Source: Coprobacillus sp. CAG:826
GTDB lineage: Bacteria; Bacillota_I; Bacilli_A; RFN20; CAG-826
Reading direction: 5' to 3'
DNA: 45,945 bases
Assembly (NCBI GenBank): GCA_000437235.1
Contig: FR897041.1
Coordinates: 20,633 to 66,577 of the forward strand
Shown here: positions 1 through 45,945 of the stretch, piece after piece
How positions within the stretch are numbered: the first letter of the stretch is position 1
Layout: each line of letters opens with the position of its first letter
Notes under the pieces: model-generated
What the model saw: only the letters and a program-made list of their open reading frames with translations
The model's database searches: none
Told to the model about the DNA's origin: nothing
Made by a program: the position numbers and the translations under genes

Positions 1-1679
1 TTCAAGGCGCTAGAGATATCATTGCTGAAATCGTAGCAGATGATGCGGATTATCGTCGCTATGCGCGTTTCTTATTTGAATCGTTTGGTAAAATTGTCAC
101 CAAAGAAAATGTTCCCGATGAAAAAGGCATTTTTGACATGTATAAAGATTATCAAGAAGCCATTAGTAAAATTGCTTCGCACCGTATTTTAGCGATTAAC
201 CGCGGTGAAAACGTAAAAGCGTTAAAAGTAACGTTAGAAGTACCCGATGAAGATATTATTCGCTATATCGTAAGAAAAGTCGTGAAGGAGAATTCACCAT
301 TTAAAGAACAATTACAAATGGCGATTGAAGATGGCTATAAACGTTTAATTCGTCCATCTTTAGAAACCGAAATTCGTAACGCTTTAACCGAAAAAGCCGA
401 AGAAGCATCTTTAGTGGTCTTTAAAGAAAATTTACATCAAGTGCTTTTAGTGGCCCCAATGAAAAATAAAGTGGTTTTAGGCTTAGACCCAGGCTATGCG
501 CATGGTTGTAAAATTGCCGTTATTGATGGTACAGGAAAGGTCTTAGACACTACTGTCGTTTATCCAACTCCACCACGAAATCAAGTCGATGCAGCCAAAA
601 ATATTTTAAGTCGTTTGATTTTAAAATATAAAGTCGATTTAATCGCTATTGGTAATGGTACTGCATCTCGTGAATCGGAATTATTTGTGAAAAACTTAAT
701 TCAAGAATTACATCCAGAACACCCCATTTCATTTGTTATCGTAAATGAAGCCGGCGCTTCTATCTATAGTGCTTCTAAATTAGCAGCGAAAGAATTCCCC
801 GATTATGATGTAAACTTACGTAGCGCGGTTTCAATTGCCCGTCGTTTACAAGATCCATTAGCGGAACTTGTTAAAATTACCCCGGAATCCATCGGTGTTG
901 GTCAATATCAACATGATATGAACCAAAAACGCTTAAAAGAAGTTTTAGGTGGTGTTGTGGAAAATTGTGTAAACACCGTTGGTGTTGACCTCAACAGTGC
1001 GTCTCCTAGCTTATTAGAATACGTTTCCGGTATTTCTTCTACCTTAGCGACTTCTATTGTTTCGTATCGTGAAGAAAATGGCGCCTTTAAAAAGAGAGCA
1101 GATCTTTTAAAAGTACCAAAGTTAGGACCAAAGGCTTATGAACAATGTGCGGGTTTCTTAAGAGTAAGAGATGGTAACCCATTAGATAATACCGGCGTTC
1201 ACCCTGAATCTTATGAAGTCGCTACCAAATTACTTCAACATTTAGGTTATAAAGTTGAAGATATTCAAAAACCGGAAGTGCACGATGCTTTAGAGAACTT
1301 ATATGATATTGCTTCTTTAGCCTCTCAATTAGGTGTTGGTGAACCAACATTAAAAGACATGATTGAAGAAATGAAAAAACCAGGTCGAGACCCACGTGAT
1401 GAAGCAGAAGGACCGGTTTTACGTAGTGATGTTATGTCCATAGAAGACTTAAAAGAAGGCATGATTTTAAAAGGAACGGTCCGTAATATCATGGACTTTG
1501 GTGTCTTCGTTGATATTGGCGTTCACCAAGACGGCTTAGTTCATATTAGTGAATTAGCGTCCCGTTTCGTTAAACATCCACTTGAAGTGGTAAATGTAAA
1601 TGACATCGTTTCTGTTAAGGTTATCGGTGTTGATGTGAAAAAGGGAAGAATCTCTTTAAGCATGAAACAAGCAAAATAA
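1..1679 (+). CDS. tex: Tex-like transcription accessory protein (5'-truncated at window edge; YqgF/RuvC-like, HhH and C-terminal S1 domains)
   Basis: Frame 3 is open from nt 3 with no stop before the listed ORF at 138..1679. The C-terminal S1 domain (GMILKGTVRNIMDFGVFVDIG...) and YqgF-like segment (VLGLDPGYAHGCKIAVIDGTG) match Tex. Confidence 0.8.
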   Translation, partial: QGARDIIAEIVADDADYRRYARFLFESFGKIVTKENVPDEKGIFDMYKDYQEAISKIASHRILAINRGENVKALKVTLEVPDEDIIRYIVRKVVKENSPFKEQLQMAIEDGYKRLIRPSLETEIRNALTEKAEEASLVVFKENLHQVLLVAPMKNKVVLGLDPGYAHGCKIAVIDGTGKVLDTTVVYPTPPRNQVDAAKNILSRLILKYKVDLIAIGNGTASRESELFVKNLIQELHPEHPISFVIVNEAGASIYSASKLAAKEFPDYDVNLRSAVSIARRLQDPLAELVKITPESIGVGQYQHDMNQKRLKEVLGGVVENCVNTVGVDLNSASPSLLEYVSGISSTLATSIVSYREENGAFKKRADLLKVPKLGPKAYEQCAGFLRVRDGNPLDNTGVHPESYEVATKLLQHLGYKVEDIQKPEVHDALENLYDIASLASQLGVGEPTLKDMIEEMKKPGRDPRDEAEGPVLRSDVMSIEDLKEGMILKGTVRNIMDFGVFVDIGVHQDGLVHISELASRFVKHPLEVVNVNDIVSVKVIGVDVKKGRISLSMKQAK

Positions 1680-1684
1680 AAAAT

Positions 1685-1720
1685 AAGAGCTAGGAACGTA
1701 AAAATTCTTAGCTCTTTTTT
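1685..1720. terminator. Intrinsic terminator between convergent tex and lipoprotein gene
   Basis: Hairpin aagagcta...tagctctt followed by a T-run. Confidence 0.5.
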
Positions 1721-1769
1721 AATGAAAAAAACTACGCCTTTTAAAGCGCAGCTTTAAGAATCATGGGGA

Positions 1770-2897
1770 TTATTTGGATGTTGTATTGTCACCAGTATCG
1801 GGGGCTGGTAACCAAGATTCCATATCTTCTGGATAAGTAATGGTATAATTAGCGTCTAATAAGCTAATTTCACTAGAAGCACTAGCCTTTAACTTAATAG
1901 AAGTATCGGATGGGAAGATTTCTAATGAAGCAGCAAAATTAAGCTCGACATCAAGATCTAAAGCAACTGCAGAAATATATTTTCCATCATAAATTGAAAT
2001 AGAGAATTGTGCATTGTTAATTTTTACGATGCTAGATACGAGCGTTTTAATCGTTGTTGCCTTGGCGGTAGTGTTAGCAACTAATTTATTATATTCTTCT
2101 TCAGATAAGTCTGTTTCTCCGGGTGCGGGAAGAGTAGAAGCAAAATACTTATCGATAATATTCTCAATATCGGCATTTGTTAACTTCCAAGAAAGTGTAT
2201 CGGTTTTTTTATTGGTCGATAAATTACAATTTGGTAAGTTCTTAGTGATGACATTGACTGCGTGATCAAACATTGCCATATCTTTTTCATCAATAGAAAT
2301 ATCAGGAATCATATTAATGATTTCCGAAGGTGTTTTTCCTTCTAAATTATTAAGTGTACCTTTAATATCTTCTAACATTGGAGCAATATTCATACCAGTT
2401 TTATTTTCTTCCACTACTGGAGCGTCACCTTCTTTTTCAGCCGGTGTAGTAATGGTGGATTTGGCATAAAGATAGCCCTCTTTTAAATAGGCCTCAGCGG
2501 AAACATTTGCATGCCCACTAATTTCAGTCCCGCTTGCATCGGTAGTGATAGAAGCAGTAGCTTTGCCTGCTTTTGGCATGGCTTCTTCTAAAAGCAACTC
2601 TAAATTAAAGTCACCGGTAGAACTAAGAGCAATAGAGGCACCCTTAACATCCTTATTATCCGTATCTTTATAGTCAGCTTGTTTAAGACTTAAGGATAGT
2701 GATTCGCTTCCTTCGACTTTAAAACCAGCAGCTTTTCCCATTTCTTCTGTGGCGGTTTGTAGTCTCTTCACAGCGACAGCGTTTTCAATTGTTTTAGTGG
2801 TATCTCCCCCATTGTTTTCTCCCCCACAACCAACTAAAGCAAAGATGGACGCAAACGCTAAGACTACTTTACTCATTTTTTTCATAAGATTTATCAT
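1770..2897 (-). CDS. Lipoprotein of unknown function
   Basis: Signal peptide with lipobox (ALVGC|GG) and strongly acidic/Thr-rich mature protein. The start is ambiguous (MINLMKKMSK): an AAAGGAG RBS sits 1 nt before the first ATG and 13 nt before the second. Confidence 0.55.
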   Translation of the reverse strand: MINLMKKMSKVVLAFASIFALVGCGGENNGGDTTKTIENAVAVKRLQTATEEMGKAAGFKVEGSESLSLSLKQADYKDTDNKDVKGASIALSSTGDFNLELLLEEAMPKAGKATASITTDASGTEISGHANVSAEAYLKEGYLYAKSTITTPAEKEGDAPVVEENKTGMNIAPMLEDIKGTLNNLEGKTPSEIINMIPDISIDEKDMAMFDHAVNVITKNLPNCNLSTNKKTDTLSWKLTNADIENIIDKYFASTLPAPGETDLSEEEYNKLVANTTAKATTIKTLVSSIVKINNAQFSISIYDGKYISAVALDLDVELNFAASLEIFPSDTSIKLKASASSEISLLDANYTITYPEDMESWLPAPDTGDNTTSK

Positions 2898-2987
2898 ACT
2901 CCTTTCTTATGTTATTATCATTTTATCATACGTTTAGGCTTTTGTAAAATAGAACTAAGTTAGAAAAAACAATTAAAATAGAACGAA

Positions 2988-3030
2988 AATGCATTGCTTC
3001 CGTTAAAAACAAGCAATGCATCTATTTTTA
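2988..3030. terminator. Hairpin terminator downstream of lipoprotein gene 3033..4820 (minus)
   Basis: Inverted repeat aatgcattgctt / aagcaatgcatt flanked by T/A runs. Confidence 0.5.
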
Positions 3031-3032
3031 TT

Positions 3033-4820
3033 CTATTCGTATTGTTTCAAAGTGTTTTTTAATATCGATAAGAAATTGTTTTCTTTATATTCTAGATTAG
3101 CTTTTACAATATTGATTTCGTTTTTCCAATAAGAAAGATAATTACTTTGTTGTCCCCAGCGATACATCGATGCTAAATGGTATGGTTCAATCTCAGCAAT
3201 CATGTTATCTAATAAAGTAAACACTCTATCGTGATTAAAGGTCGTTTCCATTAATTCCGTAGCTCTTTGATAAAGTTGTTTTCTAAATTGGCTACTTTTC
3301 ATTAATTGAGAAAGAAAGAAAAATCGAGAATAGCTATTATTCACATTTCGATCAAGATAATTGGTATTTTCTCTAAAGGCAAAATCGGTATCGTGAATTA
3401 CAAAACGCCATCTTCCATCGGTATAAGGATTCTTTTCATCAACGGCATAAGTACGCCACATTTTAAGATTGTTGAAGTTACCAACAAAATCCCAGTTACT
3501 ACAATAGGCATTTGCTAGAATGACATCAATAAAGCTATTGATATCAAAATATTCAGAAATGAATTTTTCATAGATTTTCTCGTTGTTTAAATCAAAAGCA
3601 ATGAATTCACGTAAGTCATTTAAACATTCTAAAGCTTGTTCTGGATCACCATCAGAAACATTAAATTGGCCTTTAAAATCATAAAGAATCACATCATCTT
3701 TATCGACCCCATAATGAGAGGAAAAATATTGTTTTTTATAATGTTCTCGAATGGAATAAACGCCCCAATATTCTCCATTAAAATAAGCAATGCAAGGGCG
3801 ATAGCCCGTAGTAGCGACGTTATAATCGTTTTCCATAATGGCTTGCATGAAAGCGTCGTTGAATCCAATACTTTCTTCAAAAGCGTTTCCCCCATTATGT
3901 AAACGGAAACGCGTATATGATTTCACTTTTCCTTTTTCATCTCTTCTTTGACGAGAAGGGAAGATTTGCGCTTTTACCGCTTCATTTTTATTGCCATTTT
4001 CATCTTTATTGAAATTTAAGTTTAAGGTTCTTTGCGGATAACCTAATGTCCAGTTACCGCCGAGTTTTACTTGGGTATTTCGGTAAAAGTATTCATCGGT
4101 TGTTATGTCGTAATACTCTAAATGGGCTCTTTTTTCAATTTCTTCCCGAATTTGATTATAGAAACCATTTTCTCCAAACCAATCTTTATAAGGCATGGAT
4201 AAAGAGACGACAGGAATATTGATTTTATATTCAGGGTCTAAAATGTAGGTTAACGCTCTTCGATAAACGACTTGTTTAGTCTTACGGTTATAGAGCATAA
4301 TCGTAATAACGGTCTGTTTGGGAAGTAAAATATATTTTCCTTGTAATTGAATGTTTTGATTGTAAGCATTAGAGGTACATTTATCGTTTCCTAAATTGGC
4401 TAATATTCCATCCACTGAAGTGGTTAAAGGATAATCTTCTAATTTTTTTGAATTATTCAAACGAACAGGAATTGGTTTCGTGTATTCTTTAGTATAAGTT
4501 CTCGTAGGTGTAGAGCAATCTAACGTATAATAAAGTTCATAGTTGGTGTCAGGTAATAAAAATTCAACATCGAATTCATCAGAATATAAACTAGGTAGAT
4601 AATTTACATAGAGTCCTTCACATAATTGATGATAGCCTTCAATATAAAAAGAAGAAGAACTTAGCGTAGGACTACTAGTTATGAGCGTTGGTGAAGTAGT
4701 AGTGGAAATGGTTGAAGTTGAATCCTTATTTGTAGATGAAGTACTTCCTTGATTTGGAGACGTGGAACAGCCACATAAGAGCAAAATAGAAAGTAAAAAT
4801 AGGCCATTTTTTCTTTTCAT
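3033..4820 (-). CDS. CotH-like (atypical kinase fold) lipoprotein with an S/T-rich linker
   Basis: Lipobox LLLCGC|S, then a Ser/Thr low-complexity linker. The C-terminal region (ANAYCSNWDFVGNFNNLKMWR ... FVIHDTDFAF) resembles the CotH signature (CTQNFDGFVHNYALYRN ... IPWDYDATWG). The start is moved to the ATG at 4820 (MKRKNG), which follows a GAGGTGA RBS; the track's 4832 start is a GTG inside that RBS. Confidence 0.5.
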   Translation of the reverse strand: MKRKNGLFLLSILLLCGCSTSPNQGSTSSTNKDSTSTISTTTSPTLITSSPTLSSSSFYIEGYHQLCEGLYVNYLPSLYSDEFDVEFLLPDTNYELYYTLDCSTPTRTYTKEYTKPIPVRLNNSKKLEDYPLTTSVDGILANLGNDKCTSNAYNQNIQLQGKYILLPKQTVITIMLYNRKTKQVVYRRALTYILDPEYKINIPVVSLSMPYKDWFGENGFYNQIREEIEKRAHLEYYDITTDEYFYRNTQVKLGGNWTLGYPQRTLNLNFNKDENGNKNEAVKAQIFPSRQRRDEKGKVKSYTRFRLHNGGNAFEESIGFNDAFMQAIMENDYNVATTGYRPCIAYFNGEYWGVYSIREHYKKQYFSSHYGVDKDDVILYDFKGQFNVSDGDPEQALECLNDLREFIAFDLNNEKIYEKFISEYFDINSFIDVILANAYCSNWDFVGNFNNLKMWRTYAVDEKNPYTDGRWRFVIHDTDFAFRENTNYLDRNVNNSYSRFFFLSQLMKSSQFRKQLYQRATELMETTFNHDRVFTLLDNMIAEIEPYHLASMYRWGQQSNYLSYWKNEINIVKANLEYKENNFLSILKNTLKQYE

Positions 4821-4841
4821 AAAACACTTCACCTCATTTTT

Positions 4842-4870
4842 ATTGTACTTGTAAGCGCTTTTCCGTGCAA
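4842..4870 (-). promoter_or_regulatory. sigma-A-type promoter for the CotH-like lipoprotein gene
   Basis: On the minus strand: TTGCAC, 17-nt spacer, TACAAT. The spacer contains the palindrome AAGCGCTT. Confidence 0.45.
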
Positions 4871-4915
4871 AGAAAAACGTACATTATCTTTAATGTAAAA
4901 AGAAGAAATACTTCT

Positions 4916-4944
4916 TTGGTTATTGAAAAACTCTATGCTATAAT
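4916..4944 (+). promoter_or_regulatory. sigma-A promoter with extended -10 for the EF-G paralog
   Basis: TTGGTT, 17-nt spacer, TGcTATAAT. Confidence 0.45.
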
Positions 4945-4983
4945 GAAATTAAAGAAAGCGCTTACAGCGGAAAGGAGAAACTT

Positions 4984-7041
4984 ATGTGCATTACACCCGA
5001 TAAAATTCGAAACATCGCCGTCTTAGGCCATCAAGGCGCCGGTAAAACTAGTCTCGTCGAGTCTCTTTTTTATGTCGCATCTCACGGAAACAAAAAAGGT
5101 GAGGTCGAAAAGAGAAATACCATTAGTGATTTTTTAGTGGAGGAACAATCGCGCATGAGTTCAGTCAGTGCTTCGATCGTTCCTCTTTTTTATGAAGGGT
5201 ATAAATTAAATTTGATTGATGTACCAGGAAATGCCGATTTCATTGGTGAAGCTTTAGGTATTACGCGTTTGATTAAAGGCGCAATTCTAGTCATTGATGC
5301 CTCAAGTAAAGTGCAAGTAAGCACGATTCGTCACTATAAATTATTAAGAAAAAGAAAAATTCCAACCATTATCTTTGTCAATAAAATGGATAAGGAAAAT
5401 GTCGATTTTGAAGAAGTATTAACCGATATTAGAAAAAAATTAGGTAAAAAGGCCATTCCATTTTGTTATCCGATTGGCCATGAAGCGAACTTTGATGGTT
5501 TCGTCAATGTCGTTGATTTAAAAGCAAGAAAGTATAATGGGGTCACCTGTGAGGATGCACCGATTTTTGAAGATAAAAAATTAAAAGTATTTGAATTACA
5601 TAATATGATTTGTGAAGCAGTTGCCCAAACCGACGATATTTTATTAGATAAATTCTTCTTAGGAGAACCATTATCTAGAGAAGAAATCCATCAAGGATTA
5701 CGAAAAGGTGTTTTAGATGGTGAACTTGATCCTGTCGTGGTAGGAAGTGCGAAAAAAGACATTGGTATTCACACCCTTTTACAAATGCTCATTGATTATT
5801 TACCGAACCCTAGCGATTTAAAACCATATGTCGCTCATGATGTCGCAGGGAATGAAGTCTATCGTATGACCAAAGAAGAGGAGCCATTCTCCGCATATGT
5901 CTTTAAAACCATTGTTGATCCTTATTTAGGTACCATTCACTATATCAAAGTGAATTCAGGTGAATTAAAATTAGATGATGAAATTTATGTATCTAAAACA
6001 AATAAAGTCGAAACGGTCACCGCACTATATTCGATTTTTGGGAAGAAAATTACACCTGTTACTTCTTTAGGCCCAGGAGATATTGGAGCGATAGGTAAAT
6101 TACAAGATGTGAAAACAGGAATGACACTATCGGACGCTAAAAGTCCAGTTATCTTTAAAGAAGTGGATTATCCAACGGCCGTTATTTTTCAATCCCTTGT
6201 ACTCAATAACCGAAAAGATGAAGATAAAATCGGAAGTATTTTACAAAAAATGCAATTAGAAGATCCAACATTAGAAGTATTGCGGAATAAAGAAACGAAA
6301 CAACTTCTAATCGGTGGCTTAAGCGCAACCCATTTAGCGTATCATTTCGATCGGTTAAAGAATCAATATAAAATTGATTTTACGATAGAAAAGCCACAAA
6401 TTCTTTATAAAGAAACCATTACCAAAGAAGGAAAAGGTCTAGGAAGATATATTAAACAATCGGGTGGATCAGGCTATTATGGTGTCGTTGAAATGAAATT
6501 TGAGCCGAGTTTAGAAACCGAATTCGCCGAAGAAGTTTTTGGTGGCGCGGTACCGAAAAATTATTTCCCAGCCGTTGAAAAAGGCTTTATAGAAGCCTTA
6601 CAAACGGGTCAATTAGCAGGTTTCCCTGTGATACATATTAAAGCCACACTTCTAGACGGCAAATATCATAGTGTGGACTCCAATGAAATGGCCTTTAAAA
6701 TGGCGGCGGTTTTAGCTTTTAAAGATGCTTATATGAAATGTCAACCGACCATTTTAGAACCTGTTTATCGCATCTTTATTCGCATTGAACATCCTTATTT
6801 AGGTGACGTATTATCCGATTTAAATCAAAGAAGAGCAAAAATTATCGCGATTGATGAAGTAGAGCAAGATGTGCAAGAAATAGTGGCTCTAGTTCCTGAA
6901 AGTGAAATTATGGACTATGCGACTTATTTAAAAGCGATGACCCAAGGAAGTGGCTTCTTCAACCGTCAATTTGAAGATTATGAAGAAGTGCCGGAAAATT
7001 TAAAAGAAAAGATTATCAAAGCGCATCAGAAGAAAGCCTAG
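4984..7041 (+). CDS. Elongation factor G family translational GTPase paralog with G3 motif DVPGN (catalytic His replaced by Asn)
   Basis: G1 GHQGAGKTS, G3 DVPGN (EF-G/TetM have DTPGH) and G4 NKMD, with EF-G-like domains II-V co-linear. An AAGGAG RBS lies 6 nt upstream. Confidence 0.75.
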   Translation: MCITPDKIRNIAVLGHQGAGKTSLVESLFYVASHGNKKGEVEKRNTISDFLVEEQSRMSSVSASIVPLFYEGYKLNLIDVPGNADFIGEALGITRLIKGAILVIDASSKVQVSTIRHYKLLRKRKIPTIIFVNKMDKENVDFEEVLTDIRKKLGKKAIPFCYPIGHEANFDGFVNVVDLKARKYNGVTCEDAPIFEDKKLKVFELHNMICEAVAQTDDILLDKFFLGEPLSREEIHQGLRKGVLDGELDPVVVGSAKKDIGIHTLLQMLIDYLPNPSDLKPYVAHDVAGNEVYRMTKEEEPFSAYVFKTIVDPYLGTIHYIKVNSGELKLDDEIYVSKTNKVETVTALYSIFGKKITPVTSLGPGDIGAIGKLQDVKTGMTLSDAKSPVIFKEVDYPTAVIFQSLVLNNRKDEDKIGSILQKMQLEDPTLEVLRNKETKQLLIGGLSATHLAYHFDRLKNQYKIDFTIEKPQILYKETITKEGKGLGRYIKQSGGSGYYGVVEMKFEPSLETEFAEEVFGGAVPKNYFPAVEKGFIEALQTGQLAGFPVIHIKATLLDGKYHSVDSNEMAFKMAAVLAFKDAYMKCQPTILEPVYRIFIRIEHPYLGDVLSDLNQRRAKIIAIDEVEQDVQEIVALVPESEIMDYATYLKAMTQGSGFFNRQFEDYEEVPENLKEKIIKAHQKKA

Positions 7042-7054
7042 TAGACGTTTGATA

Positions 7055-7095
7055 AAATAGGGGAGATCTACCATAGATTTCCCCATTTTATTTTT
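7055..7095 (+). terminator. Intrinsic terminator after the EF-G paralog
   Basis: ggggagatcta...tagatttcccc hairpin followed by a T-run. Confidence 0.5.
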
Positions 7096-7135
7096 ATAAA
7101 AATAAAGGGAAGAAAAAACTCTAAGTGAATAAGTT

Positions 7136-7164
7136 GAAAATATTAAGAACATTCTATATAATGA
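7136..7164 (+). promoter_or_regulatory. sigma-A promoter upstream of coaX
   Basis: TTGAAA, 17-nt spacer, TATAAT. Confidence 0.45.
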
Positions 7165-7210
7165 TTTCGGCACGATACTTACTTTAGTAAGATGGTAGCC
7201 AGGAGGTTTT

Positions 7211-7987
7211 ATGATACTTTTAGTAGATATTGGAAACACAAATATTTACATGGGCATCTATGAAAATCAAAATTGCATTTCGACCTATCGAACCCATACA
7301 GATACGCGGAAAAGCAGTGATGATTATGCAGAAATTGTAAAGAAATTTGTGAACGAAAAAGGAAAAGGAAGAATGCTAGGTGCGATTATTTCTTCCGTCG
7401 TTCCTTCTTTAACAGGAGCGTTAAAAGAAGCACTTGATTCACTTTATGAAGTGAACACAATGGTCGTGGGGCCTAATTTAAAAAGCGGAATGCCCATTAA
7501 AATGGATCACCCTTCCGAAGTGGGCGCTGATTTAATTAGTGTGAGTGTCGGTGGTATCCATCAATATGGTTATCCCTTACTCATTTGTGATTTAGGAACC
7601 GCAACCAAAATTATTGCGATTGATGAAAAAGGCGCATTTGTGGGTGGAGTTGTCATGCCAGGACTAAAGATTTCTTTAGATGCCTTGGTGGGAAATACCG
7701 CTCAACTTCCCGAAATTAATTTAAGTGTTCCTAAAAAAGTGATTGGAAAAAATACGATTGATTCCATGAATAGCGGCACGATTTATGGTCATATTGATGC
7801 TATTTTAGGCTTAGTAAAAAGAATGGAAGAAGAATTAGGTCAACCGGCCAAAAAAATCTTAACCGGTGGTTACGCTAAAACCATTTTAAAAAACATGCCG
7901 CAAGATTTTATTTATGATGAAAAATTGATTTTAGATGGACTTTTCTATCTTTATCAAAGAAATGGTGGTAAAGAAGATGAAAAGTAG
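7211..7987 (+). CDS. coaX: Type III pantothenate kinase
   Basis: N-terminus MILLVDIGNTNIYMGIY and overall ~258-aa CoaX/Bvg accessory factor layout. Confidence 0.85.
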   Translation: MILLVDIGNTNIYMGIYENQNCISTYRTHTDTRKSSDDYAEIVKKFVNEKGKGRMLGAIISSVVPSLTGALKEALDSLYEVNTMVVGPNLKSGMPIKMDHPSEVGADLISVSVGGIHQYGYPLLICDLGTATKIIAIDEKGAFVGGVVMPGLKISLDALVGNTAQLPEINLSVPKKVIGKNTIDSMNSGTIYGHIDAILGLVKRMEEELGQPAKKILTGGYAKTILKNMPQDFIYDEKLILDGLFYLYQRNGGKEDEK

Positions 7988-8759
7988 ACATTTAAAAAAT
8001 ATGACAACGGACGCGATGTTCCTTGCCATTATGTTAATTATGACGTTTGTTCCTTCGTTAGGTTTTATTTCTATTGGTGGGGCAATTTCGATTACTTTAC
8101 TCCATATTATCGTTCTCATTGGTGCGATTTTAATGGGGTGGAAAAGAGGATTACTTTATGGTTTCTTCTTTGGAATACTTTCGTTAATTAAAGCAGCGAC
8201 AAGTCCAGTTTCCATTTTAGATCCTTATTTTGTGAATCCTTTAATTTCTGTTTTACCTCGTGCTGCTTTTGGTTTATTAGCGGGTCTTAGCTTTGACGCC
8301 ATTAAAAAAATGAAGAGCAATGCGATGAAGTCTTTACTTATTCCAGTAGCATCGTTTGTTTTAACCATTTTCCATAGTGTGTTCGTACTCACTTTCTTAG
8401 GATTATTTGGTGGGGTAGAAGCGATGCCGGGATATTGGGGATTAATGGGAGCAACCTTAGCAAGTTCTTCTATAGGAGAAGCCTTAGCGGCTACGATCAT
8501 TGTTTATCCAGTGGCGGTGGCTTTATCGAGAGACTTAATCACCGTACAAGGAGAAGTTGACCATAGTGATATGTTAGCGAGCCTTGGTTTCTTCTTTGCC
8601 TTTTGCCCCATTGTGACTTGGATTATTTGTGGTATTGGTTTACATGAAGCCAAATACTTCCAAAATGAATCAGCGAAAAAGAAAAATATGCGTTATATTA
8701 TCTTTTCGATGATTGTCTTTATTCTTTTCTTAGTTATTTATATGTTAGTTAAAAATTAA
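7977..8759 (+). CDS. ECF transporter S (substrate-capture) component, putatively pantothenate (PanT-like), overlapping coaX
   Basis: Polytopic membrane protein of about 6 TM helices. Start chosen at the ATG at 7977, which follows GGTGG and overlaps the coaX stop. The coaX-PanT pairing is a known genomic association. Confidence 0.5.
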   Translation: MKSRHLKNMTTDAMFLAIMLIMTFVPSLGFISIGGAISITLLHIIVLIGAILMGWKRGLLYGFFFGILSLIKAATSPVSILDPYFVNPLISVLPRAAFGLLAGLSFDAIKKMKSNAMKSLLIPVASFVLTIFHSVFVLTFLGLFGGVEAMPGYWGLMGATLASSSIGEALAATIIVYPVAVALSRDLITVQGEVDHSDMLASLGFFFAFCPIVTWIICGIGLHEAKYFQNESAKKKNMRYIIFSMIVFILFLVIYMLVKN

Positions 8760-8786
8760 ATCAATTCATGTTAGGAGGAGTAATTC

Positions 8787-10145
8787 ATGGATTTTAAAAC
8801 ACTAATGCGCCCTTATCAAGAAGAAGCGCTTGAAAATTTGAGAAAATGGGTGCAAATTCCCTCGGTTCATGATGAAGCAACCATTCAAGAAGGAAAACCT
8901 TTTGGAAACGATGTCGCTTCCGCTTTAGATTTCATTGCACGTTTAGCGGAAAGCAAAGGATTTGAGGTTAATCGCTGTGATGGTTATTGTACCGAAATCA
9001 TCTGTGGGACCGGAGATAAAATCATCGGCATCTATGCCCATAGCGATGTCGTTCCAGTAAGTGGAGATTGGAAATATCCTCCTTTTAGCGCTACTTTAGC
9101 GGATGATGTTCTTTATGGAAGAGGAACAAGTGACGATAAAGGCCCGGCGATGGCCGCCTTCTATTCTTTAGTCGCATTAAAAGAAAATCATTTAATCGAT
9201 GGCTATCAAGTCCGTTTTGTCATCGGTGGAAATGAAGAAAAAGGTTCCGCTTGTTTAGAGCATTATTTCCATGTTTTAAAGAAGCCCAATCCCACCTATG
9301 GCTTTACCCCTGATGGTGATTTCCCATTAATTTATGGAGAAAAAGGCATTACCAATTATCGTACTTCCGGTGAATTAAAAGTCAAAGAAGTGAAAAAAAT
9401 TCATGCCGGTGTCGTTTCTAATTCCGTTATCGATTTAGCAGACGCTATCGTAACGAAAAAAGAACCCATTGAAGCTTATTTAAAAAATAAAAAGTTCCAA
9501 TACGAATGGAAAGAAGAAGAGGATGGCTTACATTTCATTCTTCATGGAAAAGCCGCTCACGGCTCATTACCCGAATTAGGTATTAATGCTGGTATTCAAA
9601 TGTTAGATGTTTTAGGTCATGCTTATCACGTTGATGAATGGATTCGTTTAGCCGATGCTTATCAAGATCCAAGTGGAAAAACCATGGATGAATTCTATCA
9701 TTCAGATTTATTAAAAGATACTACCTATAACGTGGGTATTATTGAATATGAAAATAACCAATTTTCGATGATTGTGAATTTCCGTTATCCCGAACAAGTG
9801 AAGCCTTTAGCGGTCATTACAAATCTCAACGCCAAGCTTCCTTTCTATACCGAAATTATTTCAACTTCAGAAACATTATTCTTTGATCCAAACTGTGCGA
9901 TGATTCAAAATCTTTTACGCGTTTATCAAGAAGAAACCGGTGATTTAGAAACCCCAATTAAAACCATTGGTGGTGGCACTTACGCTAAAGAATGTAAAAA
10001 CACCGTCGCATTTGGTTCGGCTTTCCCACATAGTGATGACCATATTCACGAAGCAAACGAGCACATTACATTACAAGATTTCTATCAAAGTATGCCCATT
10101 TATGCGCATGCCATTTATTGCTTAGGTAAAGAAACATGCGAATGA
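8787..10145 (+). CDS. M20 family dipeptidase (PepV/Sapep-like)
   Basis: 452-aa protein with AGGAGG RBS. The N-terminus MDFKTLMRPYQEEALENLRKWVQIPSV and metal-binding His/Asp/Glu motifs are typical of M20 dipeptidases. Confidence 0.7.
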   Translation: MDFKTLMRPYQEEALENLRKWVQIPSVHDEATIQEGKPFGNDVASALDFIARLAESKGFEVNRCDGYCTEIICGTGDKIIGIYAHSDVVPVSGDWKYPPFSATLADDVLYGRGTSDDKGPAMAAFYSLVALKENHLIDGYQVRFVIGGNEEKGSACLEHYFHVLKKPNPTYGFTPDGDFPLIYGEKGITNYRTSGELKVKEVKKIHAGVVSNSVIDLADAIVTKKEPIEAYLKNKKFQYEWKEEEDGLHFILHGKAAHGSLPELGINAGIQMLDVLGHAYHVDEWIRLADAYQDPSGKTMDEFYHSDLLKDTTYNVGIIEYENNQFSMIVNFRYPEQVKPLAVITNLNAKLPFYTEIISTSETLFFDPNCAMIQNLLRVYQEETGDLETPIKTIGGGTYAKECKNTVAFGSAFPHSDDHIHEANEHITLQDFYQSMPIYAHAIYCLGKETCE

Positions 10146-10756
10146 AACATAAATCCTGGAGTGAACCTTTTTTAAAAGATCACCCCGAAATTGTAAAAGT
10201 CATCGTCCATCAAGAAGATGTTGATTTTGATTTTTCTTATCCGACTTGTTTAGAAATCGGAACCGGACGCGGTGACTTTATTGTGCAAATGGCCAAAAAA
10301 TATCCGGATTTTCAGTGGATAGGTATTGAAATGAATGTCGATGCCTTAGCCATTACCGCTAAAAAAGTCGTGGAAAGCGGATTAAAAAATATCCAGCTAA
10401 TCCGCCAAAACTTTATCGTGATTGCTTCCTTTTTTCCTTCCTCTTCTTTTAATAAAATTTATTTAAACTTCTCCGATCCATGGCCGAAAAAACGTCATGC
10501 CAAAAGAAGATTAACCGCAGATACATTTTTAAATGAATATCGTCGACTTTTAAAAGATGAGGGTGAATTAGTAATGAAAACCGATAATTATCCTTTATTT
10601 TGCTTTAGTGTCGAAATGTTAGAGCAAGAGAAGTGGAATATTATCTCTTTAGAATCACCTTATGAAGAAATCAAAGAAGAAGATGCTGGAACCGAATATG
10701 AAATGAAATTCCGTTCCTTACATCAACCCATATATCGCTTAAAAGCGAAGAGGTAA
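10136..10756 (+). CDS. trmB: tRNA (guanine46-N7)-methyltransferase
   Basis: SAM-binding motif LEIGTGRGDF and TrmB length and profile. The start overlaps the upstream stop. Confidence 0.8.
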   Translation: MRMKHKSWSEPFLKDHPEIVKVIVHQEDVDFDFSYPTCLEIGTGRGDFIVQMAKKYPDFQWIGIEMNVDALAITAKKVVESGLKNIQLIRQNFIVIASFFPSSSFNKIYLNFSDPWPKKRHAKRRLTADTFLNEYRRLLKDEGELVMKTDNYPLFCFSVEMLEQEKWNIISLESPYEEIKEEDAGTEYEMKFRSLHQPIYRLKAKR

Positions 10757-10760
10757 AATT

Positions 10761-11849
10761 ATGAAATTATTAAGTAAACATCAATTACATTTATTTAAAA
10801 CTTTAACAGAATTATATGCCATTTCTGGTTTAGAAAATGAAGTGGCTAGTTTCTTAAAAGCTACATATGAAAAATTAGGTTATCCAATTATCACCGATCA
10901 AATGGGTTCTATTTTTGCATATAAAAAATCAAAGACCCCCAATGCAAAAAAAGTGATGATTGTTGGTCATATGGATGAAGTGGGATTTATCGTACACTCC
11001 ATTTTAGATAATGGTATGGTAAAAGCGCATCCTATCGGTGGCATTAATGAACAAACTCTTTTATCGAGTCGTGTCGTTTTAAAAGGTAAAAAAGGATATT
11101 TAAAGGGTTGTATTGGAGCAATTCCACCGCATTTAATGACGAAACAAGATTTAGAGCGTCCTACGCAAATTAAAGATATGTTATTTGATTTTGGTATGAC
11201 GTCTAAGAAAGAAGCGGAAGAAGCCGGTATCTTTATGGGTGCGATGATGGTCGTAGAAGGCAAATTTGAAGTCTTAAATGGCGGGAAACGTCTACTAGGT
11301 AAAGCCTTTGATGATCGTTATGGCATCGTTTTAGGTATTGAAATTTTAGAAGCGTTAAAGGATGTAGAACTCCCCTATGATTTATATGTTGGTGGCTCCG
11401 TACAAGAAGAAGTAGGATGTCGAGGCGCTTTTACGTCTTCCTATAAAATTCATCCAGATTTAGCGATTGTTTTAGATTGTTCTCCCGCTAAAGACGCTAC
11501 GGGAGATACTTCAGAATTAGGCGTCTTAGGAAACGGTGTTTTATATCGCGTGATGGACCGCACGATGATTGCGTTCCCTGAATGGATTGAATTTCAACAA
11601 AAATGTGTGAAAAAGAGTCATGCAAAAGGACAATATTATATTTCTCCTGGAGGCACGGATGCCGGTTCCATCCATAAACAATTCGACGGAATTCCTACTT
11701 TAACCCATTGTTTAGTTGCTAGAAATATCCATACTTGTTCTACGATTTTAGATGCAGAAGACTATTTATCCAGCAAAAAATCACTTTTATACATGTTAAA
11801 GCATATGGATATGGATTTATTATCTTGCTTAAGGAGAAATAAAGCATGA
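10761..11849 (+). CDS. M42 family (FrvX/YsdC-like) aminopeptidase
   Basis: VMIVGHMDEVGFIV metal-binding motif; 362 aa. Confidence 0.75.
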   Translation: MKLLSKHQLHLFKTLTELYAISGLENEVASFLKATYEKLGYPIITDQMGSIFAYKKSKTPNAKKVMIVGHMDEVGFIVHSILDNGMVKAHPIGGINEQTLLSSRVVLKGKKGYLKGCIGAIPPHLMTKQDLERPTQIKDMLFDFGMTSKKEAEEAGIFMGAMMVVEGKFEVLNGGKRLLGKAFDDRYGIVLGIEILEALKDVELPYDLYVGGSVQEEVGCRGAFTSSYKIHPDLAIVLDCSPAKDATGDTSELGVLGNGVLYRVMDRTMIAFPEWIEFQQKCVKKSHAKGQYYISPGGTDAGSIHKQFDGIPTLTHCLVARNIHTCSTILDAEDYLSSKKSLLYMLKHMDMDLLSCLRRNKA

Positions 11850-12385
11850 GTTGGGCTAGCTACTATCACCATGCGCTTTTTGGCGATGTATTGCTTTTAA
11901 TATATGAGCCAGAGGCTCGTCCTTTTTCTAATCAAAAAAAGGGAAATGTAGTAGCAATTTATGATGAAAAAAATACCTTAATTGGTGTTAATATTTTTGA
12001 TTTTTCTTCGTTTATGAAGATGAAAGCAAAAGGAAGAATTCCTGTTTTCCCGCATCCTGTTTTAGAAGTCATTAATAATATTTTAAAAAATGCGAATCTT
12101 CCCACTTTAGAAGAGCCAAAAACAAGTGGTTTTATTATTGGTACAGTAAAAGAAATAAAAGAAAATACGATGTTAGTTTCTTATCAAAATCAAGAATTTG
12201 AAATGAAACGAATTCCTATTTTAGTAGGAGAGCAACTTCTTATTGCTTTACCCGAAACAATCTTATTTAATGGGAAAAAAGTTCATGAATATTATCCAAT
12301 AAAAGAAAACGAAATGGAAGCATTAACTTCTAACGAATATATTGTTTTTCATCGCGAAAAAGAGGAAGATTTCTTTTTACGCTAA
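11846..12385 (+). CDS. YtpR-like (DUF4479 / tRNA-binding-like) protein
   Basis: GDVLLLIY...GNVVAIYDEKNTLIGVNIFDFSSF parallels B. subtilis YtpR (GDTLLIS...GDVVKIFNNETKETTGFNIFNASSY). AAGGAG RBS, start overlapping the upstream stop by 4 nt. Confidence 0.45.
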   Translation: MSWASYYHHALFGDVLLLIYEPEARPFSNQKKGNVVAIYDEKNTLIGVNIFDFSSFMKMKAKGRIPVFPHPVLEVINNILKNANLPTLEEPKTSGFIIGTVKEIKENTMLVSYQNQEFEMKRIPILVGEQLLIALPETILFNGKKVHEYYPIKENEMEALTSNEYIVFHREKEEDFFLR

Positions 12386-12511
12386 TTCACATTTTGATTA
12401 CAATAAAAAGCGCAGAAATGGCATATTTATTTTACTTTAACCATAAATTAGTATTGATATTTTTGTCTTGAAGCGGTACAATCAAATCATAAGGGAAAGG
12501 AGATAAATATC

Positions 12512-12748
12512 ATGACATTTGATAAGTGGTTTAATCAACAAGATCGTCTTGTTCAAATCATCCTTTTATTAATTCCAGGTTTAAACTGGATTATGGAAAT
12601 TTTAATTAGACTTTCTGTTTTCTTAAGAAAGAAAGACATAGTTTCCTTATTATTGTTCATTTTGGTTATTCCTGGTGTTGGTGTTGTCTTAGGTTGGGTT
12701 GACTTAATTTGGACCTTACTCTTTGGACATCTCATCTTAGCTGACTAG
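12512..12748 (+). CDS. Small 2-TM membrane protein (78 aa)
   Basis: Strong RBS AAAGGAG and a hydrophobic sequence. Its own promoter is TTGATA-N16-TACAAT. Confidence 0.5.
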   Translation: MTFDKWFNQQDRLVQIILLLIPGLNWIMEILIRLSVFLRKKDIVSLLLFILVIPGVGVVLGWVDLIWTLLFGHLILAD

Positions 12749-12763
12749 CTAAAGAAGTGAAAA

Positions 12764-12792
12764 GAACATCCCTTATGGATGTTTTTTTTTGC
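12764..12792 (+). terminator. Intrinsic terminator
   Basis: acatcc..ggatgt stem followed by a T9 run. Confidence 0.5.
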
Positions 12793-12865
12793 CTAATTTG
12801 CCATATTTTCCGTTCTATGATAAGATAGGGTATCTTTTTTAAGATGATAAAGACGAGGAAAAAGA

Positions 12866-13636
12866 ATGAAGACAGTACTAATTACCGGAACAAGCAGTGG
12901 AATTGGTTATGCTTTAGCTGCTTTTCTTGTAAAAAAAGGTTATCAAGTCTTTGGTCTCTCTCGAAGAGAAACCAAAATAAAAGGTGTGATTTCTATTCAT
13001 TTAGATATCACGAAACAAGAAAGCATCGAGCAAACATTAAAAGAAGTTTTGCAATATACCGATCACATCGACTATTTGATTCAAAATGCAGGTATGGGAA
13101 TTGCGGGTTCTATTGAAAATGCCACAAAAGAAGATATTGAATTACAGTTTAATACAAATCTTTTTGGACCGATTTATTTTCTTCAAGCCTGTTTAAAATA
13201 TATGAGTAAAGGTGGTCGCATCATTCATGTAGGTTCAATGGCGGGTGATTTAACTATTCCTTATCAAAGCTTTTATTCCATGTCGAAAGCGGCATTAGAT
13301 AAATTTTCGGAAGCATTATCCATGGAGTTATATGAAAAGGGAATTAAAGTCACAACCGTTTTACCAGGGGACACAAAAACCGAATTTACGAAGAATCGAA
13401 AAAAGAATATTTTAAAAGAAGAAGAAAAGGTGAATCATTCCGTTTCTAAAATGGAAAAAGATGAGCAAAAAGGCGCTTCACCCCACCAAGTTAGTAAAGT
13501 CATTTATCGCGTGATGAAAAGAAAACACCCACCCATTCGGGTAGCGGTTGGCTTTCCATATCGTCTATTTTTATTTTTAGAAAGAATATTACCCCGCAAG
13601 GCGATTTTATTTTTTATTAGGAAATTATATCGCTAG
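12866..13636 (+). CDS. Short-chain dehydrogenase/reductase (SDR) family oxidoreductase
   Basis: TGTSSGIG Rossmann motif and a YxxxK catalytic pair (YSMSK). Confidence 0.75.
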   Translation: MKTVLITGTSSGIGYALAAFLVKKGYQVFGLSRRETKIKGVISIHLDITKQESIEQTLKEVLQYTDHIDYLIQNAGMGIAGSIENATKEDIELQFNTNLFGPIYFLQACLKYMSKGGRIIHVGSMAGDLTIPYQSFYSMSKAALDKFSEALSMELYEKGIKVTTVLPGDTKTEFTKNRKKNILKEEEKVNHSVSKMEKDEQKGASPHQVSKVIYRVMKRKHPPIRVAVGFPYRLFLFLERILPRKAILFFIRKLYR

Positions 13637-13665
13637 GGTGTATAATTGAAAAAAAGGAGTTTATT

Positions 13666-14793
13666 ATGATTGAAATTAAAGAAGTAAAGGGAAGAAGAAT
13701 GTTAAAACAATTTATTGACTTCCCCACGAAGTTATATAAAGATTGTCCTTACTTTACCCCTTATTTATATGAAGATGAAGTAAATAATTTAACGCCCAAA
13801 AAGAATCCAGCTTTTTCTTATTGCGATTTTAAATTATTTTTAGCTTATCAAGATAAAAAAATTGTTGGTCGTATTTGTGGTATTATCAACCACTTCGCTA
13901 ACAATAAATATAATCAAAAACGCGTTCGTTTCAACCGTATTGATATGATTGATGATATTGAAGTCACGAAAGCTTTAATTCATGCCGTTGAAGAATTTGG
14001 TTTGGCGTACGGCATGGAAGAAATTTGTGGACCTTTAGGTTATAGTGACCAAGATAAAGAAGGTATGTTAATCAAAGGGTTTGATCAACTCAATATGTTT
14101 GTGACTTTCTATACCCATGAATATTATATTCATCATATGCAAGCCTTAGGCTTTGTTGAAGACGCTAGATGGAAAGAATATAAGATTTTCTTCCCTAAAG
14201 AAGTAGATCCTAAAATTCGTCGTTTATCAGAATTTGTGCAAAAGAAATATAAATTACATCTTCAAAAAATTCGTTCTAAACGTGAACTTAAAAAGAAAGA
14301 TATTATTGAAGTGTTAAAATTAATGAATGTTTGCTACGCAAATTTATATGGCTATGTCCCTATTGAAGAAAAACACATGATGCATTTAGCAGGAGAATAT
14401 TTTCCTTTACTTCATTTAGATTATCTTCAACTTGTACGCGATGAAAATGAAAAGCTTGTTGCTTTTGGTTTAATGATTCCAACCCCTGTTAAAGCATTAA
14501 AAAAACATAACGGACATTTATATCCTTTTGGCTTTATTGATTTCTTACATGATTTAAAACACGCAAAAGTATTAGATATGCTTTTAGTTGCCGTTGATCC
14601 CGCTTATCAATCTTCGGGTGCGATGGCAATCATCTTTGAAAAAGCCATTGAAAACGCGATTAAAAATAAAATGGAACATGCTGAAACTGGTCCAGAACTT
14701 GAATACAATGACAAAGTTCAATCGTTATGGAAATCCTTCGATCACGAATGCCATAAAGAAAGAGTGTGCTTTGTGAAAAAAATTGGTGCATAA
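13666..14793 (+). CDS. GNAT-like N-acyltransferase-fold protein of a conserved ~370-aa Firmicute family
   Basis: The N-terminal pattern (IK.V.....L..F..FP..LYKD.PY..P) and length are recalled from a family annotated as GNAT. AAGGAG RBS. Confidence 0.45.
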   Translation: MIEIKEVKGRRMLKQFIDFPTKLYKDCPYFTPYLYEDEVNNLTPKKNPAFSYCDFKLFLAYQDKKIVGRICGIINHFANNKYNQKRVRFNRIDMIDDIEVTKALIHAVEEFGLAYGMEEICGPLGYSDQDKEGMLIKGFDQLNMFVTFYTHEYYIHHMQALGFVEDARWKEYKIFFPKEVDPKIRRLSEFVQKKYKLHLQKIRSKRELKKKDIIEVLKLMNVCYANLYGYVPIEEKHMMHLAGEYFPLLHLDYLQLVRDENEKLVAFGLMIPTPVKALKKHNGHLYPFGFIDFLHDLKHAKVLDMLLVAVDPAYQSSGAMAIIFEKAIENAIKNKMEHAETGPELEYNDKVQSLWKSFDHECHKERVCFVKKIGA

Positions 14794-14814
14794 GGAAAAA
14801 TGTAGAGTGCTCTC
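14787..14814 (+). terminator. Intrinsic terminator
   Basis: atgtagag tgct ctctacat hairpin followed by T6. Confidence 0.55.
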
Positions 14815-14917
14815 TACATTTTTTAATGATTAAAAATGATATATCTCCATCATAAAAAAGGCATAGAAAAAAAAGAGAAATCCTTTTATAATAAAGGTGA
14901 ATAGGAGATGAATAGGA

Positions 14918-15409
14918 ATGAAAAATAAAGAAGAAAAAACGAACGCTATTCGTCTTTTAGAACAAAAGAAGATTCCTTTTAAAGTCCATAGTTATTCAAA
15001 TACCGATGCCATTAGTGGAGTGGAAGTGGCAGCCATACTTCATGAAGACCCAACGCATGTTTTTAAAACGCTTGTAACCGTCGGAAAAAGTAATCAACAT
15101 TACGTCTTTATTGTTCCGGTAGCGGAAGAGCTTGATTTAAAAAAAGCCGCAAGTGTAGTGAAAGAAAAAAACATGAGTATGATTAAATCCAAAGAATTAT
15201 TACCTTTAACCGGTTATATTCATGGAGGATGTTCTCCTGTCGGTATGAAAAAGCTCTTTAAAACGGTAATTCATAGTACCGCTAAAAACTATTCAACCAT
15301 TTTTGTAAGTGGTGGGATGATTGGTTTACAAATAGAACTTTCTTTAGAGGACTTAAAGAAAGTCGTGCCGATTTTAGAAGCCGATATTATCGTAGATAAA
15401 AAAGAATAA
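14918..15409 (+). CDS. ybaK: Cys-tRNA(Pro)/Cys-tRNA(Cys) deacylase YbaK
   Basis: 163 aa. N-terminus TNAIRLLEQKKIPFKVHSY and the GG..P motif in HGGCSPVG. Confidence 0.75.
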   Translation: MKNKEEKTNAIRLLEQKKIPFKVHSYSNTDAISGVEVAAILHEDPTHVFKTLVTVGKSNQHYVFIVPVAEELDLKKAASVVKEKNMSMIKSKELLPLTGYIHGGCSPVGMKKLFKTVIHSTAKNYSTIFVSGGMIGLQIELSLEDLKKVVPILEADIIVDKKE

Positions 15410-15415
15410 AAAAAG

Positions 15416-15458
15416 AAAGTACTTTAAACCCTAAAAAGGGAAAAGAAGTACTTTTTTT
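15416..15458 (+). terminator. Nested-hairpin intrinsic terminator
   Basis: Outer stem aaagtac/gtacttt, inner ccc-taaaaa-ggg, then T7. Confidence 0.5.
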
Positions 15459-15504
15459 CATAAATAAAATCACCATTTCTTTCATATATTCTAGTGGTGA
15501 TAAA

Positions 15505-16785
15505 ATGAAATATTATTTAGTGGGAATTAAAGGCACAGGAATGTCCGCATTAGCGGGACTTCTCCATGATGATGGTCATTTAGTCGGTGGAATGGATGTC
15601 GATAAGGACATTTTTACTGAAAAAGAGTTACTTAAGAAAGAAATTTACATCGATTCGCTTTCATTTCGTAATTTTATGTGGGTGGATTTATTTATTATTG
15701 GCCATCAATTTATGGAAAGTGAAGTGCATCAATATATTAAAGACCATCATCTTCCATGGATGGAATATCATGAATTTGTTGAAAGTTATGCCAAAAATAA
15801 AATATCGATTGCGGTATCAGGAACGCACGGAAAAACGACAACTGTAGGTATGCTTTATCAAGCCTTATCTTCTTTTCATCCCACTTCTATGTTACGCGGA
15901 GATGGTGTAGGAAAAGGTGGAAAGAACTGTAATTATTTTGTTTTTGAAGCTTGCGAATATGAAAAGCATTTTTTAGTTTATCATCCCGATTCTTTAATTA
16001 TTACCAATATTGATTATGATCACGTCGATACTTATCCAACAAAAGAAGATTATGACCGTACTTTTCAACAATATGTGTTACAAGCTAAAGAACTCTTTAT
16101 CAACATTGATGATGTAAATAAGGTAGAACACCCTAAAATAGTGACCTTTGGACTAAAAAAAGAGGCTGATTATGCGTGTTTAGATGCAAAACAAACGGAA
16201 AAAGGGATTGGCGGAACACTTTTATATAAAGATCAATCTCTTCCATTTTTTCTTCCGTTTTATGGAGAACATAATTTAATGCATGCTTTAGCGGTTTTTG
16301 CTTATTTAGATACCCATCATTATGACTTAGAAAAAGGATTAGGCGCATTAACAAAATTTACCAGTGTAAATCGGAGATTGGAGTGCACGATAATTAACGA
16401 TGACGTGTTTATTGATGATTATGCGCATCATCCGAAAGAAATTGAAGCAACTCTTCAAGCGGTTCGGGCCATGTATCCTAGTCACAAAGTCATAATTTTC
16501 TTTAAACCGGATCGCTATACTCGTCTTCTTGCATTTCAAGAAGAATTTAAGGTTGCTCTAGATAAAGCAGATCAAAGCTATGTGCTTCCTCTTTATGAGC
16601 ATGTTGAAGGGTATCACGATAGTCGTATTCTTTGTGAAAATAACGCATCTACTTATTTAGCGGATGAAAACGATTTACAAAATCTACATTTTCCTTCATT
16701 TCCTCTTGTTTTTGTCTATTTAAGTTCGAAAAAAATGAAAGATTGGATTCAAAAGATTGTAAAAAATCGTGAAAGCAAAAGTTGA
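15505..16785 (+). CDS. murC: UDP-N-acetylmuramate--L-alanine ligase
   Basis: N-terminus YYLVGIKGTGMSALAGLLHDDGH and P-loop VSGTHGKTTT, co-linear with B. subtilis MurC. Confidence 0.75.
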   Translation: MKYYLVGIKGTGMSALAGLLHDDGHLVGGMDVDKDIFTEKELLKKEIYIDSLSFRNFMWVDLFIIGHQFMESEVHQYIKDHHLPWMEYHEFVESYAKNKISIAVSGTHGKTTTVGMLYQALSSFHPTSMLRGDGVGKGGKNCNYFVFEACEYEKHFLVYHPDSLIITNIDYDHVDTYPTKEDYDRTFQQYVLQAKELFINIDDVNKVEHPKIVTFGLKKEADYACLDAKQTEKGIGGTLLYKDQSLPFFLPFYGEHNLMHALAVFAYLDTHHYDLEKGLGALTKFTSVNRRLECTIINDDVFIDDYAHHPKEIEATLQAVRAMYPSHKVIIFFKPDRYTRLLAFQEEFKVALDKADQSYVLPLYEHVEGYHDSRILCENNASTYLADENDLQNLHFPSFPLVFVYLSSKKMKDWIQKIVKNRESKS

Positions 16786-16810
16786 CAGTGAAAATATTTT
16801 CATGTAGAAT
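16782..16810 (+). promoter_or_regulatory. sigma-A promoter for the small protein gene at 16861
   Basis: TTGACA (overlapping the murC stop), 17-nt spacer, TAGAAT. Confidence 0.45.
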
Positions 16811-16860
16811 AGTGTTGTCGCGTAGGTACCCAAACTTTTAATAAAAAAGGAGGGTAATTT

Positions 16861-17196
16861 ATGCAGATGAAAATGTTCGCATTTGAATGTGGTTTATTAA
16901 TGGGAATGGCTGCGGTTTGTCTTCTTCCTCCCGTGAGGAATGAAATGAAAACGATGTTTCAAAAAGCTAAAAATTCCATGCAATCAACCAAGAAAGTGCT
17001 GTTAGCTAAAGGAAAGAAACTCAAAGAAGATACCTTAGATGCGGCAAGTGATATCCGTGATGATGTCCAAGACTTAGCAGAAAGTATTATGAATGAAACG
17101 GAGTCCATCAATATGAAGGGACTCACGCCTTCCATTAAAAAAGCGCTCGCAAAAATTAAAGCGCATGCAGTATCTTTAAAAAGCCTAACTGAATAG
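16861..17196 (+). CDS. Small N-terminally membrane-anchored helical protein (111 aa)
   Basis: Strong RBS AAAAGGAGGG. A hydrophobic N-terminus is followed by amphipathic helices. Its own promoter and terminator are present. Confidence 0.5.
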   Translation: MQMKMFAFECGLLMGMAAVCLLPPVRNEMKTMFQKAKNSMQSTKKVLLAKGKKLKEDTLDAASDIRDDVQDLAESIMNETESINMKGLTPSIKKALAKIKAHAVSLKSLTE

Positions 17197-17208
17197 CAAT
17201 TCTCATCA

Positions 17209-17236
17209 TAAAGCGCGACTAGGCGCTTTTTTTTAG
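17209..17236 (+). terminator. Intrinsic terminator
   Basis: aagcgc-gactag-gcgctt hairpin followed by T8. Confidence 0.55.
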
Positions 17237-17254
17237 ATTAAGGGAGGGTTAATC

Positions 17255-18250
17255 ATGAAAAATACAAAGGATCGTGTCACAATTTATGAAGTTGCAAGAG
17301 CAAGTGGCGTCTCATTAGCAACTGTTAGCCGTGTTATCAATAAGCAAGGTAATGTTACTGAAGCTACGCGTAAGAAAGTAGAAGAAACCATCGTTCGTTT
17401 AGGATATAAACCATCCGCTTTAGCCCAAGCTTTAGCGACTAACCGTTCGACGAATATTGGTGTTGTTATCCCATCCGCTAACTACGTTTACATTTCCAAT
17501 ATGTTAAATGGTATTACCGATGCCGCCAAAGAAAAAGGATATGTATTAACTTTATTTGTTACTTCTCATTCTCGTGATGATGCGAAACAAATGATTGAAA
17601 AAGTTATTACTTCCCATGTCGATGGCGCGATTATCTTTGATGATGAATTAGATGTAGAAGATGTGAATCACATCTTATCTTATTCTGTACCAGTCATCGC
17701 TGTGAATAACGATATCGTGGGTGAAAAAGTAGGTTCCATTTCTTTTGGATATGAACACAAAGTCAAAAATATTATTCGTGAATATTTCAAAAATGGCGAT
17801 AAGAAAATGTACTTCTTACACGCTCATAACTGTGGCCGTTTATTAGAAAGAATTGAAAAAGCCTTTATTTCCGTTCACTTAGAAGAAAATCGTAGTTATG
17901 GTTTATTATCTTGCGATGATTCTTATAATCGTACTTATACCGATTTCTTAGAATTCTTCAAAACCACCAAGAAAGGTTATTTCTTAGCGTATCGTGATTC
18001 TTTAGCGGCCGCGATTACAAACGCTGCGGTTGATTCAGGTTTACGTGTTCCTGAAGATGTTGAAGTTCTTTCCATCATCGGAACTAAATATGCGGCTATC
18101 ACTCGTCCTCAACTTTCAAGCATGCACATTGATATGTACCAAGTTGGTAAACAAGCAATGATGATGTTAAATGGACTTTTAGATGGTACCTTAGAAGAAA
18201 AGCATTATAAATTTGAATCTAGCTTTGTTCCTAAGATGTCTACTAAATAA
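17255..18250 (+). CDS. LacI family transcriptional regulator (orphan; no adjacent sugar catabolic genes)
   Basis: HTH segment VTIYEVARASGVSLATVSRVIN plus a periplasmic-binding-protein-like core. GGGAGGG RBS. Confidence 0.8.
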   Translation: MKNTKDRVTIYEVARASGVSLATVSRVINKQGNVTEATRKKVEETIVRLGYKPSALAQALATNRSTNIGVVIPSANYVYISNMLNGITDAAKEKGYVLTLFVTSHSRDDAKQMIEKVITSHVDGAIIFDDELDVEDVNHILSYSVPVIAVNNDIVGEKVGSISFGYEHKVKNIIREYFKNGDKKMYFLHAHNCGRLLERIEKAFISVHLEENRSYGLLSCDDSYNRTYTDFLEFFKTTKKGYFLAYRDSLAAAITNAAVDSGLRVPEDVEVLSIIGTKYAAITRPQLSSMHIDMYQVGKQAMMMLNGLLDGTLEEKHYKFESSFVPKMSTK

Positions 18251-18599
18251 AAAACATATTACCATTAAAAAAGTAGGAGAGCAATTTTCTACTTTTTTAA
18301 TGCTTAGAATTAATTAAAAAAATTATATTTATAAAAAAATAGAAGAATAATGATAATATTTTGAACACACTAGATAATATGCTTAGTATTTTTGTAAATA
18401 TATTAAAAATAATGCTATTTTAAATATATTTATATGATAATATAAAAATGTAATGGGAGTAGAGTTGCAAATTCTCTTGCTAAATTTATTTCTCAAAACT
18501 TTACAAGAAGTGCATTAATAATTTAGGACACAACAGCAGCAACTTATGGAGCAAGTTATTGGTTAGGAAAAATTAATTGGGGATTCTAGGAGGAAAAAT

Positions 18600-19061
18600 A
18601 TGGAATTGTTGTATTTGGTTGGAACTATATGGTCAATTTTATTAATAACATTTGCTATATGTCTTGATACTAGAAGACCAATGTCGACAAAATTGAAATA
18701 TAAATATAGAGTTAAGGATGATTCTATTTTTAGAAAAATAATAAAATTTGAAGATAAAGAAAATTATCCTTGCAATTATTTTAAAATCGTTCCATTTTAT
18801 GTGTTTTTCTTATTAGCGATTTTAAGTTTAATCTTATTATTTGTTGATATGTTTGCTGAGGGATTAATTACAAATGTTATTTCAGGAAGAGTGTTTAAAA
18901 TCATAATAATATTCTTTTTTGGTATTAGTATATTATACTTCCTTGTTATTGTTATTTGGTGGGAAATTGTTGATTATAACGAGCTTAAATTCACCAAAGA
19001 AGAAAAGAAAAAATTGAAACAACTAAAAAAAATTAGGAAAGAAAATAAAAAAAATAAGTAA
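18600..19061 (+). CDS. Small membrane protein with Lys-rich C-terminal tail, inside a very AT-rich islet
   Basis: AGGAGG RBS and 3-4 predicted TM segments. The tail KKKLKQLKKIRKENKKNK is highly basic. Local GC is well below that of neighbouring genes. Confidence 0.45.
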   Translation: MELLYLVGTIWSILLITFAICLDTRRPMSTKLKYKYRVKDDSIFRKIIKFEDKENYPCNYFKIVPFYVFFLLAILSLILLFVDMFAEGLITNVISGRVFKIIIIFFFGISILYFLVIVIWWEIVDYNELKFTKEEKKKLKQLKKIRKENKKNK

Positions 19062-19196
19062 TAACGAATTACTCTCATAAGCAAAAACTAAGGGACTGAT
19101 AAGAAAATAAAAAGTTCCATGCAGTTTCTTTTATGCTTGTCAGATTTTGCAAAAAATAGGATAATTATGACTAATCAACTCAGCTAAATAGTAGTA

Positions 19197-19222
19197 AAAA
19201 AAGGTTCAAATGAACCTTTTTC
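19197..19222. terminator. Bidirectional intrinsic terminator
   Basis: aaggttc aaat gaacctt stem flanked by A-run and T-run. Confidence 0.55.
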
Positions 19223-19237
19223 AAGATTTTTTTAAAA

Positions 19238-21028
19238 TTATTGAATTAATCCACTATCTTTTAACCAAATTTCGGCATCGGTGCCTTTACTCTTTTTAAG
19301 GAGAATTTTTAAGAGAAGTTTTTCCTTAAAGGATAACTTTTTAACACTGGTAATTGGTTTCTTATCAAGAGCGTAATAAGAAGCGCGTAGTAATTCACGA
19401 ATATCATAAGTGCTACCCCATACTTCAGGAACAGCGCGGTCAATATTTAAAAGAGTGTAGACGGCTTCCATGCCGGTACGAATGGAATATTCCGTGGTGA
19501 AGATCGTGTCACGAGGTGTTTCGGCAAATTGACCAATAAAGGCAAAGTTTTTGGCTCCATGAGGGACAACTAAAGGACGGTCCTCATGTTTTCTTGGTTG
19601 GAAGAATGCATTAATATAAGGCATATAGCATGTAGTTGTGTTACAAGCATTTTCTGCTAATAAATCAATACGATTGATGTCAATTCCAATATGGTAAAGC
19701 CATTCTTTGCATACTTCAATACCAGTACATTTTTTCATGGGTTTCTTAACATAATTACCTTCTTTATCCGTGGACAAAGAGTAGACCCAAACTAAGACTA
19801 AATTTTTGTCTTGCGCTTTGAATTGGGGTTGACGGTTAATGGTCCATGATAAGTACCAATTATCCGTACTATCTTTTACGGTCACGATACCACCAGTAGT
19901 GACTTTTCCACTACGAGGATCACGCTTACAGATTTTCATGATATGATCAATAATTTCTTCGTTTGATGTGGCAATCGTTGCGCTCATCCAATTCGTTTTA
20001 TCGACATCTGAACAGAAGACTTCAGGATGACCATAATCACTACCTTGGGCGGCAATATTTCTCCACATATTCCAAGATTCACCAAAACCATTCTTAATCT
20101 TACTTAAATCAGGTGCATGCGTTTGATCACCATAGCAAGATGTATCTGTACAACAACCATTCGTGATAAAGACAAGATCATCTTCAACTAAATCAATCGT
20201 TTGTTCTTGGTTATCTTTTATATAAACGATTTGACGTGCAACTTTTTTACCTTCTTTTTCATCAATGATGACATTTTTTACATCGATGCCATATTCGATT
20301 TTAACGCCATGGCTCTCTAAGTATTTGACTAATGGAAGAATCATACTTTCAAATTGATTATATTTGGTAAAGCGTAGAGCAGAGAAATCAGGCAAACCAT
20401 CGATATGGTGCACATATCTTTGTAAATAGCGTTTCATCTCTAACGCGCTAGACCAACGTTGGAACGCAAACATTGTTTGCCAATAAAGCCAAAAGTTGGT
20501 TTCCCAAAATGAATCATGGAAAATTTCTGAAATTTTCTTATCTTCCAATTCTTTTTCAGGGGTCATATAAAGTTTCATTAAATCTTGAGCTGATTGTTTA
20601 TCTAATTTGAATTGTTTATCGGTATGAGCATCTTGACCTCTTTTCACAGTCGCTCTACATAAAGAGTAGTTAGGATCTTCTTTGTTGAGCCAATAGTATT
20701 CATCTAAGACACTGATGCCTTCGGTTTCAATGGATGGAACATCGCGGTACATATCCCACATACATTCAAAGTGATTATCCATTTCACGGCCACCACGCAT
20801 AAAGAATCCTTTGGTGATGTCTTTACGGCCATCGCAACTACCACCGGCTAATTCTAATTTTTCTAAAAGGTGAATGTGTTCTCCTTTCATTTGGCCATCT
20901 CTTACAAGATAGAAAGCTGCGGATAAACCAGCTAATCCAGTACCAATAATATAAGCGGATTTTTTGTCCACACCTTCGGGTTTCTTTGGATGCGCAAATG
21001 CTTCATAATTTCCTGCACTATAATACAT
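19238..21028 (-). CDS. ohyA: Oleate hydratase (FAD-dependent fatty-acid double-bond hydratase, MCRA family)
   Basis: N-terminus MYYSAGNYEAFAHPKKPEGVDKKSAYIIGTGLAGLSAAFYLVRDG carries the FAD-binding GxGxxG. Length 596 aa. AAGGAGG RBS. Confidence 0.85.
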   Translation of the reverse strand: MYYSAGNYEAFAHPKKPEGVDKKSAYIIGTGLAGLSAAFYLVRDGQMKGEHIHLLEKLELAGGSCDGRKDITKGFFMRGGREMDNHFECMWDMYRDVPSIETEGISVLDEYYWLNKEDPNYSLCRATVKRGQDAHTDKQFKLDKQSAQDLMKLYMTPEKELEDKKISEIFHDSFWETNFWLYWQTMFAFQRWSSALEMKRYLQRYVHHIDGLPDFSALRFTKYNQFESMILPLVKYLESHGVKIEYGIDVKNVIIDEKEGKKVARQIVYIKDNQEQTIDLVEDDLVFITNGCCTDTSCYGDQTHAPDLSKIKNGFGESWNMWRNIAAQGSDYGHPEVFCSDVDKTNWMSATIATSNEEIIDHIMKICKRDPRSGKVTTGGIVTVKDSTDNWYLSWTINRQPQFKAQDKNLVLVWVYSLSTDKEGNYVKKPMKKCTGIEVCKEWLYHIGIDINRIDLLAENACNTTTCYMPYINAFFQPRKHEDRPLVVPHGAKNFAFIGQFAETPRDTIFTTEYSIRTGMEAVYTLLNIDRAVPEVWGSTYDIRELLRASYYALDKKPITSVKKLSFKEKLLLKILLKKSKGTDAEIWLKDSGLIQ

Positions 21029-21062
21029 AATTTTTTCCTCCTTGTATTTTCGTTACACCTTC

Positions 21063-21090
21063 ATTATAAGAAAGAGAAAAAAAGTGTAAA
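21063..21090 (-). promoter_or_regulatory. Putative sigma-A promoter for ohyA
   Basis: On the minus strand: TTTACA, 16-nt spacer, TATAAT. Confidence 0.4.
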
Positions 21091-21177
21091 TGTACAAAAA
21101 AAGGCGCTTGTCGTAATTTTAAACAAGAGGGCTATACTCATGCTTTTTACGACAAACACCTAGGTTTTGTCTAAAAA

Positions 21178-21741
21178 TTATGAATGATGTTTCGCATTTT
21201 CTAAGGCATGATCAATGGTGCCATGAATTAAAGAATCTAGACGAGTAATGATTAATTGTGGGTCGTCTTTCATATCTTTTTTAACCCATTCTAAGACAAT
21301 ACCCACAAATCCATATTTATAAAAGTTGGCGATAAAGGCTAAATCGTCTTCTCTTACGACTAAGCCTTTACTTTTTTCTTTAGCAACGTTATAGAGTAAA
21401 TCATAAACAACGCGGTAAAGATAGTTTTGCAAAGATTCTAGAGAAACGGAATGAAAAATGTTTACAATAAAAGGTTTGTCTTTTTTCATTAATTCAAATA
21501 AAGAAAGAAAGCCTTCTTGCCAAGTATCGTAGGTTTTATGGTTTTGAATGGCACGATCCGCATCTTCAAAGCATATCCATTCAATTAAATCCTGTATATC
21601 TTGAAAATGATAATAGAAAGTTTGTCGATTCATTTCACATTTTTCCGTAATGTCATTAATCGTAATTTTGGATAAAGGTTTTTCAAGTAAAAGTTCTTTA
21701 AAAGCATAGGATATTGCTTTTTTCGTCGTTGCCTTGCTCAT
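21178..21741 (-). CDS. TetR/AcrR family transcriptional regulator
   Basis: N-terminal HTH (ITINDITEKCEMNRQTFYYHF) with a DhaS-like C-terminal domain. Confidence 0.75.
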   Translation of the reverse strand: MSKATTKKAISYAFKELLLEKPLSKITINDITEKCEMNRQTFYYHFQDIQDLIEWICFEDADRAIQNHKTYDTWQEGFLSLFELMKKDKPFIVNIFHSVSLESLQNYLYRVVYDLLYNVAKEKSKGLVVREDDLAFIANFYKYGFVGIVLEWVKKDMKDDPQLIITRLDSLIHGTIDHALENAKHHS

Positions 21742-21774
21742 CCCATCCCTCCTAACGTTTTATATAAAAAATTC

Positions 21775-22893
21775 TTATTTTTTATCTACTTTAGAACCGG
21801 TTAAGTAGGTGGTTAATTGACTTAATAAATCACCATTTCCGTTTAAAGAAATGCTACCAATTTTTTCACAAATTCTTTCAATATATTCAAGTTCTTTTAA
21901 GCGATAAAGCGTAGTGTTTTCATCCATTAAACGGGCAGTGTTTAATAAAGAACGAGTAGAAGCGACTTCTTCTCGACGGGTGATGACATTCGCTTGGGCA
22001 CGTTTTTCCGCAATTAAAACGGTATTCATAATGTCACGAATTTCCCCAGGAAGAATTAAATCTTTAATGGAAGCTTCTTCAATTTCTAAATAAAGAGATT
22101 TGCCTTTTTCTTTTAAAGCATTTAATAAGAAAGTGGACATTTCTTTTTTACTTGCTAAGATTTCATCTAAAGATTTTTCACCCATATAATCGCGCAACGC
22201 TAATTGGACGGCAATATAAAGCTCATTTTTATAGTCCTCAATTTCCGTTTTGACTTTAACATAATTCGTAATACGGTAAGAGCAGACACAATTGATACGT
22301 AAGGAAACTTTGTCGTTGGTTAAAATTTCTTGTCCCACGATATCTTGAGTAACTAAACAAGTATCCACTAAATCTACCTTAACGTCGACACTGCCATTTT
22401 TAAAGAAATAAGTACCAGGCGTGAGCGTGCGAACGAATTGATGGTTGAAATATAGAATTCCCATTTGCTTTTCATTAACATCTATGCGTTTCACATAAGG
22501 CATAAAAAGAGGATGAGTTAATAAAGAAGCAGGAATATTTTCTTCTATCTCAGGTTTTGATAAATCCATGGGAATAAATGTGTGTTCACGTTGAATATTC
22601 CAGAAATAATATTTTCCAGCTCCATATATACTTTGAAAAATACCATCAACAAAATGAATCATCATCGTGTTATTTTCCACTACACATTTGGTGACATTAG
22701 AAGAAAAAGCGGGATCTTTTTCGAATAAAGAAACTTCTAGATTATCCACTCGTACATGACCATCATTTACATTAGATAGCAAAATCTTTTTTCCACCCCA
22801 TAAGGAATATTTTCCGGGTTCTACCATTTTGATAAATTTCCCGTTCTTAAAAAGAAATCCTTTTTGACCTTCTAAAATAATAATTTTTTTCAT
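21775..22893 (-). CDS. SPFH/band-7 domain protein with an unusual ~190-aa N-terminal region lacking a TM anchor
   Basis: The C-terminal segment LILPGEIRDIMNTVLIAEKRAQANVITRREEVASTRSL is stomatin/prohibitin-like. Start set at the ATG at 22893 (MKKIII), which follows AGGAGG. The 76 codons upstream in the track ORF have no RBS and are taken as 5' leader. Confidence 0.6.
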   Translation of the reverse strand: MKKIIILEGQKGFLFKNGKFIKMVEPGKYSLWGGKKILLSNVNDGHVRVDNLEVSLFEKDPAFSSNVTKCVVENNTMMIHFVDGIFQSIYGAGKYYFWNIQREHTFIPMDLSKPEIEENIPASLLTHPLFMPYVKRIDVNEKQMGILYFNHQFVRTLTPGTYFFKNGSVDVKVDLVDTCLVTQDIVGQEILTNDKVSLRINCVCSYRITNYVKVKTEIEDYKNELYIAVQLALRDYMGEKSLDEILASKKEMSTFLLNALKEKGKSLYLEIEEASIKDLILPGEIRDIMNTVLIAEKRAQANVITRREEVASTRSLLNTARLMDENTTLYRLKELEYIERICEKIGSISLNGNGDLLSQLTTYLTGSKVDKK

Positions 22894-23182
22894 AGTTTCA
22901 TTGTCCTCCTTTATTTTCATAAGCAATAATTGCTTACATTTGACATTCCGTCCTAAAAAAAGAAAGCGGTTATTGATTAAGTAGCAACGCATAAAAGCGG
23001 AATCCGAAGATTTGGCTCTTCTTGAAGTCACTACGATATCCTCGTTAAACAAGGCTTTCCTCCTTTTGCTTTTTCTCCATAACGAGCAAGAAAAAGCGCG
23101 GACGTTTTTAGATTGTAACATTTCTCAATGTTAAAAAAAGATAAAAAATGCTTTGCTTTAACCACTTAGCTATCTTCCTAAA

Positions 23183-23249
23183 AAGGAAGAGTGGGATTCG
23201 AACCCACGAATACGTGCTTTAAGCACAAAAAGGTTTAACAGACCTTCCC
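23183..23249 (-). other. tRNA-like element of 66 nt: 7-bp acceptor, canonical T-arm (GTGGG-TTCGAAT-CCCAC), anticodon-like stem-loop (cttaaag), no D-arm; degenerate tRNA or att-site remnant
   Basis: On the minus strand, gggaagg pairs with ccttccc/tcttcct, and the GTTCGAATCC T-loop consensus is present. The element is too short for a canonical tRNA. A 6-bp hairpin follows (tcttcc-ttttt-ggaaga). Confidence 0.35.
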
Positions 23250-23800
23250 ATACTTTTTTATAGAGGTTCTGGCTATCCTCTTGCTAAAGAAACCAGTATA
23301 CATCATGAGGAAACCTCCATGCACTGTGGCAAAACCATATGCCCACCTTATCGGAATTCTTTAACATATTTATTTTATCATATCTATTTTTAAAATACAC
23401 AATAATTCTAAAGGGCTTTTATAGGGAAGAAATACATCTTTATAAATCAGGAAAAAAATATCGATAAAACGTATCGATGTATTTTTATCAAATAGTTAAA
23501 TAATTGGGTATAACACTCTTAGTAAACAAAGAAGAAAAAACAAAATAAAAATTAAAATTTCAAATAATGAAATAATAAATAAAAAGGAAAAAGTTCCAAA
23601 AATAATAGGAATTATTCTGTTTTCGTTCATTTAAGAAGAAAAAATAAAAAAATGTAAGAATAAAAAAGAGTATAAAAACAAGGAAAAAAGCAAAAATAAA
23701 AGAGATGAGAATAAAGAACATTTTCTTTAAAAAATCAAGATAAATATCTTGTAAAATAAAAGGAATGTGATTATAACCATGGCCGAAAGGAGATAACTAT

Positions 23801-24940
23801 ATGTTACAAATGATTTTAGCTTCCGATATTGGAAATAATATCAAGGGAGCATTAAGTTCAATGGACCTTTGGATTGCGGTATGTAAAAGTGTCGTTATTA
23901 TCTTATTAGGTTTCTTGCTTACAAAAGGAAAAATCTTGCCAGATGGAACGGGTAAAGTATTGACCAAAATTGTGATGACGATTTGCTTACCTTGCTTAGC
24001 GTTTTCGTCCTTTATGACGTCTATCTCACAAGCGACTTTTGAAAGCTGTTTAGTTTCTTTTATTTATGGCTTTGTTGTTTACATTGCCTTCATCTTCTTA
24101 GCCAAATTATTATTTATTTGGGTAAAAGATCCTACCAAAAGAAAGGTGATGGAAATCTTATTCGTATTTGGTTCTACAACCTTCTTTGGGCAACCATTAA
24201 TTAAAGCCGTATTTCCTAATGCTTTTAATGATTCAAGTATGTTCAACATTGCTTATCGTGTATTCCTTTATTCTTATGCTTATTACGCGATTTGCCAAAA
24301 TAAGGATGAAAGTGAAGAACATGAAAAGATGACTTGGGCTTCTTTTAAAAAGATTTTAAAGAAAATCTTCGTTAACCCTGTCATTATCGCTACTTTCTTA
24401 GGCTTTATTTTATGGAGCCTACAACTTGTTGGTGATGCTTCTGATACTAACAATTGGTGGGTGGTTACGGTAAACGGAGCAGGGAATGTACCCGCTACCG
24501 GAGCATTCTGGAACATCAAAGTTTCTTTACCACCTGTATATCAAACGATGAATACCTTAGGCGGATTATCTTCCCCATTAGTGTGGATTGCTATTGGTTG
24601 TACGTTAGGAAAAGTATCCTTTAAAAGTGCAGCAAGCGATAAATCCGTATGGGCTTATTCCTTCATTAAATTAATTGCAGCGCCAGTATTAAACTTCGTT
24701 TTCCTTTTATTAATCAATTTAATTCCAGGTATCCATGTGACGTTTAATACGGTAGCGGCTACGACTTTAATGTGGACCACCCCACCAGCCACTGTTGCGG
24801 TTACTTATTGTATTAACTCGAATAAAGAATCAACCTTTGCTTCCAGTTGTTCTTTAATTGGAACATTCTTGGCGGTTGTCTTTATTCCTATTTATATGAT
24901 TTTATTAACCGTCATTCAAAATGTGGGCATCTTTGCCTAG
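23801..24940 (+). CDS. AEC (auxin efflux carrier / malate permease-like) family transporter
   Basis: 379 aa with about 10 TM segments and an N-terminus typical of AEC family. Good RBS GAAAGGAG. Confidence 0.6.
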   Translation: MLQMILASDIGNNIKGALSSMDLWIAVCKSVVIILLGFLLTKGKILPDGTGKVLTKIVMTICLPCLAFSSFMTSISQATFESCLVSFIYGFVVYIAFIFLAKLLFIWVKDPTKRKVMEILFVFGSTTFFGQPLIKAVFPNAFNDSSMFNIAYRVFLYSYAYYAICQNKDESEEHEKMTWASFKKILKKIFVNPVIIATFLGFILWSLQLVGDASDTNNWWVVTVNGAGNVPATGAFWNIKVSLPPVYQTMNTLGGLSSPLVWIAIGCTLGKVSFKSAASDKSVWAYSFIKLIAAPVLNFVFLLLINLIPGIHVTFNTVAATTLMWTTPPATVAVTYCINSNKESTFASSCSLIGTFLAVVFIPIYMILLTVIQNVGIFA

Positions 24941-24957
24941 AAATAGAGGACTAGCAT

Positions 24958-25965
24958 ATGAAAAAACAAATTGCCTGTTTTGGTGTTCGTGATTACGAAA
25001 TTCCTTATTTTGAAGAATTAGGAAAAAAATATGATTATGATTTAGTGTTATTTCCGCAATTTTTAAATACCGAAAACTATCAAGACGCTTATAGTTATGA
25101 GGTGGTAATGGTACGTGGAAACTGTGTAGTAAATAAAGAAGCTATGAAAGATTTATATCAACATGGCTTACGCTACTACTTAACAAGAACCGCAGGTTAT
25201 AACCACGTCGATATCGAAGCGTGTAAAGAATTGGGGATTGAAGCGGCTTATGTGCCAGGCTATTCGCCGAACGCGATTAGTGAACTTGCTTTAACTTTAG
25301 CGATGATGTTATTAAGAAATACCGCTTATATGGTGGATTATACCCATCATGGAAACTTCAAAGTCACCAATCAAATGTTCTCTCGTGAAGTAAGAGGTTG
25401 TAGAGTGGGTATCTTAGGTTGTGGGCGCATCGGTTTAACTAGCGCCCAATTATTTAAAGGATTAGGTGCCGAAGTCGTAGGTTATGATGTCTATCAATCG
25501 GATAGAGCCAAAGGAATTGTTACCTTTTTACCTCTAGACGAATTTATTAAAACCTGTGATATTATTCTTGTTCATTTAGCTTATATTAAAGGAAGTAATG
25601 ATAACTTCATTAATGAAAACTTCTTAAAGAACATGAAAAAGAACGCTATTTTGGTGAATGTTGCGCGCGGTGAAGTGATGGATACTAAAGCGGCTTTAGC
25701 CGAAGTTGAATCTGGTCATTTAGCAGGTTTAGCCATGGATGTTATTGATCATGAAAAAGCATTATTCTTCCAAAACTTTAAGGATCCTCAGCACATGGAT
25801 AACGAAGTCCATCAAAAAATCATTGATTTATATCCTCGCGTTTTAATTACCCCTCACGTGGGTTCTTCGACCGATAAAGCTTTAATTGATATGATTGAAG
25901 TATCCTTAAAGAATATGGATGAATATCTCGTATTGGGAAAATGTAAGAATTCATTAATTCGTTAA
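24958..25965 (+). CDS. D-isomer-specific 2-hydroxyacid dehydrogenase (NAD-dependent)
   Basis: Rossmann motif GILGCGRIGL with catalytic R/E/H triad context (ARGEVMD, HVGSST). Confidence 0.7.
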   Translation: MKKQIACFGVRDYEIPYFEELGKKYDYDLVLFPQFLNTENYQDAYSYEVVMVRGNCVVNKEAMKDLYQHGLRYYLTRTAGYNHVDIEACKELGIEAAYVPGYSPNAISELALTLAMMLLRNTAYMVDYTHHGNFKVTNQMFSREVRGCRVGILGCGRIGLTSAQLFKGLGAEVVGYDVYQSDRAKGIVTFLPLDEFIKTCDIILVHLAYIKGSNDNFINENFLKNMKKNAILVNVARGEVMDTKAALAEVESGHLAGLAMDVIDHEKALFFQNFKDPQHMDNEVHQKIIDLYPRVLITPHVGSSTDKALIDMIEVSLKNMDEYLVLGKCKNSLIR

Positions 25966-26125
25966 TTGAGTCAAAGTCATCTTGCAATCAGATGGCTTTT
26001 TTTCTTTACTTTAAAAAGTTGTTAATGAGAAAGCATATCATTAGACGAGTGAGGTATTTTCATAGTATATTTAACTTAGAAAAGGTAAAACTGAAAATGA
26101 ATGCCTTTTTGAAAGGAGAATGTTT

Positions 26126-27112
26126 ATGATGAAAAAAATTGCGTTCTTCGATACAAAGCCTTATGATAAAGAGGTTTTTGATGAAGAGAATACGCACTAT
26201 GAAATGGTCTATTTTGAAAGTAAATTAAATGAAAAAACCGCACGACTTGCGCAAGGATTTGATTGCGTATGTGCTTTTGTAAATGATGATATTAATCAAA
26301 AAGTGATCGATACTTTATACGAAAATGGCATTCGTCTAATTGCTTTACGAAGTGCTGGATATAATAATGTGGATTTAAAAGCCGCTCAAGATAAAATTAC
26401 AATTGTTCGCGTACCTTCTTATTCGCCGCATTCTATTGCTGAACACGCTTTTAGTTTATTACAAACTTTAAATCGTAAAATTCATCGCGCTTATATTCGT
26501 ACTCGAGACTTTAACTTTTCTTTAGTGGGAATGAATGGTATTGTTTTATATCAAAAAACCATCGGTATTGTCGGTGTTGGTGCCATTGGTAGAGCGATGA
26601 TTCAAATTGCCAAAGGTTATGGTATGCGCGTCGTATGTTTTGATCCGCATCCCGATGAATCTTTAGGTGTCGAGTTCGTGGATTTAGATACACTCTTTAA
26701 AGAAAGCGATGTCATTTCTTTACATTGCCCACTAACGAAAGCAACCTATCATATGATAAATAAAGAATCGATCGCAAAAATGAAAAAAGGCGTTTATTTT
26801 ATTAACACATCTCGTGGCGCTTTAGTGGATACCGCAAGTTTATTAGATGCCTTAAATGAAGGAAAAATTCGTGGGGCAGGTTTAGACGTTTATGAAGAAG
26901 AGGAAGACTTATTCTTTGAAGACAAATCTCTTACCATCGTAAAAGATAATATTTTATCTTTACTCATTTCTCGCCCCAACGTCATTGTTACTTCTCACCA
27001 AGCGTTTTTAACCGATGAGTCTTTAACACAAATTGCGAGAACAACCTTCGATAACTTAGATCAATACTTTGCTCATCAACCTTTAGAAAATGAAATTCGT
27101 TATCAAAAATAA
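26126..27112 (+). CDS. D-lactate dehydrogenase-like 2-hydroxyacid dehydrogenase (paralog of the gene at 24958)
   Basis: GIVGVGAIGRA, SRGALVD and HQAF motifs, with an LdhA-like N-terminus KIAFFDTKPYDKE. Start placed at the ATG 9 nt after AGGAG. Confidence 0.7.
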   Translation: MMKKIAFFDTKPYDKEVFDEENTHYEMVYFESKLNEKTARLAQGFDCVCAFVNDDINQKVIDTLYENGIRLIALRSAGYNNVDLKAAQDKITIVRVPSYSPHSIAEHAFSLLQTLNRKIHRAYIRTRDFNFSLVGMNGIVLYQKTIGIVGVGAIGRAMIQIAKGYGMRVVCFDPHPDESLGVEFVDLDTLFKESDVISLHCPLTKATYHMINKESIAKMKKGVYFINTSRGALVDTASLLDALNEGKIRGAGLDVYEEEEDLFFEDKSLTIVKDNILSLLISRPNVIVTSHQAFLTDESLTQIARTTFDNLDQYFAHQPLENEIRYQK

Positions 27113-27124
27113 AGTATTTTCGTC

Positions 27125-27153
27125 TTGTATCTTATGATTTTTTTGTTTACAAT
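27125..27153 (+). promoter_or_regulatory. sigma-A promoter of the tyrS T-box leader
   Basis: TTGTAT, 17-nt spacer, TACAAT. Confidence 0.5.
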
Positions 27154-27159
27154 ATAGGA

Positions 27160-27375
27160 GCATTGAATAAGAAAAAGTACTGCCCAATATAGAGAGCCTC
27201 GTGAAGGTGAAAGAGGAGAAGCAGGAAATACGACTTAGGAGCATCTTTGTGAAAGCAAAGCGTAGGCGTAGCGTTATTTACGCACATAAGGGAGAGTTAT
27301 GTTAACTCTAACTAAGGTGGTACCGCGTTATTTTAGCGTCCTTAGACAGTTGTCTAGGGGCGCTTTTTTTAAAAA
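27160..27375 (+). promoter_or_regulatory. T-box riboswitch leader with tyrosine (UAC) specifier
   Basis: AGAGAG motif, specifier-loop context GGAAAUACGACU, conserved T-box sequence AAGGTGGTACCGCG at 27313-27326, and a 13-bp terminator hairpin plus T7 at 27337-27375, directly upstream of tyrS. Confidence 0.8.
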
Positions 27376-27388
27376 GGAGAGATGAAAT

Positions 27389-28624
27389 ATGACATTATTA
27401 GAAGAACTTAAAGCTCGCGAATTATTCTTTCAAACCACTTCGGAAGATTTTGAAAATTACTTAGAAACCCATAAGGTGACGTTCTATTTAGGTTGTGACC
27501 CAACGGGTGATTCTTTGCACGTCGGTCACTTAGTGACGTACTTAGTCGCTAAAAGATTAGAACAAAGAGGCCATCACCCCATTCTTCTTGTGGGTGGCGC
27601 GACCGGACAAATTGGTGATCCAAAACAACAAGGCGAAAGAAAAATGCTTTCTTTAGAAACCACCAATGAAAACGCTCGTAAATTAGCCCATCAAGTAGAA
27701 ACCCTCTTTGGTTTCCATACCATTGTGAATAACTTAGATTGGACGAAAAATTTAAGCGTCATTGATTTCTTACGTTTTTATGGTAAAGAATTTAACGTCA
27801 ATACCATGATCAATAAAGAAACCGTAAAGGCGCGTTTAGATAGTGGTATTTCTTATACCGAATTCTCTTACCAAATCTTACAAGCCATGGACTGGTATCA
27901 TTTATTTAAAACGATGAACTGCGAAGTACAAATTGGTGGTCAAGACCAATGGGGCAATATGACCGCAGGAACCGAGCTCATTCGTAAAAAAGAAGGTAGC
28001 GAAACCAAAGTCTATGCTATGACCATTCCTTTAATTTTAAAACCTGATGGTACGAAGTTTGGTAAATCAGAAGCGGGAAAATCCGTATGGTTAGATAAAG
28101 ATAAAACATCACCGTATGAATTCTATCAATTCTGGTTCAATCTTCCTGATAGCGATGTGATTAAAAAGATGAAACAATTTACTTTCTTATCTTTAGAAGA
28201 AATTGCAAGTATTGAAGAAGAATGGAAGAAAGCGCCTGAAACCCGATTAGCGCAAAAAACATTAGCAAGAGAAATGACGAAACTCATCCACGGACAAGAG
28301 GGCTTAGATCAAGCTTTACGTATTACCGATGCTTTATTTAAAGGGGATATTGCTTCTTTAAGTGCTAAAGAAATTGAAATGGCTTTTAGTGATTTCCCAA
28401 AAACTCACATTGAAGAAAATGCACCTTTATTAGAGACTTTAATCGCCTTAGGTGTTGCTAGTTCAAAACGAGAAGCCCGTGAATTTGTAAAGAATGGCGC
28501 CATTACCATTAATGGACAAAAGGTTACTGATGAAACCACGCTTTTAAATCCGAGCATGGCCATTGATCAACGTTTCTTAGTAGTGCGTCGTGGCAAAAAG
28601 AAATATAGTTTAGCCGAATTCTAA
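27389..28624 (+). CDS. tyrS: Tyrosine--tRNA ligase
   Basis: HIGH motif (HVGH), KMSKS-like KFGKS and a C-terminal S4 domain; 411 aa. Confidence 0.9.
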   Translation: MTLLEELKARELFFQTTSEDFENYLETHKVTFYLGCDPTGDSLHVGHLVTYLVAKRLEQRGHHPILLVGGATGQIGDPKQQGERKMLSLETTNENARKLAHQVETLFGFHTIVNNLDWTKNLSVIDFLRFYGKEFNVNTMINKETVKARLDSGISYTEFSYQILQAMDWYHLFKTMNCEVQIGGQDQWGNMTAGTELIRKKEGSETKVYAMTIPLILKPDGTKFGKSEAGKSVWLDKDKTSPYEFYQFWFNLPDSDVIKKMKQFTFLSLEEIASIEEEWKKAPETRLAQKTLAREMTKLIHGQEGLDQALRITDALFKGDIASLSAKEIEMAFSDFPKTHIEENAPLLETLIALGVASSKREAREFVKNGAITINGQKVTDETTLLNPSMAIDQRFLVVRRGKKKYSLAEF

Positions 28625-28646
28625 TTTTTCATTTTAATAAAAAACA

Positions 28647-28705
28647 AAAGAAGCTAAATATGAAAAAGTTTTAACACGAAATCAATGCATTTAGCTTCTT
28701 TTTTC
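28647..28705 (+). terminator. tyrS intrinsic terminator (long-loop hairpin)
   Basis: aaagaagctaaat ... atttagcttcttt arms followed by a T-run. Confidence 0.5.
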
Positions 28706-28737
28706 ATTGCCTTTTTTGGAAAATATAGAGAAAATAT

Positions 28738-28765
28738 TTCGAAATTGCGTCATTTTTGCTATGAT
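28738..28765 (+). promoter_or_regulatory. Extended -10 promoter upstream of the 96-aa ORF and the TIR-NACHT gene
   Basis: TTCGAA, 16-nt spacer, TGcTATGAT. Confidence 0.4.
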
Positions 28766-28790
28766 ATAAGGTGTTAAAGGAGCCGAAAAA

Positions 28791-29081
28791 ATGGAGTTTC
28801 ATTCAAATCATGAAAAGAATCAAGAAGGTAATAAAGAAACAAAGTCTTGCGGACTTTATTTTCTTCATAATCTTTTAAATGAAATTTCTAAAAAGGAAAT
28901 ATTGTTGAAGGCTTCTTTTATCAATGATAAGAAATCTTATCTTTTATATAAGTTAAATGAAGAGAATAAAAAAGAAGCAGAACCACAACTTATTCCATAT
29001 TTTTTCATCAACAAGTTGTTGCTTCTTCGCAAGATTTTATTGGACTCGTTATTGATAGTCATTATCATCCGTATAGTTTAA
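28791..29081 (+). CDS. 96-aa ORF with strong RBS; probably the authentic N-terminal exon of the downstream giant gene, separated from it by a frameshift in a T6 tract
   Basis: AGGAG RBS 8 nt upstream. The last ~25 codons (LLLLRKILLDSLLIVIIIRIV) look like out-of-frame translation. The downstream gene's reading frame is open from 28970 and gives protein-like sequence (HQQVVASSQDFIGLVIDSHYHPYSL...). A +1 T at 29000-29005 would fuse the two ORFs. Confidence 0.4.
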   Translation: MEFHSNHEKNQEGNKETKSCGLYFLHNLLNEISKKEILLKASFINDKKSYLLYKLNEENKKEAEPQLIPYFFINKLLLLRKILLDSLLIVIIIRIV

Positions 29082-29101
29082 TTTTAAAAGACAAAACATC
29101 G

Positions 29102-32100
29102 TTGTTTCAACGAGTTTTTGCTTTACCCAATTCCATAGAAAAACAATTATTATTAGGATATTGTTATGAACAAGGTGATGCAGGAGTAGTTAAAGATATT
29201 TCTAAAGCCTTTGCCTGCTTTTTAAAAGCTGCAGAGTCTAACGATGCACGTGCGCAAAATATAATTAGCTACTATTATGGAACAGGAGCAGAAGGCATCG
29301 CTATTGATTATCAAAAATCTTTCTATTATGCTTCGTTATCGGCTCAACAAAATTATGCAGTTGGTTTATTTAATTTAGGACATTGTTATGAACATGGGAC
29401 AGGAACCATTCGAAATGAAAGTAAAGCTTTTGCGCTTTATTATCAAGCGGCAATGCAAGGTTATTCTAAAGCGATGGAAAAAGTAGGCACTTATCTTTTT
29501 TATGGAACGGTGATAAAAAAAGATATCACTAGTGCTTGCTATTGGTTTCAACGCGCGGCATTAAATGGTATGGAAAATAGCTATTTATACGCTGCTTATT
29601 GTATGCTTGATAACGATATGAAAGTTCATGATATAAATACGGCCATTGAATTATTAAAACATGCTTCTTTTAAAGGCATAAAAGAGGCAGATTTAGAATT
29701 AGGTAAGATATATTATCAAAGCACCGAAATTACGCCGAATGTCTTATTAGCGTTAGACTATTTTTCTCATGCTTATCAAGAAGGTATTTTAGAAGCAGGA
29801 AAGTATATCGTTGAAATTTCGGAAAAAGATGTAAATAATGAAGAGCTTTTAAAGAAAGCCTATAACATTTTAAAAGACTTCTTAAAAAAGGAAATCGGAC
29901 AAAAAGATTTTAATGAAGAACTTTATGGCTTTGGTGCCTACCATATGGGCCTATGGCTTAAAAATGGGTGGCTAGTAAAAAAGAATGAAGAAGAGGCTTT
30001 AAGATATTTATCTTTGGCAGAACGTTTGGGCAACTATGATGCATCTTATGAAGCGAGTATTCTTTATGAAAAGAAGTTTGATTATGATGCAATGATGAAT
30101 AGCTTAAATCAAGCATTAAAAGGTTCAAAAGAAACGATTAAAAAAGCCTATTATCAATTGGGTAAACTGAATTTAGAAGGAAAAATTATAAAAAAAGATA
30201 TCGACGCAGCTTTTCGCTTTTTAGATTTATCTTTTAAAATGGGATATAGTGAAGCGGCTTATCTTTTAGCTGAAGCTTATGAAATTAGTGATGGTAAGCA
30301 TATTCCTAATTTTAAAAAAGCATTTGAAATGTATTCACATGCCGCTTATCGGTGTGATAATGCTAGAGCGTATTATAAAATGGCAGAAGCGCTTTATTAT
30401 GGCTTAGGTGTAACACCAAATGATGAACAAGCTAAAAATATGTTATTAGAAAGTCAAAAGCGTGGAGTAGAAGAAGCAGATATTCTTTTGGGAATGATGT
30501 ATTTAGAAGGAAAAGCTTATCAAAAAGATGAAGAAAAAGCTTTTTCTTGTTTTAAAAATGCTTATGAGCATCATATTCTAAGTGCTCCTTATTATTTAAG
30601 TCATTTTTATTTAAACGGAATAGTGGTTGAACAAGATATAACCTATGGCCTCGCACTTTTAAAAGAAGCAGAGGAAAATCGATTTTATCTAGCATCACAC
30701 GTTTTAGGACAAATCGATTTAGAAGGAAAGTATGTGACAAAGAATGAAGAAAGTGCCTTTAACCATTTCTTATTAGGCGCTACTTATTATGATGAAGCAT
30801 GTACTTTAGATATTGTAAAATGCTACCAGAATGGTGTTGGCGTAGAGAAAAATGAAGAGATTGCTTTTTCTTATCTTTATCAATATCATTTCCATAAAAG
30901 TCAATCTGTACTGGTAATGTATGAAATTGTTTTATGTTATTTAAAGGGTAGAGGGGTTAAAAAAGATATCGTAAAGGCAAGTTATCTTTTAAATGCAATG
31001 ATTGATAGTAAACAAAAAGAAGTGGATATATCCGAAGCGGAATTTCTTTTAGGTTACGCTTATTATACGGGGAGCATGACTTTAAGAAATCCGCCCGCTG
31101 CTTTTTATCAATTCTCTTTAGCCGCTCAAAATGAACATGTAGAAGCCATGTTTTATCTTGCAGAATGTTATGATAAAGGTACCGGTATCAGCGTAAATCA
31201 TGAAAAAGCGGTATCTTGGTATATCAAAGCGGCTGAAAAAGAACATTTAGGCGCAATGTATGAATTAGGTAATCATTATTATGATGGAATCGGCATTGAA
31301 CAAGACTATCAAAAGGCATTTTCTTATTATAAAATGGCAGCAGAAAGTGGTTATTTAAGTGCACAAGTGAGTTTAGCAGGGTGCTACGCTAACGGGGTAG
31401 GTACGATGCAAAGTTATGCTTTAGCGGCCAAATATTATGCGTTAGCTTCCCAAAAGAATCACGCTTTAGCAGAATTCCATTTAGCGGACTTGTACGAAAA
31501 TGGCTTTGGGGTAACGTTATCCTATGACTTAGCCATTGAATATTATAAAAGAGCGATAGAACATGGTTATTCTTTAGCGAAAGAATCCTTAGAAAGAGTA
31601 GAAAAGAAATTAGAATTAAAACGCTTGCAAGAAGTTGGTGTTGAACCAAGCCACGTTTTCATTTCTTGGAATCATTATTCGGAAGAACTTTCGATTCAAA
31701 TTTCTGAAATTTTAAAACAAGGCAATTTAAAAGTATGGCATAGTAATGCAAGTTGCGAAGGATTTATTAGTGAGACGTGTTTACTTGCGATAAAAAACGC
31801 AAAAACTTTCTTAGTGTTATTAAGTTTAAAAGCTATTAAAAGTGCCTATGTGCAAATGGAAGTTCAAGCGATTTATGATCGGGTAAAAAATGGAGAAATC
31901 GATATTTCTTGTATTAAAGCAATGTATGATGGTCCAGAAAATGAAATCCGTCAAGCTTTAAGTGAACTACCAAAAGAGCATCCAATGCGTATCTTTATCG
32001 ACTTTGATTTATCACCGTTATATGTGACAGAACCGCAATATATGATTGATAATATCATCAATTCGTTAACCACGGGCGCTTTTAAAACGTATCGTAATGT

Positions 32101-33745
32101 TAGACATAGAAAAACAGCCATGTTTAGTATGTTTATTTTAAACACGTTTAATTTTGATCGTTATGCGAATATGGTAGATTTAACGAGCAATATTGAAAAA
32201 GGTTACATTTCTAGAAAATTGGCGCTCTACACGAAAAAAGATGAATCTGTTTTTTATAGTGAAGAAGACTTATTGAAAAATGAGCTTTCTTTAATTGTGG
32301 CACCGGGTGGAAGAGGAAAATCCGTTTATCTACAAAATTTAGAACATCGCTTCTTTAGTCAAGATAACGCTTCTACGATTTTCTTTCGTTTTCCCTTAAC
32401 GCAGTTAAAAAATTATGTGGCGAAGCTTTCAAAAGAAGTAGATGCTGAAGATTTTATTGCTTTCTTAAAAGAAGAAGTCTTTCAAAAAGAATTAGATGAA
32501 GTGGAAAAGAATATTCCTTTCCGTAATGAAAAATTTATTCAACTTTTCCTACAAGAAAATAAACAAATTTATTTCTTATTAGACGCTATAGATGAATTAG
32601 GAAATGACCGGAAAAAATGGCTTCAAATTTTTGAAAAAATGTGGAGTGATTTTGTTTTAAAATATAACAAAAACAAATCCACGCATTTCATTTTTACTTC
32701 TCGTATTGTTGAAAAAATTCATATCGCTGAACTTTCTTCTTTAATGATATTTACCTTACCTTCCTTTAATGAAAAAGAGCAGAGAGAATTATTTGTTTCT
32801 ATTATGAATTTATTCAATGCATCGCAATTAAGAGATATGGCAAATCACCAAGAAGAAGTCACCTTATTTAGTGAGGAAGAAGATTATCCGCTTTTTCAAA
32901 AGGAAGTTGCTGAGCTCCATATTCCGATTACCTCCAATCCTTTGATTTTATGTAATTTCTTAATTCTATATTTTATGAATGCATTAGAAAATCGACCAAT
33001 GCCTAAAACTGAATATGAAATCATGATGCAATCCATTCATCTTTTAATTGATCAATTAGAAGATGAAAAGCGAATTGATTTAGATTTAAACTTAGTTTCA
33101 GCGTCTTTTTTAAATCAACATTTACGTAATATTTTAGCTTATCTTTATTTTGAAATTTTGGCTTTTGATTCAAGACCGATTGAAGATATTATTTTAGAGT
33201 ACCTTCAAGATAATGAAAAAGAAGAAGAAATTCAAAAGTTAACGATGCTAGAAAGAAAACGTTTAGCTCTTGCTTTAAAACAACATTTTATTTCTCGTAA
33301 TTTTGCAGGAGAAGGAAATATTGTTCACGCTTTGTTCGCTACTTATTTTGCTTCCGAATATTGTTATCAAGATTTAATTCAAATTACGGGCAAGGGCAAA
33401 TTAGCGCACCTTACTTTTAAAGATGAAAAAGCGAAAGAACGACTTCTTTCTTATCAAGAACAGTATTTCTCCTTGGGAGAAAACTGGATTGACGTTTTAA
33501 ATCATTTGATTTCTAAAATGCTTTATCAACTTTCTTTGTTACCGCATGAAGAAAATCTTTCGAAAGATAATTTTAATTTCTTACAAGAAGTCTTTGAAAT
33601 TCTTTATGTTCGTAATATAAATGAGAACATGAAAAAGAGTTATCGTGATATAAGAAAAATGGCGAAAGAGAAACGCTGCTACTTTGCTTCAGATGTCCTG
33701 CAACTTTTGACATTAGAAAAATTTTCTAGCGAAGAAAATAATTGA
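29102..33745 (+). CDS. Giant Sel1-like-repeat / TIR / NACHT-type STAND NTPase protein (candidate NLR-like defence protein); annotated start is a TTG without RBS
   Basis: Residues 1-830 carry about 20 Sel1-like repeats. Residues ~848-975 are TIR-like (VFISW, LVLLS, SAYVQME with the Glu at the catalytic position). Walker A APGGRGKS is at aa 1066-1074, Walker B FLLDAIDE at 1158-1165, FTSR at 1198-1201 and SNPLILC at 1278-1284, which together are NACHT hallmarks. The C-terminal ~260 aa are helical. Confidence 0.8.
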   Translation: MFQRVFALPNSIEKQLLLGYCYEQGDAGVVKDISKAFACFLKAAESNDARAQNIISYYYGTGAEGIAIDYQKSFYYASLSAQQNYAVGLFNLGHCYEHGTGTIRNESKAFALYYQAAMQGYSKAMEKVGTYLFYGTVIKKDITSACYWFQRAALNGMENSYLYAAYCMLDNDMKVHDINTAIELLKHASFKGIKEADLELGKIYYQSTEITPNVLLALDYFSHAYQEGILEAGKYIVEISEKDVNNEELLKKAYNILKDFLKKEIGQKDFNEELYGFGAYHMGLWLKNGWLVKKNEEEALRYLSLAERLGNYDASYEASILYEKKFDYDAMMNSLNQALKGSKETIKKAYYQLGKLNLEGKIIKKDIDAAFRFLDLSFKMGYSEAAYLLAEAYEISDGKHIPNFKKAFEMYSHAAYRCDNARAYYKMAEALYYGLGVTPNDEQAKNMLLESQKRGVEEADILLGMMYLEGKAYQKDEEKAFSCFKNAYEHHILSAPYYLSHFYLNGIVVEQDITYGLALLKEAEENRFYLASHVLGQIDLEGKYVTKNEESAFNHFLLGATYYDEACTLDIVKCYQNGVGVEKNEEIAFSYLYQYHFHKSQSVLVMYEIVLCYLKGRGVKKDIVKASYLLNAMIDSKQKEVDISEAEFLLGYAYYTGSMTLRNPPAAFYQFSLAAQNEHVEAMFYLAECYDKGTGISVNHEKAVSWYIKAAEKEHLGAMYELGNHYYDGIGIEQDYQKAFSYYKMAAESGYLSAQVSLAGCYANGVGTMQSYALAAKYYALASQKNHALAEFHLADLYENGFGVTLSYDLAIEYYKRAIEHGYSLAKESLERVEKKLELKRLQEVGVEPSHVFISWNHYSEELSIQISEILKQGNLKVWHSNASCEGFISETCLLAIKNAKTFLVLLSLKAIKSAYVQMEVQAIYDRVKNGEIDISCIKAMYDGPENEIRQALSELPKEHPMRIFIDFDLSPLYVTEPQYMIDNIINSLTTGAFKTYRNVRHRKTAMFSMFILNTFNFDRYANMVDLTSNIEKGYISRKLALYTKKDESVFYSEEDLLKNELSLIVAPGGRGKSVYLQNLEHRFFSQDNASTIFFRFPLTQLKNYVAKLSKEVDAEDFIAFLKEEVFQKELDEVEKNIPFRNEKFIQLFLQENKQIYFLLDAIDELGNDRKKWLQIFEKMWSDFVLKYNKNKSTHFIFTSRIVEKIHIAELSSLMIFTLPSFNEKEQRELFVSIMNLFNASQLRDMANHQEEVTLFSEEEDYPLFQKEVAELHIPITSNPLILCNFLILYFMNALENRPMPKTEYEIMMQSIHLLIDQLEDEKRIDLDLNLVSASFLNQHLRNILAYLYFEILAFDSRPIEDIILEYLQDNEKEEEIQKLTMLERKRLALALKQHFISRNFAGEGNIVHALFATYFASEYCYQDLIQITGKGKLAHLTFKDEKAKERLLSYQEQYFSLGENWIDVLNHLISKMLYQLSLLPHEENLSKDNFNFLQEVFEILYVRNINENMKKSYRDIRKMAKEKRCYFASDVLQLLTLEKFSSEENN

Positions 33746-33818
33746 ATAATGTTCAATAATATGATATTCTCTTATAGGAATTGAAAAGAATATAGTCAAT
33801 TCCAAAGGGGAAAAGAAA

Positions 33819-34397
33819 ATGAAATCGTTAAAAATTATTCAAGTCCTATGCAAAATAGGTCAAATTCTAAGTAAAATTGCTTTTATTTTATGTATTGTAG
33901 GTGCAAGTTTGAGTTTGCTAGGAATTCTATCGTTAGCTTGTGGGATTGAGACCATTGAAATTAATGGTGTGACAATTGGAAGCATGATTCAAAATGACTC
34001 AGGAATGAGTATGGGAACCATGTATACAACTTTAGCTGTCGGTATCGTTATGATGGCAGGAGAAATCGCGATTGCTAAATTTGCAGAACTTTATTTCAAA
34101 CATGAATTAATTGCTGGTACGCCTTTAACTTTAGAAGGAGCAAAAGAAATGCGCCGTTTAGGCATTTTAAAGATTGCAGTTTCTTTAGGAACATTTATAT
34201 TAGCCGCTATTGTACAAGCAATTTTAAAAGCAACATTAACTGATGTCGTTGAAGTAGATTTAGATCATTCAGGCGCTATCGTTATGGGCGTTATGTATTT
34301 AATTCTTTCTTTAGTGCTTCAATACGCTAGTGAAGAATTAAAGAATAAAGAAGAAAAAATCGAAATTTCAAGTCATCAAGAAAATGAAAAGGAGTGA
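33819..34397 (+). CDS. Small 4-TM membrane protein (possibly DUF2975-like), immediately downstream of the TIR-NACHT gene
   Basis: 192 aa with four hydrophobic helices and an acidic C-terminal tail. The RBS is purine-rich but weak (AAAGGGGAAAAGAAA, no AGGAG core) and is preceded by an 8-bp inverted repeat. Confidence 0.5.
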   Translation: MKSLKIIQVLCKIGQILSKIAFILCIVGASLSLLGILSLACGIETIEINGVTIGSMIQNDSGMSMGTMYTTLAVGIVMMAGEIAIAKFAELYFKHELIAGTPLTLEGAKEMRRLGILKIAVSLGTFILAAIVQAILKATLTDVVEVDLDHSGAIVMGVMYLILSLVLQYASEELKNKEEKIEISSHQENEKE

Positions 34398-34412
34398 AAA
34401 CACTCCTTTTTT
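34386..34412. terminator. Bidirectional terminator between convergent genes
   Basis: aaaaggagtg aaaa cactcctttt hairpin overlapping both stop codons. Confidence 0.55.
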
Positions 34413-35691
34413 AACGCCTTAATCCTTTGGGATAAAAGTTTTTAAGTGTACCTTGGGTAGCTTTTAAAAAGCCTAAAGCTACATCTAGATAGGTCGCTAT
34501 ATAATATCCAGATAGAGAAGTATCGCAGGATAATGTATCACCATGAATATATTTTTTAACGTCTTCTTCGTTTAAGATGATGTTCCTATCCCACGATAAA
34601 AAGTGAGAAAGAGCATGGCTAGGTAAGAAACGATCTTTTTTGATTTCTCCAATCTCTAGTCCGTAGCGGATTACCGTCATTTTTTCTGTAGGTAAATAAG
34701 AAGATAAGCCGTAGAGTGTATCGTTTTTTAATAAATAATCAAGTGAAGGTAAACTGAAATCTTTTAAAAAAGGAAAGTTCTGTTTATCTTTTTTTCCTTT
34801 TTTCATTAAAGTAACTTCTTTATTTCCTTTTTTATGAAGTAAAGCAATGAATTGGCCTTCTCCTTGATATAAAGAAGGGAAAAGGTGAATAGAACCTTTT
34901 AAAGAAGGATGTTCATAAAAAGAAGGAGAAGAAGGTAAAGAAATGAGTTCATAATCTTCATGTTCATTTAAAAAGTCTAAAATGGGTGCCTCATCTTCTT
35001 CATAAGAAAAAGAACAGGTAGAATAAAGTAAGTGACCACCAGGTTTAAGAAAAGAATCCGCTAAAGAAAGAAGCTCTTTTTGCGTTTTAGTGCATTCAAG
35101 CACTTTATTATACGTCCAATCTAGACGCATTTCTTCTTGTTTTCTAAACATGCCTGAACCACTACAAGGGGCATCTAAAATAATAGAATCGAAGAAATGA
35201 TGATAACTCGAAGGAAATTGATGTAAATTCATCGCAGTAACCATTACGTTACCAAGCCCCATTCTTTCAATATTACTAGAAAGCGTTAAAGCACGGGAAT
35301 AGGATAAGTCGTTAGCGACCACGGTTACCCCTTCATGAAAAGCGGTTTGAATCGTTTTTCCTCCCGGTGCCGCACACATATCTAAAATATAATCACCTTT
35401 AGATATTGGTAAAAAAGCCGCTACTAACATCGCGCTAGGATCTTGAAGATAATAAGCGCCCGCATCATGGAAAATATTTTTTCCTAAAGGATATTCGTTT
35501 TTATCATAATAAAAAGCATGGGGAATGAAGGGGTGTTTTTTTACATGCGGAAAAAGCGATAAAAAAGTCTCATCGCTCATTTTTTTAGGATTTAATAAAG
35601 CGGCATGTACGCTTTCTTTTTCTAAAGATAGAAGTAGTTCATCTACTATATCATGCGGATAATGTTGATATAAATTTTCTTTAAAATCCAT
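34411..35691 (-). CDS. RsmB/RsmF (NOL1/NOP2/Sun) family rRNA cytosine-C5 methyltransferase
   Basis: SAM-binding motif DMCAAPGGKT, catalytic DAPCSGSG and TCS motifs, and a C-terminal PUA-like extension. Confidence 0.7.
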   Translation of the reverse strand: MDFKENLYQHYPHDIVDELLLSLEKESVHAALLNPKKMSDETFLSLFPHVKKHPFIPHAFYYDKNEYPLGKNIFHDAGAYYLQDPSAMLVAAFLPISKGDYILDMCAAPGGKTIQTAFHEGVTVVANDLSYSRALTLSSNIERMGLGNVMVTAMNLHQFPSSYHHFFDSIILDAPCSGSGMFRKQEEMRLDWTYNKVLECTKTQKELLSLADSFLKPGGHLLYSTCSFSYEEDEAPILDFLNEHEDYELISLPSSPSFYEHPSLKGSIHLFPSLYQGEGQFIALLHKKGNKEVTLMKKGKKDKQNFPFLKDFSLPSLDYLLKNDTLYGLSSYLPTEKMTVIRYGLEIGEIKKDRFLPSHALSHFLSWDRNIILNEEDVKKYIHGDTLSCDTSLSGYYIATYLDVALGFLKATQGTLKNFYPKGLRR

Positions 35692-35990
35692 AAACTCACC
35701 CTACTTATTGTATAAGAAAATAAAAAAAATAACTAGCGGTAAAACGTTAATTTAGAAAATGAAAAATATAGAAAATTTATCATTAGATGATTGAATGGGC
35801 AAAGTAATAATTAATGCGAACTATTGCTTTAAATGATATTTATGTTATTATTAAAATATATAAGACATATTGTGACTTTAAATAGTTAAAAAAATAAAAT
35901 AGTTAGAAGAGAAAAGTTTTTGTAATTTTAAATTTCTAGTAGGTGTTAGTGTAATATTGGCACATATTATATGAATGAGGGGGAAGAACA

Positions 35991-36506
35991 ATGAAAAAAG
36001 AAAAAAGTCACAAAGCAGCCATTATCTTCATTTGTGTTTTAACGATTCCTGTTGTTCTTTATAGTCTTGTTTTATTTGCGCCTTCTATTCTATACGGAAT
36101 ATATCAATATGGGGCAATTGCATATTATCGCTTAACGGCCAAAGAAGATTACCTAGTTGAAGGAACTTTCCAAGGTCAAAAAAAGGGTATGAATTATGTT
36201 TTAGAAATTCAAGCCATTACGGAAGAAGAATTTCAAAATTATGATGGAAAAAATACCGTTGAAGACACTTCAAAAGATAGAAAAAATAAATATTATTATA
36301 TTCAACTTTATTCCAAAGATGAACAAGAAGTAGTAACGAATTACACCTTCACTAATTTAAAGGATTATCGGAAAAATAAAATTAGAGCTAATTATGAAGA
36401 TGATAATGGAAAAAGAATTGACTATTATTATAATGATGCTGCAAGATGTCAAGCCTATTTAGTTTGGTTATCTAACGATTACTATATTACGTTCAATTAT
36501 CAATGA
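35991..36506 (+). CDS. Hypothetical membrane-anchored or secreted protein (171 aa)
   Basis: GAGGGGGAAG RBS and an N-terminal TM/signal segment. No motif recognised. Confidence 0.45.
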   Translation: MKKEKSHKAAIIFICVLTIPVVLYSLVLFAPSILYGIYQYGAIAYYRLTAKEDYLVEGTFQGQKKGMNYVLEIQAITEEEFQNYDGKNTVEDTSKDRKNKYYYIQLYSKDEQEVVTNYTFTNLKDYRKNKIRANYEDDNGKRIDYYYNDAARCQAYLVWLSNDYYITFNYQ

Positions 36507-36561
36507 TGAAAAAACAGGTTATTGTCACATTTAAAGATGCAATAGCCTGTTTTTTTTCATA

Positions 36562-36867
36562 TTATTCAAAATCTAAGAATTCAATCGCACCTTCATGAGC
36601 GCGTTCCCATTGGTCGACATTAAATCGAATGCGGGCAATCATGATTTCCATTTCAAATTGAAGGCGTTCCATAAATTCATCATCTTCTGCTTGATCTTTA
36701 AAACGATCTAAGTGATTAAACACAAGATTCGTTTTAAAAATTACTTTTTTTCCTTCTACACGCGGTGTGATTTCAATTTTTGCTTCCGCTTTAGAAGGTG
36801 AATAAAAAGTGTTGCGGTAGTTGCTTGCGATTCTTTCCATCGCTTGTTCTATATTTTCTTCTTCCAT
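36562..36867 (-). CDS. Small acidic hypothetical protein (~101 aa)
   Basis: The ORF is on the minus strand with GGGGGA 10 nt upstream of the second ATG (MEEENIEQ...). No known motif. A start at 36885 is also possible. Confidence 0.4.
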   Translation of the reverse strand: MEEENIEQAMERIASNYRNTFYSPSKAEAKIEITPRVEGKKVIFKTNLVFNHLDRFKDQAEDDEFMERLQFEMEIMIARIRFNVDQWERAHEGAIEFLDFE

Positions 36868-36903
36868 TATAGTTTCATCCCCCATTCATTTTTTTCTAAA
36901 AAA

Positions 36904-36933
36904 AGCATAGCAAAATTTAAAATTAAAAACAAT
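36904..36933 (+). promoter_or_regulatory. Putative forespore (sigma-F/G-type) promoter of dacF
   Basis: GCATA, 18-nt spacer, AACAATA. This resembles the GhATr-N18-CAtnnTA consensus and the spoVA upstream element at 39759. Confidence 0.3.
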
Positions 36934-37009
36934 AAAAACCCTATTTTTTATATCATGAATTCGTTCTATATTTTTTCATTTTTTCATACATTTTCTTGAG
37001 GTGAATTTC

Positions 37010-38167
37010 ATGGGAAAACTATGGCTTACAATTTTACTCATCTTTAGCGTATTTACACCAATGAAAAAGGTGGCTAGAAAAGAAGCACCGAAGATAGAAG
37101 TTTCATTACATACGGATGCCGCGATTTTAATTGAGGCACAATCAGGACGGGTGCTTTTTGAAAAGAATGCGGATGAAAAGCATTATCCAGCGAGCATGAC
37201 CAAAATGATGGGCATGTATTTAATTTTAGATGCAATTGAAAAAGAAAAATTAAGTTTTGATGATGAAGTCATTTGTTCCTCTTATGCTTCGAGTATGGGT
37301 GGCACCCAAATCTTTCTTGAACCGAATGAAAAAATGTCAGTAAAAGACCTTTTTAAAGCGGTAGCGATTAATTCCGCGAACGACGCCATTACCGCTTTAG
37401 GAGAACACTTATGTGGTTCTACAGAAGGCTTTGTAAAAAAGATGAATGATACTGCTAAAGAAATGGAAATGAAAAACACTCATTTTAAAAATCCTACAGG
37501 TTTTGATGATGAAGAACATGTAACGACACCTCGCGATATGTCGATTGTGGCGCAAGCTTTAGTGAAATTCCAAGAGAAATTATTTCAGTTCACGCGTTTA
37601 AAAGAAGCGTATGTAAGAGAAAATACCTCGTCTCCTTTCTGGCTTGTGAATACCAATAAAATGTTAGGCCATTATGAAGGAATGGATGGATTAAAAACGG
37701 GCTATACCCGGTTAGCGGGTTATAATTTAACAGCCACGGCGATGCGAAATCATATTCGTCTAATTTCTGTAGTAATGCATGAAGATTCCATCGAGCATCG
37801 GGCGCAAGATACTACGGCTTTATTAAATGCGGGTTTTAGTAACTTAGAAAACATTAAGCTATTCCCCATGCATGAAGAATTATTAACGTATACTTTCTTA
37901 AAAGCAAAAAAGAAAGATACACCCATTGTTACCAAAAGTGAGATTAATCTTGTCGTGGATAAAGGCGTGAAAGTGGAAGATTTAAAGATCAAAGCGAGAA
38001 TTGAAGAAATGAATGCGCCTTTAAAAGCGGGAGATATTGTTGGCTATTTAGATGTGGAAGATCCTTATCAAAATGTAACTTCTTATCCTTTAACGATTTT
38101 AGAAGATGTAGAAATGATGCATTTTATTGATTACTTTAAAGATATGTTCTTGCGTTTTTTAGCGTAA
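37010..38167 (+). CDS. dacF: D-alanyl-D-alanine carboxypeptidase (sporulation-specific PBP5-type)
   Basis: SxxK (SMTKMM), SxN (SANDA) and KTG motifs. Located immediately upstream of spoIIAA-spoIIAB-sigF, as in B. subtilis. Start set at the ATG following the AGGTGA RBS. Confidence 0.8.
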   Translation: MGKLWLTILLIFSVFTPMKKVARKEAPKIEVSLHTDAAILIEAQSGRVLFEKNADEKHYPASMTKMMGMYLILDAIEKEKLSFDDEVICSSYASSMGGTQIFLEPNEKMSVKDLFKAVAINSANDAITALGEHLCGSTEGFVKKMNDTAKEMEMKNTHFKNPTGFDDEEHVTTPRDMSIVAQALVKFQEKLFQFTRLKEAYVRENTSSPFWLVNTNKMLGHYEGMDGLKTGYTRLAGYNLTATAMRNHIRLISVVMHEDSIEHRAQDTTALLNAGFSNLENIKLFPMHEELLTYTFLKAKKKDTPIVTKSEINLVVDKGVKVEDLKIKARIEEMNAPLKAGDIVGYLDVEDPYQNVTSYPLTILEDVEMMHFIDYFKDMFLRFLA

Positions 38168-38169
38168 TT

Positions 38170-38202
38170 TGTCGAACGCTTTTTTATCGGGTTTTGTCGA
38201 AG
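38170..38202 (+). promoter_or_regulatory. Two direct Spo0A boxes (TGTCGAA) 26 bp apart upstream of spoIIAA
   Basis: Perfect TGTCGAA at 38170-38176 and 38196-38202; each is preceded by TT. Confidence 0.45.
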
Positions 38203-38203
38203 A

Positions 38204-38232
38204 ACGTCGTTTTTCCTAACGACGTTTTTTTC
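38204..38232 (+). terminator. Perfect 9-bp hairpin plus T7 (dacF terminator/attenuator) between the 0A boxes and the spoIIAA RBS
   Basis: aacgtcgtt tttcct aacgacgtt followed by ttttttt. Confidence 0.45.
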
Positions 38233-38263
38233 TTTTGCTAGACTATCATCTAAGGAGGGGCTT

Positions 38264-38617
38264 ATGGAAAGCAAAATACGTATCACACCCTTTGAAGATG
38301 GTATCATCATTGCGATTTCTGGTGATTTAGATTCATTGAGGGTTATGTCTTATCGCAGTTTAATCCAAAGTGAAATGGAACAATATGGGGCTAAGTTTCT
38401 CTTATGGGATTTTTCAAATTTAAGTTTTTTAGATTCTTCAGGTATTGGTCTTATTTTAGGAAGATATAACGAAATTCGTCGAAAAGGTGGCTTTTGTGGC
38501 GTGATGGGGCTCACGACCTACACAAGAAAACTCATTGAGATGACGGGACTATTTTCCATTATGGAAGAATATCGAAGCGTAGTGGCGTTTAAAAAGAAAG
38601 TGAGGATTAATGCATGA
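38264..38617 (+). CDS. spoIIAA: Anti-sigma-F factor antagonist (STAS domain)
   Basis: FLDSSGIGLILGRYNEIRRKGG is co-linear with B. subtilis SpoIIAA. AAGGAGGGG RBS. Confidence 0.85.
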   Translation: MESKIRITPFEDGIIIAISGDLDSLRVMSYRSLIQSEMEQYGAKFLLWDFSNLSFLDSSGIGLILGRYNEIRRKGGFCGVMGLTTYTRKLIEMTGLFSIMEEYRSVVAFKKKVRINA

Positions 38618-39060
38618 ACACAATGGAAGTACGTTTTAGTGCCACGTTGATGAATGAGTCTTTTGCGCGTATGGTTGTGACTTCTTTTATTGCCCCTTTA
38701 AATCCAACGATGGATGAAATAAGTGAAGTGAAAACTATCGTTTCTGAAGCGGTGAGTAACGCGATTATTCATGGTTATCGTTTAGATGCAAGTAAAGAGG
38801 TGGTGATGAAAGCTACCATCGATAAAGATTCGTTAACACTAATCATCAGCGATTATGGTATTGGTATCGATAATATCGAATTAGCGTTAAAGCCAAGTTT
38901 TACCACACGTCCTGATTTAGAAAGAGCGGGTATGGGATTAACAATTATTCAATCATTAAGCAATGAATTTGCCATTCGTTCAGTGATTGGCATGGGAACA
39001 AAAATCACAATTAAAAAAGTTTTTTCAAATGCTTTAACTTACGCTTATGGCGACAAGTAA
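38614..39060 (+). CDS. spoIIAB: Anti-sigma-F factor (serine kinase, GHKL ATPase)
   Basis: NESFARMVVTSFIAPLNPTMDEISEVKTIVSEAVSNAIIHGY is nearly co-linear with B. subtilis SpoIIAB. The ATGA overlap with spoIIAA is present. Confidence 0.9.
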   Translation: MNTMEVRFSATLMNESFARMVVTSFIAPLNPTMDEISEVKTIVSEAVSNAIIHGYRLDASKEVVMKATIDKDSLTLIISDYGIGIDNIELALKPSFTTRPDLERAGMGLTIIQSLSNEFAIRSVIGMGTKITIKKVFSNALTYAYGDK

Positions 39061-39760
39061 TGTGGATTACGACTTATTAAAAAGAGCGAAAGATGGCGAT
39101 AAGCAAGCGCTAGATGAAGCTTGTAAAATCCATACGCCCTTAGTGATTTCCTTATGTTCTCGTTATCAAAGCGGTATGGTCGATAAAGAAGATTTAGTGA
39201 GTGTAGGTATGTTAGGCTTATTAAAAGCCATTCAACAATTTGATGAGAATTTTGGTGTACAATTTTCTACGTATGCTGTGCCATTAATCTTAGGAGAAAT
39301 CAAACGCTTTTTCCGTGATGATGGCGTCATTAAAGTATCTCGACAATATAAAGAACTCTATTTAAAAATCCAAAAGAAAGAAAAAGAGTTAGAAATGAAG
39401 TTAGAAAGAGCAGTGACCATTGATGATTTAGCGAAAGAACTTGATGTACCTAGAGAAGATATTCATATGGCGATTGAATCTCATTACTATCCAACTTCAT
39501 TATCGACTCCAATGGATGATGATCATTTTGTCTTTGAAGATACTTTAGGAGAAAATGATGTTATAGAAGAACTAGATAAAATGGATTTATTAGAAGCTTT
39601 AAAAAAACTAGATCCAAAAGAACAGTTATTAATTAAAATGCGATATTTTGATGAAATGAAACAGCAAGAATGTGCGGAGCGTTTCTTTGTATCGCAAGTC
39701 CAAATTTCTAGAATGGAAAAAAAGATTTTAGAAAAATTAAAGCGAATGTTGGTCTCATGA
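39047..39760 (+). CDS. sigF: Sporulation sigma factor sigma-F
   Basis: Sigma-70 regions 2-4 (FSTYAVPLILGEIKRFFRDDG ...). The position after spoIIAB is diagnostic. Confidence 0.85.
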   Translation: MATSNVDYDLLKRAKDGDKQALDEACKIHTPLVISLCSRYQSGMVDKEDLVSVGMLGLLKAIQQFDENFGVQFSTYAVPLILGEIKRFFRDDGVIKVSRQYKELYLKIQKKEKELEMKLERAVTIDDLAKELDVPREDIHMAIESHYYPTSLSTPMDDDHFVFEDTLGENDVIEELDKMDLLEALKKLDPKEQLLIKMRYFDEMKQQECAERFFVSQVQISRMEKKILEKLKRMLVS

Positions 39761-39788
39761 ATGAAATCACCTCTTTTTTAACACAATA
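39759..39788 (+). promoter_or_regulatory. Putative sigma-G-type promoter of the spoVA operon
   Basis: GAATG, 18-nt spacer, CACAATA. Confidence 0.3.
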
Positions 39789-39804
39789 AAAATGAGGTGG
39801 TACG

Positions 39805-40257
39805 ATGAAAGACGAACGTTTTCAAGAAATTGTAAAAGAAAACCAAGTAAAAGAGAAGAAGGGAAAACATCTTTTATTCGCTTTCTTGGTTGGTGGATGT
39901 ATGGGCTTATTTGCGCATTTTATTTATGATATGAGTTTTCGTTATTTAGGGGCAACGAAAGAAAATGCCGGCCTTATTTCTACCAGTGTAATTATTATTC
40001 TTACCACGATTTTAACGATGACGGGAACTTATAAAAAATTAGCACGAAAATTTGGAGCCGGTTTATTCATTCCGACTTCTGGATTCGCTAACTCGATGGC
40101 ATCATCTGCGATTGAATCAAAATTTGAAGGTCCAATCTATGGCTTAGGTTCACGTATGTTTTATTTAGCGGGTAGTGTGATTACCTATGGCATTTTTAGT
40201 GCGTTTATTTACGCAGTGATTCGCTTCTTATTAAGTCTTATAGGAGTGAGCCTATGA
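39805..40257 (+). CDS. spoVAC: Stage V sporulation protein AC
   Basis: LLFAFLVGGCMGLFAHFIYD ... SGFANSMASSAIE matches SpoVAC. Confidence 0.8.
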   Translation: MKDERFQEIVKENQVKEKKGKHLLFAFLVGGCMGLFAHFIYDMSFRYLGATKENAGLISTSVIIILTTILTMTGTYKKLARKFGAGLFIPTSGFANSMASSAIESKFEGPIYGLGSRMFYLAGSVITYGIFSAFIYAVIRFLLSLIGVSL

Positions 40258-41249
40258 GTTTCCATATGAATTTTCATCATGTTTTCATCAAATCTTTTTC
40301 TTCGATTGTCGGAAAAAAAGAAAAAGAGGGACCTTATGGCGATTATTTTGATGAAAGCGTAAAAGATGATTATGTCGGAGAAAAAACATTTGAAGAAGGA
40401 GAAATTCATTTAGCTAGAAGAGCGATTGAACTAGTGTTACTTAAAGGCAAAACCGAAATTGGCGAAATTCCTCTTGTTTTTGGTGGGGATTTAAGTAATC
40501 AAATTGCCATTACTTCTAGAGTGATGAAAGATTTATCAAGCGCTGCGATTGGGGTATATAGTGCATGTGCAACCTTACCTTTAGCGTTAGGTTTAGCAGC
40601 GACGTATGTCGATAATAAGTATATTCTGCATGGTTTAGTGTTTACAAGTTCTTCTAAAAGTGTAGCGGAACGACAATTCCGTTATCCTAATGACTATGGA
40701 ATCCAAAAGAAAGATTCAAGTACGATTACAGTAACGGGCAGTGCAAGTTTTATCGTTTCTAGAGATCCATCTCCGATTCAAATTACCGGACTGACCTATG
40801 GAAAAGTGTATGATCCAAATTTAGCAAATCTAAATGATATGGGGAGTCCTATGGCTTATGCTGCATATCATACCATTAGGGATCATTTAAAGAGTCAAAA
40901 TGAAACAATGGAGGATTATGACGCAATTATTACGGGTGACTTATCTTTGATAGGTACTAAGGTTTTAAAAGCTTGTTTTAAAGAAGATGGGATTGATTTA
41001 AAAAATCATTTAGATGCGGGAAACTTAATTTTTCACCGCGAAAAAGAAAAAGTATATGCCGGTGGAAGTGGGCCTGGTTGTATTGCGGTTTTTTTAGCGG
41101 GTTATGTTTTAAAAGAAATGTTAAAAGGTACATTGAAGCGCGTTTTAATTGTCGCAACAGGTGCTTTATTTTCGCCCACCCTTTCTCAACAAAAACATTC
41201 GATTCCTGTTATCGCTCACGCGATTACCTTAGAAAGAAAAGAGGCATAG
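40254..41249 (+). CDS. spoVAD: Stage V sporulation protein AD
   Basis: 331 aa with a thiolase/KAS-like fold typical of SpoVAD. The start overlaps the spoVAC stop. Confidence 0.8.
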   Translation: MSFHMNFHHVFIKSFSSIVGKKEKEGPYGDYFDESVKDDYVGEKTFEEGEIHLARRAIELVLLKGKTEIGEIPLVFGGDLSNQIAITSRVMKDLSSAAIGVYSACATLPLALGLAATYVDNKYILHGLVFTSSSKSVAERQFRYPNDYGIQKKDSSTITVTGSASFIVSRDPSPIQITGLTYGKVYDPNLANLNDMGSPMAYAAYHTIRDHLKSQNETMEDYDAIITGDLSLIGTKVLKACFKEDGIDLKNHLDAGNLIFHREKEKVYAGGSGPGCIAVFLAGYVLKEMLKGTLKRVLIVATGALFSPTLSQQKHSIPVIAHAITLERKEA

Positions 41250-41251
41250 TT

Positions 41252-41608
41252 ATGACGTATTTATACGCATTTTTGTTTGCTGGCCTTTTAAGCTTTTTAG
41301 GACAACTACTCTATGAATATACGAAATTAACCCCCGGACATATTACGAGCATGTTCGTTGTTGTTGGGGTTTTATTAGAATCTTTTGGCATCTATGATTT
41401 CTTTTTATCTTATTGTGGAGGAGGCGCAATGACGCCGATTACCAATTTTGGTCACGTTTTAGCGCATTCCGCTATAGAAGGCGCTAAAGAAGAAGGCTTC
41501 ATGGGTATTTTAAAAGGTTTATTAAAAAACGCATCTTATGTTTTATCTTTAGTAACGGTAACCGCTACAGTAGCGGCGCTTTTAACGCGCCCTAAAGGAG
41601 ATGCCTAA
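41252..41608 (+). CDS. spoVAEb: Stage V sporulation protein AE (SpoVAEb-type)
   Basis: MTYLYAFLFAGLLSFLGQLLYEYTKLTPGHITSMFVVVGVLLESFGIYD aligns with B. subtilis SpoVAEb. The true start is the ATG at 41252 after an AGAGG RBS; the track ORF at 41078 is an out-of-context extension. Confidence 0.7.
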   Translation: MTYLYAFLFAGLLSFLGQLLYEYTKLTPGHITSMFVVVGVLLESFGIYDFFLSYCGGGAMTPITNFGHVLAHSAIEGAKEEGFMGILKGLLKNASYVLSLVTVTATVAALLTRPKGDA

Positions 41609-41609
41609 T

Positions 41610-42980
41610 ATGCGTTACGATGAGAAATTAGATTTATATTTAATGACGCAAACGCATCTATATGAAAACTTTGATGTCGTGCGTAGAGAAGTGGGGCTTG
41701 GTTTAAAAAAGGGTGTTTTGTATTATTTATCTAGCTTAGTGAATGAAGTGGCTATTACGAATTTATTAGAAGGTATCAAAGTAGCGTGGTCAGCTTCTAC
41801 AATGGAAAAAACGCTTTTTAATGGTTCGGTTTTAAAAAAAAACAATCAAGAAGAAATTCTAGATGATTTGTTTTCTGGAAATGCCATTTTATTGTTGGAA
41901 AATCTAAAATCAGCCATGGTAATTGATGTTCGTTCTTATCCCTCTAGAGCGATTAGTGAGCCGACAAGCGAACAAACGATTCGTGGCTCGAGAGATGGTT
42001 TTACCGAATCCATTAATACGAACGTTGGATTGATTCGTAGAAGAATTAAAGATACCCATTTAATGATTGAAACTTTTAACGTTTCGAAAAAAAGTGCCAT
42101 TTCTGTTGCGGTTTGTTATCTATCTGATCAAGCAGATTTAGGTATTGTTGAGGACTTAAAAAAGAAAATTCAAGAAATCGATGTGAATTCCTTAGTGATG
42201 TCTGATCGCGCTTTAGAAGAAATTTTATTTAAACAACGATTTTCGCCGTTTCCTTTAGTTCGCTATACGGAACGTCCAGATGTAGCAAGCATCAATTTAA
42301 TGAATGGAAAGATTCTTTTAATCTGCGATACTTCAGCGAGTGTCATTATTACGCCTACGACGTTTATTGATCATACCAAGCACGTTGAAGAATTTCGTCA
42401 ATCTCCCTTAATTGGTAGCTTTACAAGACTATTACGAAGTATTGCTGTTCTTTTATCGTTTTTACTTCTTCCGCTTTGGCTAGCGTTAGTTAAAACGGAT
42501 GGTTTTCATAATGGCTTAGAAATTGAAGTCACCTTACAGAATAGCCATCTTTTAGTGGTACAAATCTTTGTTGCGGAATTGATCTTTGAACTTTTGCGGA
42601 TTGCTTCCATTCATACGCCAACTCAATTAACCAGTGCCGTGGGTTTAATTGCCGCGATAGTATTATCCCAAGTTTCTTTAGACTTAGGATTATTTCTTCC
42701 TGAGATTATTTTAATGTGCGCAATTTCCGCTATTTGTGGATTTGCTACACCGAGTTATGAATTATCTATGGCCAATAAAGTTATGAAATTAATTCTTATT
42801 TTATTTGTCGCGGTGGGTGGAAAAGTAGGCTTTTTAATCGGGATAACCCTTTTATACATTTATCTATCTTGTTTAAAAACATGGGATATGCCGTATTTAT
42901 ACCCCTTCTGTCCTTTAGATACAAAAAAAGCACTCGATCTATTTTCTAGATCCAGTGCAAAGAAACGTAAGAATTTATAA
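41610..42980 (+). CDS. spoVAF: Stage V sporulation protein AF (GerA family spore germination protein)
   Basis: GerA-type N-terminal soluble domain plus a 5-TM C-terminus. Its position after spoVAE is as in Bacilli. The start is at either 41601 or 41610. Confidence 0.65.
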   Translation: MRYDEKLDLYLMTQTHLYENFDVVRREVGLGLKKGVLYYLSSLVNEVAITNLLEGIKVAWSASTMEKTLFNGSVLKKNNQEEILDDLFSGNAILLLENLKSAMVIDVRSYPSRAISEPTSEQTIRGSRDGFTESINTNVGLIRRRIKDTHLMIETFNVSKKSAISVAVCYLSDQADLGIVEDLKKKIQEIDVNSLVMSDRALEEILFKQRFSPFPLVRYTERPDVASINLMNGKILLICDTSASVIITPTTFIDHTKHVEEFRQSPLIGSFTRLLRSIAVLLSFLLLPLWLALVKTDGFHNGLEIEVTLQNSHLLVVQIFVAELIFELLRIASIHTPTQLTSAVGLIAAIVLSQVSLDLGLFLPEIILMCAISAICGFATPSYELSMANKVMKLILILFVAVGGKVGFLIGITLLYIYLSCLKTWDMPYLYPFCPLDTKKALDLFSRSSAKKRKNL

Positions 42981-44234
42981 TTTCTTGAGTCTTCTAAGGT
43001 CTTTAGAACGACCTTGTTTTTTAAGCCTACGATAATTTTCATTTAAAGCGCGTTCATAACTTGAATGGTCGCTTGGTTCATAAAATTGCATGTTTTTAAT
43101 GAGTTCAGGAAGATATTGAATCTTTTCCCATATATCGGGACGGTCATAAGGATATTTATCTTCTTCTTGGACGTTAACAGGAGTAAGTTTTAAATAATCC
43201 ATGACATCTAAAGGTGATGAGGTAGCAACATCCATTGCTTTATGGATGGCGTTACAAGCCACTTTTGATTTTGGAGAGAGTGCTAAATCACATACCGTAA
43301 ATCCTAGAGGAATGACGGCTTCAGGGAGGCCAACTTTTCTTGCGCTTTCTAAAGCGGTCGCACAGCGGGTGACGGCTTGAGGATTTGCTAAACCGATATC
43401 TTCATAAGCAGTAACGAGTAATCGTCTTTCAATGCTTTCTAAATCACCAGCGGCACATAAACGGGCTAAATAATATAACGCCGCATCGACATCACTTCCA
43501 CGAATCGATTTTTGTAAAGCAGAGACGGCATCATAGTGACCATTCTCATCTTGATCCATTAAATAATTAGGGATTTTAGTAATGGCATCAATGTCACTTT
43601 TTTCAATGTGCATTTTTTTAGAGCCTAATGTGGCAACTTCCACTAAATTCATAGCAAACCGCATATCACCAGAGGCTAAGCGAGCAATCGTAGCCACGGC
43701 TTCATCACTAAAGGTATACATATTGTTTAAACCATTAGGGAGTTCAATCACTCGATGAATACCTTCTATAATTTCTTTTTGAGTTAAAGGTTTAACTTCT
43801 AAAAGATGACAGCGGCTTCGAATAGCGGGATTAATGGCAATATAAGGGTTTGCGGTAGTGGCGCCAATTAAATAAATTGTTCCCGATTCAATAAAAGGAA
43901 GCAATAAATCCTGTTTATCTTTACTTAAACGGTGAACTTCATCCATGATGATAATTGGATGCGGAAATAAACGCGATTCTTCAATAGCGGCTTCCATTTC
44001 TTTTTTGTTGCTCGTAACAGCGTTTAGCTTAATTAAATGAGCGTCCATGGAACGCGAAAAAGCTTCTGCTAAAGTGGTTTTTCCTGATCCAGGTGGACCA
44101 TAAAAAATCATAGAGACTAGAGTATTTGATTCCATTAAATGACGTAAAAAGCCATCTTCACCCACTAAGTGCTTTTGGCCAATAATGTCATCTAAAGTAT
44201 GGGGACGTACGCGGTACGCTAAAGGTGCATTCAT
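42975..44234 (-). CDS. rarA: Replication-associated recombination protein A (AAA+ ATPase RarA/MgsA)
   Basis: Walker A GPPGSGKTTLA and an N-terminus LAYRVRPHTLDDIIGQKHL. The start is probably MNAPL, which follows GGAAGTGA. Confidence 0.8.
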   Translation of the reverse strand: MNAPLAYRVRPHTLDDIIGQKHLVGEDGFLRHLMESNTLVSMIFYGPPGSGKTTLAEAFSRSMDAHLIKLNAVTSNKKEMEAAIEESRLFPHPIIIMDEVHRLSKDKQDLLLPFIESGTIYLIGATTANPYIAINPAIRSRCHLLEVKPLTQKEIIEGIHRVIELPNGLNNMYTFSDEAVATIARLASGDMRFAMNLVEVATLGSKKMHIEKSDIDAITKIPNYLMDQDENGHYDAVSALQKSIRGSDVDAALYYLARLCAAGDLESIERRLLVTAYEDIGLANPQAVTRCATALESARKVGLPEAVIPLGFTVCDLALSPKSKVACNAIHKAMDVATSSPLDVMDYLKLTPVNVQEEDKYPYDRPDIWEKIQYLPELIKNMQFYEPSDHSSYERALNENYRRLKKQGRSKDLRRLKKL

Positions 44235-44303
44235 TTTCATCACTTCCATTAATTAGTATATCAATTTTCTTTTAATTTCTCTATAATAATTATGGTGATG
44301 AAA

Positions 44304-44765
44304 ATGCGCGTTGTTTTACAAATTGTTCAAAATGCTCATGTCGATATCGAAGGAAAGACCGTAGGGATCATAAAAAAAGGTTATCTTCTTTTGGTCGGAT
44401 TTCAAGAAGGCGATGATGAAAGCATTTTAAAAGAAATGCTGAATAAAATCATCGGTCTTCGTATTTTTGCGGATGAACAAGGAAAAACCAATTTATCTTT
44501 AGATGATGTTCATGGAGAAATCTTATCCGTTTCGCAGTTTACTTTATATGCTGATGTTAGAAAAGGAAGAAGACCCTCTTTTGTTAACGCCTTAGCACCA
44601 CAAAAAGCGACCGTTCTATATGATCGTTGGCTTAGTTTATTAAGAGAAATATATCCAAATGCCCAAAGCGGTGTTTTTGGAGCGGATATGAAAGTGTCCT
44701 TAGTGAATGATGGACCTTTTACGCTAATTTTAGATAGCGATGAATTGCGGAGGAAAAATGCATGA
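44304..44765 (+). CDS. dtd: D-aminoacyl-tRNA deacylase
   Basis: MRVVLQIVQNAHVDIEG...LLLVGF and a C-terminal SQFTL/GPFT motif. GGTGA RBS. The -10 TATAAT is at 44282-44287. Confidence 0.75.
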   Translation: MRVVLQIVQNAHVDIEGKTVGIIKKGYLLLVGFQEGDDESILKEMLNKIIGLRIFADEQGKTNLSLDDVHGEILSVSQFTLYADVRKGRRPSFVNALAPQKATVLYDRWLSLLREIYPNAQSGVFGADMKVSLVNDGPFTLILDSDELRRKNA

Positions 44766-45877
44766 AAGAAAAAGTGATGATTGGCTTATCTGGCGGTGTA
44801 GATTCCGCAGTGGCAGCCTATTTATTAAAAAAACAAGGCTATGATGTCGTAGCGGGCTTTATGCGAAACTGGGATGCCATCACGAATGGCGATTTTTTAG
44901 GGAATCCTACTTTAAATGATCCTTGTTGTCCACAAGAAGCGGATTATGAGGATGCGAAAAAAGTAGCAGAAATCCTCGATATTCCACTTTACCGCATTGA
45001 TTTTATTGAAGAATATTGGAATGAAGTTTTTACGTATTTCTTAAAAGAATATGAAAAAGGAAGAACGCCAAACCCTGATATTTTCTGTAATAAATACATT
45101 AAGTTTGATTCGTTTTTAAAATTTGCTAAAGAAAAAGGTTGCGCCTATATGGCTACGGGCCACTATGCCAAAAGAGTAGAAATTGATGGTCATGTTTATT
45201 TAAAAAAAGCTGCAGATTTAAATAAAGATCAAACGTATTTTCTTTCGCAATTAAATGAAGAACAAATTGCTTCTTGTTTATTTCCTTTAGGGGATATTGA
45301 TAAACCAGAAGTAAGAAGAATTGCTGAAGAATTAGCGTTACCAATTGCACATAAAAAAGATTCAACCGGTGTTTGCTTTATTGGTGAACGACATTTTAAA
45401 CAATTTTTACAAAACTATATTCCTGCTCAACCAGGCGATATTGTGGATATTGATTCGAAAAAAGTGCTCGGAAAACATGATGGAGTTTTATATTATACCT
45501 TAGGACAAAGAAAAGGCTTAGGTATTGGTGGTATTCATGGAACGACCAACCATTCCTGGTTTGTATGTGGAAAAGATGTAGAGCATAACATTCTTTACGT
45601 CGCTGATGATCCAAGTAATGAAGCGTTATTATCGACTTCTTGTATCATTCAACAGGTAAATTGGTTACTAAAAGACTATAAGTTACCTCTTCATTGTAAC
45701 GCTAAATTCCGCTACCGACAAAAAGATTTAGGTGTTACGATCACTTATTTAGAAGGCGATGAAATGGTCGTCACTTATGACGCTCCCCATAGTGCAGTCA
45801 CACCGGGTCAAGCAGCAGTTTTTTATCTAAATGATGTTATGATTGCTGGTGGAATTATAGAAAAAACAAATAAATAA
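44762..45877 (+). CDS. mnmA: tRNA-specific 2-thiouridylase
   Basis: PP-loop SGGVDSAV and catalytic Cys motifs (CNKYIKF, TGVCF); 371 aa. Confidence 0.85.
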   Translation: MKEKVMIGLSGGVDSAVAAYLLKKQGYDVVAGFMRNWDAITNGDFLGNPTLNDPCCPQEADYEDAKKVAEILDIPLYRIDFIEEYWNEVFTYFLKEYEKGRTPNPDIFCNKYIKFDSFLKFAKEKGCAYMATGHYAKRVEIDGHVYLKKAADLNKDQTYFLSQLNEEQIASCLFPLGDIDKPEVRRIAEELALPIAHKKDSTGVCFIGERHFKQFLQNYIPAQPGDIVDIDSKKVLGKHDGVLYYTLGQRKGLGIGGIHGTTNHSWFVCGKDVEHNILYVADDPSNEALLSTSCIIQQVNWLLKDYKLPLHCNAKFRYRQKDLGVTITYLEGDEMVVTYDAPHSAVTPGQAAVFYLNDVMIAGGIIEKTNK

Positions 45878-45945
45878 AAATTTAAAAAATATATTAGGAA
45901 TTTTTTTATTTATTGCGTATACGAAATAAAATGAAAAATTCCTAA

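Follow-up and report, generated by a model that had tools for sequence, protein, structure and literature searches.

Known systems and the locus

Phase variation through simple sequence repeats (SSRs) operates at the poly-G/C tracts of Campylobacter and Neisseria genes and in the mod genes of restriction-modification systems. Homopolymers are also the seat of strain-specific frameshift null alleles, and heptameric slippery sequences that of the programmed -1 sites of dnaX and of the IS3/IS911 transposases. The canonical order in bNACHT/Avs proteins is an N-terminal effector, the NTPase and a C-terminal repeat sensor. The locus described here can be compared to each of these. It belongs to Coprobacillus sp. 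CAG:826 and lies in a window, the whole stretch of DNA analysed, of 45,945 nucleotides of contig FR897041.1. A run of six T (T6) separates a 96-aa ORF from a giant ORF, a first reading of the initial annotation that the sequence with its ORFs and frames confirms; other strains have seven T (T7).

Like strain-specific frameshift null alleles at mononucleotide runs, T6 results from the loss of 1 bp in a 7-base run, with the intact ancestor found in the outgroup and in most strains, and it is stably inherited within a lineage without compensating features. It departs from the usual alleles of this kind by its presence on two haplotype backgrounds and by the pristine state of the remaining 4.6-kb ORF, implying that it is very young, recurrent or spread by recombination. 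With SSR phase variation the locus shares a homopolymer near the 5' coding end whose length sets the frame, both states being natural. However, the run is composed of A/T, its 6-7 bases are background length, it is unconserved, it has two lengths and no lineage was seen with both of them. The junction resembles programmed -1 sites in the presence of an X_XXY_YYZ heptamer at the overlap and of a downstream frame in -1, but it has no stimulator, the two-frame layout is unconserved and a gene in one frame is the norm.

The encoded protein, like bNACHT/Avs proteins with TIR effectors, joins a P-loop STAND NTPase (D[GAS]hDE), a TIR domain and a long alpha-helical repeat array in one polypeptide. 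It differs from them by ~830 aa of Sel1 repeats before the TIR, by a ~270-aa non-repeat helical tail past the NTPase and by having no PADLOC model match. Its gene lies between the housekeeping genes tyrS and rsmF and not in a defence island. We favour as the probable explanation that T6 is a stable allele of recent origin, null or strongly hypomorphic, of this putative TIR/STAND defence gene. The initial annotation had offered a pseudogene, a sequencing error or a phase-variable switch; the first is preferred here, the second is refuted and the third has no support beyond the bare T6/T7 polymorphism.

The split gene and its 5' signals

The expression signals and the parts of the split gene are the following.

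28738..28765, + strand: promoter-like site with a weak -35 (TTCGAA, 28738-43) and an extended -10 (TGcTATGAT, 28757-65), from direct reading
28778..28793, + strand: Shine-Dalgarno sequence and native ATG of the full-length gene (AGGAG at 28778-82, 8-nt spacer, ATG at 28791)
28791..29006, + strand: genuine gene part of the 96-aa ORF, codons 1-72 in frame 0, identical to residues 1-72 of P0003
29000..29005, + strand: T6 run, site of the 1-bp deletion relative to ancestral T7, from the alignment to T7 loci and the tract lengths in 16 loci
29007..29081, + strand: out-of-frame tail of the 96-aa ORF, 24 hydrophobic codons and TAA
29006..33745, + strand: remaining codons (73-1651 of the intact protein), read in frame 2, from ORF reading and the match to P0003

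Direct reading bears out the promoter-like sequence and the AGGAG-N8-ATG that had been placed in front of the 96-aa ORF. The site at 28738..28765 probably acts as the promoter of the gene. It is identical in the UBA7581 relative (93% protein identity), where the RBS is kept too, and it was omitted by a consensus promoter scan because its -35 matches the consensus at just 3/6 bases. Judged from these signals, the 96-aa ORF would be well expressed.

This ORF (28791-29081, frame 0) carries the run in the context ccata tttttt catc, and its product switches to INKLLLLRKILLDSLLIVIIIRIV and the stop directly after Y70-F71-F72. Frame 2 is open from 28970, past a TAA at 28967-28969, and reads ...YSIFFHQQVVASSQDFIGLVIDSHYHPYSLILKDKTSLFQRVF... 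in agreement with the earlier description of a frame 0 that turns hydrophobic after T6 while frame 2 is protein-like. The first start-type codon of the giant frame is indeed, as had been reported, a TTG at 29102 without SD, which opens an ORF of 1547 aa with its end at 33745. This TTG has no GGAG-like sequence in front of it and is contained in a small 6-bp hairpin (29099-29113). In frame 0, the T6 run makes the heptamer T_TTT_TTC (29000-29006). The feature exceeding chance here is the position of the T run, exactly at the meeting point of the two frames of a conserved gene.

Bases 29007..29081 encode conserved residues in frame 2 of relatives, and the tail that they give to the 96-aa ORF is a frameshift by-product and no conserved peptide. 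The joined frame predicts the junction peptide ...LIPYFFHQQVVASSQDF... The initial annotation had proposed that one additional T restores a continuous protein reading through IPYFF-HQQVV. Both this protein (P0003) and the T7 DNA exist, with a length of 1651 aa instead of the ~1658 aa that had been estimated.

Intact alleles and orthologues

In six fetched conspecific loci from human-gut assemblies, the run is T7 and an uninterrupted ORF of 1651 aa occupies the same position, starting at the equivalent of ATG 28791. The cluster of this protein has at least 13 distinct 1651-aa sequences among 15 listed members, on at least 35 contigs. In the outgroup Bacillales bacterium UBA7581 (93% aa identity) the run is also T7 and a 1649-aa ORF begins at the same ATG. 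Further away, P0093 (1432 aa) is the syntenic orthologue, encoded behind 2-Hacid_dh and tyrS; like P0092 (1636 aa), it is a single ORF. The comparison with orthologues that the initial annotation had suggested for finding a contiguous ORF thus gave single ORFs in the conspecific T7 loci, in UBA7581, in P0092 and in P0093. None of the orthologues compared starts at the TTG or carries two genes, the outcomes that the initial annotation had named as refuting its reading. Since other conspecific loci and the UBA7581 relative carry T7 and one ORF, and the distant orthologues are single ORFs, the alignments identify T7 with the intact gene as the ancestral and majority state and T6 as derived.

Conservation extends across the junction. 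The conserved segment 29006-29101 lies 5' of the TTG and is shared by P0092 and P0093, where V77, S79, F83, V87 and P94 are invariant, and the junction segment is conserved in relatives at 45-53% identity. Between the window and UBA7581, dN/dS is 0.105 for the whole gene, 0.13 for codons 1-72 (6 synonymous and 4 non-synonymous changes), 0.11 for the Sel1 region and 0.08 for TIR-NACHT, indicating that the entire 1651-codon frame is under purifying selection. The 24-codon junction segment has 2 synonymous and 3 non-synonymous changes in either frame, too few for frame discrimination, and constraint on the joined frame at the junction was judged from conservation in distant homologues instead of dN/dS.

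The 1651-aa fused protein was found with a long query and the species representative in GTDB with a protein query. A search with the 149-aa fused N-terminus found the 96-aa cluster and one fragment alone, a limit of the word index. A variable-gap DNA pattern of the tract gave one unrelated chance match (L013) in JGI metagenomes and 0 matches in GTDB genomes, where the species representative differs in the flanks.

Distribution of T6 and T7 in the species

Tract lengths were read in 16 loci. T6 is found in 9 fetched sequences, which are the window and 8 loci (L001-L006, L008, L009), and T7 in 6 loci of the species (L007, L010-L012, L015, L016) as well as in L014 of UBA7581. At the level of contigs, T6 is present in ~12, with the exact 96-aa product on 9 and a variant on 3. 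These contigs were assembled from different runs by at least three pipelines and span ENA, NCBI and Logan. Several runs with T6 belong to MetaHIT-era cohorts that overlap, and their hosts are perhaps not independent. Runs with T6 include ERR321408, ERR209398, ERR1137501, SRR29904083 and those behind ERZ28577937 and ERZ1314856; runs with T7 include SRR31022586, ERR13898648 and those behind ERZ27229742, ERZ27263929 and ERZ27245048.

Homopolymer indels are a classic error class, and the CAG:826 reference is a metagenome-derived assembly, so that T6 in the window could be a miscall of a genome that is really T7. However, the product that requires T6 is recovered from MEGAHIT-style k127, SPAdes-style NODE, scaffold and Logan contigs, and T6 co-segregates with the haplotype, including an SNP at 29053 private to the window lineage, and not with the pipeline. 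A sequencing or assembly artefact is on these grounds very improbable, and the comparison of strains shows a natural, strain-specific split. At other places in the window, two overlapping-ORF sets were spot-checked; their five ORFs proved to be distinct and complete genes, none of them split, and the idea of an error-prone assembly revealed by other split genes was rejected.

T6 occurs on two haplotype backgrounds with 56 differences per 4955 nt, each 10-20 differences away from a T7 allele. In lineage A, T6 is present in every sampled contig, with 0-2 SNPs between them. An A at 28641 is common to both T6 lineages and adjoins the tract. The T run is the sole indel over 7 kb among 10 species haplotypes, and the locus is visibly mosaic in the population. 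The two T6 lineages could result from two deletions, or from one deletion and a recombination patch, both scenarios fitting equally well. Exact look-ups in 15 billion proteins recovered 0/2 T7 versions of T6 haplotypes and 0/4 T6 versions of T7 haplotypes, which at 2-9 contigs per haplotype is weak evidence. T6 is a heritable allele that a minority of the species' strains carry. No secondary indel or stop is found in the T6 gene, and all family-invariant TIR and NACHT residues are kept in the window, indicating that the lesion is recent.

The T run as a possible switch

The coexistence of the two lengths brings up the hypothesis that the tract is a hypermutable repeat, reversibly toggling a costly or autotoxic TIR/NTPase gene within lineages, ON with T7 and OFF with T6. 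Both lengths are natural, T6 is found on two divergent backgrounds and no other indel accompanies it in the 7 kb. The proximity of the tract to the 5' end means that OFF would be a clean null, and no T6 allele shows damage in the downstream ORF. Tracts of seven bases are able to phase-vary in some bacteria, an example being the 7C tract of M. tuberculosis glpK (bioRxiv 10.1101/717272).

Several properties of the run nevertheless make such a switch unlikely. The tract is short and of background length, since the 46-kb window (34% GC) has 216 homopolymers with 6 or more bases, 68 of them with 7 or more, for a first-order Markov expectation of 203 and 81; the intact gene has 3 runs of at least 7 versus ~11 expected. 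A7 runs lie at 29515-29521 and 30190-30196. Only two lengths occur, and no T5 or T8 product was among the matches of the protein search with the 149-aa fused N-terminus. The 93% relative also has T7, a run accounted for by the Tyr-Phe-Phe codons and the AT-rich genome of UBA7581. The run lacks conservation in more distant orthologues, the 53% and 45% relatives having T4 and T5 at the site. No haplotype was found in both states by the exact look-ups, at shallow sampling, and a single deletion carried to the second background by recombination would account for the pattern just as well, the population being mosaic.

T6 on two backgrounds could still be a recurrent mutation at a hot spot, as a contingency locus would show. 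A fully working contingency locus, in which a human-gut spore-forming Firmicute switches its chromosomal Sel1-TIR-NACHT gene by slippage and the two T6 backgrounds arose as separate OFF events, favoured by selection whenever the gene is costly or autotoxic, appears slightly more doubtful again. If true, a commensal would be phase-varying a defence gene of the NLR-like, abortive-infection type.

Expression from the T6 allele

In the null or hypomorphic allele that we favour, replication slippage would have deleted one T from T7 (Tyr70-Phe71-Phe72, TAT TTT TTT) to give T6. Ribosomes starting at the AGGAG-N8-ATG of 28791, the sole good start site, would depart from the frame of the gene past Phe72 and stop 24 codons on, leaving a peptide of 96 aa whose hydrophobic tail is meaningless. 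The 1579 remaining codons are intact but lack an RBS. With the SD-less TTG as the first start-type codon, TIR-NACHT protein is expected in small amounts at best, and a product initiated at the TTG would miss the conserved N-terminal segment. We infer a loss or strong reduction of expression, caused by a slippage mutation. Some protein could come from re-initiation at the TTG (20 nt past the TAA) or from low -1 slippage on T_TTT_TTC.

The latter leads to the possibility that T6 is decoded to full length, by a programmed -1 frameshift on T_TTT_TTC or by transcriptional slippage. The canonical X_XXY_YYZ heptamer at 29000-29006 is in frame 0 at the frame junction, and a -1 shift on it yields the exact P0003 sequence ...YFFHQQ. 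However, homologues do not share the two-frame layout: the gene is in one frame in most strains and in all orthologues. Sequence reading found no SD-like element upstream of the heptamer. The fold of the 94 nt downstream (29007-29100) has an MFE of -10.3 kcal/mol, with z = +0.25 versus shuffles, and RNA structure was rejected as a frameshift stimulator on this value. Six T's are too few for efficient slippage of the RNA polymerase. E. coli heptamers without stimulator frameshift at 2-10 times a background of ~0.05% (PMC4066793). Recoding of T6 to full length is very improbable, a trace leak being the most that is expected.

In another arrangement the strains carrying T6 would have two functional genes, the 1547-aa TTG protein being made, perhaps by termination-reinitiation, and working without the N-terminal 104 residues. 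The stop of the 96-aa ORF, 20 nt 5' of the TTG, would suit such coupling, and the 1547-aa ORF keeps all Sel1, TIR and NACHT elements and is open in both T6 lineages. Against this, the start would be a TTG without SD inside a small hairpin, used by no orthologue, the lost part includes a segment conserved down to relatives of 45% identity and the open frame is a plain leftover of a recent mutation. A pair of functional genes is therefore improbable.

Encoded protein and neighbouring genes

The intact protein has 1651 aa. A ~104-aa N-terminal segment is followed by the Sel1 repeats (~830 aa), the TIR domain, the STAND NTPase of NACHT type and a helical C-terminal region. In our best explanation it is a cytoplasmic protein. 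The initial annotation spoke of a TIR-NACHT body but omitted the Sel1 repeats that precede it. The domains and the downstream neighbour map as follows.

29130..31580 (approximate), + strand: Sel1-repeat array of ~830 aa (Pfam Sel1, 305.8 bits, E 5e-94)
31655..31912, + strand: TIR domain, fused residues ~956-1041 (Pfam TIR_2, 31.6 bits versus a cut-off of 28; FISWNH)
32282..32797, + strand: NACHT-type STAND NTPase core with Walker A GGRGKS (K1177), Walker B/signature LLDAIDE (1263-1269) and TSR
33819..34397, + strand: neighbouring 192-aa ORF, shared by L014 and every locus of the species

Pfam TIR_2 scores 36-49 bits in relatives. Glu E1024 of the TIR (...SAYVQMEVQ...) is invariant in the 14-sequence family alignment and is, at the sequence level, a candidate equivalent of the catalytic Glu in characterised TIR NADases. 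GGRGKS (K1177) and LLDAIDE (D1265, D1268, E1269) are also invariant across the 14 family members, and the TSR motif is kept there as well. This protein scores 18.1 bits for Pfam NACHT (PF05729), versus a cut-off of 26.7, and 21.9 bits for NPHP3_N, also below cut-off; the homologues P0097 (41.1 bits) and P0099 (28.3 bits) pass for NACHT. The NACHT clade has the signature D[GAS]hDE after Walker B (bioRxiv 10.1101/2022.07.19.500537), and the protein has both this signature and the Walker A GxxxxGK[ST] of a NACHT-clade STAND NTPase. PADLOC, NCBIfam and PDB sequence searches with the gene product gave no informative family or solved relative, returning Sel1-driven sub-threshold matches alone. By analogy with bacterial NACHT/Avs proteins and TIR NADases, the protein may be an anti-phage or conflict sensor in which oligomerisation would activate NAD+ cleavage by the TIR.

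The gene is flanked by tyrS upstream and by the 192-aa ORF and rsmF downstream. The 192-aa ORF has no Pfam, PADLOC or NCBIfam match and is replaced by an ABC transporter at the locus of the syntenic orthologue. It is probably not part of the system.

Biological meaning

The T6 split is ordinary in kind and opens no new mechanism. Its direct consequence is for annotation: CDD92123.1 ("unknown", 96 aa) and CDD92124.1 ("sel1 repeat protein", 1547 aa, TTG start) are artefacts of one frameshift, the 96-aa "orphan" represents no gene family and the true product has 1651 aa. For the species, it means that a putative TIR/STAND immune gene is polymorphic for the presence of its function among co-circulating strains of one gut bacterium. 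Defence genes are costly and often lost, a picture that the T6/T7 polymorphism fits. The Sel1-TIR-NACHT architecture is common to ~70 cluster representatives, and the natural ON/OFF alleles are useful for probing this uncharacterised architecture.

Organization of the split gene

In the window from Coprobacillus sp. CAG:826, a metagenomic species of the human gut, a run of six T (T6) at positions 29000-29005, read directly in the context ...CCATA-TTTTTT-CATC..., lies where two ORFs in different frames meet.

ORFs at the T run (ORF listing; accessions are those of the deposited products)
28791-29081, + strand, 96-aa ORF with an ATG start (CDD92123.1, 'unknown')
29102-33745, + strand, 1547-aa ORF with a TTG start (CDD92124.1, 'sel1 repeat protein')

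Frame 0 translates as ...EAEPQLIPYFF followed by the hydrophobic tail INKLLLLRKILLDSLLIVIIIRIV and a stop, while frame 2, open from 28970, reads ...FFHQQVVASSQDFIGLVIDSHYHPYSLILKDKTSLFQRVF.... The ATG at 28791 is preceded by AGGAG with an 8-nt spacer and by an extended -10 element, TGcTATGAT, upstream; the TTG at 29102 lies within a small hairpin and has no SD sequence before it. Sequence, ORF list and translations agree with the initial annotation on the run, the frames and the start signals. Its label 'TIR-NACHT' for the large ORF is incomplete: Pfam finds a TIR_2 domain (31.6 bits, above the cut-off) and then a NACHT/NPHP3_N-like P-loop region scoring below the cut-offs, and a Sel1-repeat array of about 830 aa (305.8 bits) precedes both.

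Intact alleles and orthologues

Insertion of one T had been predicted to fuse the two frames, and this is exactly what other strains carry. The frame-2 translation, used as a protein query, retrieved a 1651-aa protein (P0003, 99% identity) whose N-terminus, MEFHS...LIPYFFHQQVVASSQDF..., is exactly the predicted fusion. Its locus, L007, has the neighbours of the window (2-hydroxyacid dehydrogenases and tyrS upstream, a 192-aa ORF and rsmF downstream) and aligns to it at the DNA level with a single extra T, T7 against T6. Among the 15 members listed of its 90% cluster (193 members), 13 distinct sequences have 1651 aa; five further T7 loci were fetched (L010-L012, L015, L016). Bacillales bacterium UBA7581 (L014, 93% amino acid identity), a relative further removed that came from a GTDB genome scan, has T7, a contiguous 1649-aa ORF, and promoter and RBS identical to those of the window. 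Comparison of the window with L014 gives a dN/dS of 0.105 when the joined frame is taken as a whole and 0.13 when only codons 1-72 are.

With the TIR-NACHT part as query, an exhaustive search gave 69 relatives, nearly all long proteins with this module C-terminal; Sel1 arrays stand in front of it in six of the seven scanned. The two closest, P0092 (53% identity, 1636 aa) and P0093 (45% identity, 1432 aa, directly behind 2-Hacid_dh and tyrS), are each encoded by one ORF. Both keep the segment QV.S..DFI..VI....NPF, whose counterpart in the window is read in frame 2 ahead of the TTG, with V77, S79, F83, V87 and P94 invariant, and have 70-90 more residues N-terminal to it. The orthologue comparison proposed with the initial annotation thus yields contiguous ORFs in the T7 alleles, L014, P0092 and P0093. 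The single-ORF relatives and the segment conserved upstream of the TTG show that this codon is not the native start and that the 96-aa ORF is no gene of its own; intact T7 in conspecifics and L014, together with the single-ORF orthologues, shows that the intact T7 state is ancestral.

Distribution and origin of the T6 allele

Nine contigs carry a call for the exact 96-aa product, which cannot arise without T6, and three more carry one for a one-residue variant (P0001); the assemblies, taken from ENA, NCBI and Logan, differ in run and in assembler. DNA confirms T6 in 9/9 sequences (window and eight fetched loci) and T7 in 7/7 loci, T6 tracking haplotype rather than pipeline. T6 is real, and the sequencing or assembly error first considered is refuted; some of the T6 runs, however, belong to MetaHIT-era cohorts that overlap, and these may not all represent separate hosts. 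The T6 contig ERZ1314856 NODE_861 (L002, 2506-7149) has two close non-synonymous changes, YYG to SYC (window 30396 and 30401), which, at the low coverage of about 2.7x, may reflect assembly noise and not true variation.

Two haplotype backgrounds carry T6. Lineage A (window and L001-L006; 0-2 SNPs between members over 4955 nt) has L015 as its nearest T7 allele, with 20 differences. Lineage B (L008 and L009) differs from lineage A at 56 positions and from T7 alleles L010 and L011 at only 10, and is identical to L011 across tyrS. At marker 28641, adjacent to the tract, L008 is unlike L011 and the same as lineage A; downstream, marker 29053 carries a change private to lineage A. Two independent deletions could account for this pattern; one deletion moved by homologous recombination would fit as well, because the haplotype table is mosaic and L008 matches lineage A at 28641. 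The region from tyrS to the 192-aa ORF (window 27389-34397; L007-L016) is a recombination mosaic between strains: L008 has the tyrS of L011, whose big gene is identical to that of L010. Over the 5' third of the big gene strains show 3-8 differences per 1710 nt, but over the 3' third they separate into two strongly diverged haplogroups, with 38-39 differences per 1545 nt.

We privilege the reading, in our view probable, that the window carries a natural, recent null or strongly hypomorphic allele, as the pseudogene option of the initial annotation had it, with intact T7 alleles elsewhere. Replication slippage would have deleted one T of TAT-TTT-TTT (Tyr70-Phe71-Phe72); translation from the sole good initiation site would stop after 96 codons, and the downstream 1579 codons would have no initiation signal, leaving the strain null or strongly hypomorphic for the protein.

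The initial annotation also offered a phase-variable switch, which in this gut commensal would act on an NLR-like defence gene; it is unsupported, and we consider it unlikely. Two observations speak for more than a defunct gene: the T run is the sole indel in 7 kb over 10 haplotypes, and the 1547-codon frame is undamaged in both T6 lineages, which keep the family-invariant FISWNH, E1024, GGRGKS/K1177, LLDAIDE, TSR, NPL and H1513; a very recent lesion would, however, look the same. Against a switch, tract length is background: the window (34% GC) has 216 homopolymers of six bases or more, 68 of them seven or longer, not above expectation, and the intact gene only three of at least 7 against about 11 expected, so that the run is remarkable for its position only. 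Two lengths alone are seen, and the homologous site is T4 in P0092 and T5 in P0093, which carry other, non-homologous A7/T7/T8 runs. In about 15 billion proteins, exact look-ups gave no match to a T7 version of either T6 haplotype, nor to four T7 haplotypes in their T6 form (1547 aa); each haplotype is seen in a single tract state, a negative result tempered by the shallow sampling of 2-9 contigs per haplotype.

Programmed -1 frameshifting to full length is likewise unsupported. T6 forms in frame 0 a formal X_XXY_YYZ heptamer, T_TTT_TTC, where a -1 slip would restore the P0003 sequence, but the next 94 nt form no more stable a fold than shuffled sequence does (z = +0.25), nothing SD-like precedes the site, and the two-frame layout is not conserved. 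In E. coli, frameshifting at heptamers lacking a stimulator exceeds the roughly 0.05% background only 2- to 10-fold (PMC4066793). Full-length protein is expected from the T6 allele in trace amounts at most.

Genomic neighbourhood

The Sel1-TIR-NACHT gene sits among housekeeping genes, not in a defence island. Just after tyrS (28649-28704), an 11-bp inverted repeat, AGAAGCTAAAT...ATTTAGCTTCT, with a T run behind it, probably serves as the terminator of tyrS, unreported by the terminator scan because its loop is 29 nt; it would leave the gene with its own promoter. The 192-aa ORF (33819-34397), without Pfam, PADLOC or NCBIfam match, lies downstream of the big gene in every conspecific locus and also in UBA7581 (there as a 205-aa ORF with a TTG start); the syntenic orthologue (L018/L019) has an ABC transporter there instead, so the ORF is probably unrelated to the big gene. 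About 2 kb from the big gene, strain-variable content is found between rsmF and a 171-aa ORF, where the T7 strain L007 has, in place of some 217 nt of the window (35745-35961), a 1.84-kb segment (12956-14796) whose 489-aa ORF matches no Pfam family. Sporulation and germination genes (SpoVAD, SpoVAC/EB, GerA; 39805-42980) identify the organism as a spore-former. ORF overlaps at 7211-7987/7935-8759 and 40254-41249/41078-41608 were rejected as frameshifts, being over-extended starts of separate genes.

Putative function and significance

The intact protein can be inferred to be a STAND-type sensor: its DAIDE motif matches the NACHT signature D[GAS]hDE (bioRxiv 10.1101/2022.07.19.500537) and its TIR domain carries the invariant Glu. 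By analogy to bNACHT/Avs proteins and TIR NADases, ligand-triggered oligomerisation would switch on NAD+ cleavage. The layout is atypical, since bNACHT/Avs-type proteins have repeats C-terminal to the NTPase whereas here a long Sel1 array is N-terminal to the TIR domain; no PADLOC model matches the protein and no solved relative was found. Strain-specific frameshift alleles at short mononucleotide runs are well known as a kind of event, and this is one of them, in a gene whose family is sizeable but uncharacterised. The useful gains are a gene model corrected to 1651 aa and natural ON and OFF alleles.

Follow-up and report, generated by a model that had tools for sequence, protein, structure and literature searches.

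Directly after tyrS, the stretch of Coprobacillus sp. CAG:826 analyzed here (45,945 nucleotides, hereafter the window) carries a long gene for Sel1-like repeats, a TIR domain and an NTPase module. This raises the question of whether its product is an NLR-like defense protein with an unusual domain order, as the first-pass annotation had proposed, and what supports such a role. Coordinates are collected in Table 1.

Table 1. Features at the Sel1–TIR–NACHT locus, numbered from the first letter of the window.
Feature	Position	Strand	Basis
Terminator-like hairpin and U-run past tyrS	28646..28702	+	RNA fold -14.2 kcal/mol, z = -3.09 vs shuffles
True 5' end of the Sel1–TIR–NACHT gene	28791..29081	+	96-aa ORF; RBS AAAGGAG 28776-28782
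Homopolymer T6 (T7 in relatives)	29000..29005	+	Comparison with L001 and L002
1547-aa ORF of the first-pass annotation	29102..33745	+	TTG start; identical to CDD92124.1
Sel1-like repeat array, ~18 units, ORF residues 17-821	29150..31564	+	Pfam, self-derived profile, AF2
Helix joining last Sel1 repeat to TIR strand beta-A	31565..31648	+	AF2
TIR domain, ORF residues ~850-970	31649..32011	+	TIR_2, motifs
Linker/pre-NBD: long helix, small strands, one low-confidence loop	32012..32266	+	AF2
NACHT nucleotide-binding domain (NBD)	32267..32758	+	Motifs, profile, Pfam in family
HD1-WHD-HD2-like helical rest of the NACHT module	32759..33742	+	Structural alignment, motifs

Start and reading frame of the gene

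The 1,547-aa ORF first described here does exist and matches a GenBank entry labeled only "sel1 repeat protein [Coprobacillus sp. CAG:826]", but its start was misplaced. The true gene start is ATG 28791, and TTG 29102 is an artefact because a frameshift lies upstream of it. The related sequences P0001, L001 and L002 begin MEFHSNHEKNQ... and stay open through into the Sel1 array; L001 and L002, with T7, are unbroken ORFs of 1,651 and 1,649 aa. Loss of one nucleotide at T6 divides the 1,651-aa gene into the 96-aa and 1,547-aa ORFs. The first ~71 codons of the shorter ORF begin an N-terminal extension, weakly conserved in the orthologues P0121 and P0122 (motif V.S.QDFI..VI...NP[YF]), and its codons beyond the frameshift are out of frame.

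The missing nucleotide could be genuine, in which case CAG:826 would carry a pseudogene or a product restarted at TTG 29102, impaired or non-functional. The T6 against T7 in L001 and L002, the truncated form in the deposited CDD92124.1 and the lack of an obvious RBS ahead of TTG 29102 in the sequence read there all fit this explanation. Early metagenome assemblies, the CAG series included, nevertheless often contain homopolymer length errors, and the members listed for the 90% cluster all measure 1,651 aa apart from the window's entry and a fragment of 256 aa. In addition, the remaining 4.6 kb of the ORF is unbroken, with 99% identity to P0001, so any inactivation would be very recent. We consider a genuine frameshift unlikely, though a real contender; the deletion looks like a one-off, either an assembly error or a strain mutation, rather than recurrent phase variation. 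If it is not an assembly error, the window copy would give a product short of its N-terminal ~104 residues, provided that the gene is expressed.

Upstream, the hairpin past tyrS, missed by the consensus terminator scan on account of its long loop, marks off tyrS from the STAND gene, which has a transcription unit of its own.

Domains and their divergence

Pfam Sel1 scored 305.8 bits in 15 stretches of the 1,547-aa ORF, while a self-derived repeat profile recovered 18-20 units. A tandem array of about 18 units ahead of the TIR domain is real. AF2 modeled it as paired helices in a continuous alpha-solenoid (pLDDT about 90), and in a 1,200-aa model helix 479-498 directly precedes strand 505-508. 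Adding 13 Sel1 repeats lowered pTM from 0.72 to 0.53 and the solenoid was not confidently placed relative to NACHT in the AF2 models, so a docked autoinhibitory interface is unsupported.

The TIR call held: TIR_2 matched residues 852-937 with 31.6 bits (gathering score 28), and beta-A VFISW (852), beta-C LVLLS (904) and a Glu at the alpha-C catalytic position (E920, nt 31859-31861) lie where first reported. A profile run against the PDB matched the TIR domains of Cat1, RUN1 and AbTIR. The region has Y for W in the S-x-W-C-x-x-E motif and "VWHSN" in place of the family consensus "VWESD". With E920 at the catalytic position and conserved in the family, the domain is putatively NADase-competent. 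In a 708-aa AF2 construct the linker that follows comprises H139-167 and E168-203, with pLDDT below 50 at residues 174-187.

The NACHT assignment was less direct. Its motifs are present where first described: Walker A APGGRGKS (residues 1067-1074, nt 32300-32323, with K1073), Walker B FLLDAIDELG (1158-1167, nt 32573-32602, with D1161/D1164/E1165), sensor-1 FIFTSR (1196-1201, nt 32687-32704, with R1201) and TSNPLILCNFL from residue 1277. On the window protein alone, however, Pfam NACHT (18.1 bits, cut-off 26.7) and NPHP3_N (21.9 bits, cut-off 24.8) stayed below threshold, so the identity needs family-level and structural evidence. Across 40 family members, Pfam recovered TIR_2 in 39, Sel1 in 37, NPHP3_N in 35 and NACHT in 29 (best NACHT E = 2e-10). 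In 15- and 24-sequence family alignments, whose mean column identity is only 22-36%, E920, K1073, D1161, D1164, N1279-P1280 (nt 32936-32941) and H1409 are invariant; among the NACHT motifs G-G-K and D..D are invariant, and E and R nearly so. The best PDB sequence-profile match was NOD2, with GEAGSGKS, FDGFDE and LTSR aligned to Walker A, Walker B and sensor-1. The structure prediction that had been suggested (AF2, pLDDT 81, pTM 0.72) gave NOD2, NLRC4, NLRP3 and RPP1 as top Foldseek matches. Family profiles and the predicted fold thus make a strong case for NACHT.

The invariant His1409 (nt 33326-33328) lies within "H..F..YFA[AS]", and no C-terminal repeat sensor follows the NACHT module of the window protein. 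No TM or signal-peptide-like segment was found in the protein, which is predicted to be cytoplasmic.

The domains have diverged unequally. Between orthologues, the TIR domain is 65% and 57% identical and the NBD 49-57%, and among the large parts the Sel1 array (29% and 26%) diverges fastest; the last ~120 residues (33% and 24%) are about as divergent. Over the family the N-terminal region ranges from 150 to 1,250 aa. In comparison with the L002 copy (95% identical), each domain has a dN/dS of about 0.1, with the highest dN values, 0.041 and 0.045, in the Sel1 array and the C-terminus, respectively. The gene is under purifying selection and, on this pattern, probably functional, and the array is a candidate sensor.

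Since divergence over the last ~120 residues keeps pace with that of the array, the same TIR-NACHT defense protein could instead read its trigger there, through a short helical region like the SNaCT domain of bNACHT01-type proteins, and the Sel1 repeats would then be a scaffold, a localization module or a platform for a host chaperone or guardee. The dN peak at the C-terminus is compatible with this, as is bNACHT25, which detects phage by way of host DnaJ (PMC12169576). Most of the C-terminal region, however, matches HD1-WHD-HD2 of NOD2 and NLRP3 structurally, leaving little space for a separate domain. The very large array, kept in 37 of 40 members and variable in length, also fits ligand binding better than a passive scaffold, and we regard a C-terminal sensor as rather improbable.

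Genomic context and proposed function

As first annotated, the gene has tyrS upstream and, downstream, a gene for a 192-aa membrane protein and rsmF. The gene had been described as a single-gene insertion in a context typical of accessory defense loci. The orthologue likewise lies directly after tyrS in a Coprobacillus MAG of another species, with tyrS identity of only 78%, so a recent insertion is not supported. The context argument fails because this position is syntenic and conserved across species; a conserved locus in relatives, set beforehand as refuting, weakens the accessory-insertion claim. Among the ~9 family loci examined, most are housekeeping-flanked, no defense-island signal was detected, and a defense system adjoins only one, L007 (XRE-ImmA and Cas9, type II CRISPR-Cas). 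The family loci compared share no conserved neighboring gene, and no relatives were found on phage/plasmid records or viral contigs. PADLOC recovered no defense system: it has no model for the family as a system, and the window protein matched only mad8 (E = 0.0024), with no whole-protein match. Housekeeping neighbors and core-gene-like synteny after tyrS speak against a defense reading, as do PADLOC matches confined to the TIR part of the family, the two TIR changes noted above and the frameshift in the window copy.

The unusual domain order, with repeats first, the TIR domain between repeats and NTPase and no C-terminal repeat sensor, is real and is kept across a family of ~43 cluster representatives. 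All members found come from gut-associated Bacilli, and one MAG carries two divergent paralogues (L003 and L004). Its nearest outgroup is the canonical TIR-NACHT-LRR_5 proteins, whose NACHT domains score 40-55 bits. The surveys of NACHT, STAND and TIR proteins that were searched do not contain the family, a small, undescribed group of likely immune sensors.

On balance, we favor with modest confidence the view that the protein is a single-gene, cytoplasmic NLR-like TIR NADase immune sensor of gut Coprobacillus. The NLR-like STAND architecture first proposed, with Sel1 repeats, a TIR catalytic Glu and a NACHT-type NTPase, is borne out; its defense role is argued from homology. We infer a NADase output, sensing by Sel1 and activation by oligomerization. 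At rest, NACHT would be closed and ADP-bound, and WHD His1409 would sit on the nucleotide, as it does in NOD2 and NLRC4. Binding by the Sel1 solenoid of either a foreign (phage) protein or a host protein that it guards would allow nucleotide exchange at K1073/D1161 and NACHT oligomerization. Neighboring TIR domains would be gathered into composite active sites around E920 that hydrolyze NAD+ or make an ADPR-derived signal, and the infected cell would be halted (abortive infection).

A less probable alternative, to which we give little weight, is that the protein is not antiviral but a lineage-conserved cytoplasmic signaling STAND, passing an endogenous cue via Sel1 to NAD+ turnover or ADPR-type signaling in dormancy, sporulation-linked cell fate, stress response or inter-bacterial conflict. 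The post-tyrS position common to two species, the housekeeping neighbors, the absence from mobile and viral records, and uniform purifying selection with no domain-wide positive selection are consistent with it; the host also forms spores, and spoIIAA-AB-sigF and spoVA genes lie close to the locus. Yet the characterized bacterial TIR-STAND/NACHT proteins found in the literature searched are all antiphage. Variation in the number of Sel1 repeats, and divergence of the array much faster than that of the core, typically mark a receptor with a changing ligand, and the paired paralogues and the CRISPR-Cas9 neighbor also argue against endogenous signaling. Roles in host interaction are known both for Sel1-repeat proteins and for bacterial TIR proteins, and the family's gut habitat would suit a secreted effector acting on eukaryotic (gut epithelial) TLR or NAD+ signaling, akin to Tcp-type TIR proteins and Sel1-repeat virulence factors; this is very improbable for a 1,651-aa protein with no signal peptide or TM segment, no secretion-system genes nearby and an intact, invariant NACHT ATPase switch, which is intracellular oligomerization machinery.

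Comparison with known systems

The protein shares its core with TIR-NACHT-LRR proteins carrying BspA-type LRR_5 repeats, of which an exhaustive search returned P0163, P0171, P0175, P0177, P0181, P0182 and P0185. Both have Pfam TIR_2 and NACHT and place the TIR immediately ahead of the NTPase (NBD-HD1-WHD-HD2), an effector-NTPase unit that is homologous (phmmer E 7e-16 to 6e-5, 25-31% identity over TIR+NBD). Theirs begins with TIR at residue ~10 and ends in a 500-1,200 aa C-terminal LRR sensor. The Sel1–TIR–NACHT family lacks C-terminal repeats and carries instead a long, length-variable, fast-evolving Sel1 solenoid of 150-1,250 aa N-terminal to TIR.

Bacterial NACHT proteins, some with TIR effectors, protect against phage and run from an N-terminal effector through a central NACHT to a sensor at the C-terminus (Kibby et al., "Bacterial NLR-related proteins protect against phage", 10.1101/2022.07.19.500537). 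They share Walker A, Walker B D-[GAS]-x-D-E, the sensor-1 Arg and the WHD His, and in some clades the C-terminal part is just a short extension. However, that survey places sensors C-terminal of NACHT with no N-terminal repeat array, and "Sel1" is absent from its supplementary architecture table; short-extension clade 14, compared by domain content only, has no effector fusions, whereas the window protein has TIR. In Avs5 (SIR2-nSTAND3-TPR/Sel1), an Avs/AVAST protein, Sel1/TPR repeats are the sensor of a NADase-STAND, so NAD+-consuming effector, STAND NTPase and TPR/Sel1 sensor likewise share one polypeptide (PMC12931631).

The animal NLRs NOD2, NLRP3 and NLRC4 are the best structural matches (380-440 residues over NBD-HD1-WHD-HD2), but at 12-16% sequence identity and with CARD or PYD effectors and C-terminal LRR sensors. 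The plant TIR-NLRs RPP1 and RUN1 differ in their NB-ARC NTPase and C-terminal LRR sensor. Compared with the TIR NADases SARM1, AbTIR and Cat1, NADase activity of the window TIR is putative. Proteins with TIR and Sel1 but no NTPase (P0002, P0017 and P0021) also combine TIR and repeats, but with TIR N-terminal, repeats after and no NACHT. E. coli TIR-II (TIR and TPR, sometimes with an ATPase), whose antiphage activity has been demonstrated, has the same TIR-first order (PMC11350192). A repeat array first, TIR in the middle and NACHT last appears to be an order unlike that of characterized effector–NTPase–sensor proteins.

Domain composition and family of the Sel1-TIR-NACHT protein

The 1547-aa ORF, read by the first-pass annotation as a Sel1-TIR-NACHT protein, opens with TTG and is identical to GenBank CDD92124.1, titled "sel1 repeat protein [Coprobacillus sp. 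CAG:826]", whose public annotation names neither the TIR nor the NTPase. Sel1 repeats were assigned where the score exceeded the Pfam gathering threshold and the sequence formed tandem alpha/alpha repeats of ~36 aa. The N-terminal array scored 305.8 bits against a threshold of 30.7 (PF08238) in 15 stretches, a repeat profile built on the protein's own sequence delineated ~18 Sel1-like units across residues 17-821, and AF2 predicted a paired-helix solenoid. No TM or signal-peptide-like segment was found in the window protein.

The TIR assignment was upheld narrowly in the window protein (TIR_2, PF13676, 31.6 bits versus a cut-off of 28, residues 852-937) and across 39 of 40 full-length family members (best E = 1e-13). 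The region has the flavodoxin-like TIR fold and a conserved Glu in helix alpha-C, at the position of the RUN1 'WCLDEL' motif. This residue, E920, is invariant, as are the Ser and Trp of FISW, in alignments of the TIR-NTPase-helical module (residues 840-1547) with a mean column identity of 22-36%. HMMER alignments place E920 opposite the Glu of RUN1 "WCLDEL", Cat1 "WCWDEL", and PdTIR "WPQKEL", as well as that of 7uxr, and the family profile matched the PDB TIR structures of Cat1 (2e-6), RUN1 (4e-4), and AbTIR (7e-3).

NACHT NTPases are reportedly defined (Koonin & Aravind 2000; Leipe et al. 2004) by a Walker A of GxxGxGK[ST], a Walker B of hhhhD[GAS]hDE with extra acidic residues, and a sensor-1 Arg (TSR). 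The motifs reported earlier, including E920 and K1073, were found at the residues assigned to them, with APGGRGKS as Walker A, FLLDAIDE as Walker B, and FIFTSR as sensor-1. Profile searches gave a split answer: the window protein itself fell short of the cut-offs for NACHT (PF05729, residues 1061-1232, 18.1 versus 26.7 bits) and NPHP3_N (21.9 versus 24.8 bits), but 29 of 40 full-length members matched NACHT at E <= 1e-3 (best 2e-10). NPHP3_N was matched by 35 of the 40 and Sel1 by 37. In the same module alignments, the Walker A G-G-K (K1073), Walker B D1161 and D1164, N1279-P1280, and H1409 are invariant; E1165 and R1201, the sensor-1 Arg, are retained by 90% or more of the sequences. The family profile matched PDB NOD2 (1.2e-3), aligning Walker A, Walker B, and sensor-1 with GEAGSGKS, FDGFDE, and LTSR.

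An NBD-HD1-WHD-HD2 fold was recovered, including the ADP-contacting His conserved in the WHD. An AF2 model of the module (pLDDT 81.2, pTM 0.72) had NOD2, RPP1, NLRC4, and NLRP3 as its top Foldseek matches over ~600 aligned columns; based on the model and these matches, the region after the NBD is HD1-WHD-HD2 of the NACHT module rather than a separate repeat sensor. When the last 13 Sel1 repeats were modelled with TIR-NACHT, local confidence was good (pLDDT 82.4) but pTM was 0.53, compared to 0.72 without repeats, so these predictions lend no support to the solenoid being docked in a fixed autoinhibitory position.

The C-terminal 708 aa yielded no homologue in a word-indexed search, and a module profile retrieved only distant SIR2/LRR-NACHT proteins among the matches listed; an exhaustive HMMER search was needed. 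Querying 1.84 billion representatives with residues 840-1547 gave 68 matches at E <= 1e-3, 54 of them at E <= 1e-10. In ~43 matches the whole module is C-terminal, preceded by 150-1250 aa. The window protein likewise has ~950 aa (N-terminal extension plus Sel1 array) before its TIR and ends with the NACHT helical domains, with no C-terminal repeats. This is not the canonical NLR/Avs tripartite architecture, which has the effector at the extreme N terminus and a sensor C-terminal of the NTPase. By record title, the hosts are Coprobacillus, Erysipelotrichaceae, Anaeroplasma, and unclassified Bacilli MAGs. The protein is a bacterial NLR-like protein of the TIR-NACHT kind whose Sel1 array is N-terminal, and its family, small and uncharacterised, is confined to gut Bacilli.

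In another 11, weaker matches, the TIR lies at residue ~10 and is followed by a C-terminal extension of 500-1650 aa. All seven that were scanned proved to be TIR-NACHT-LRR proteins whose LRR_5 repeats are of BspA type; their NACHT scores were 22-55 bits, six of them exceeding the 26.7 cut-off or near 40-55. Seen against this outgroup of canonical order, the window's family shares a related TIR-NACHT core with canonical bacterial NLR-like proteins, from which it differs in lacking C-terminal LRRs and carrying an N-terminal Sel1 array instead. The proposal of an atypical domain order therefore holds for the repeats preceding the effector and the missing C-terminal repeat sensor, the only atypical features, but not for TIR before NACHT, which is canonical and common to both groups.

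The protein is best read as an NLR-like abortive-infection sensor. In such a mechanism, the Sel1 array would recognise a trigger, leading to NACHT nucleotide exchange and oligomerisation; oligomerisation would cluster the TIR domains, and the clustered TIRs would then cleave NAD+ in an E920-dependent manner. We tentatively propose, as something possible rather than probable, that the protein is a working NLR, naturally 'permuted' (sensor-effector-NOD), in which the N-terminal solenoid acts as sensor by binding a pathogen component or a guardee. The analysis itself establishes the domains, the invariance of the catalytic residues, selection on the gene, and a conserved architecture, while the defence role, NADase output, and which part acts as sensor are inferred.

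Sequence divergence and genomic context

Two orthologues, P0121 and P0122, were compared with P0001, the nearest database protein to the window protein. Identities (P0121/P0122) were 65%/57% in the TIR, 57%/49% in the NBD, and 50%/44% in HD1-WHD, falling to 29%/26% in the Sel1 array, 33%/24% in the last 120 aa, and 24%/21% in the N-terminal extension; P0122 also lacks 225 residues of the array. Because of these low identities and the loss in P0122, the Sel1 array and the extreme C terminus are the variable surfaces. The latter leaves room for an alternative in which a C-terminal (SNaCT-like) sensor recognises the trigger and the Sel1 array is a scaffold; on the other side stand the array's wide variation in length and the modelled assignment of the region after the NBD to the NACHT module.

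Pairwise comparison with the copy in same-species contig L002 (dS about 0.3-0.5) gave dN/dS of 0.115 for the Sel1 array, 0.064 for NACHT, and 0.090 for the C terminus, with 0.003 for tyrS and 0.108 for rsmF. Purifying selection acts on the STAND gene, though less tightly than on core enzymes. For the Sel1 array, positive selection was rejected, as the values of 0.09-0.13 between these two close sequences indicate purifying selection. The TIR and linker have a lower dS, about 0.04-0.06 compared to 0.3-0.5 in the flanks within the gene, which points to a patch of recent recombination or to constraint at the nucleotide level.

The gene had been described as an accessory single-gene insertion between housekeeping genes, and this description was not supported. 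Among loci carrying the gene, it lies between tyrS and rsmF in three same-species contigs (L001, L002, L012), and in an uncultured Coprobacillus MAG (L003), a different species whose tyrS is 78% identical, P0122 lies directly 3' of tyrS with other downstream genes. Searches of IMG/VR viral contigs, INPHARED phages, and PLSDB plasmids found no relatives. Housekeeping neighbours, post-tyrS synteny, and this lack of phage, plasmid, or viral-contig relatives leave the accessory-insertion argument unsupported. A mobile-element origin found no support in the same database searches, with BFVD fold matches limited to generic AAA+ proteins.

The MAG containing L003 (CAZOUY01) encodes two divergent paralogues, one after tyrS (1435 aa) and one at L004, upstream of gmk and priA (1606 aa), with modules about 25% identical to that of the window, or 43% for P0122. 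Elsewhere, family member P0037 neighbours genes for asparaginase, thioredoxin, DHDPS, queA, and miaA, and the L008 locus has gdpP and the gene for ribosomal protein L9 nearby. When 89 proteins encoded around 8 loci were scanned with PADLOC and Pfam, most had housekeeping functions; matches to SspA/DndA and PD-T4-6 are probably generic enzyme families, not defence systems. The only clear defence neighbourhood among ~9 loci is L007:12452-17541, where a family member is followed by genes for an XRE-type HTH protein and an ImmA/IrrE-type M78 peptidase and by type II CRISPR-Cas (Cas9, Cas1). Defence-island context as a family trait was therefore unsupported across the 8 loci. This core-like context would suit a second alternative, a non-antiviral signalling role; the Cas9-adjoining locus points the other way.

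No conserved partner gene was found across the family loci compared. A 192-aa membrane protein encoded 3' of the STAND gene, with no terminator predicted between them, was rejected for this role: it occurs only in same-species loci (88.5% identity, dN/dS 0.12), and its place elsewhere is taken by gmk, an ABC ATPase, an HTH protein, and other unrelated genes.

Other features of these loci were recorded separately. In L001, a 99%-identical strain, an additional ORF of 489 aa, with no Pfam assignment on record (L001:17310-18779), lies between rsmF and a 171-aa ORF, at a spot that is strain-variable. The tandem dehydrogenase pair upstream of tyrS is kept in L001 and L002, with only the tyrS-proximal paralogue found at L003. 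BspA-type LRR_5 proteins adjoin or lie near two family members (L006:6293-8695 and L014:2110-4947), which may be a coincidence, as gut Firmicutes commonly encode proteins of this type; the outgroup of canonical order also has LRR_5 as its C-terminal sensor. Sporulation and germination genes, identified by Pfam matches on the corresponding L001 genes, mark the host as a spore-forming member of the Bacilli.

Gene start and the frameshifted copy

The gene does not begin at 29102 as first proposed; it is longer, and the window carries a frameshifted copy. P0001 is 99% identical to the window protein and 1651 aa long, and its N terminus, MEFHSNHEKNQ, corresponds to a separate 96-aa ORF. At a T-run within this ORF, the window differs from L001 and L002, whose ORFs are uninterrupted (1651 and 1649 aa). 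The restored N-terminal extension of ~104 aa is weakly conserved in P0121 and P0122. A hairpin and U-run 3' of tyrS suggest that the STAND gene forms a separate transcription unit; the scan called no sigma-70 promoter 5' of ATG 28791.

Features of the window around the STAND gene
Feature	Position	Strand	Remark
Two tandem D-2-hydroxyacid dehydrogenase paralogues	24958-27112		~30% identical; upstream of tyrS
Hairpin then U-run	28646-28702		3' of tyrS; z = -3.1
RBS AAAGGAG	28776-28782		good; before 96-aa ORF (ATG 28791)
96-aa ORF	28791..29081	+	true 5' end of gene; matches P0001 start
T-run	29000-29005		T6; T7 in L001, L002
STAND ORF	29102..33745	+	1547 aa
Low-dS segment	~31643-32266		TIR + linker, residues 848-1055
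E920 codon	31859-31861	+	conserved Glu
192-aa protein gene	33819-34397	+	~5 TM, no Pfam family; 74 nt 3' of STAND gene
Bidirectional hairpin	34387-34410		common to 192-aa protein gene and convergent rsmF
Strain-variable spot	35744-35961		~217 bp where L001 has 489-aa ORF; 2 kb 3' of STAND gene
Sporulation/germination genes	38264-45877		spoIIAA-spoIIAB-sigF, spoVAC/D/E, GerA-type germination receptor

Among the listed members of the 90% cluster (193 members), the length is 1651 aa throughout, the exceptions being the window's entry (1547 aa) and a fragment of 256 aa. Since the other full-length members share one length, we consider that the truncation arose once, through a mutation in the strain or an error in assembly. 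A genuine frameshift with loss of function in the Coprobacillus sp. CAG:826 strain is the last alternative, consistent with the T6 run and set against the intact ORFs of its relatives. Recurrent phase variation at the T-run was rejected, as the 1547-aa length occurs only in the window's own entry among the cluster members listed. Apart from the gene start with its frameshift and the insertion claim, the first-pass annotation was largely right.

Implications and relation to known systems

NLR/STAND receptors of animals, plants, fungi, and bacteria are described as following the order effector-NTPase-sensor, and current autoinhibition models have the C-terminal sensor fold back onto the NTPase. 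By combining a canonical TIR-NACHT core with a repeat array before the effector, the family offers a natural test of position dependence in NLR sensing and autoinhibition. If the abortive-infection reading with an N-terminal Sel1 sensor is true, NACHT activation and TIR clustering would be possible without a sensor C-terminal to the NTPase, and the proteins would constitute a new antiphage family, encoded by a single gene and specific to Erysipelotrichales-like Bacilli of the gut, a group that existing defence catalogues cover poorly. Island-based discovery pipelines would miss it, since its members occur in small-genome gut Bacilli whose defence genes are not in obvious islands. Practical value is modest before any phenotype.

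PADLOC has no model for the family and gave no whole-protein match; the window protein matched only mad8 (E = 0.0024). Matches of family members to SAVED_TIR, ThsB, and PDC-S66 (profile positions 119-245) were confined to the TIR region, and the TIR-NLR model matched 1 of 40 members (E = 7.6e-5). The family thus falls outside TIR-NLR, Avs, Thoeris ThsB, and PDC-S66 as PADLOC defines them, and it lacks a conserved partner, such as the adjacent ThsA-type effector that Thoeris needs. "Sel1" is absent from the supplementary table of the bNACHT survey (10.1101/2022.07.19.500537), and Sel1 is unmentioned in a 2026 STAND survey (10.64898/2026.01.04.697583) and in the TIR surveys examined; within this incomplete literature coverage, no description of a Sel1-TIR-NACHT order was found in NACHT, STAND, or TIR surveys. 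In the proteins of the bNACHT survey, the NACHT is central, with the effector N-terminal to it and, on its C-terminal side, sensors or, in clade 14, short extensions (10.1101/2022.07.19.500537). In Avs5, Sel1/TPR repeats serve as C-terminal sensors (PMC12931631), whereas in the window's family the Sel1 repeats are N-terminal.
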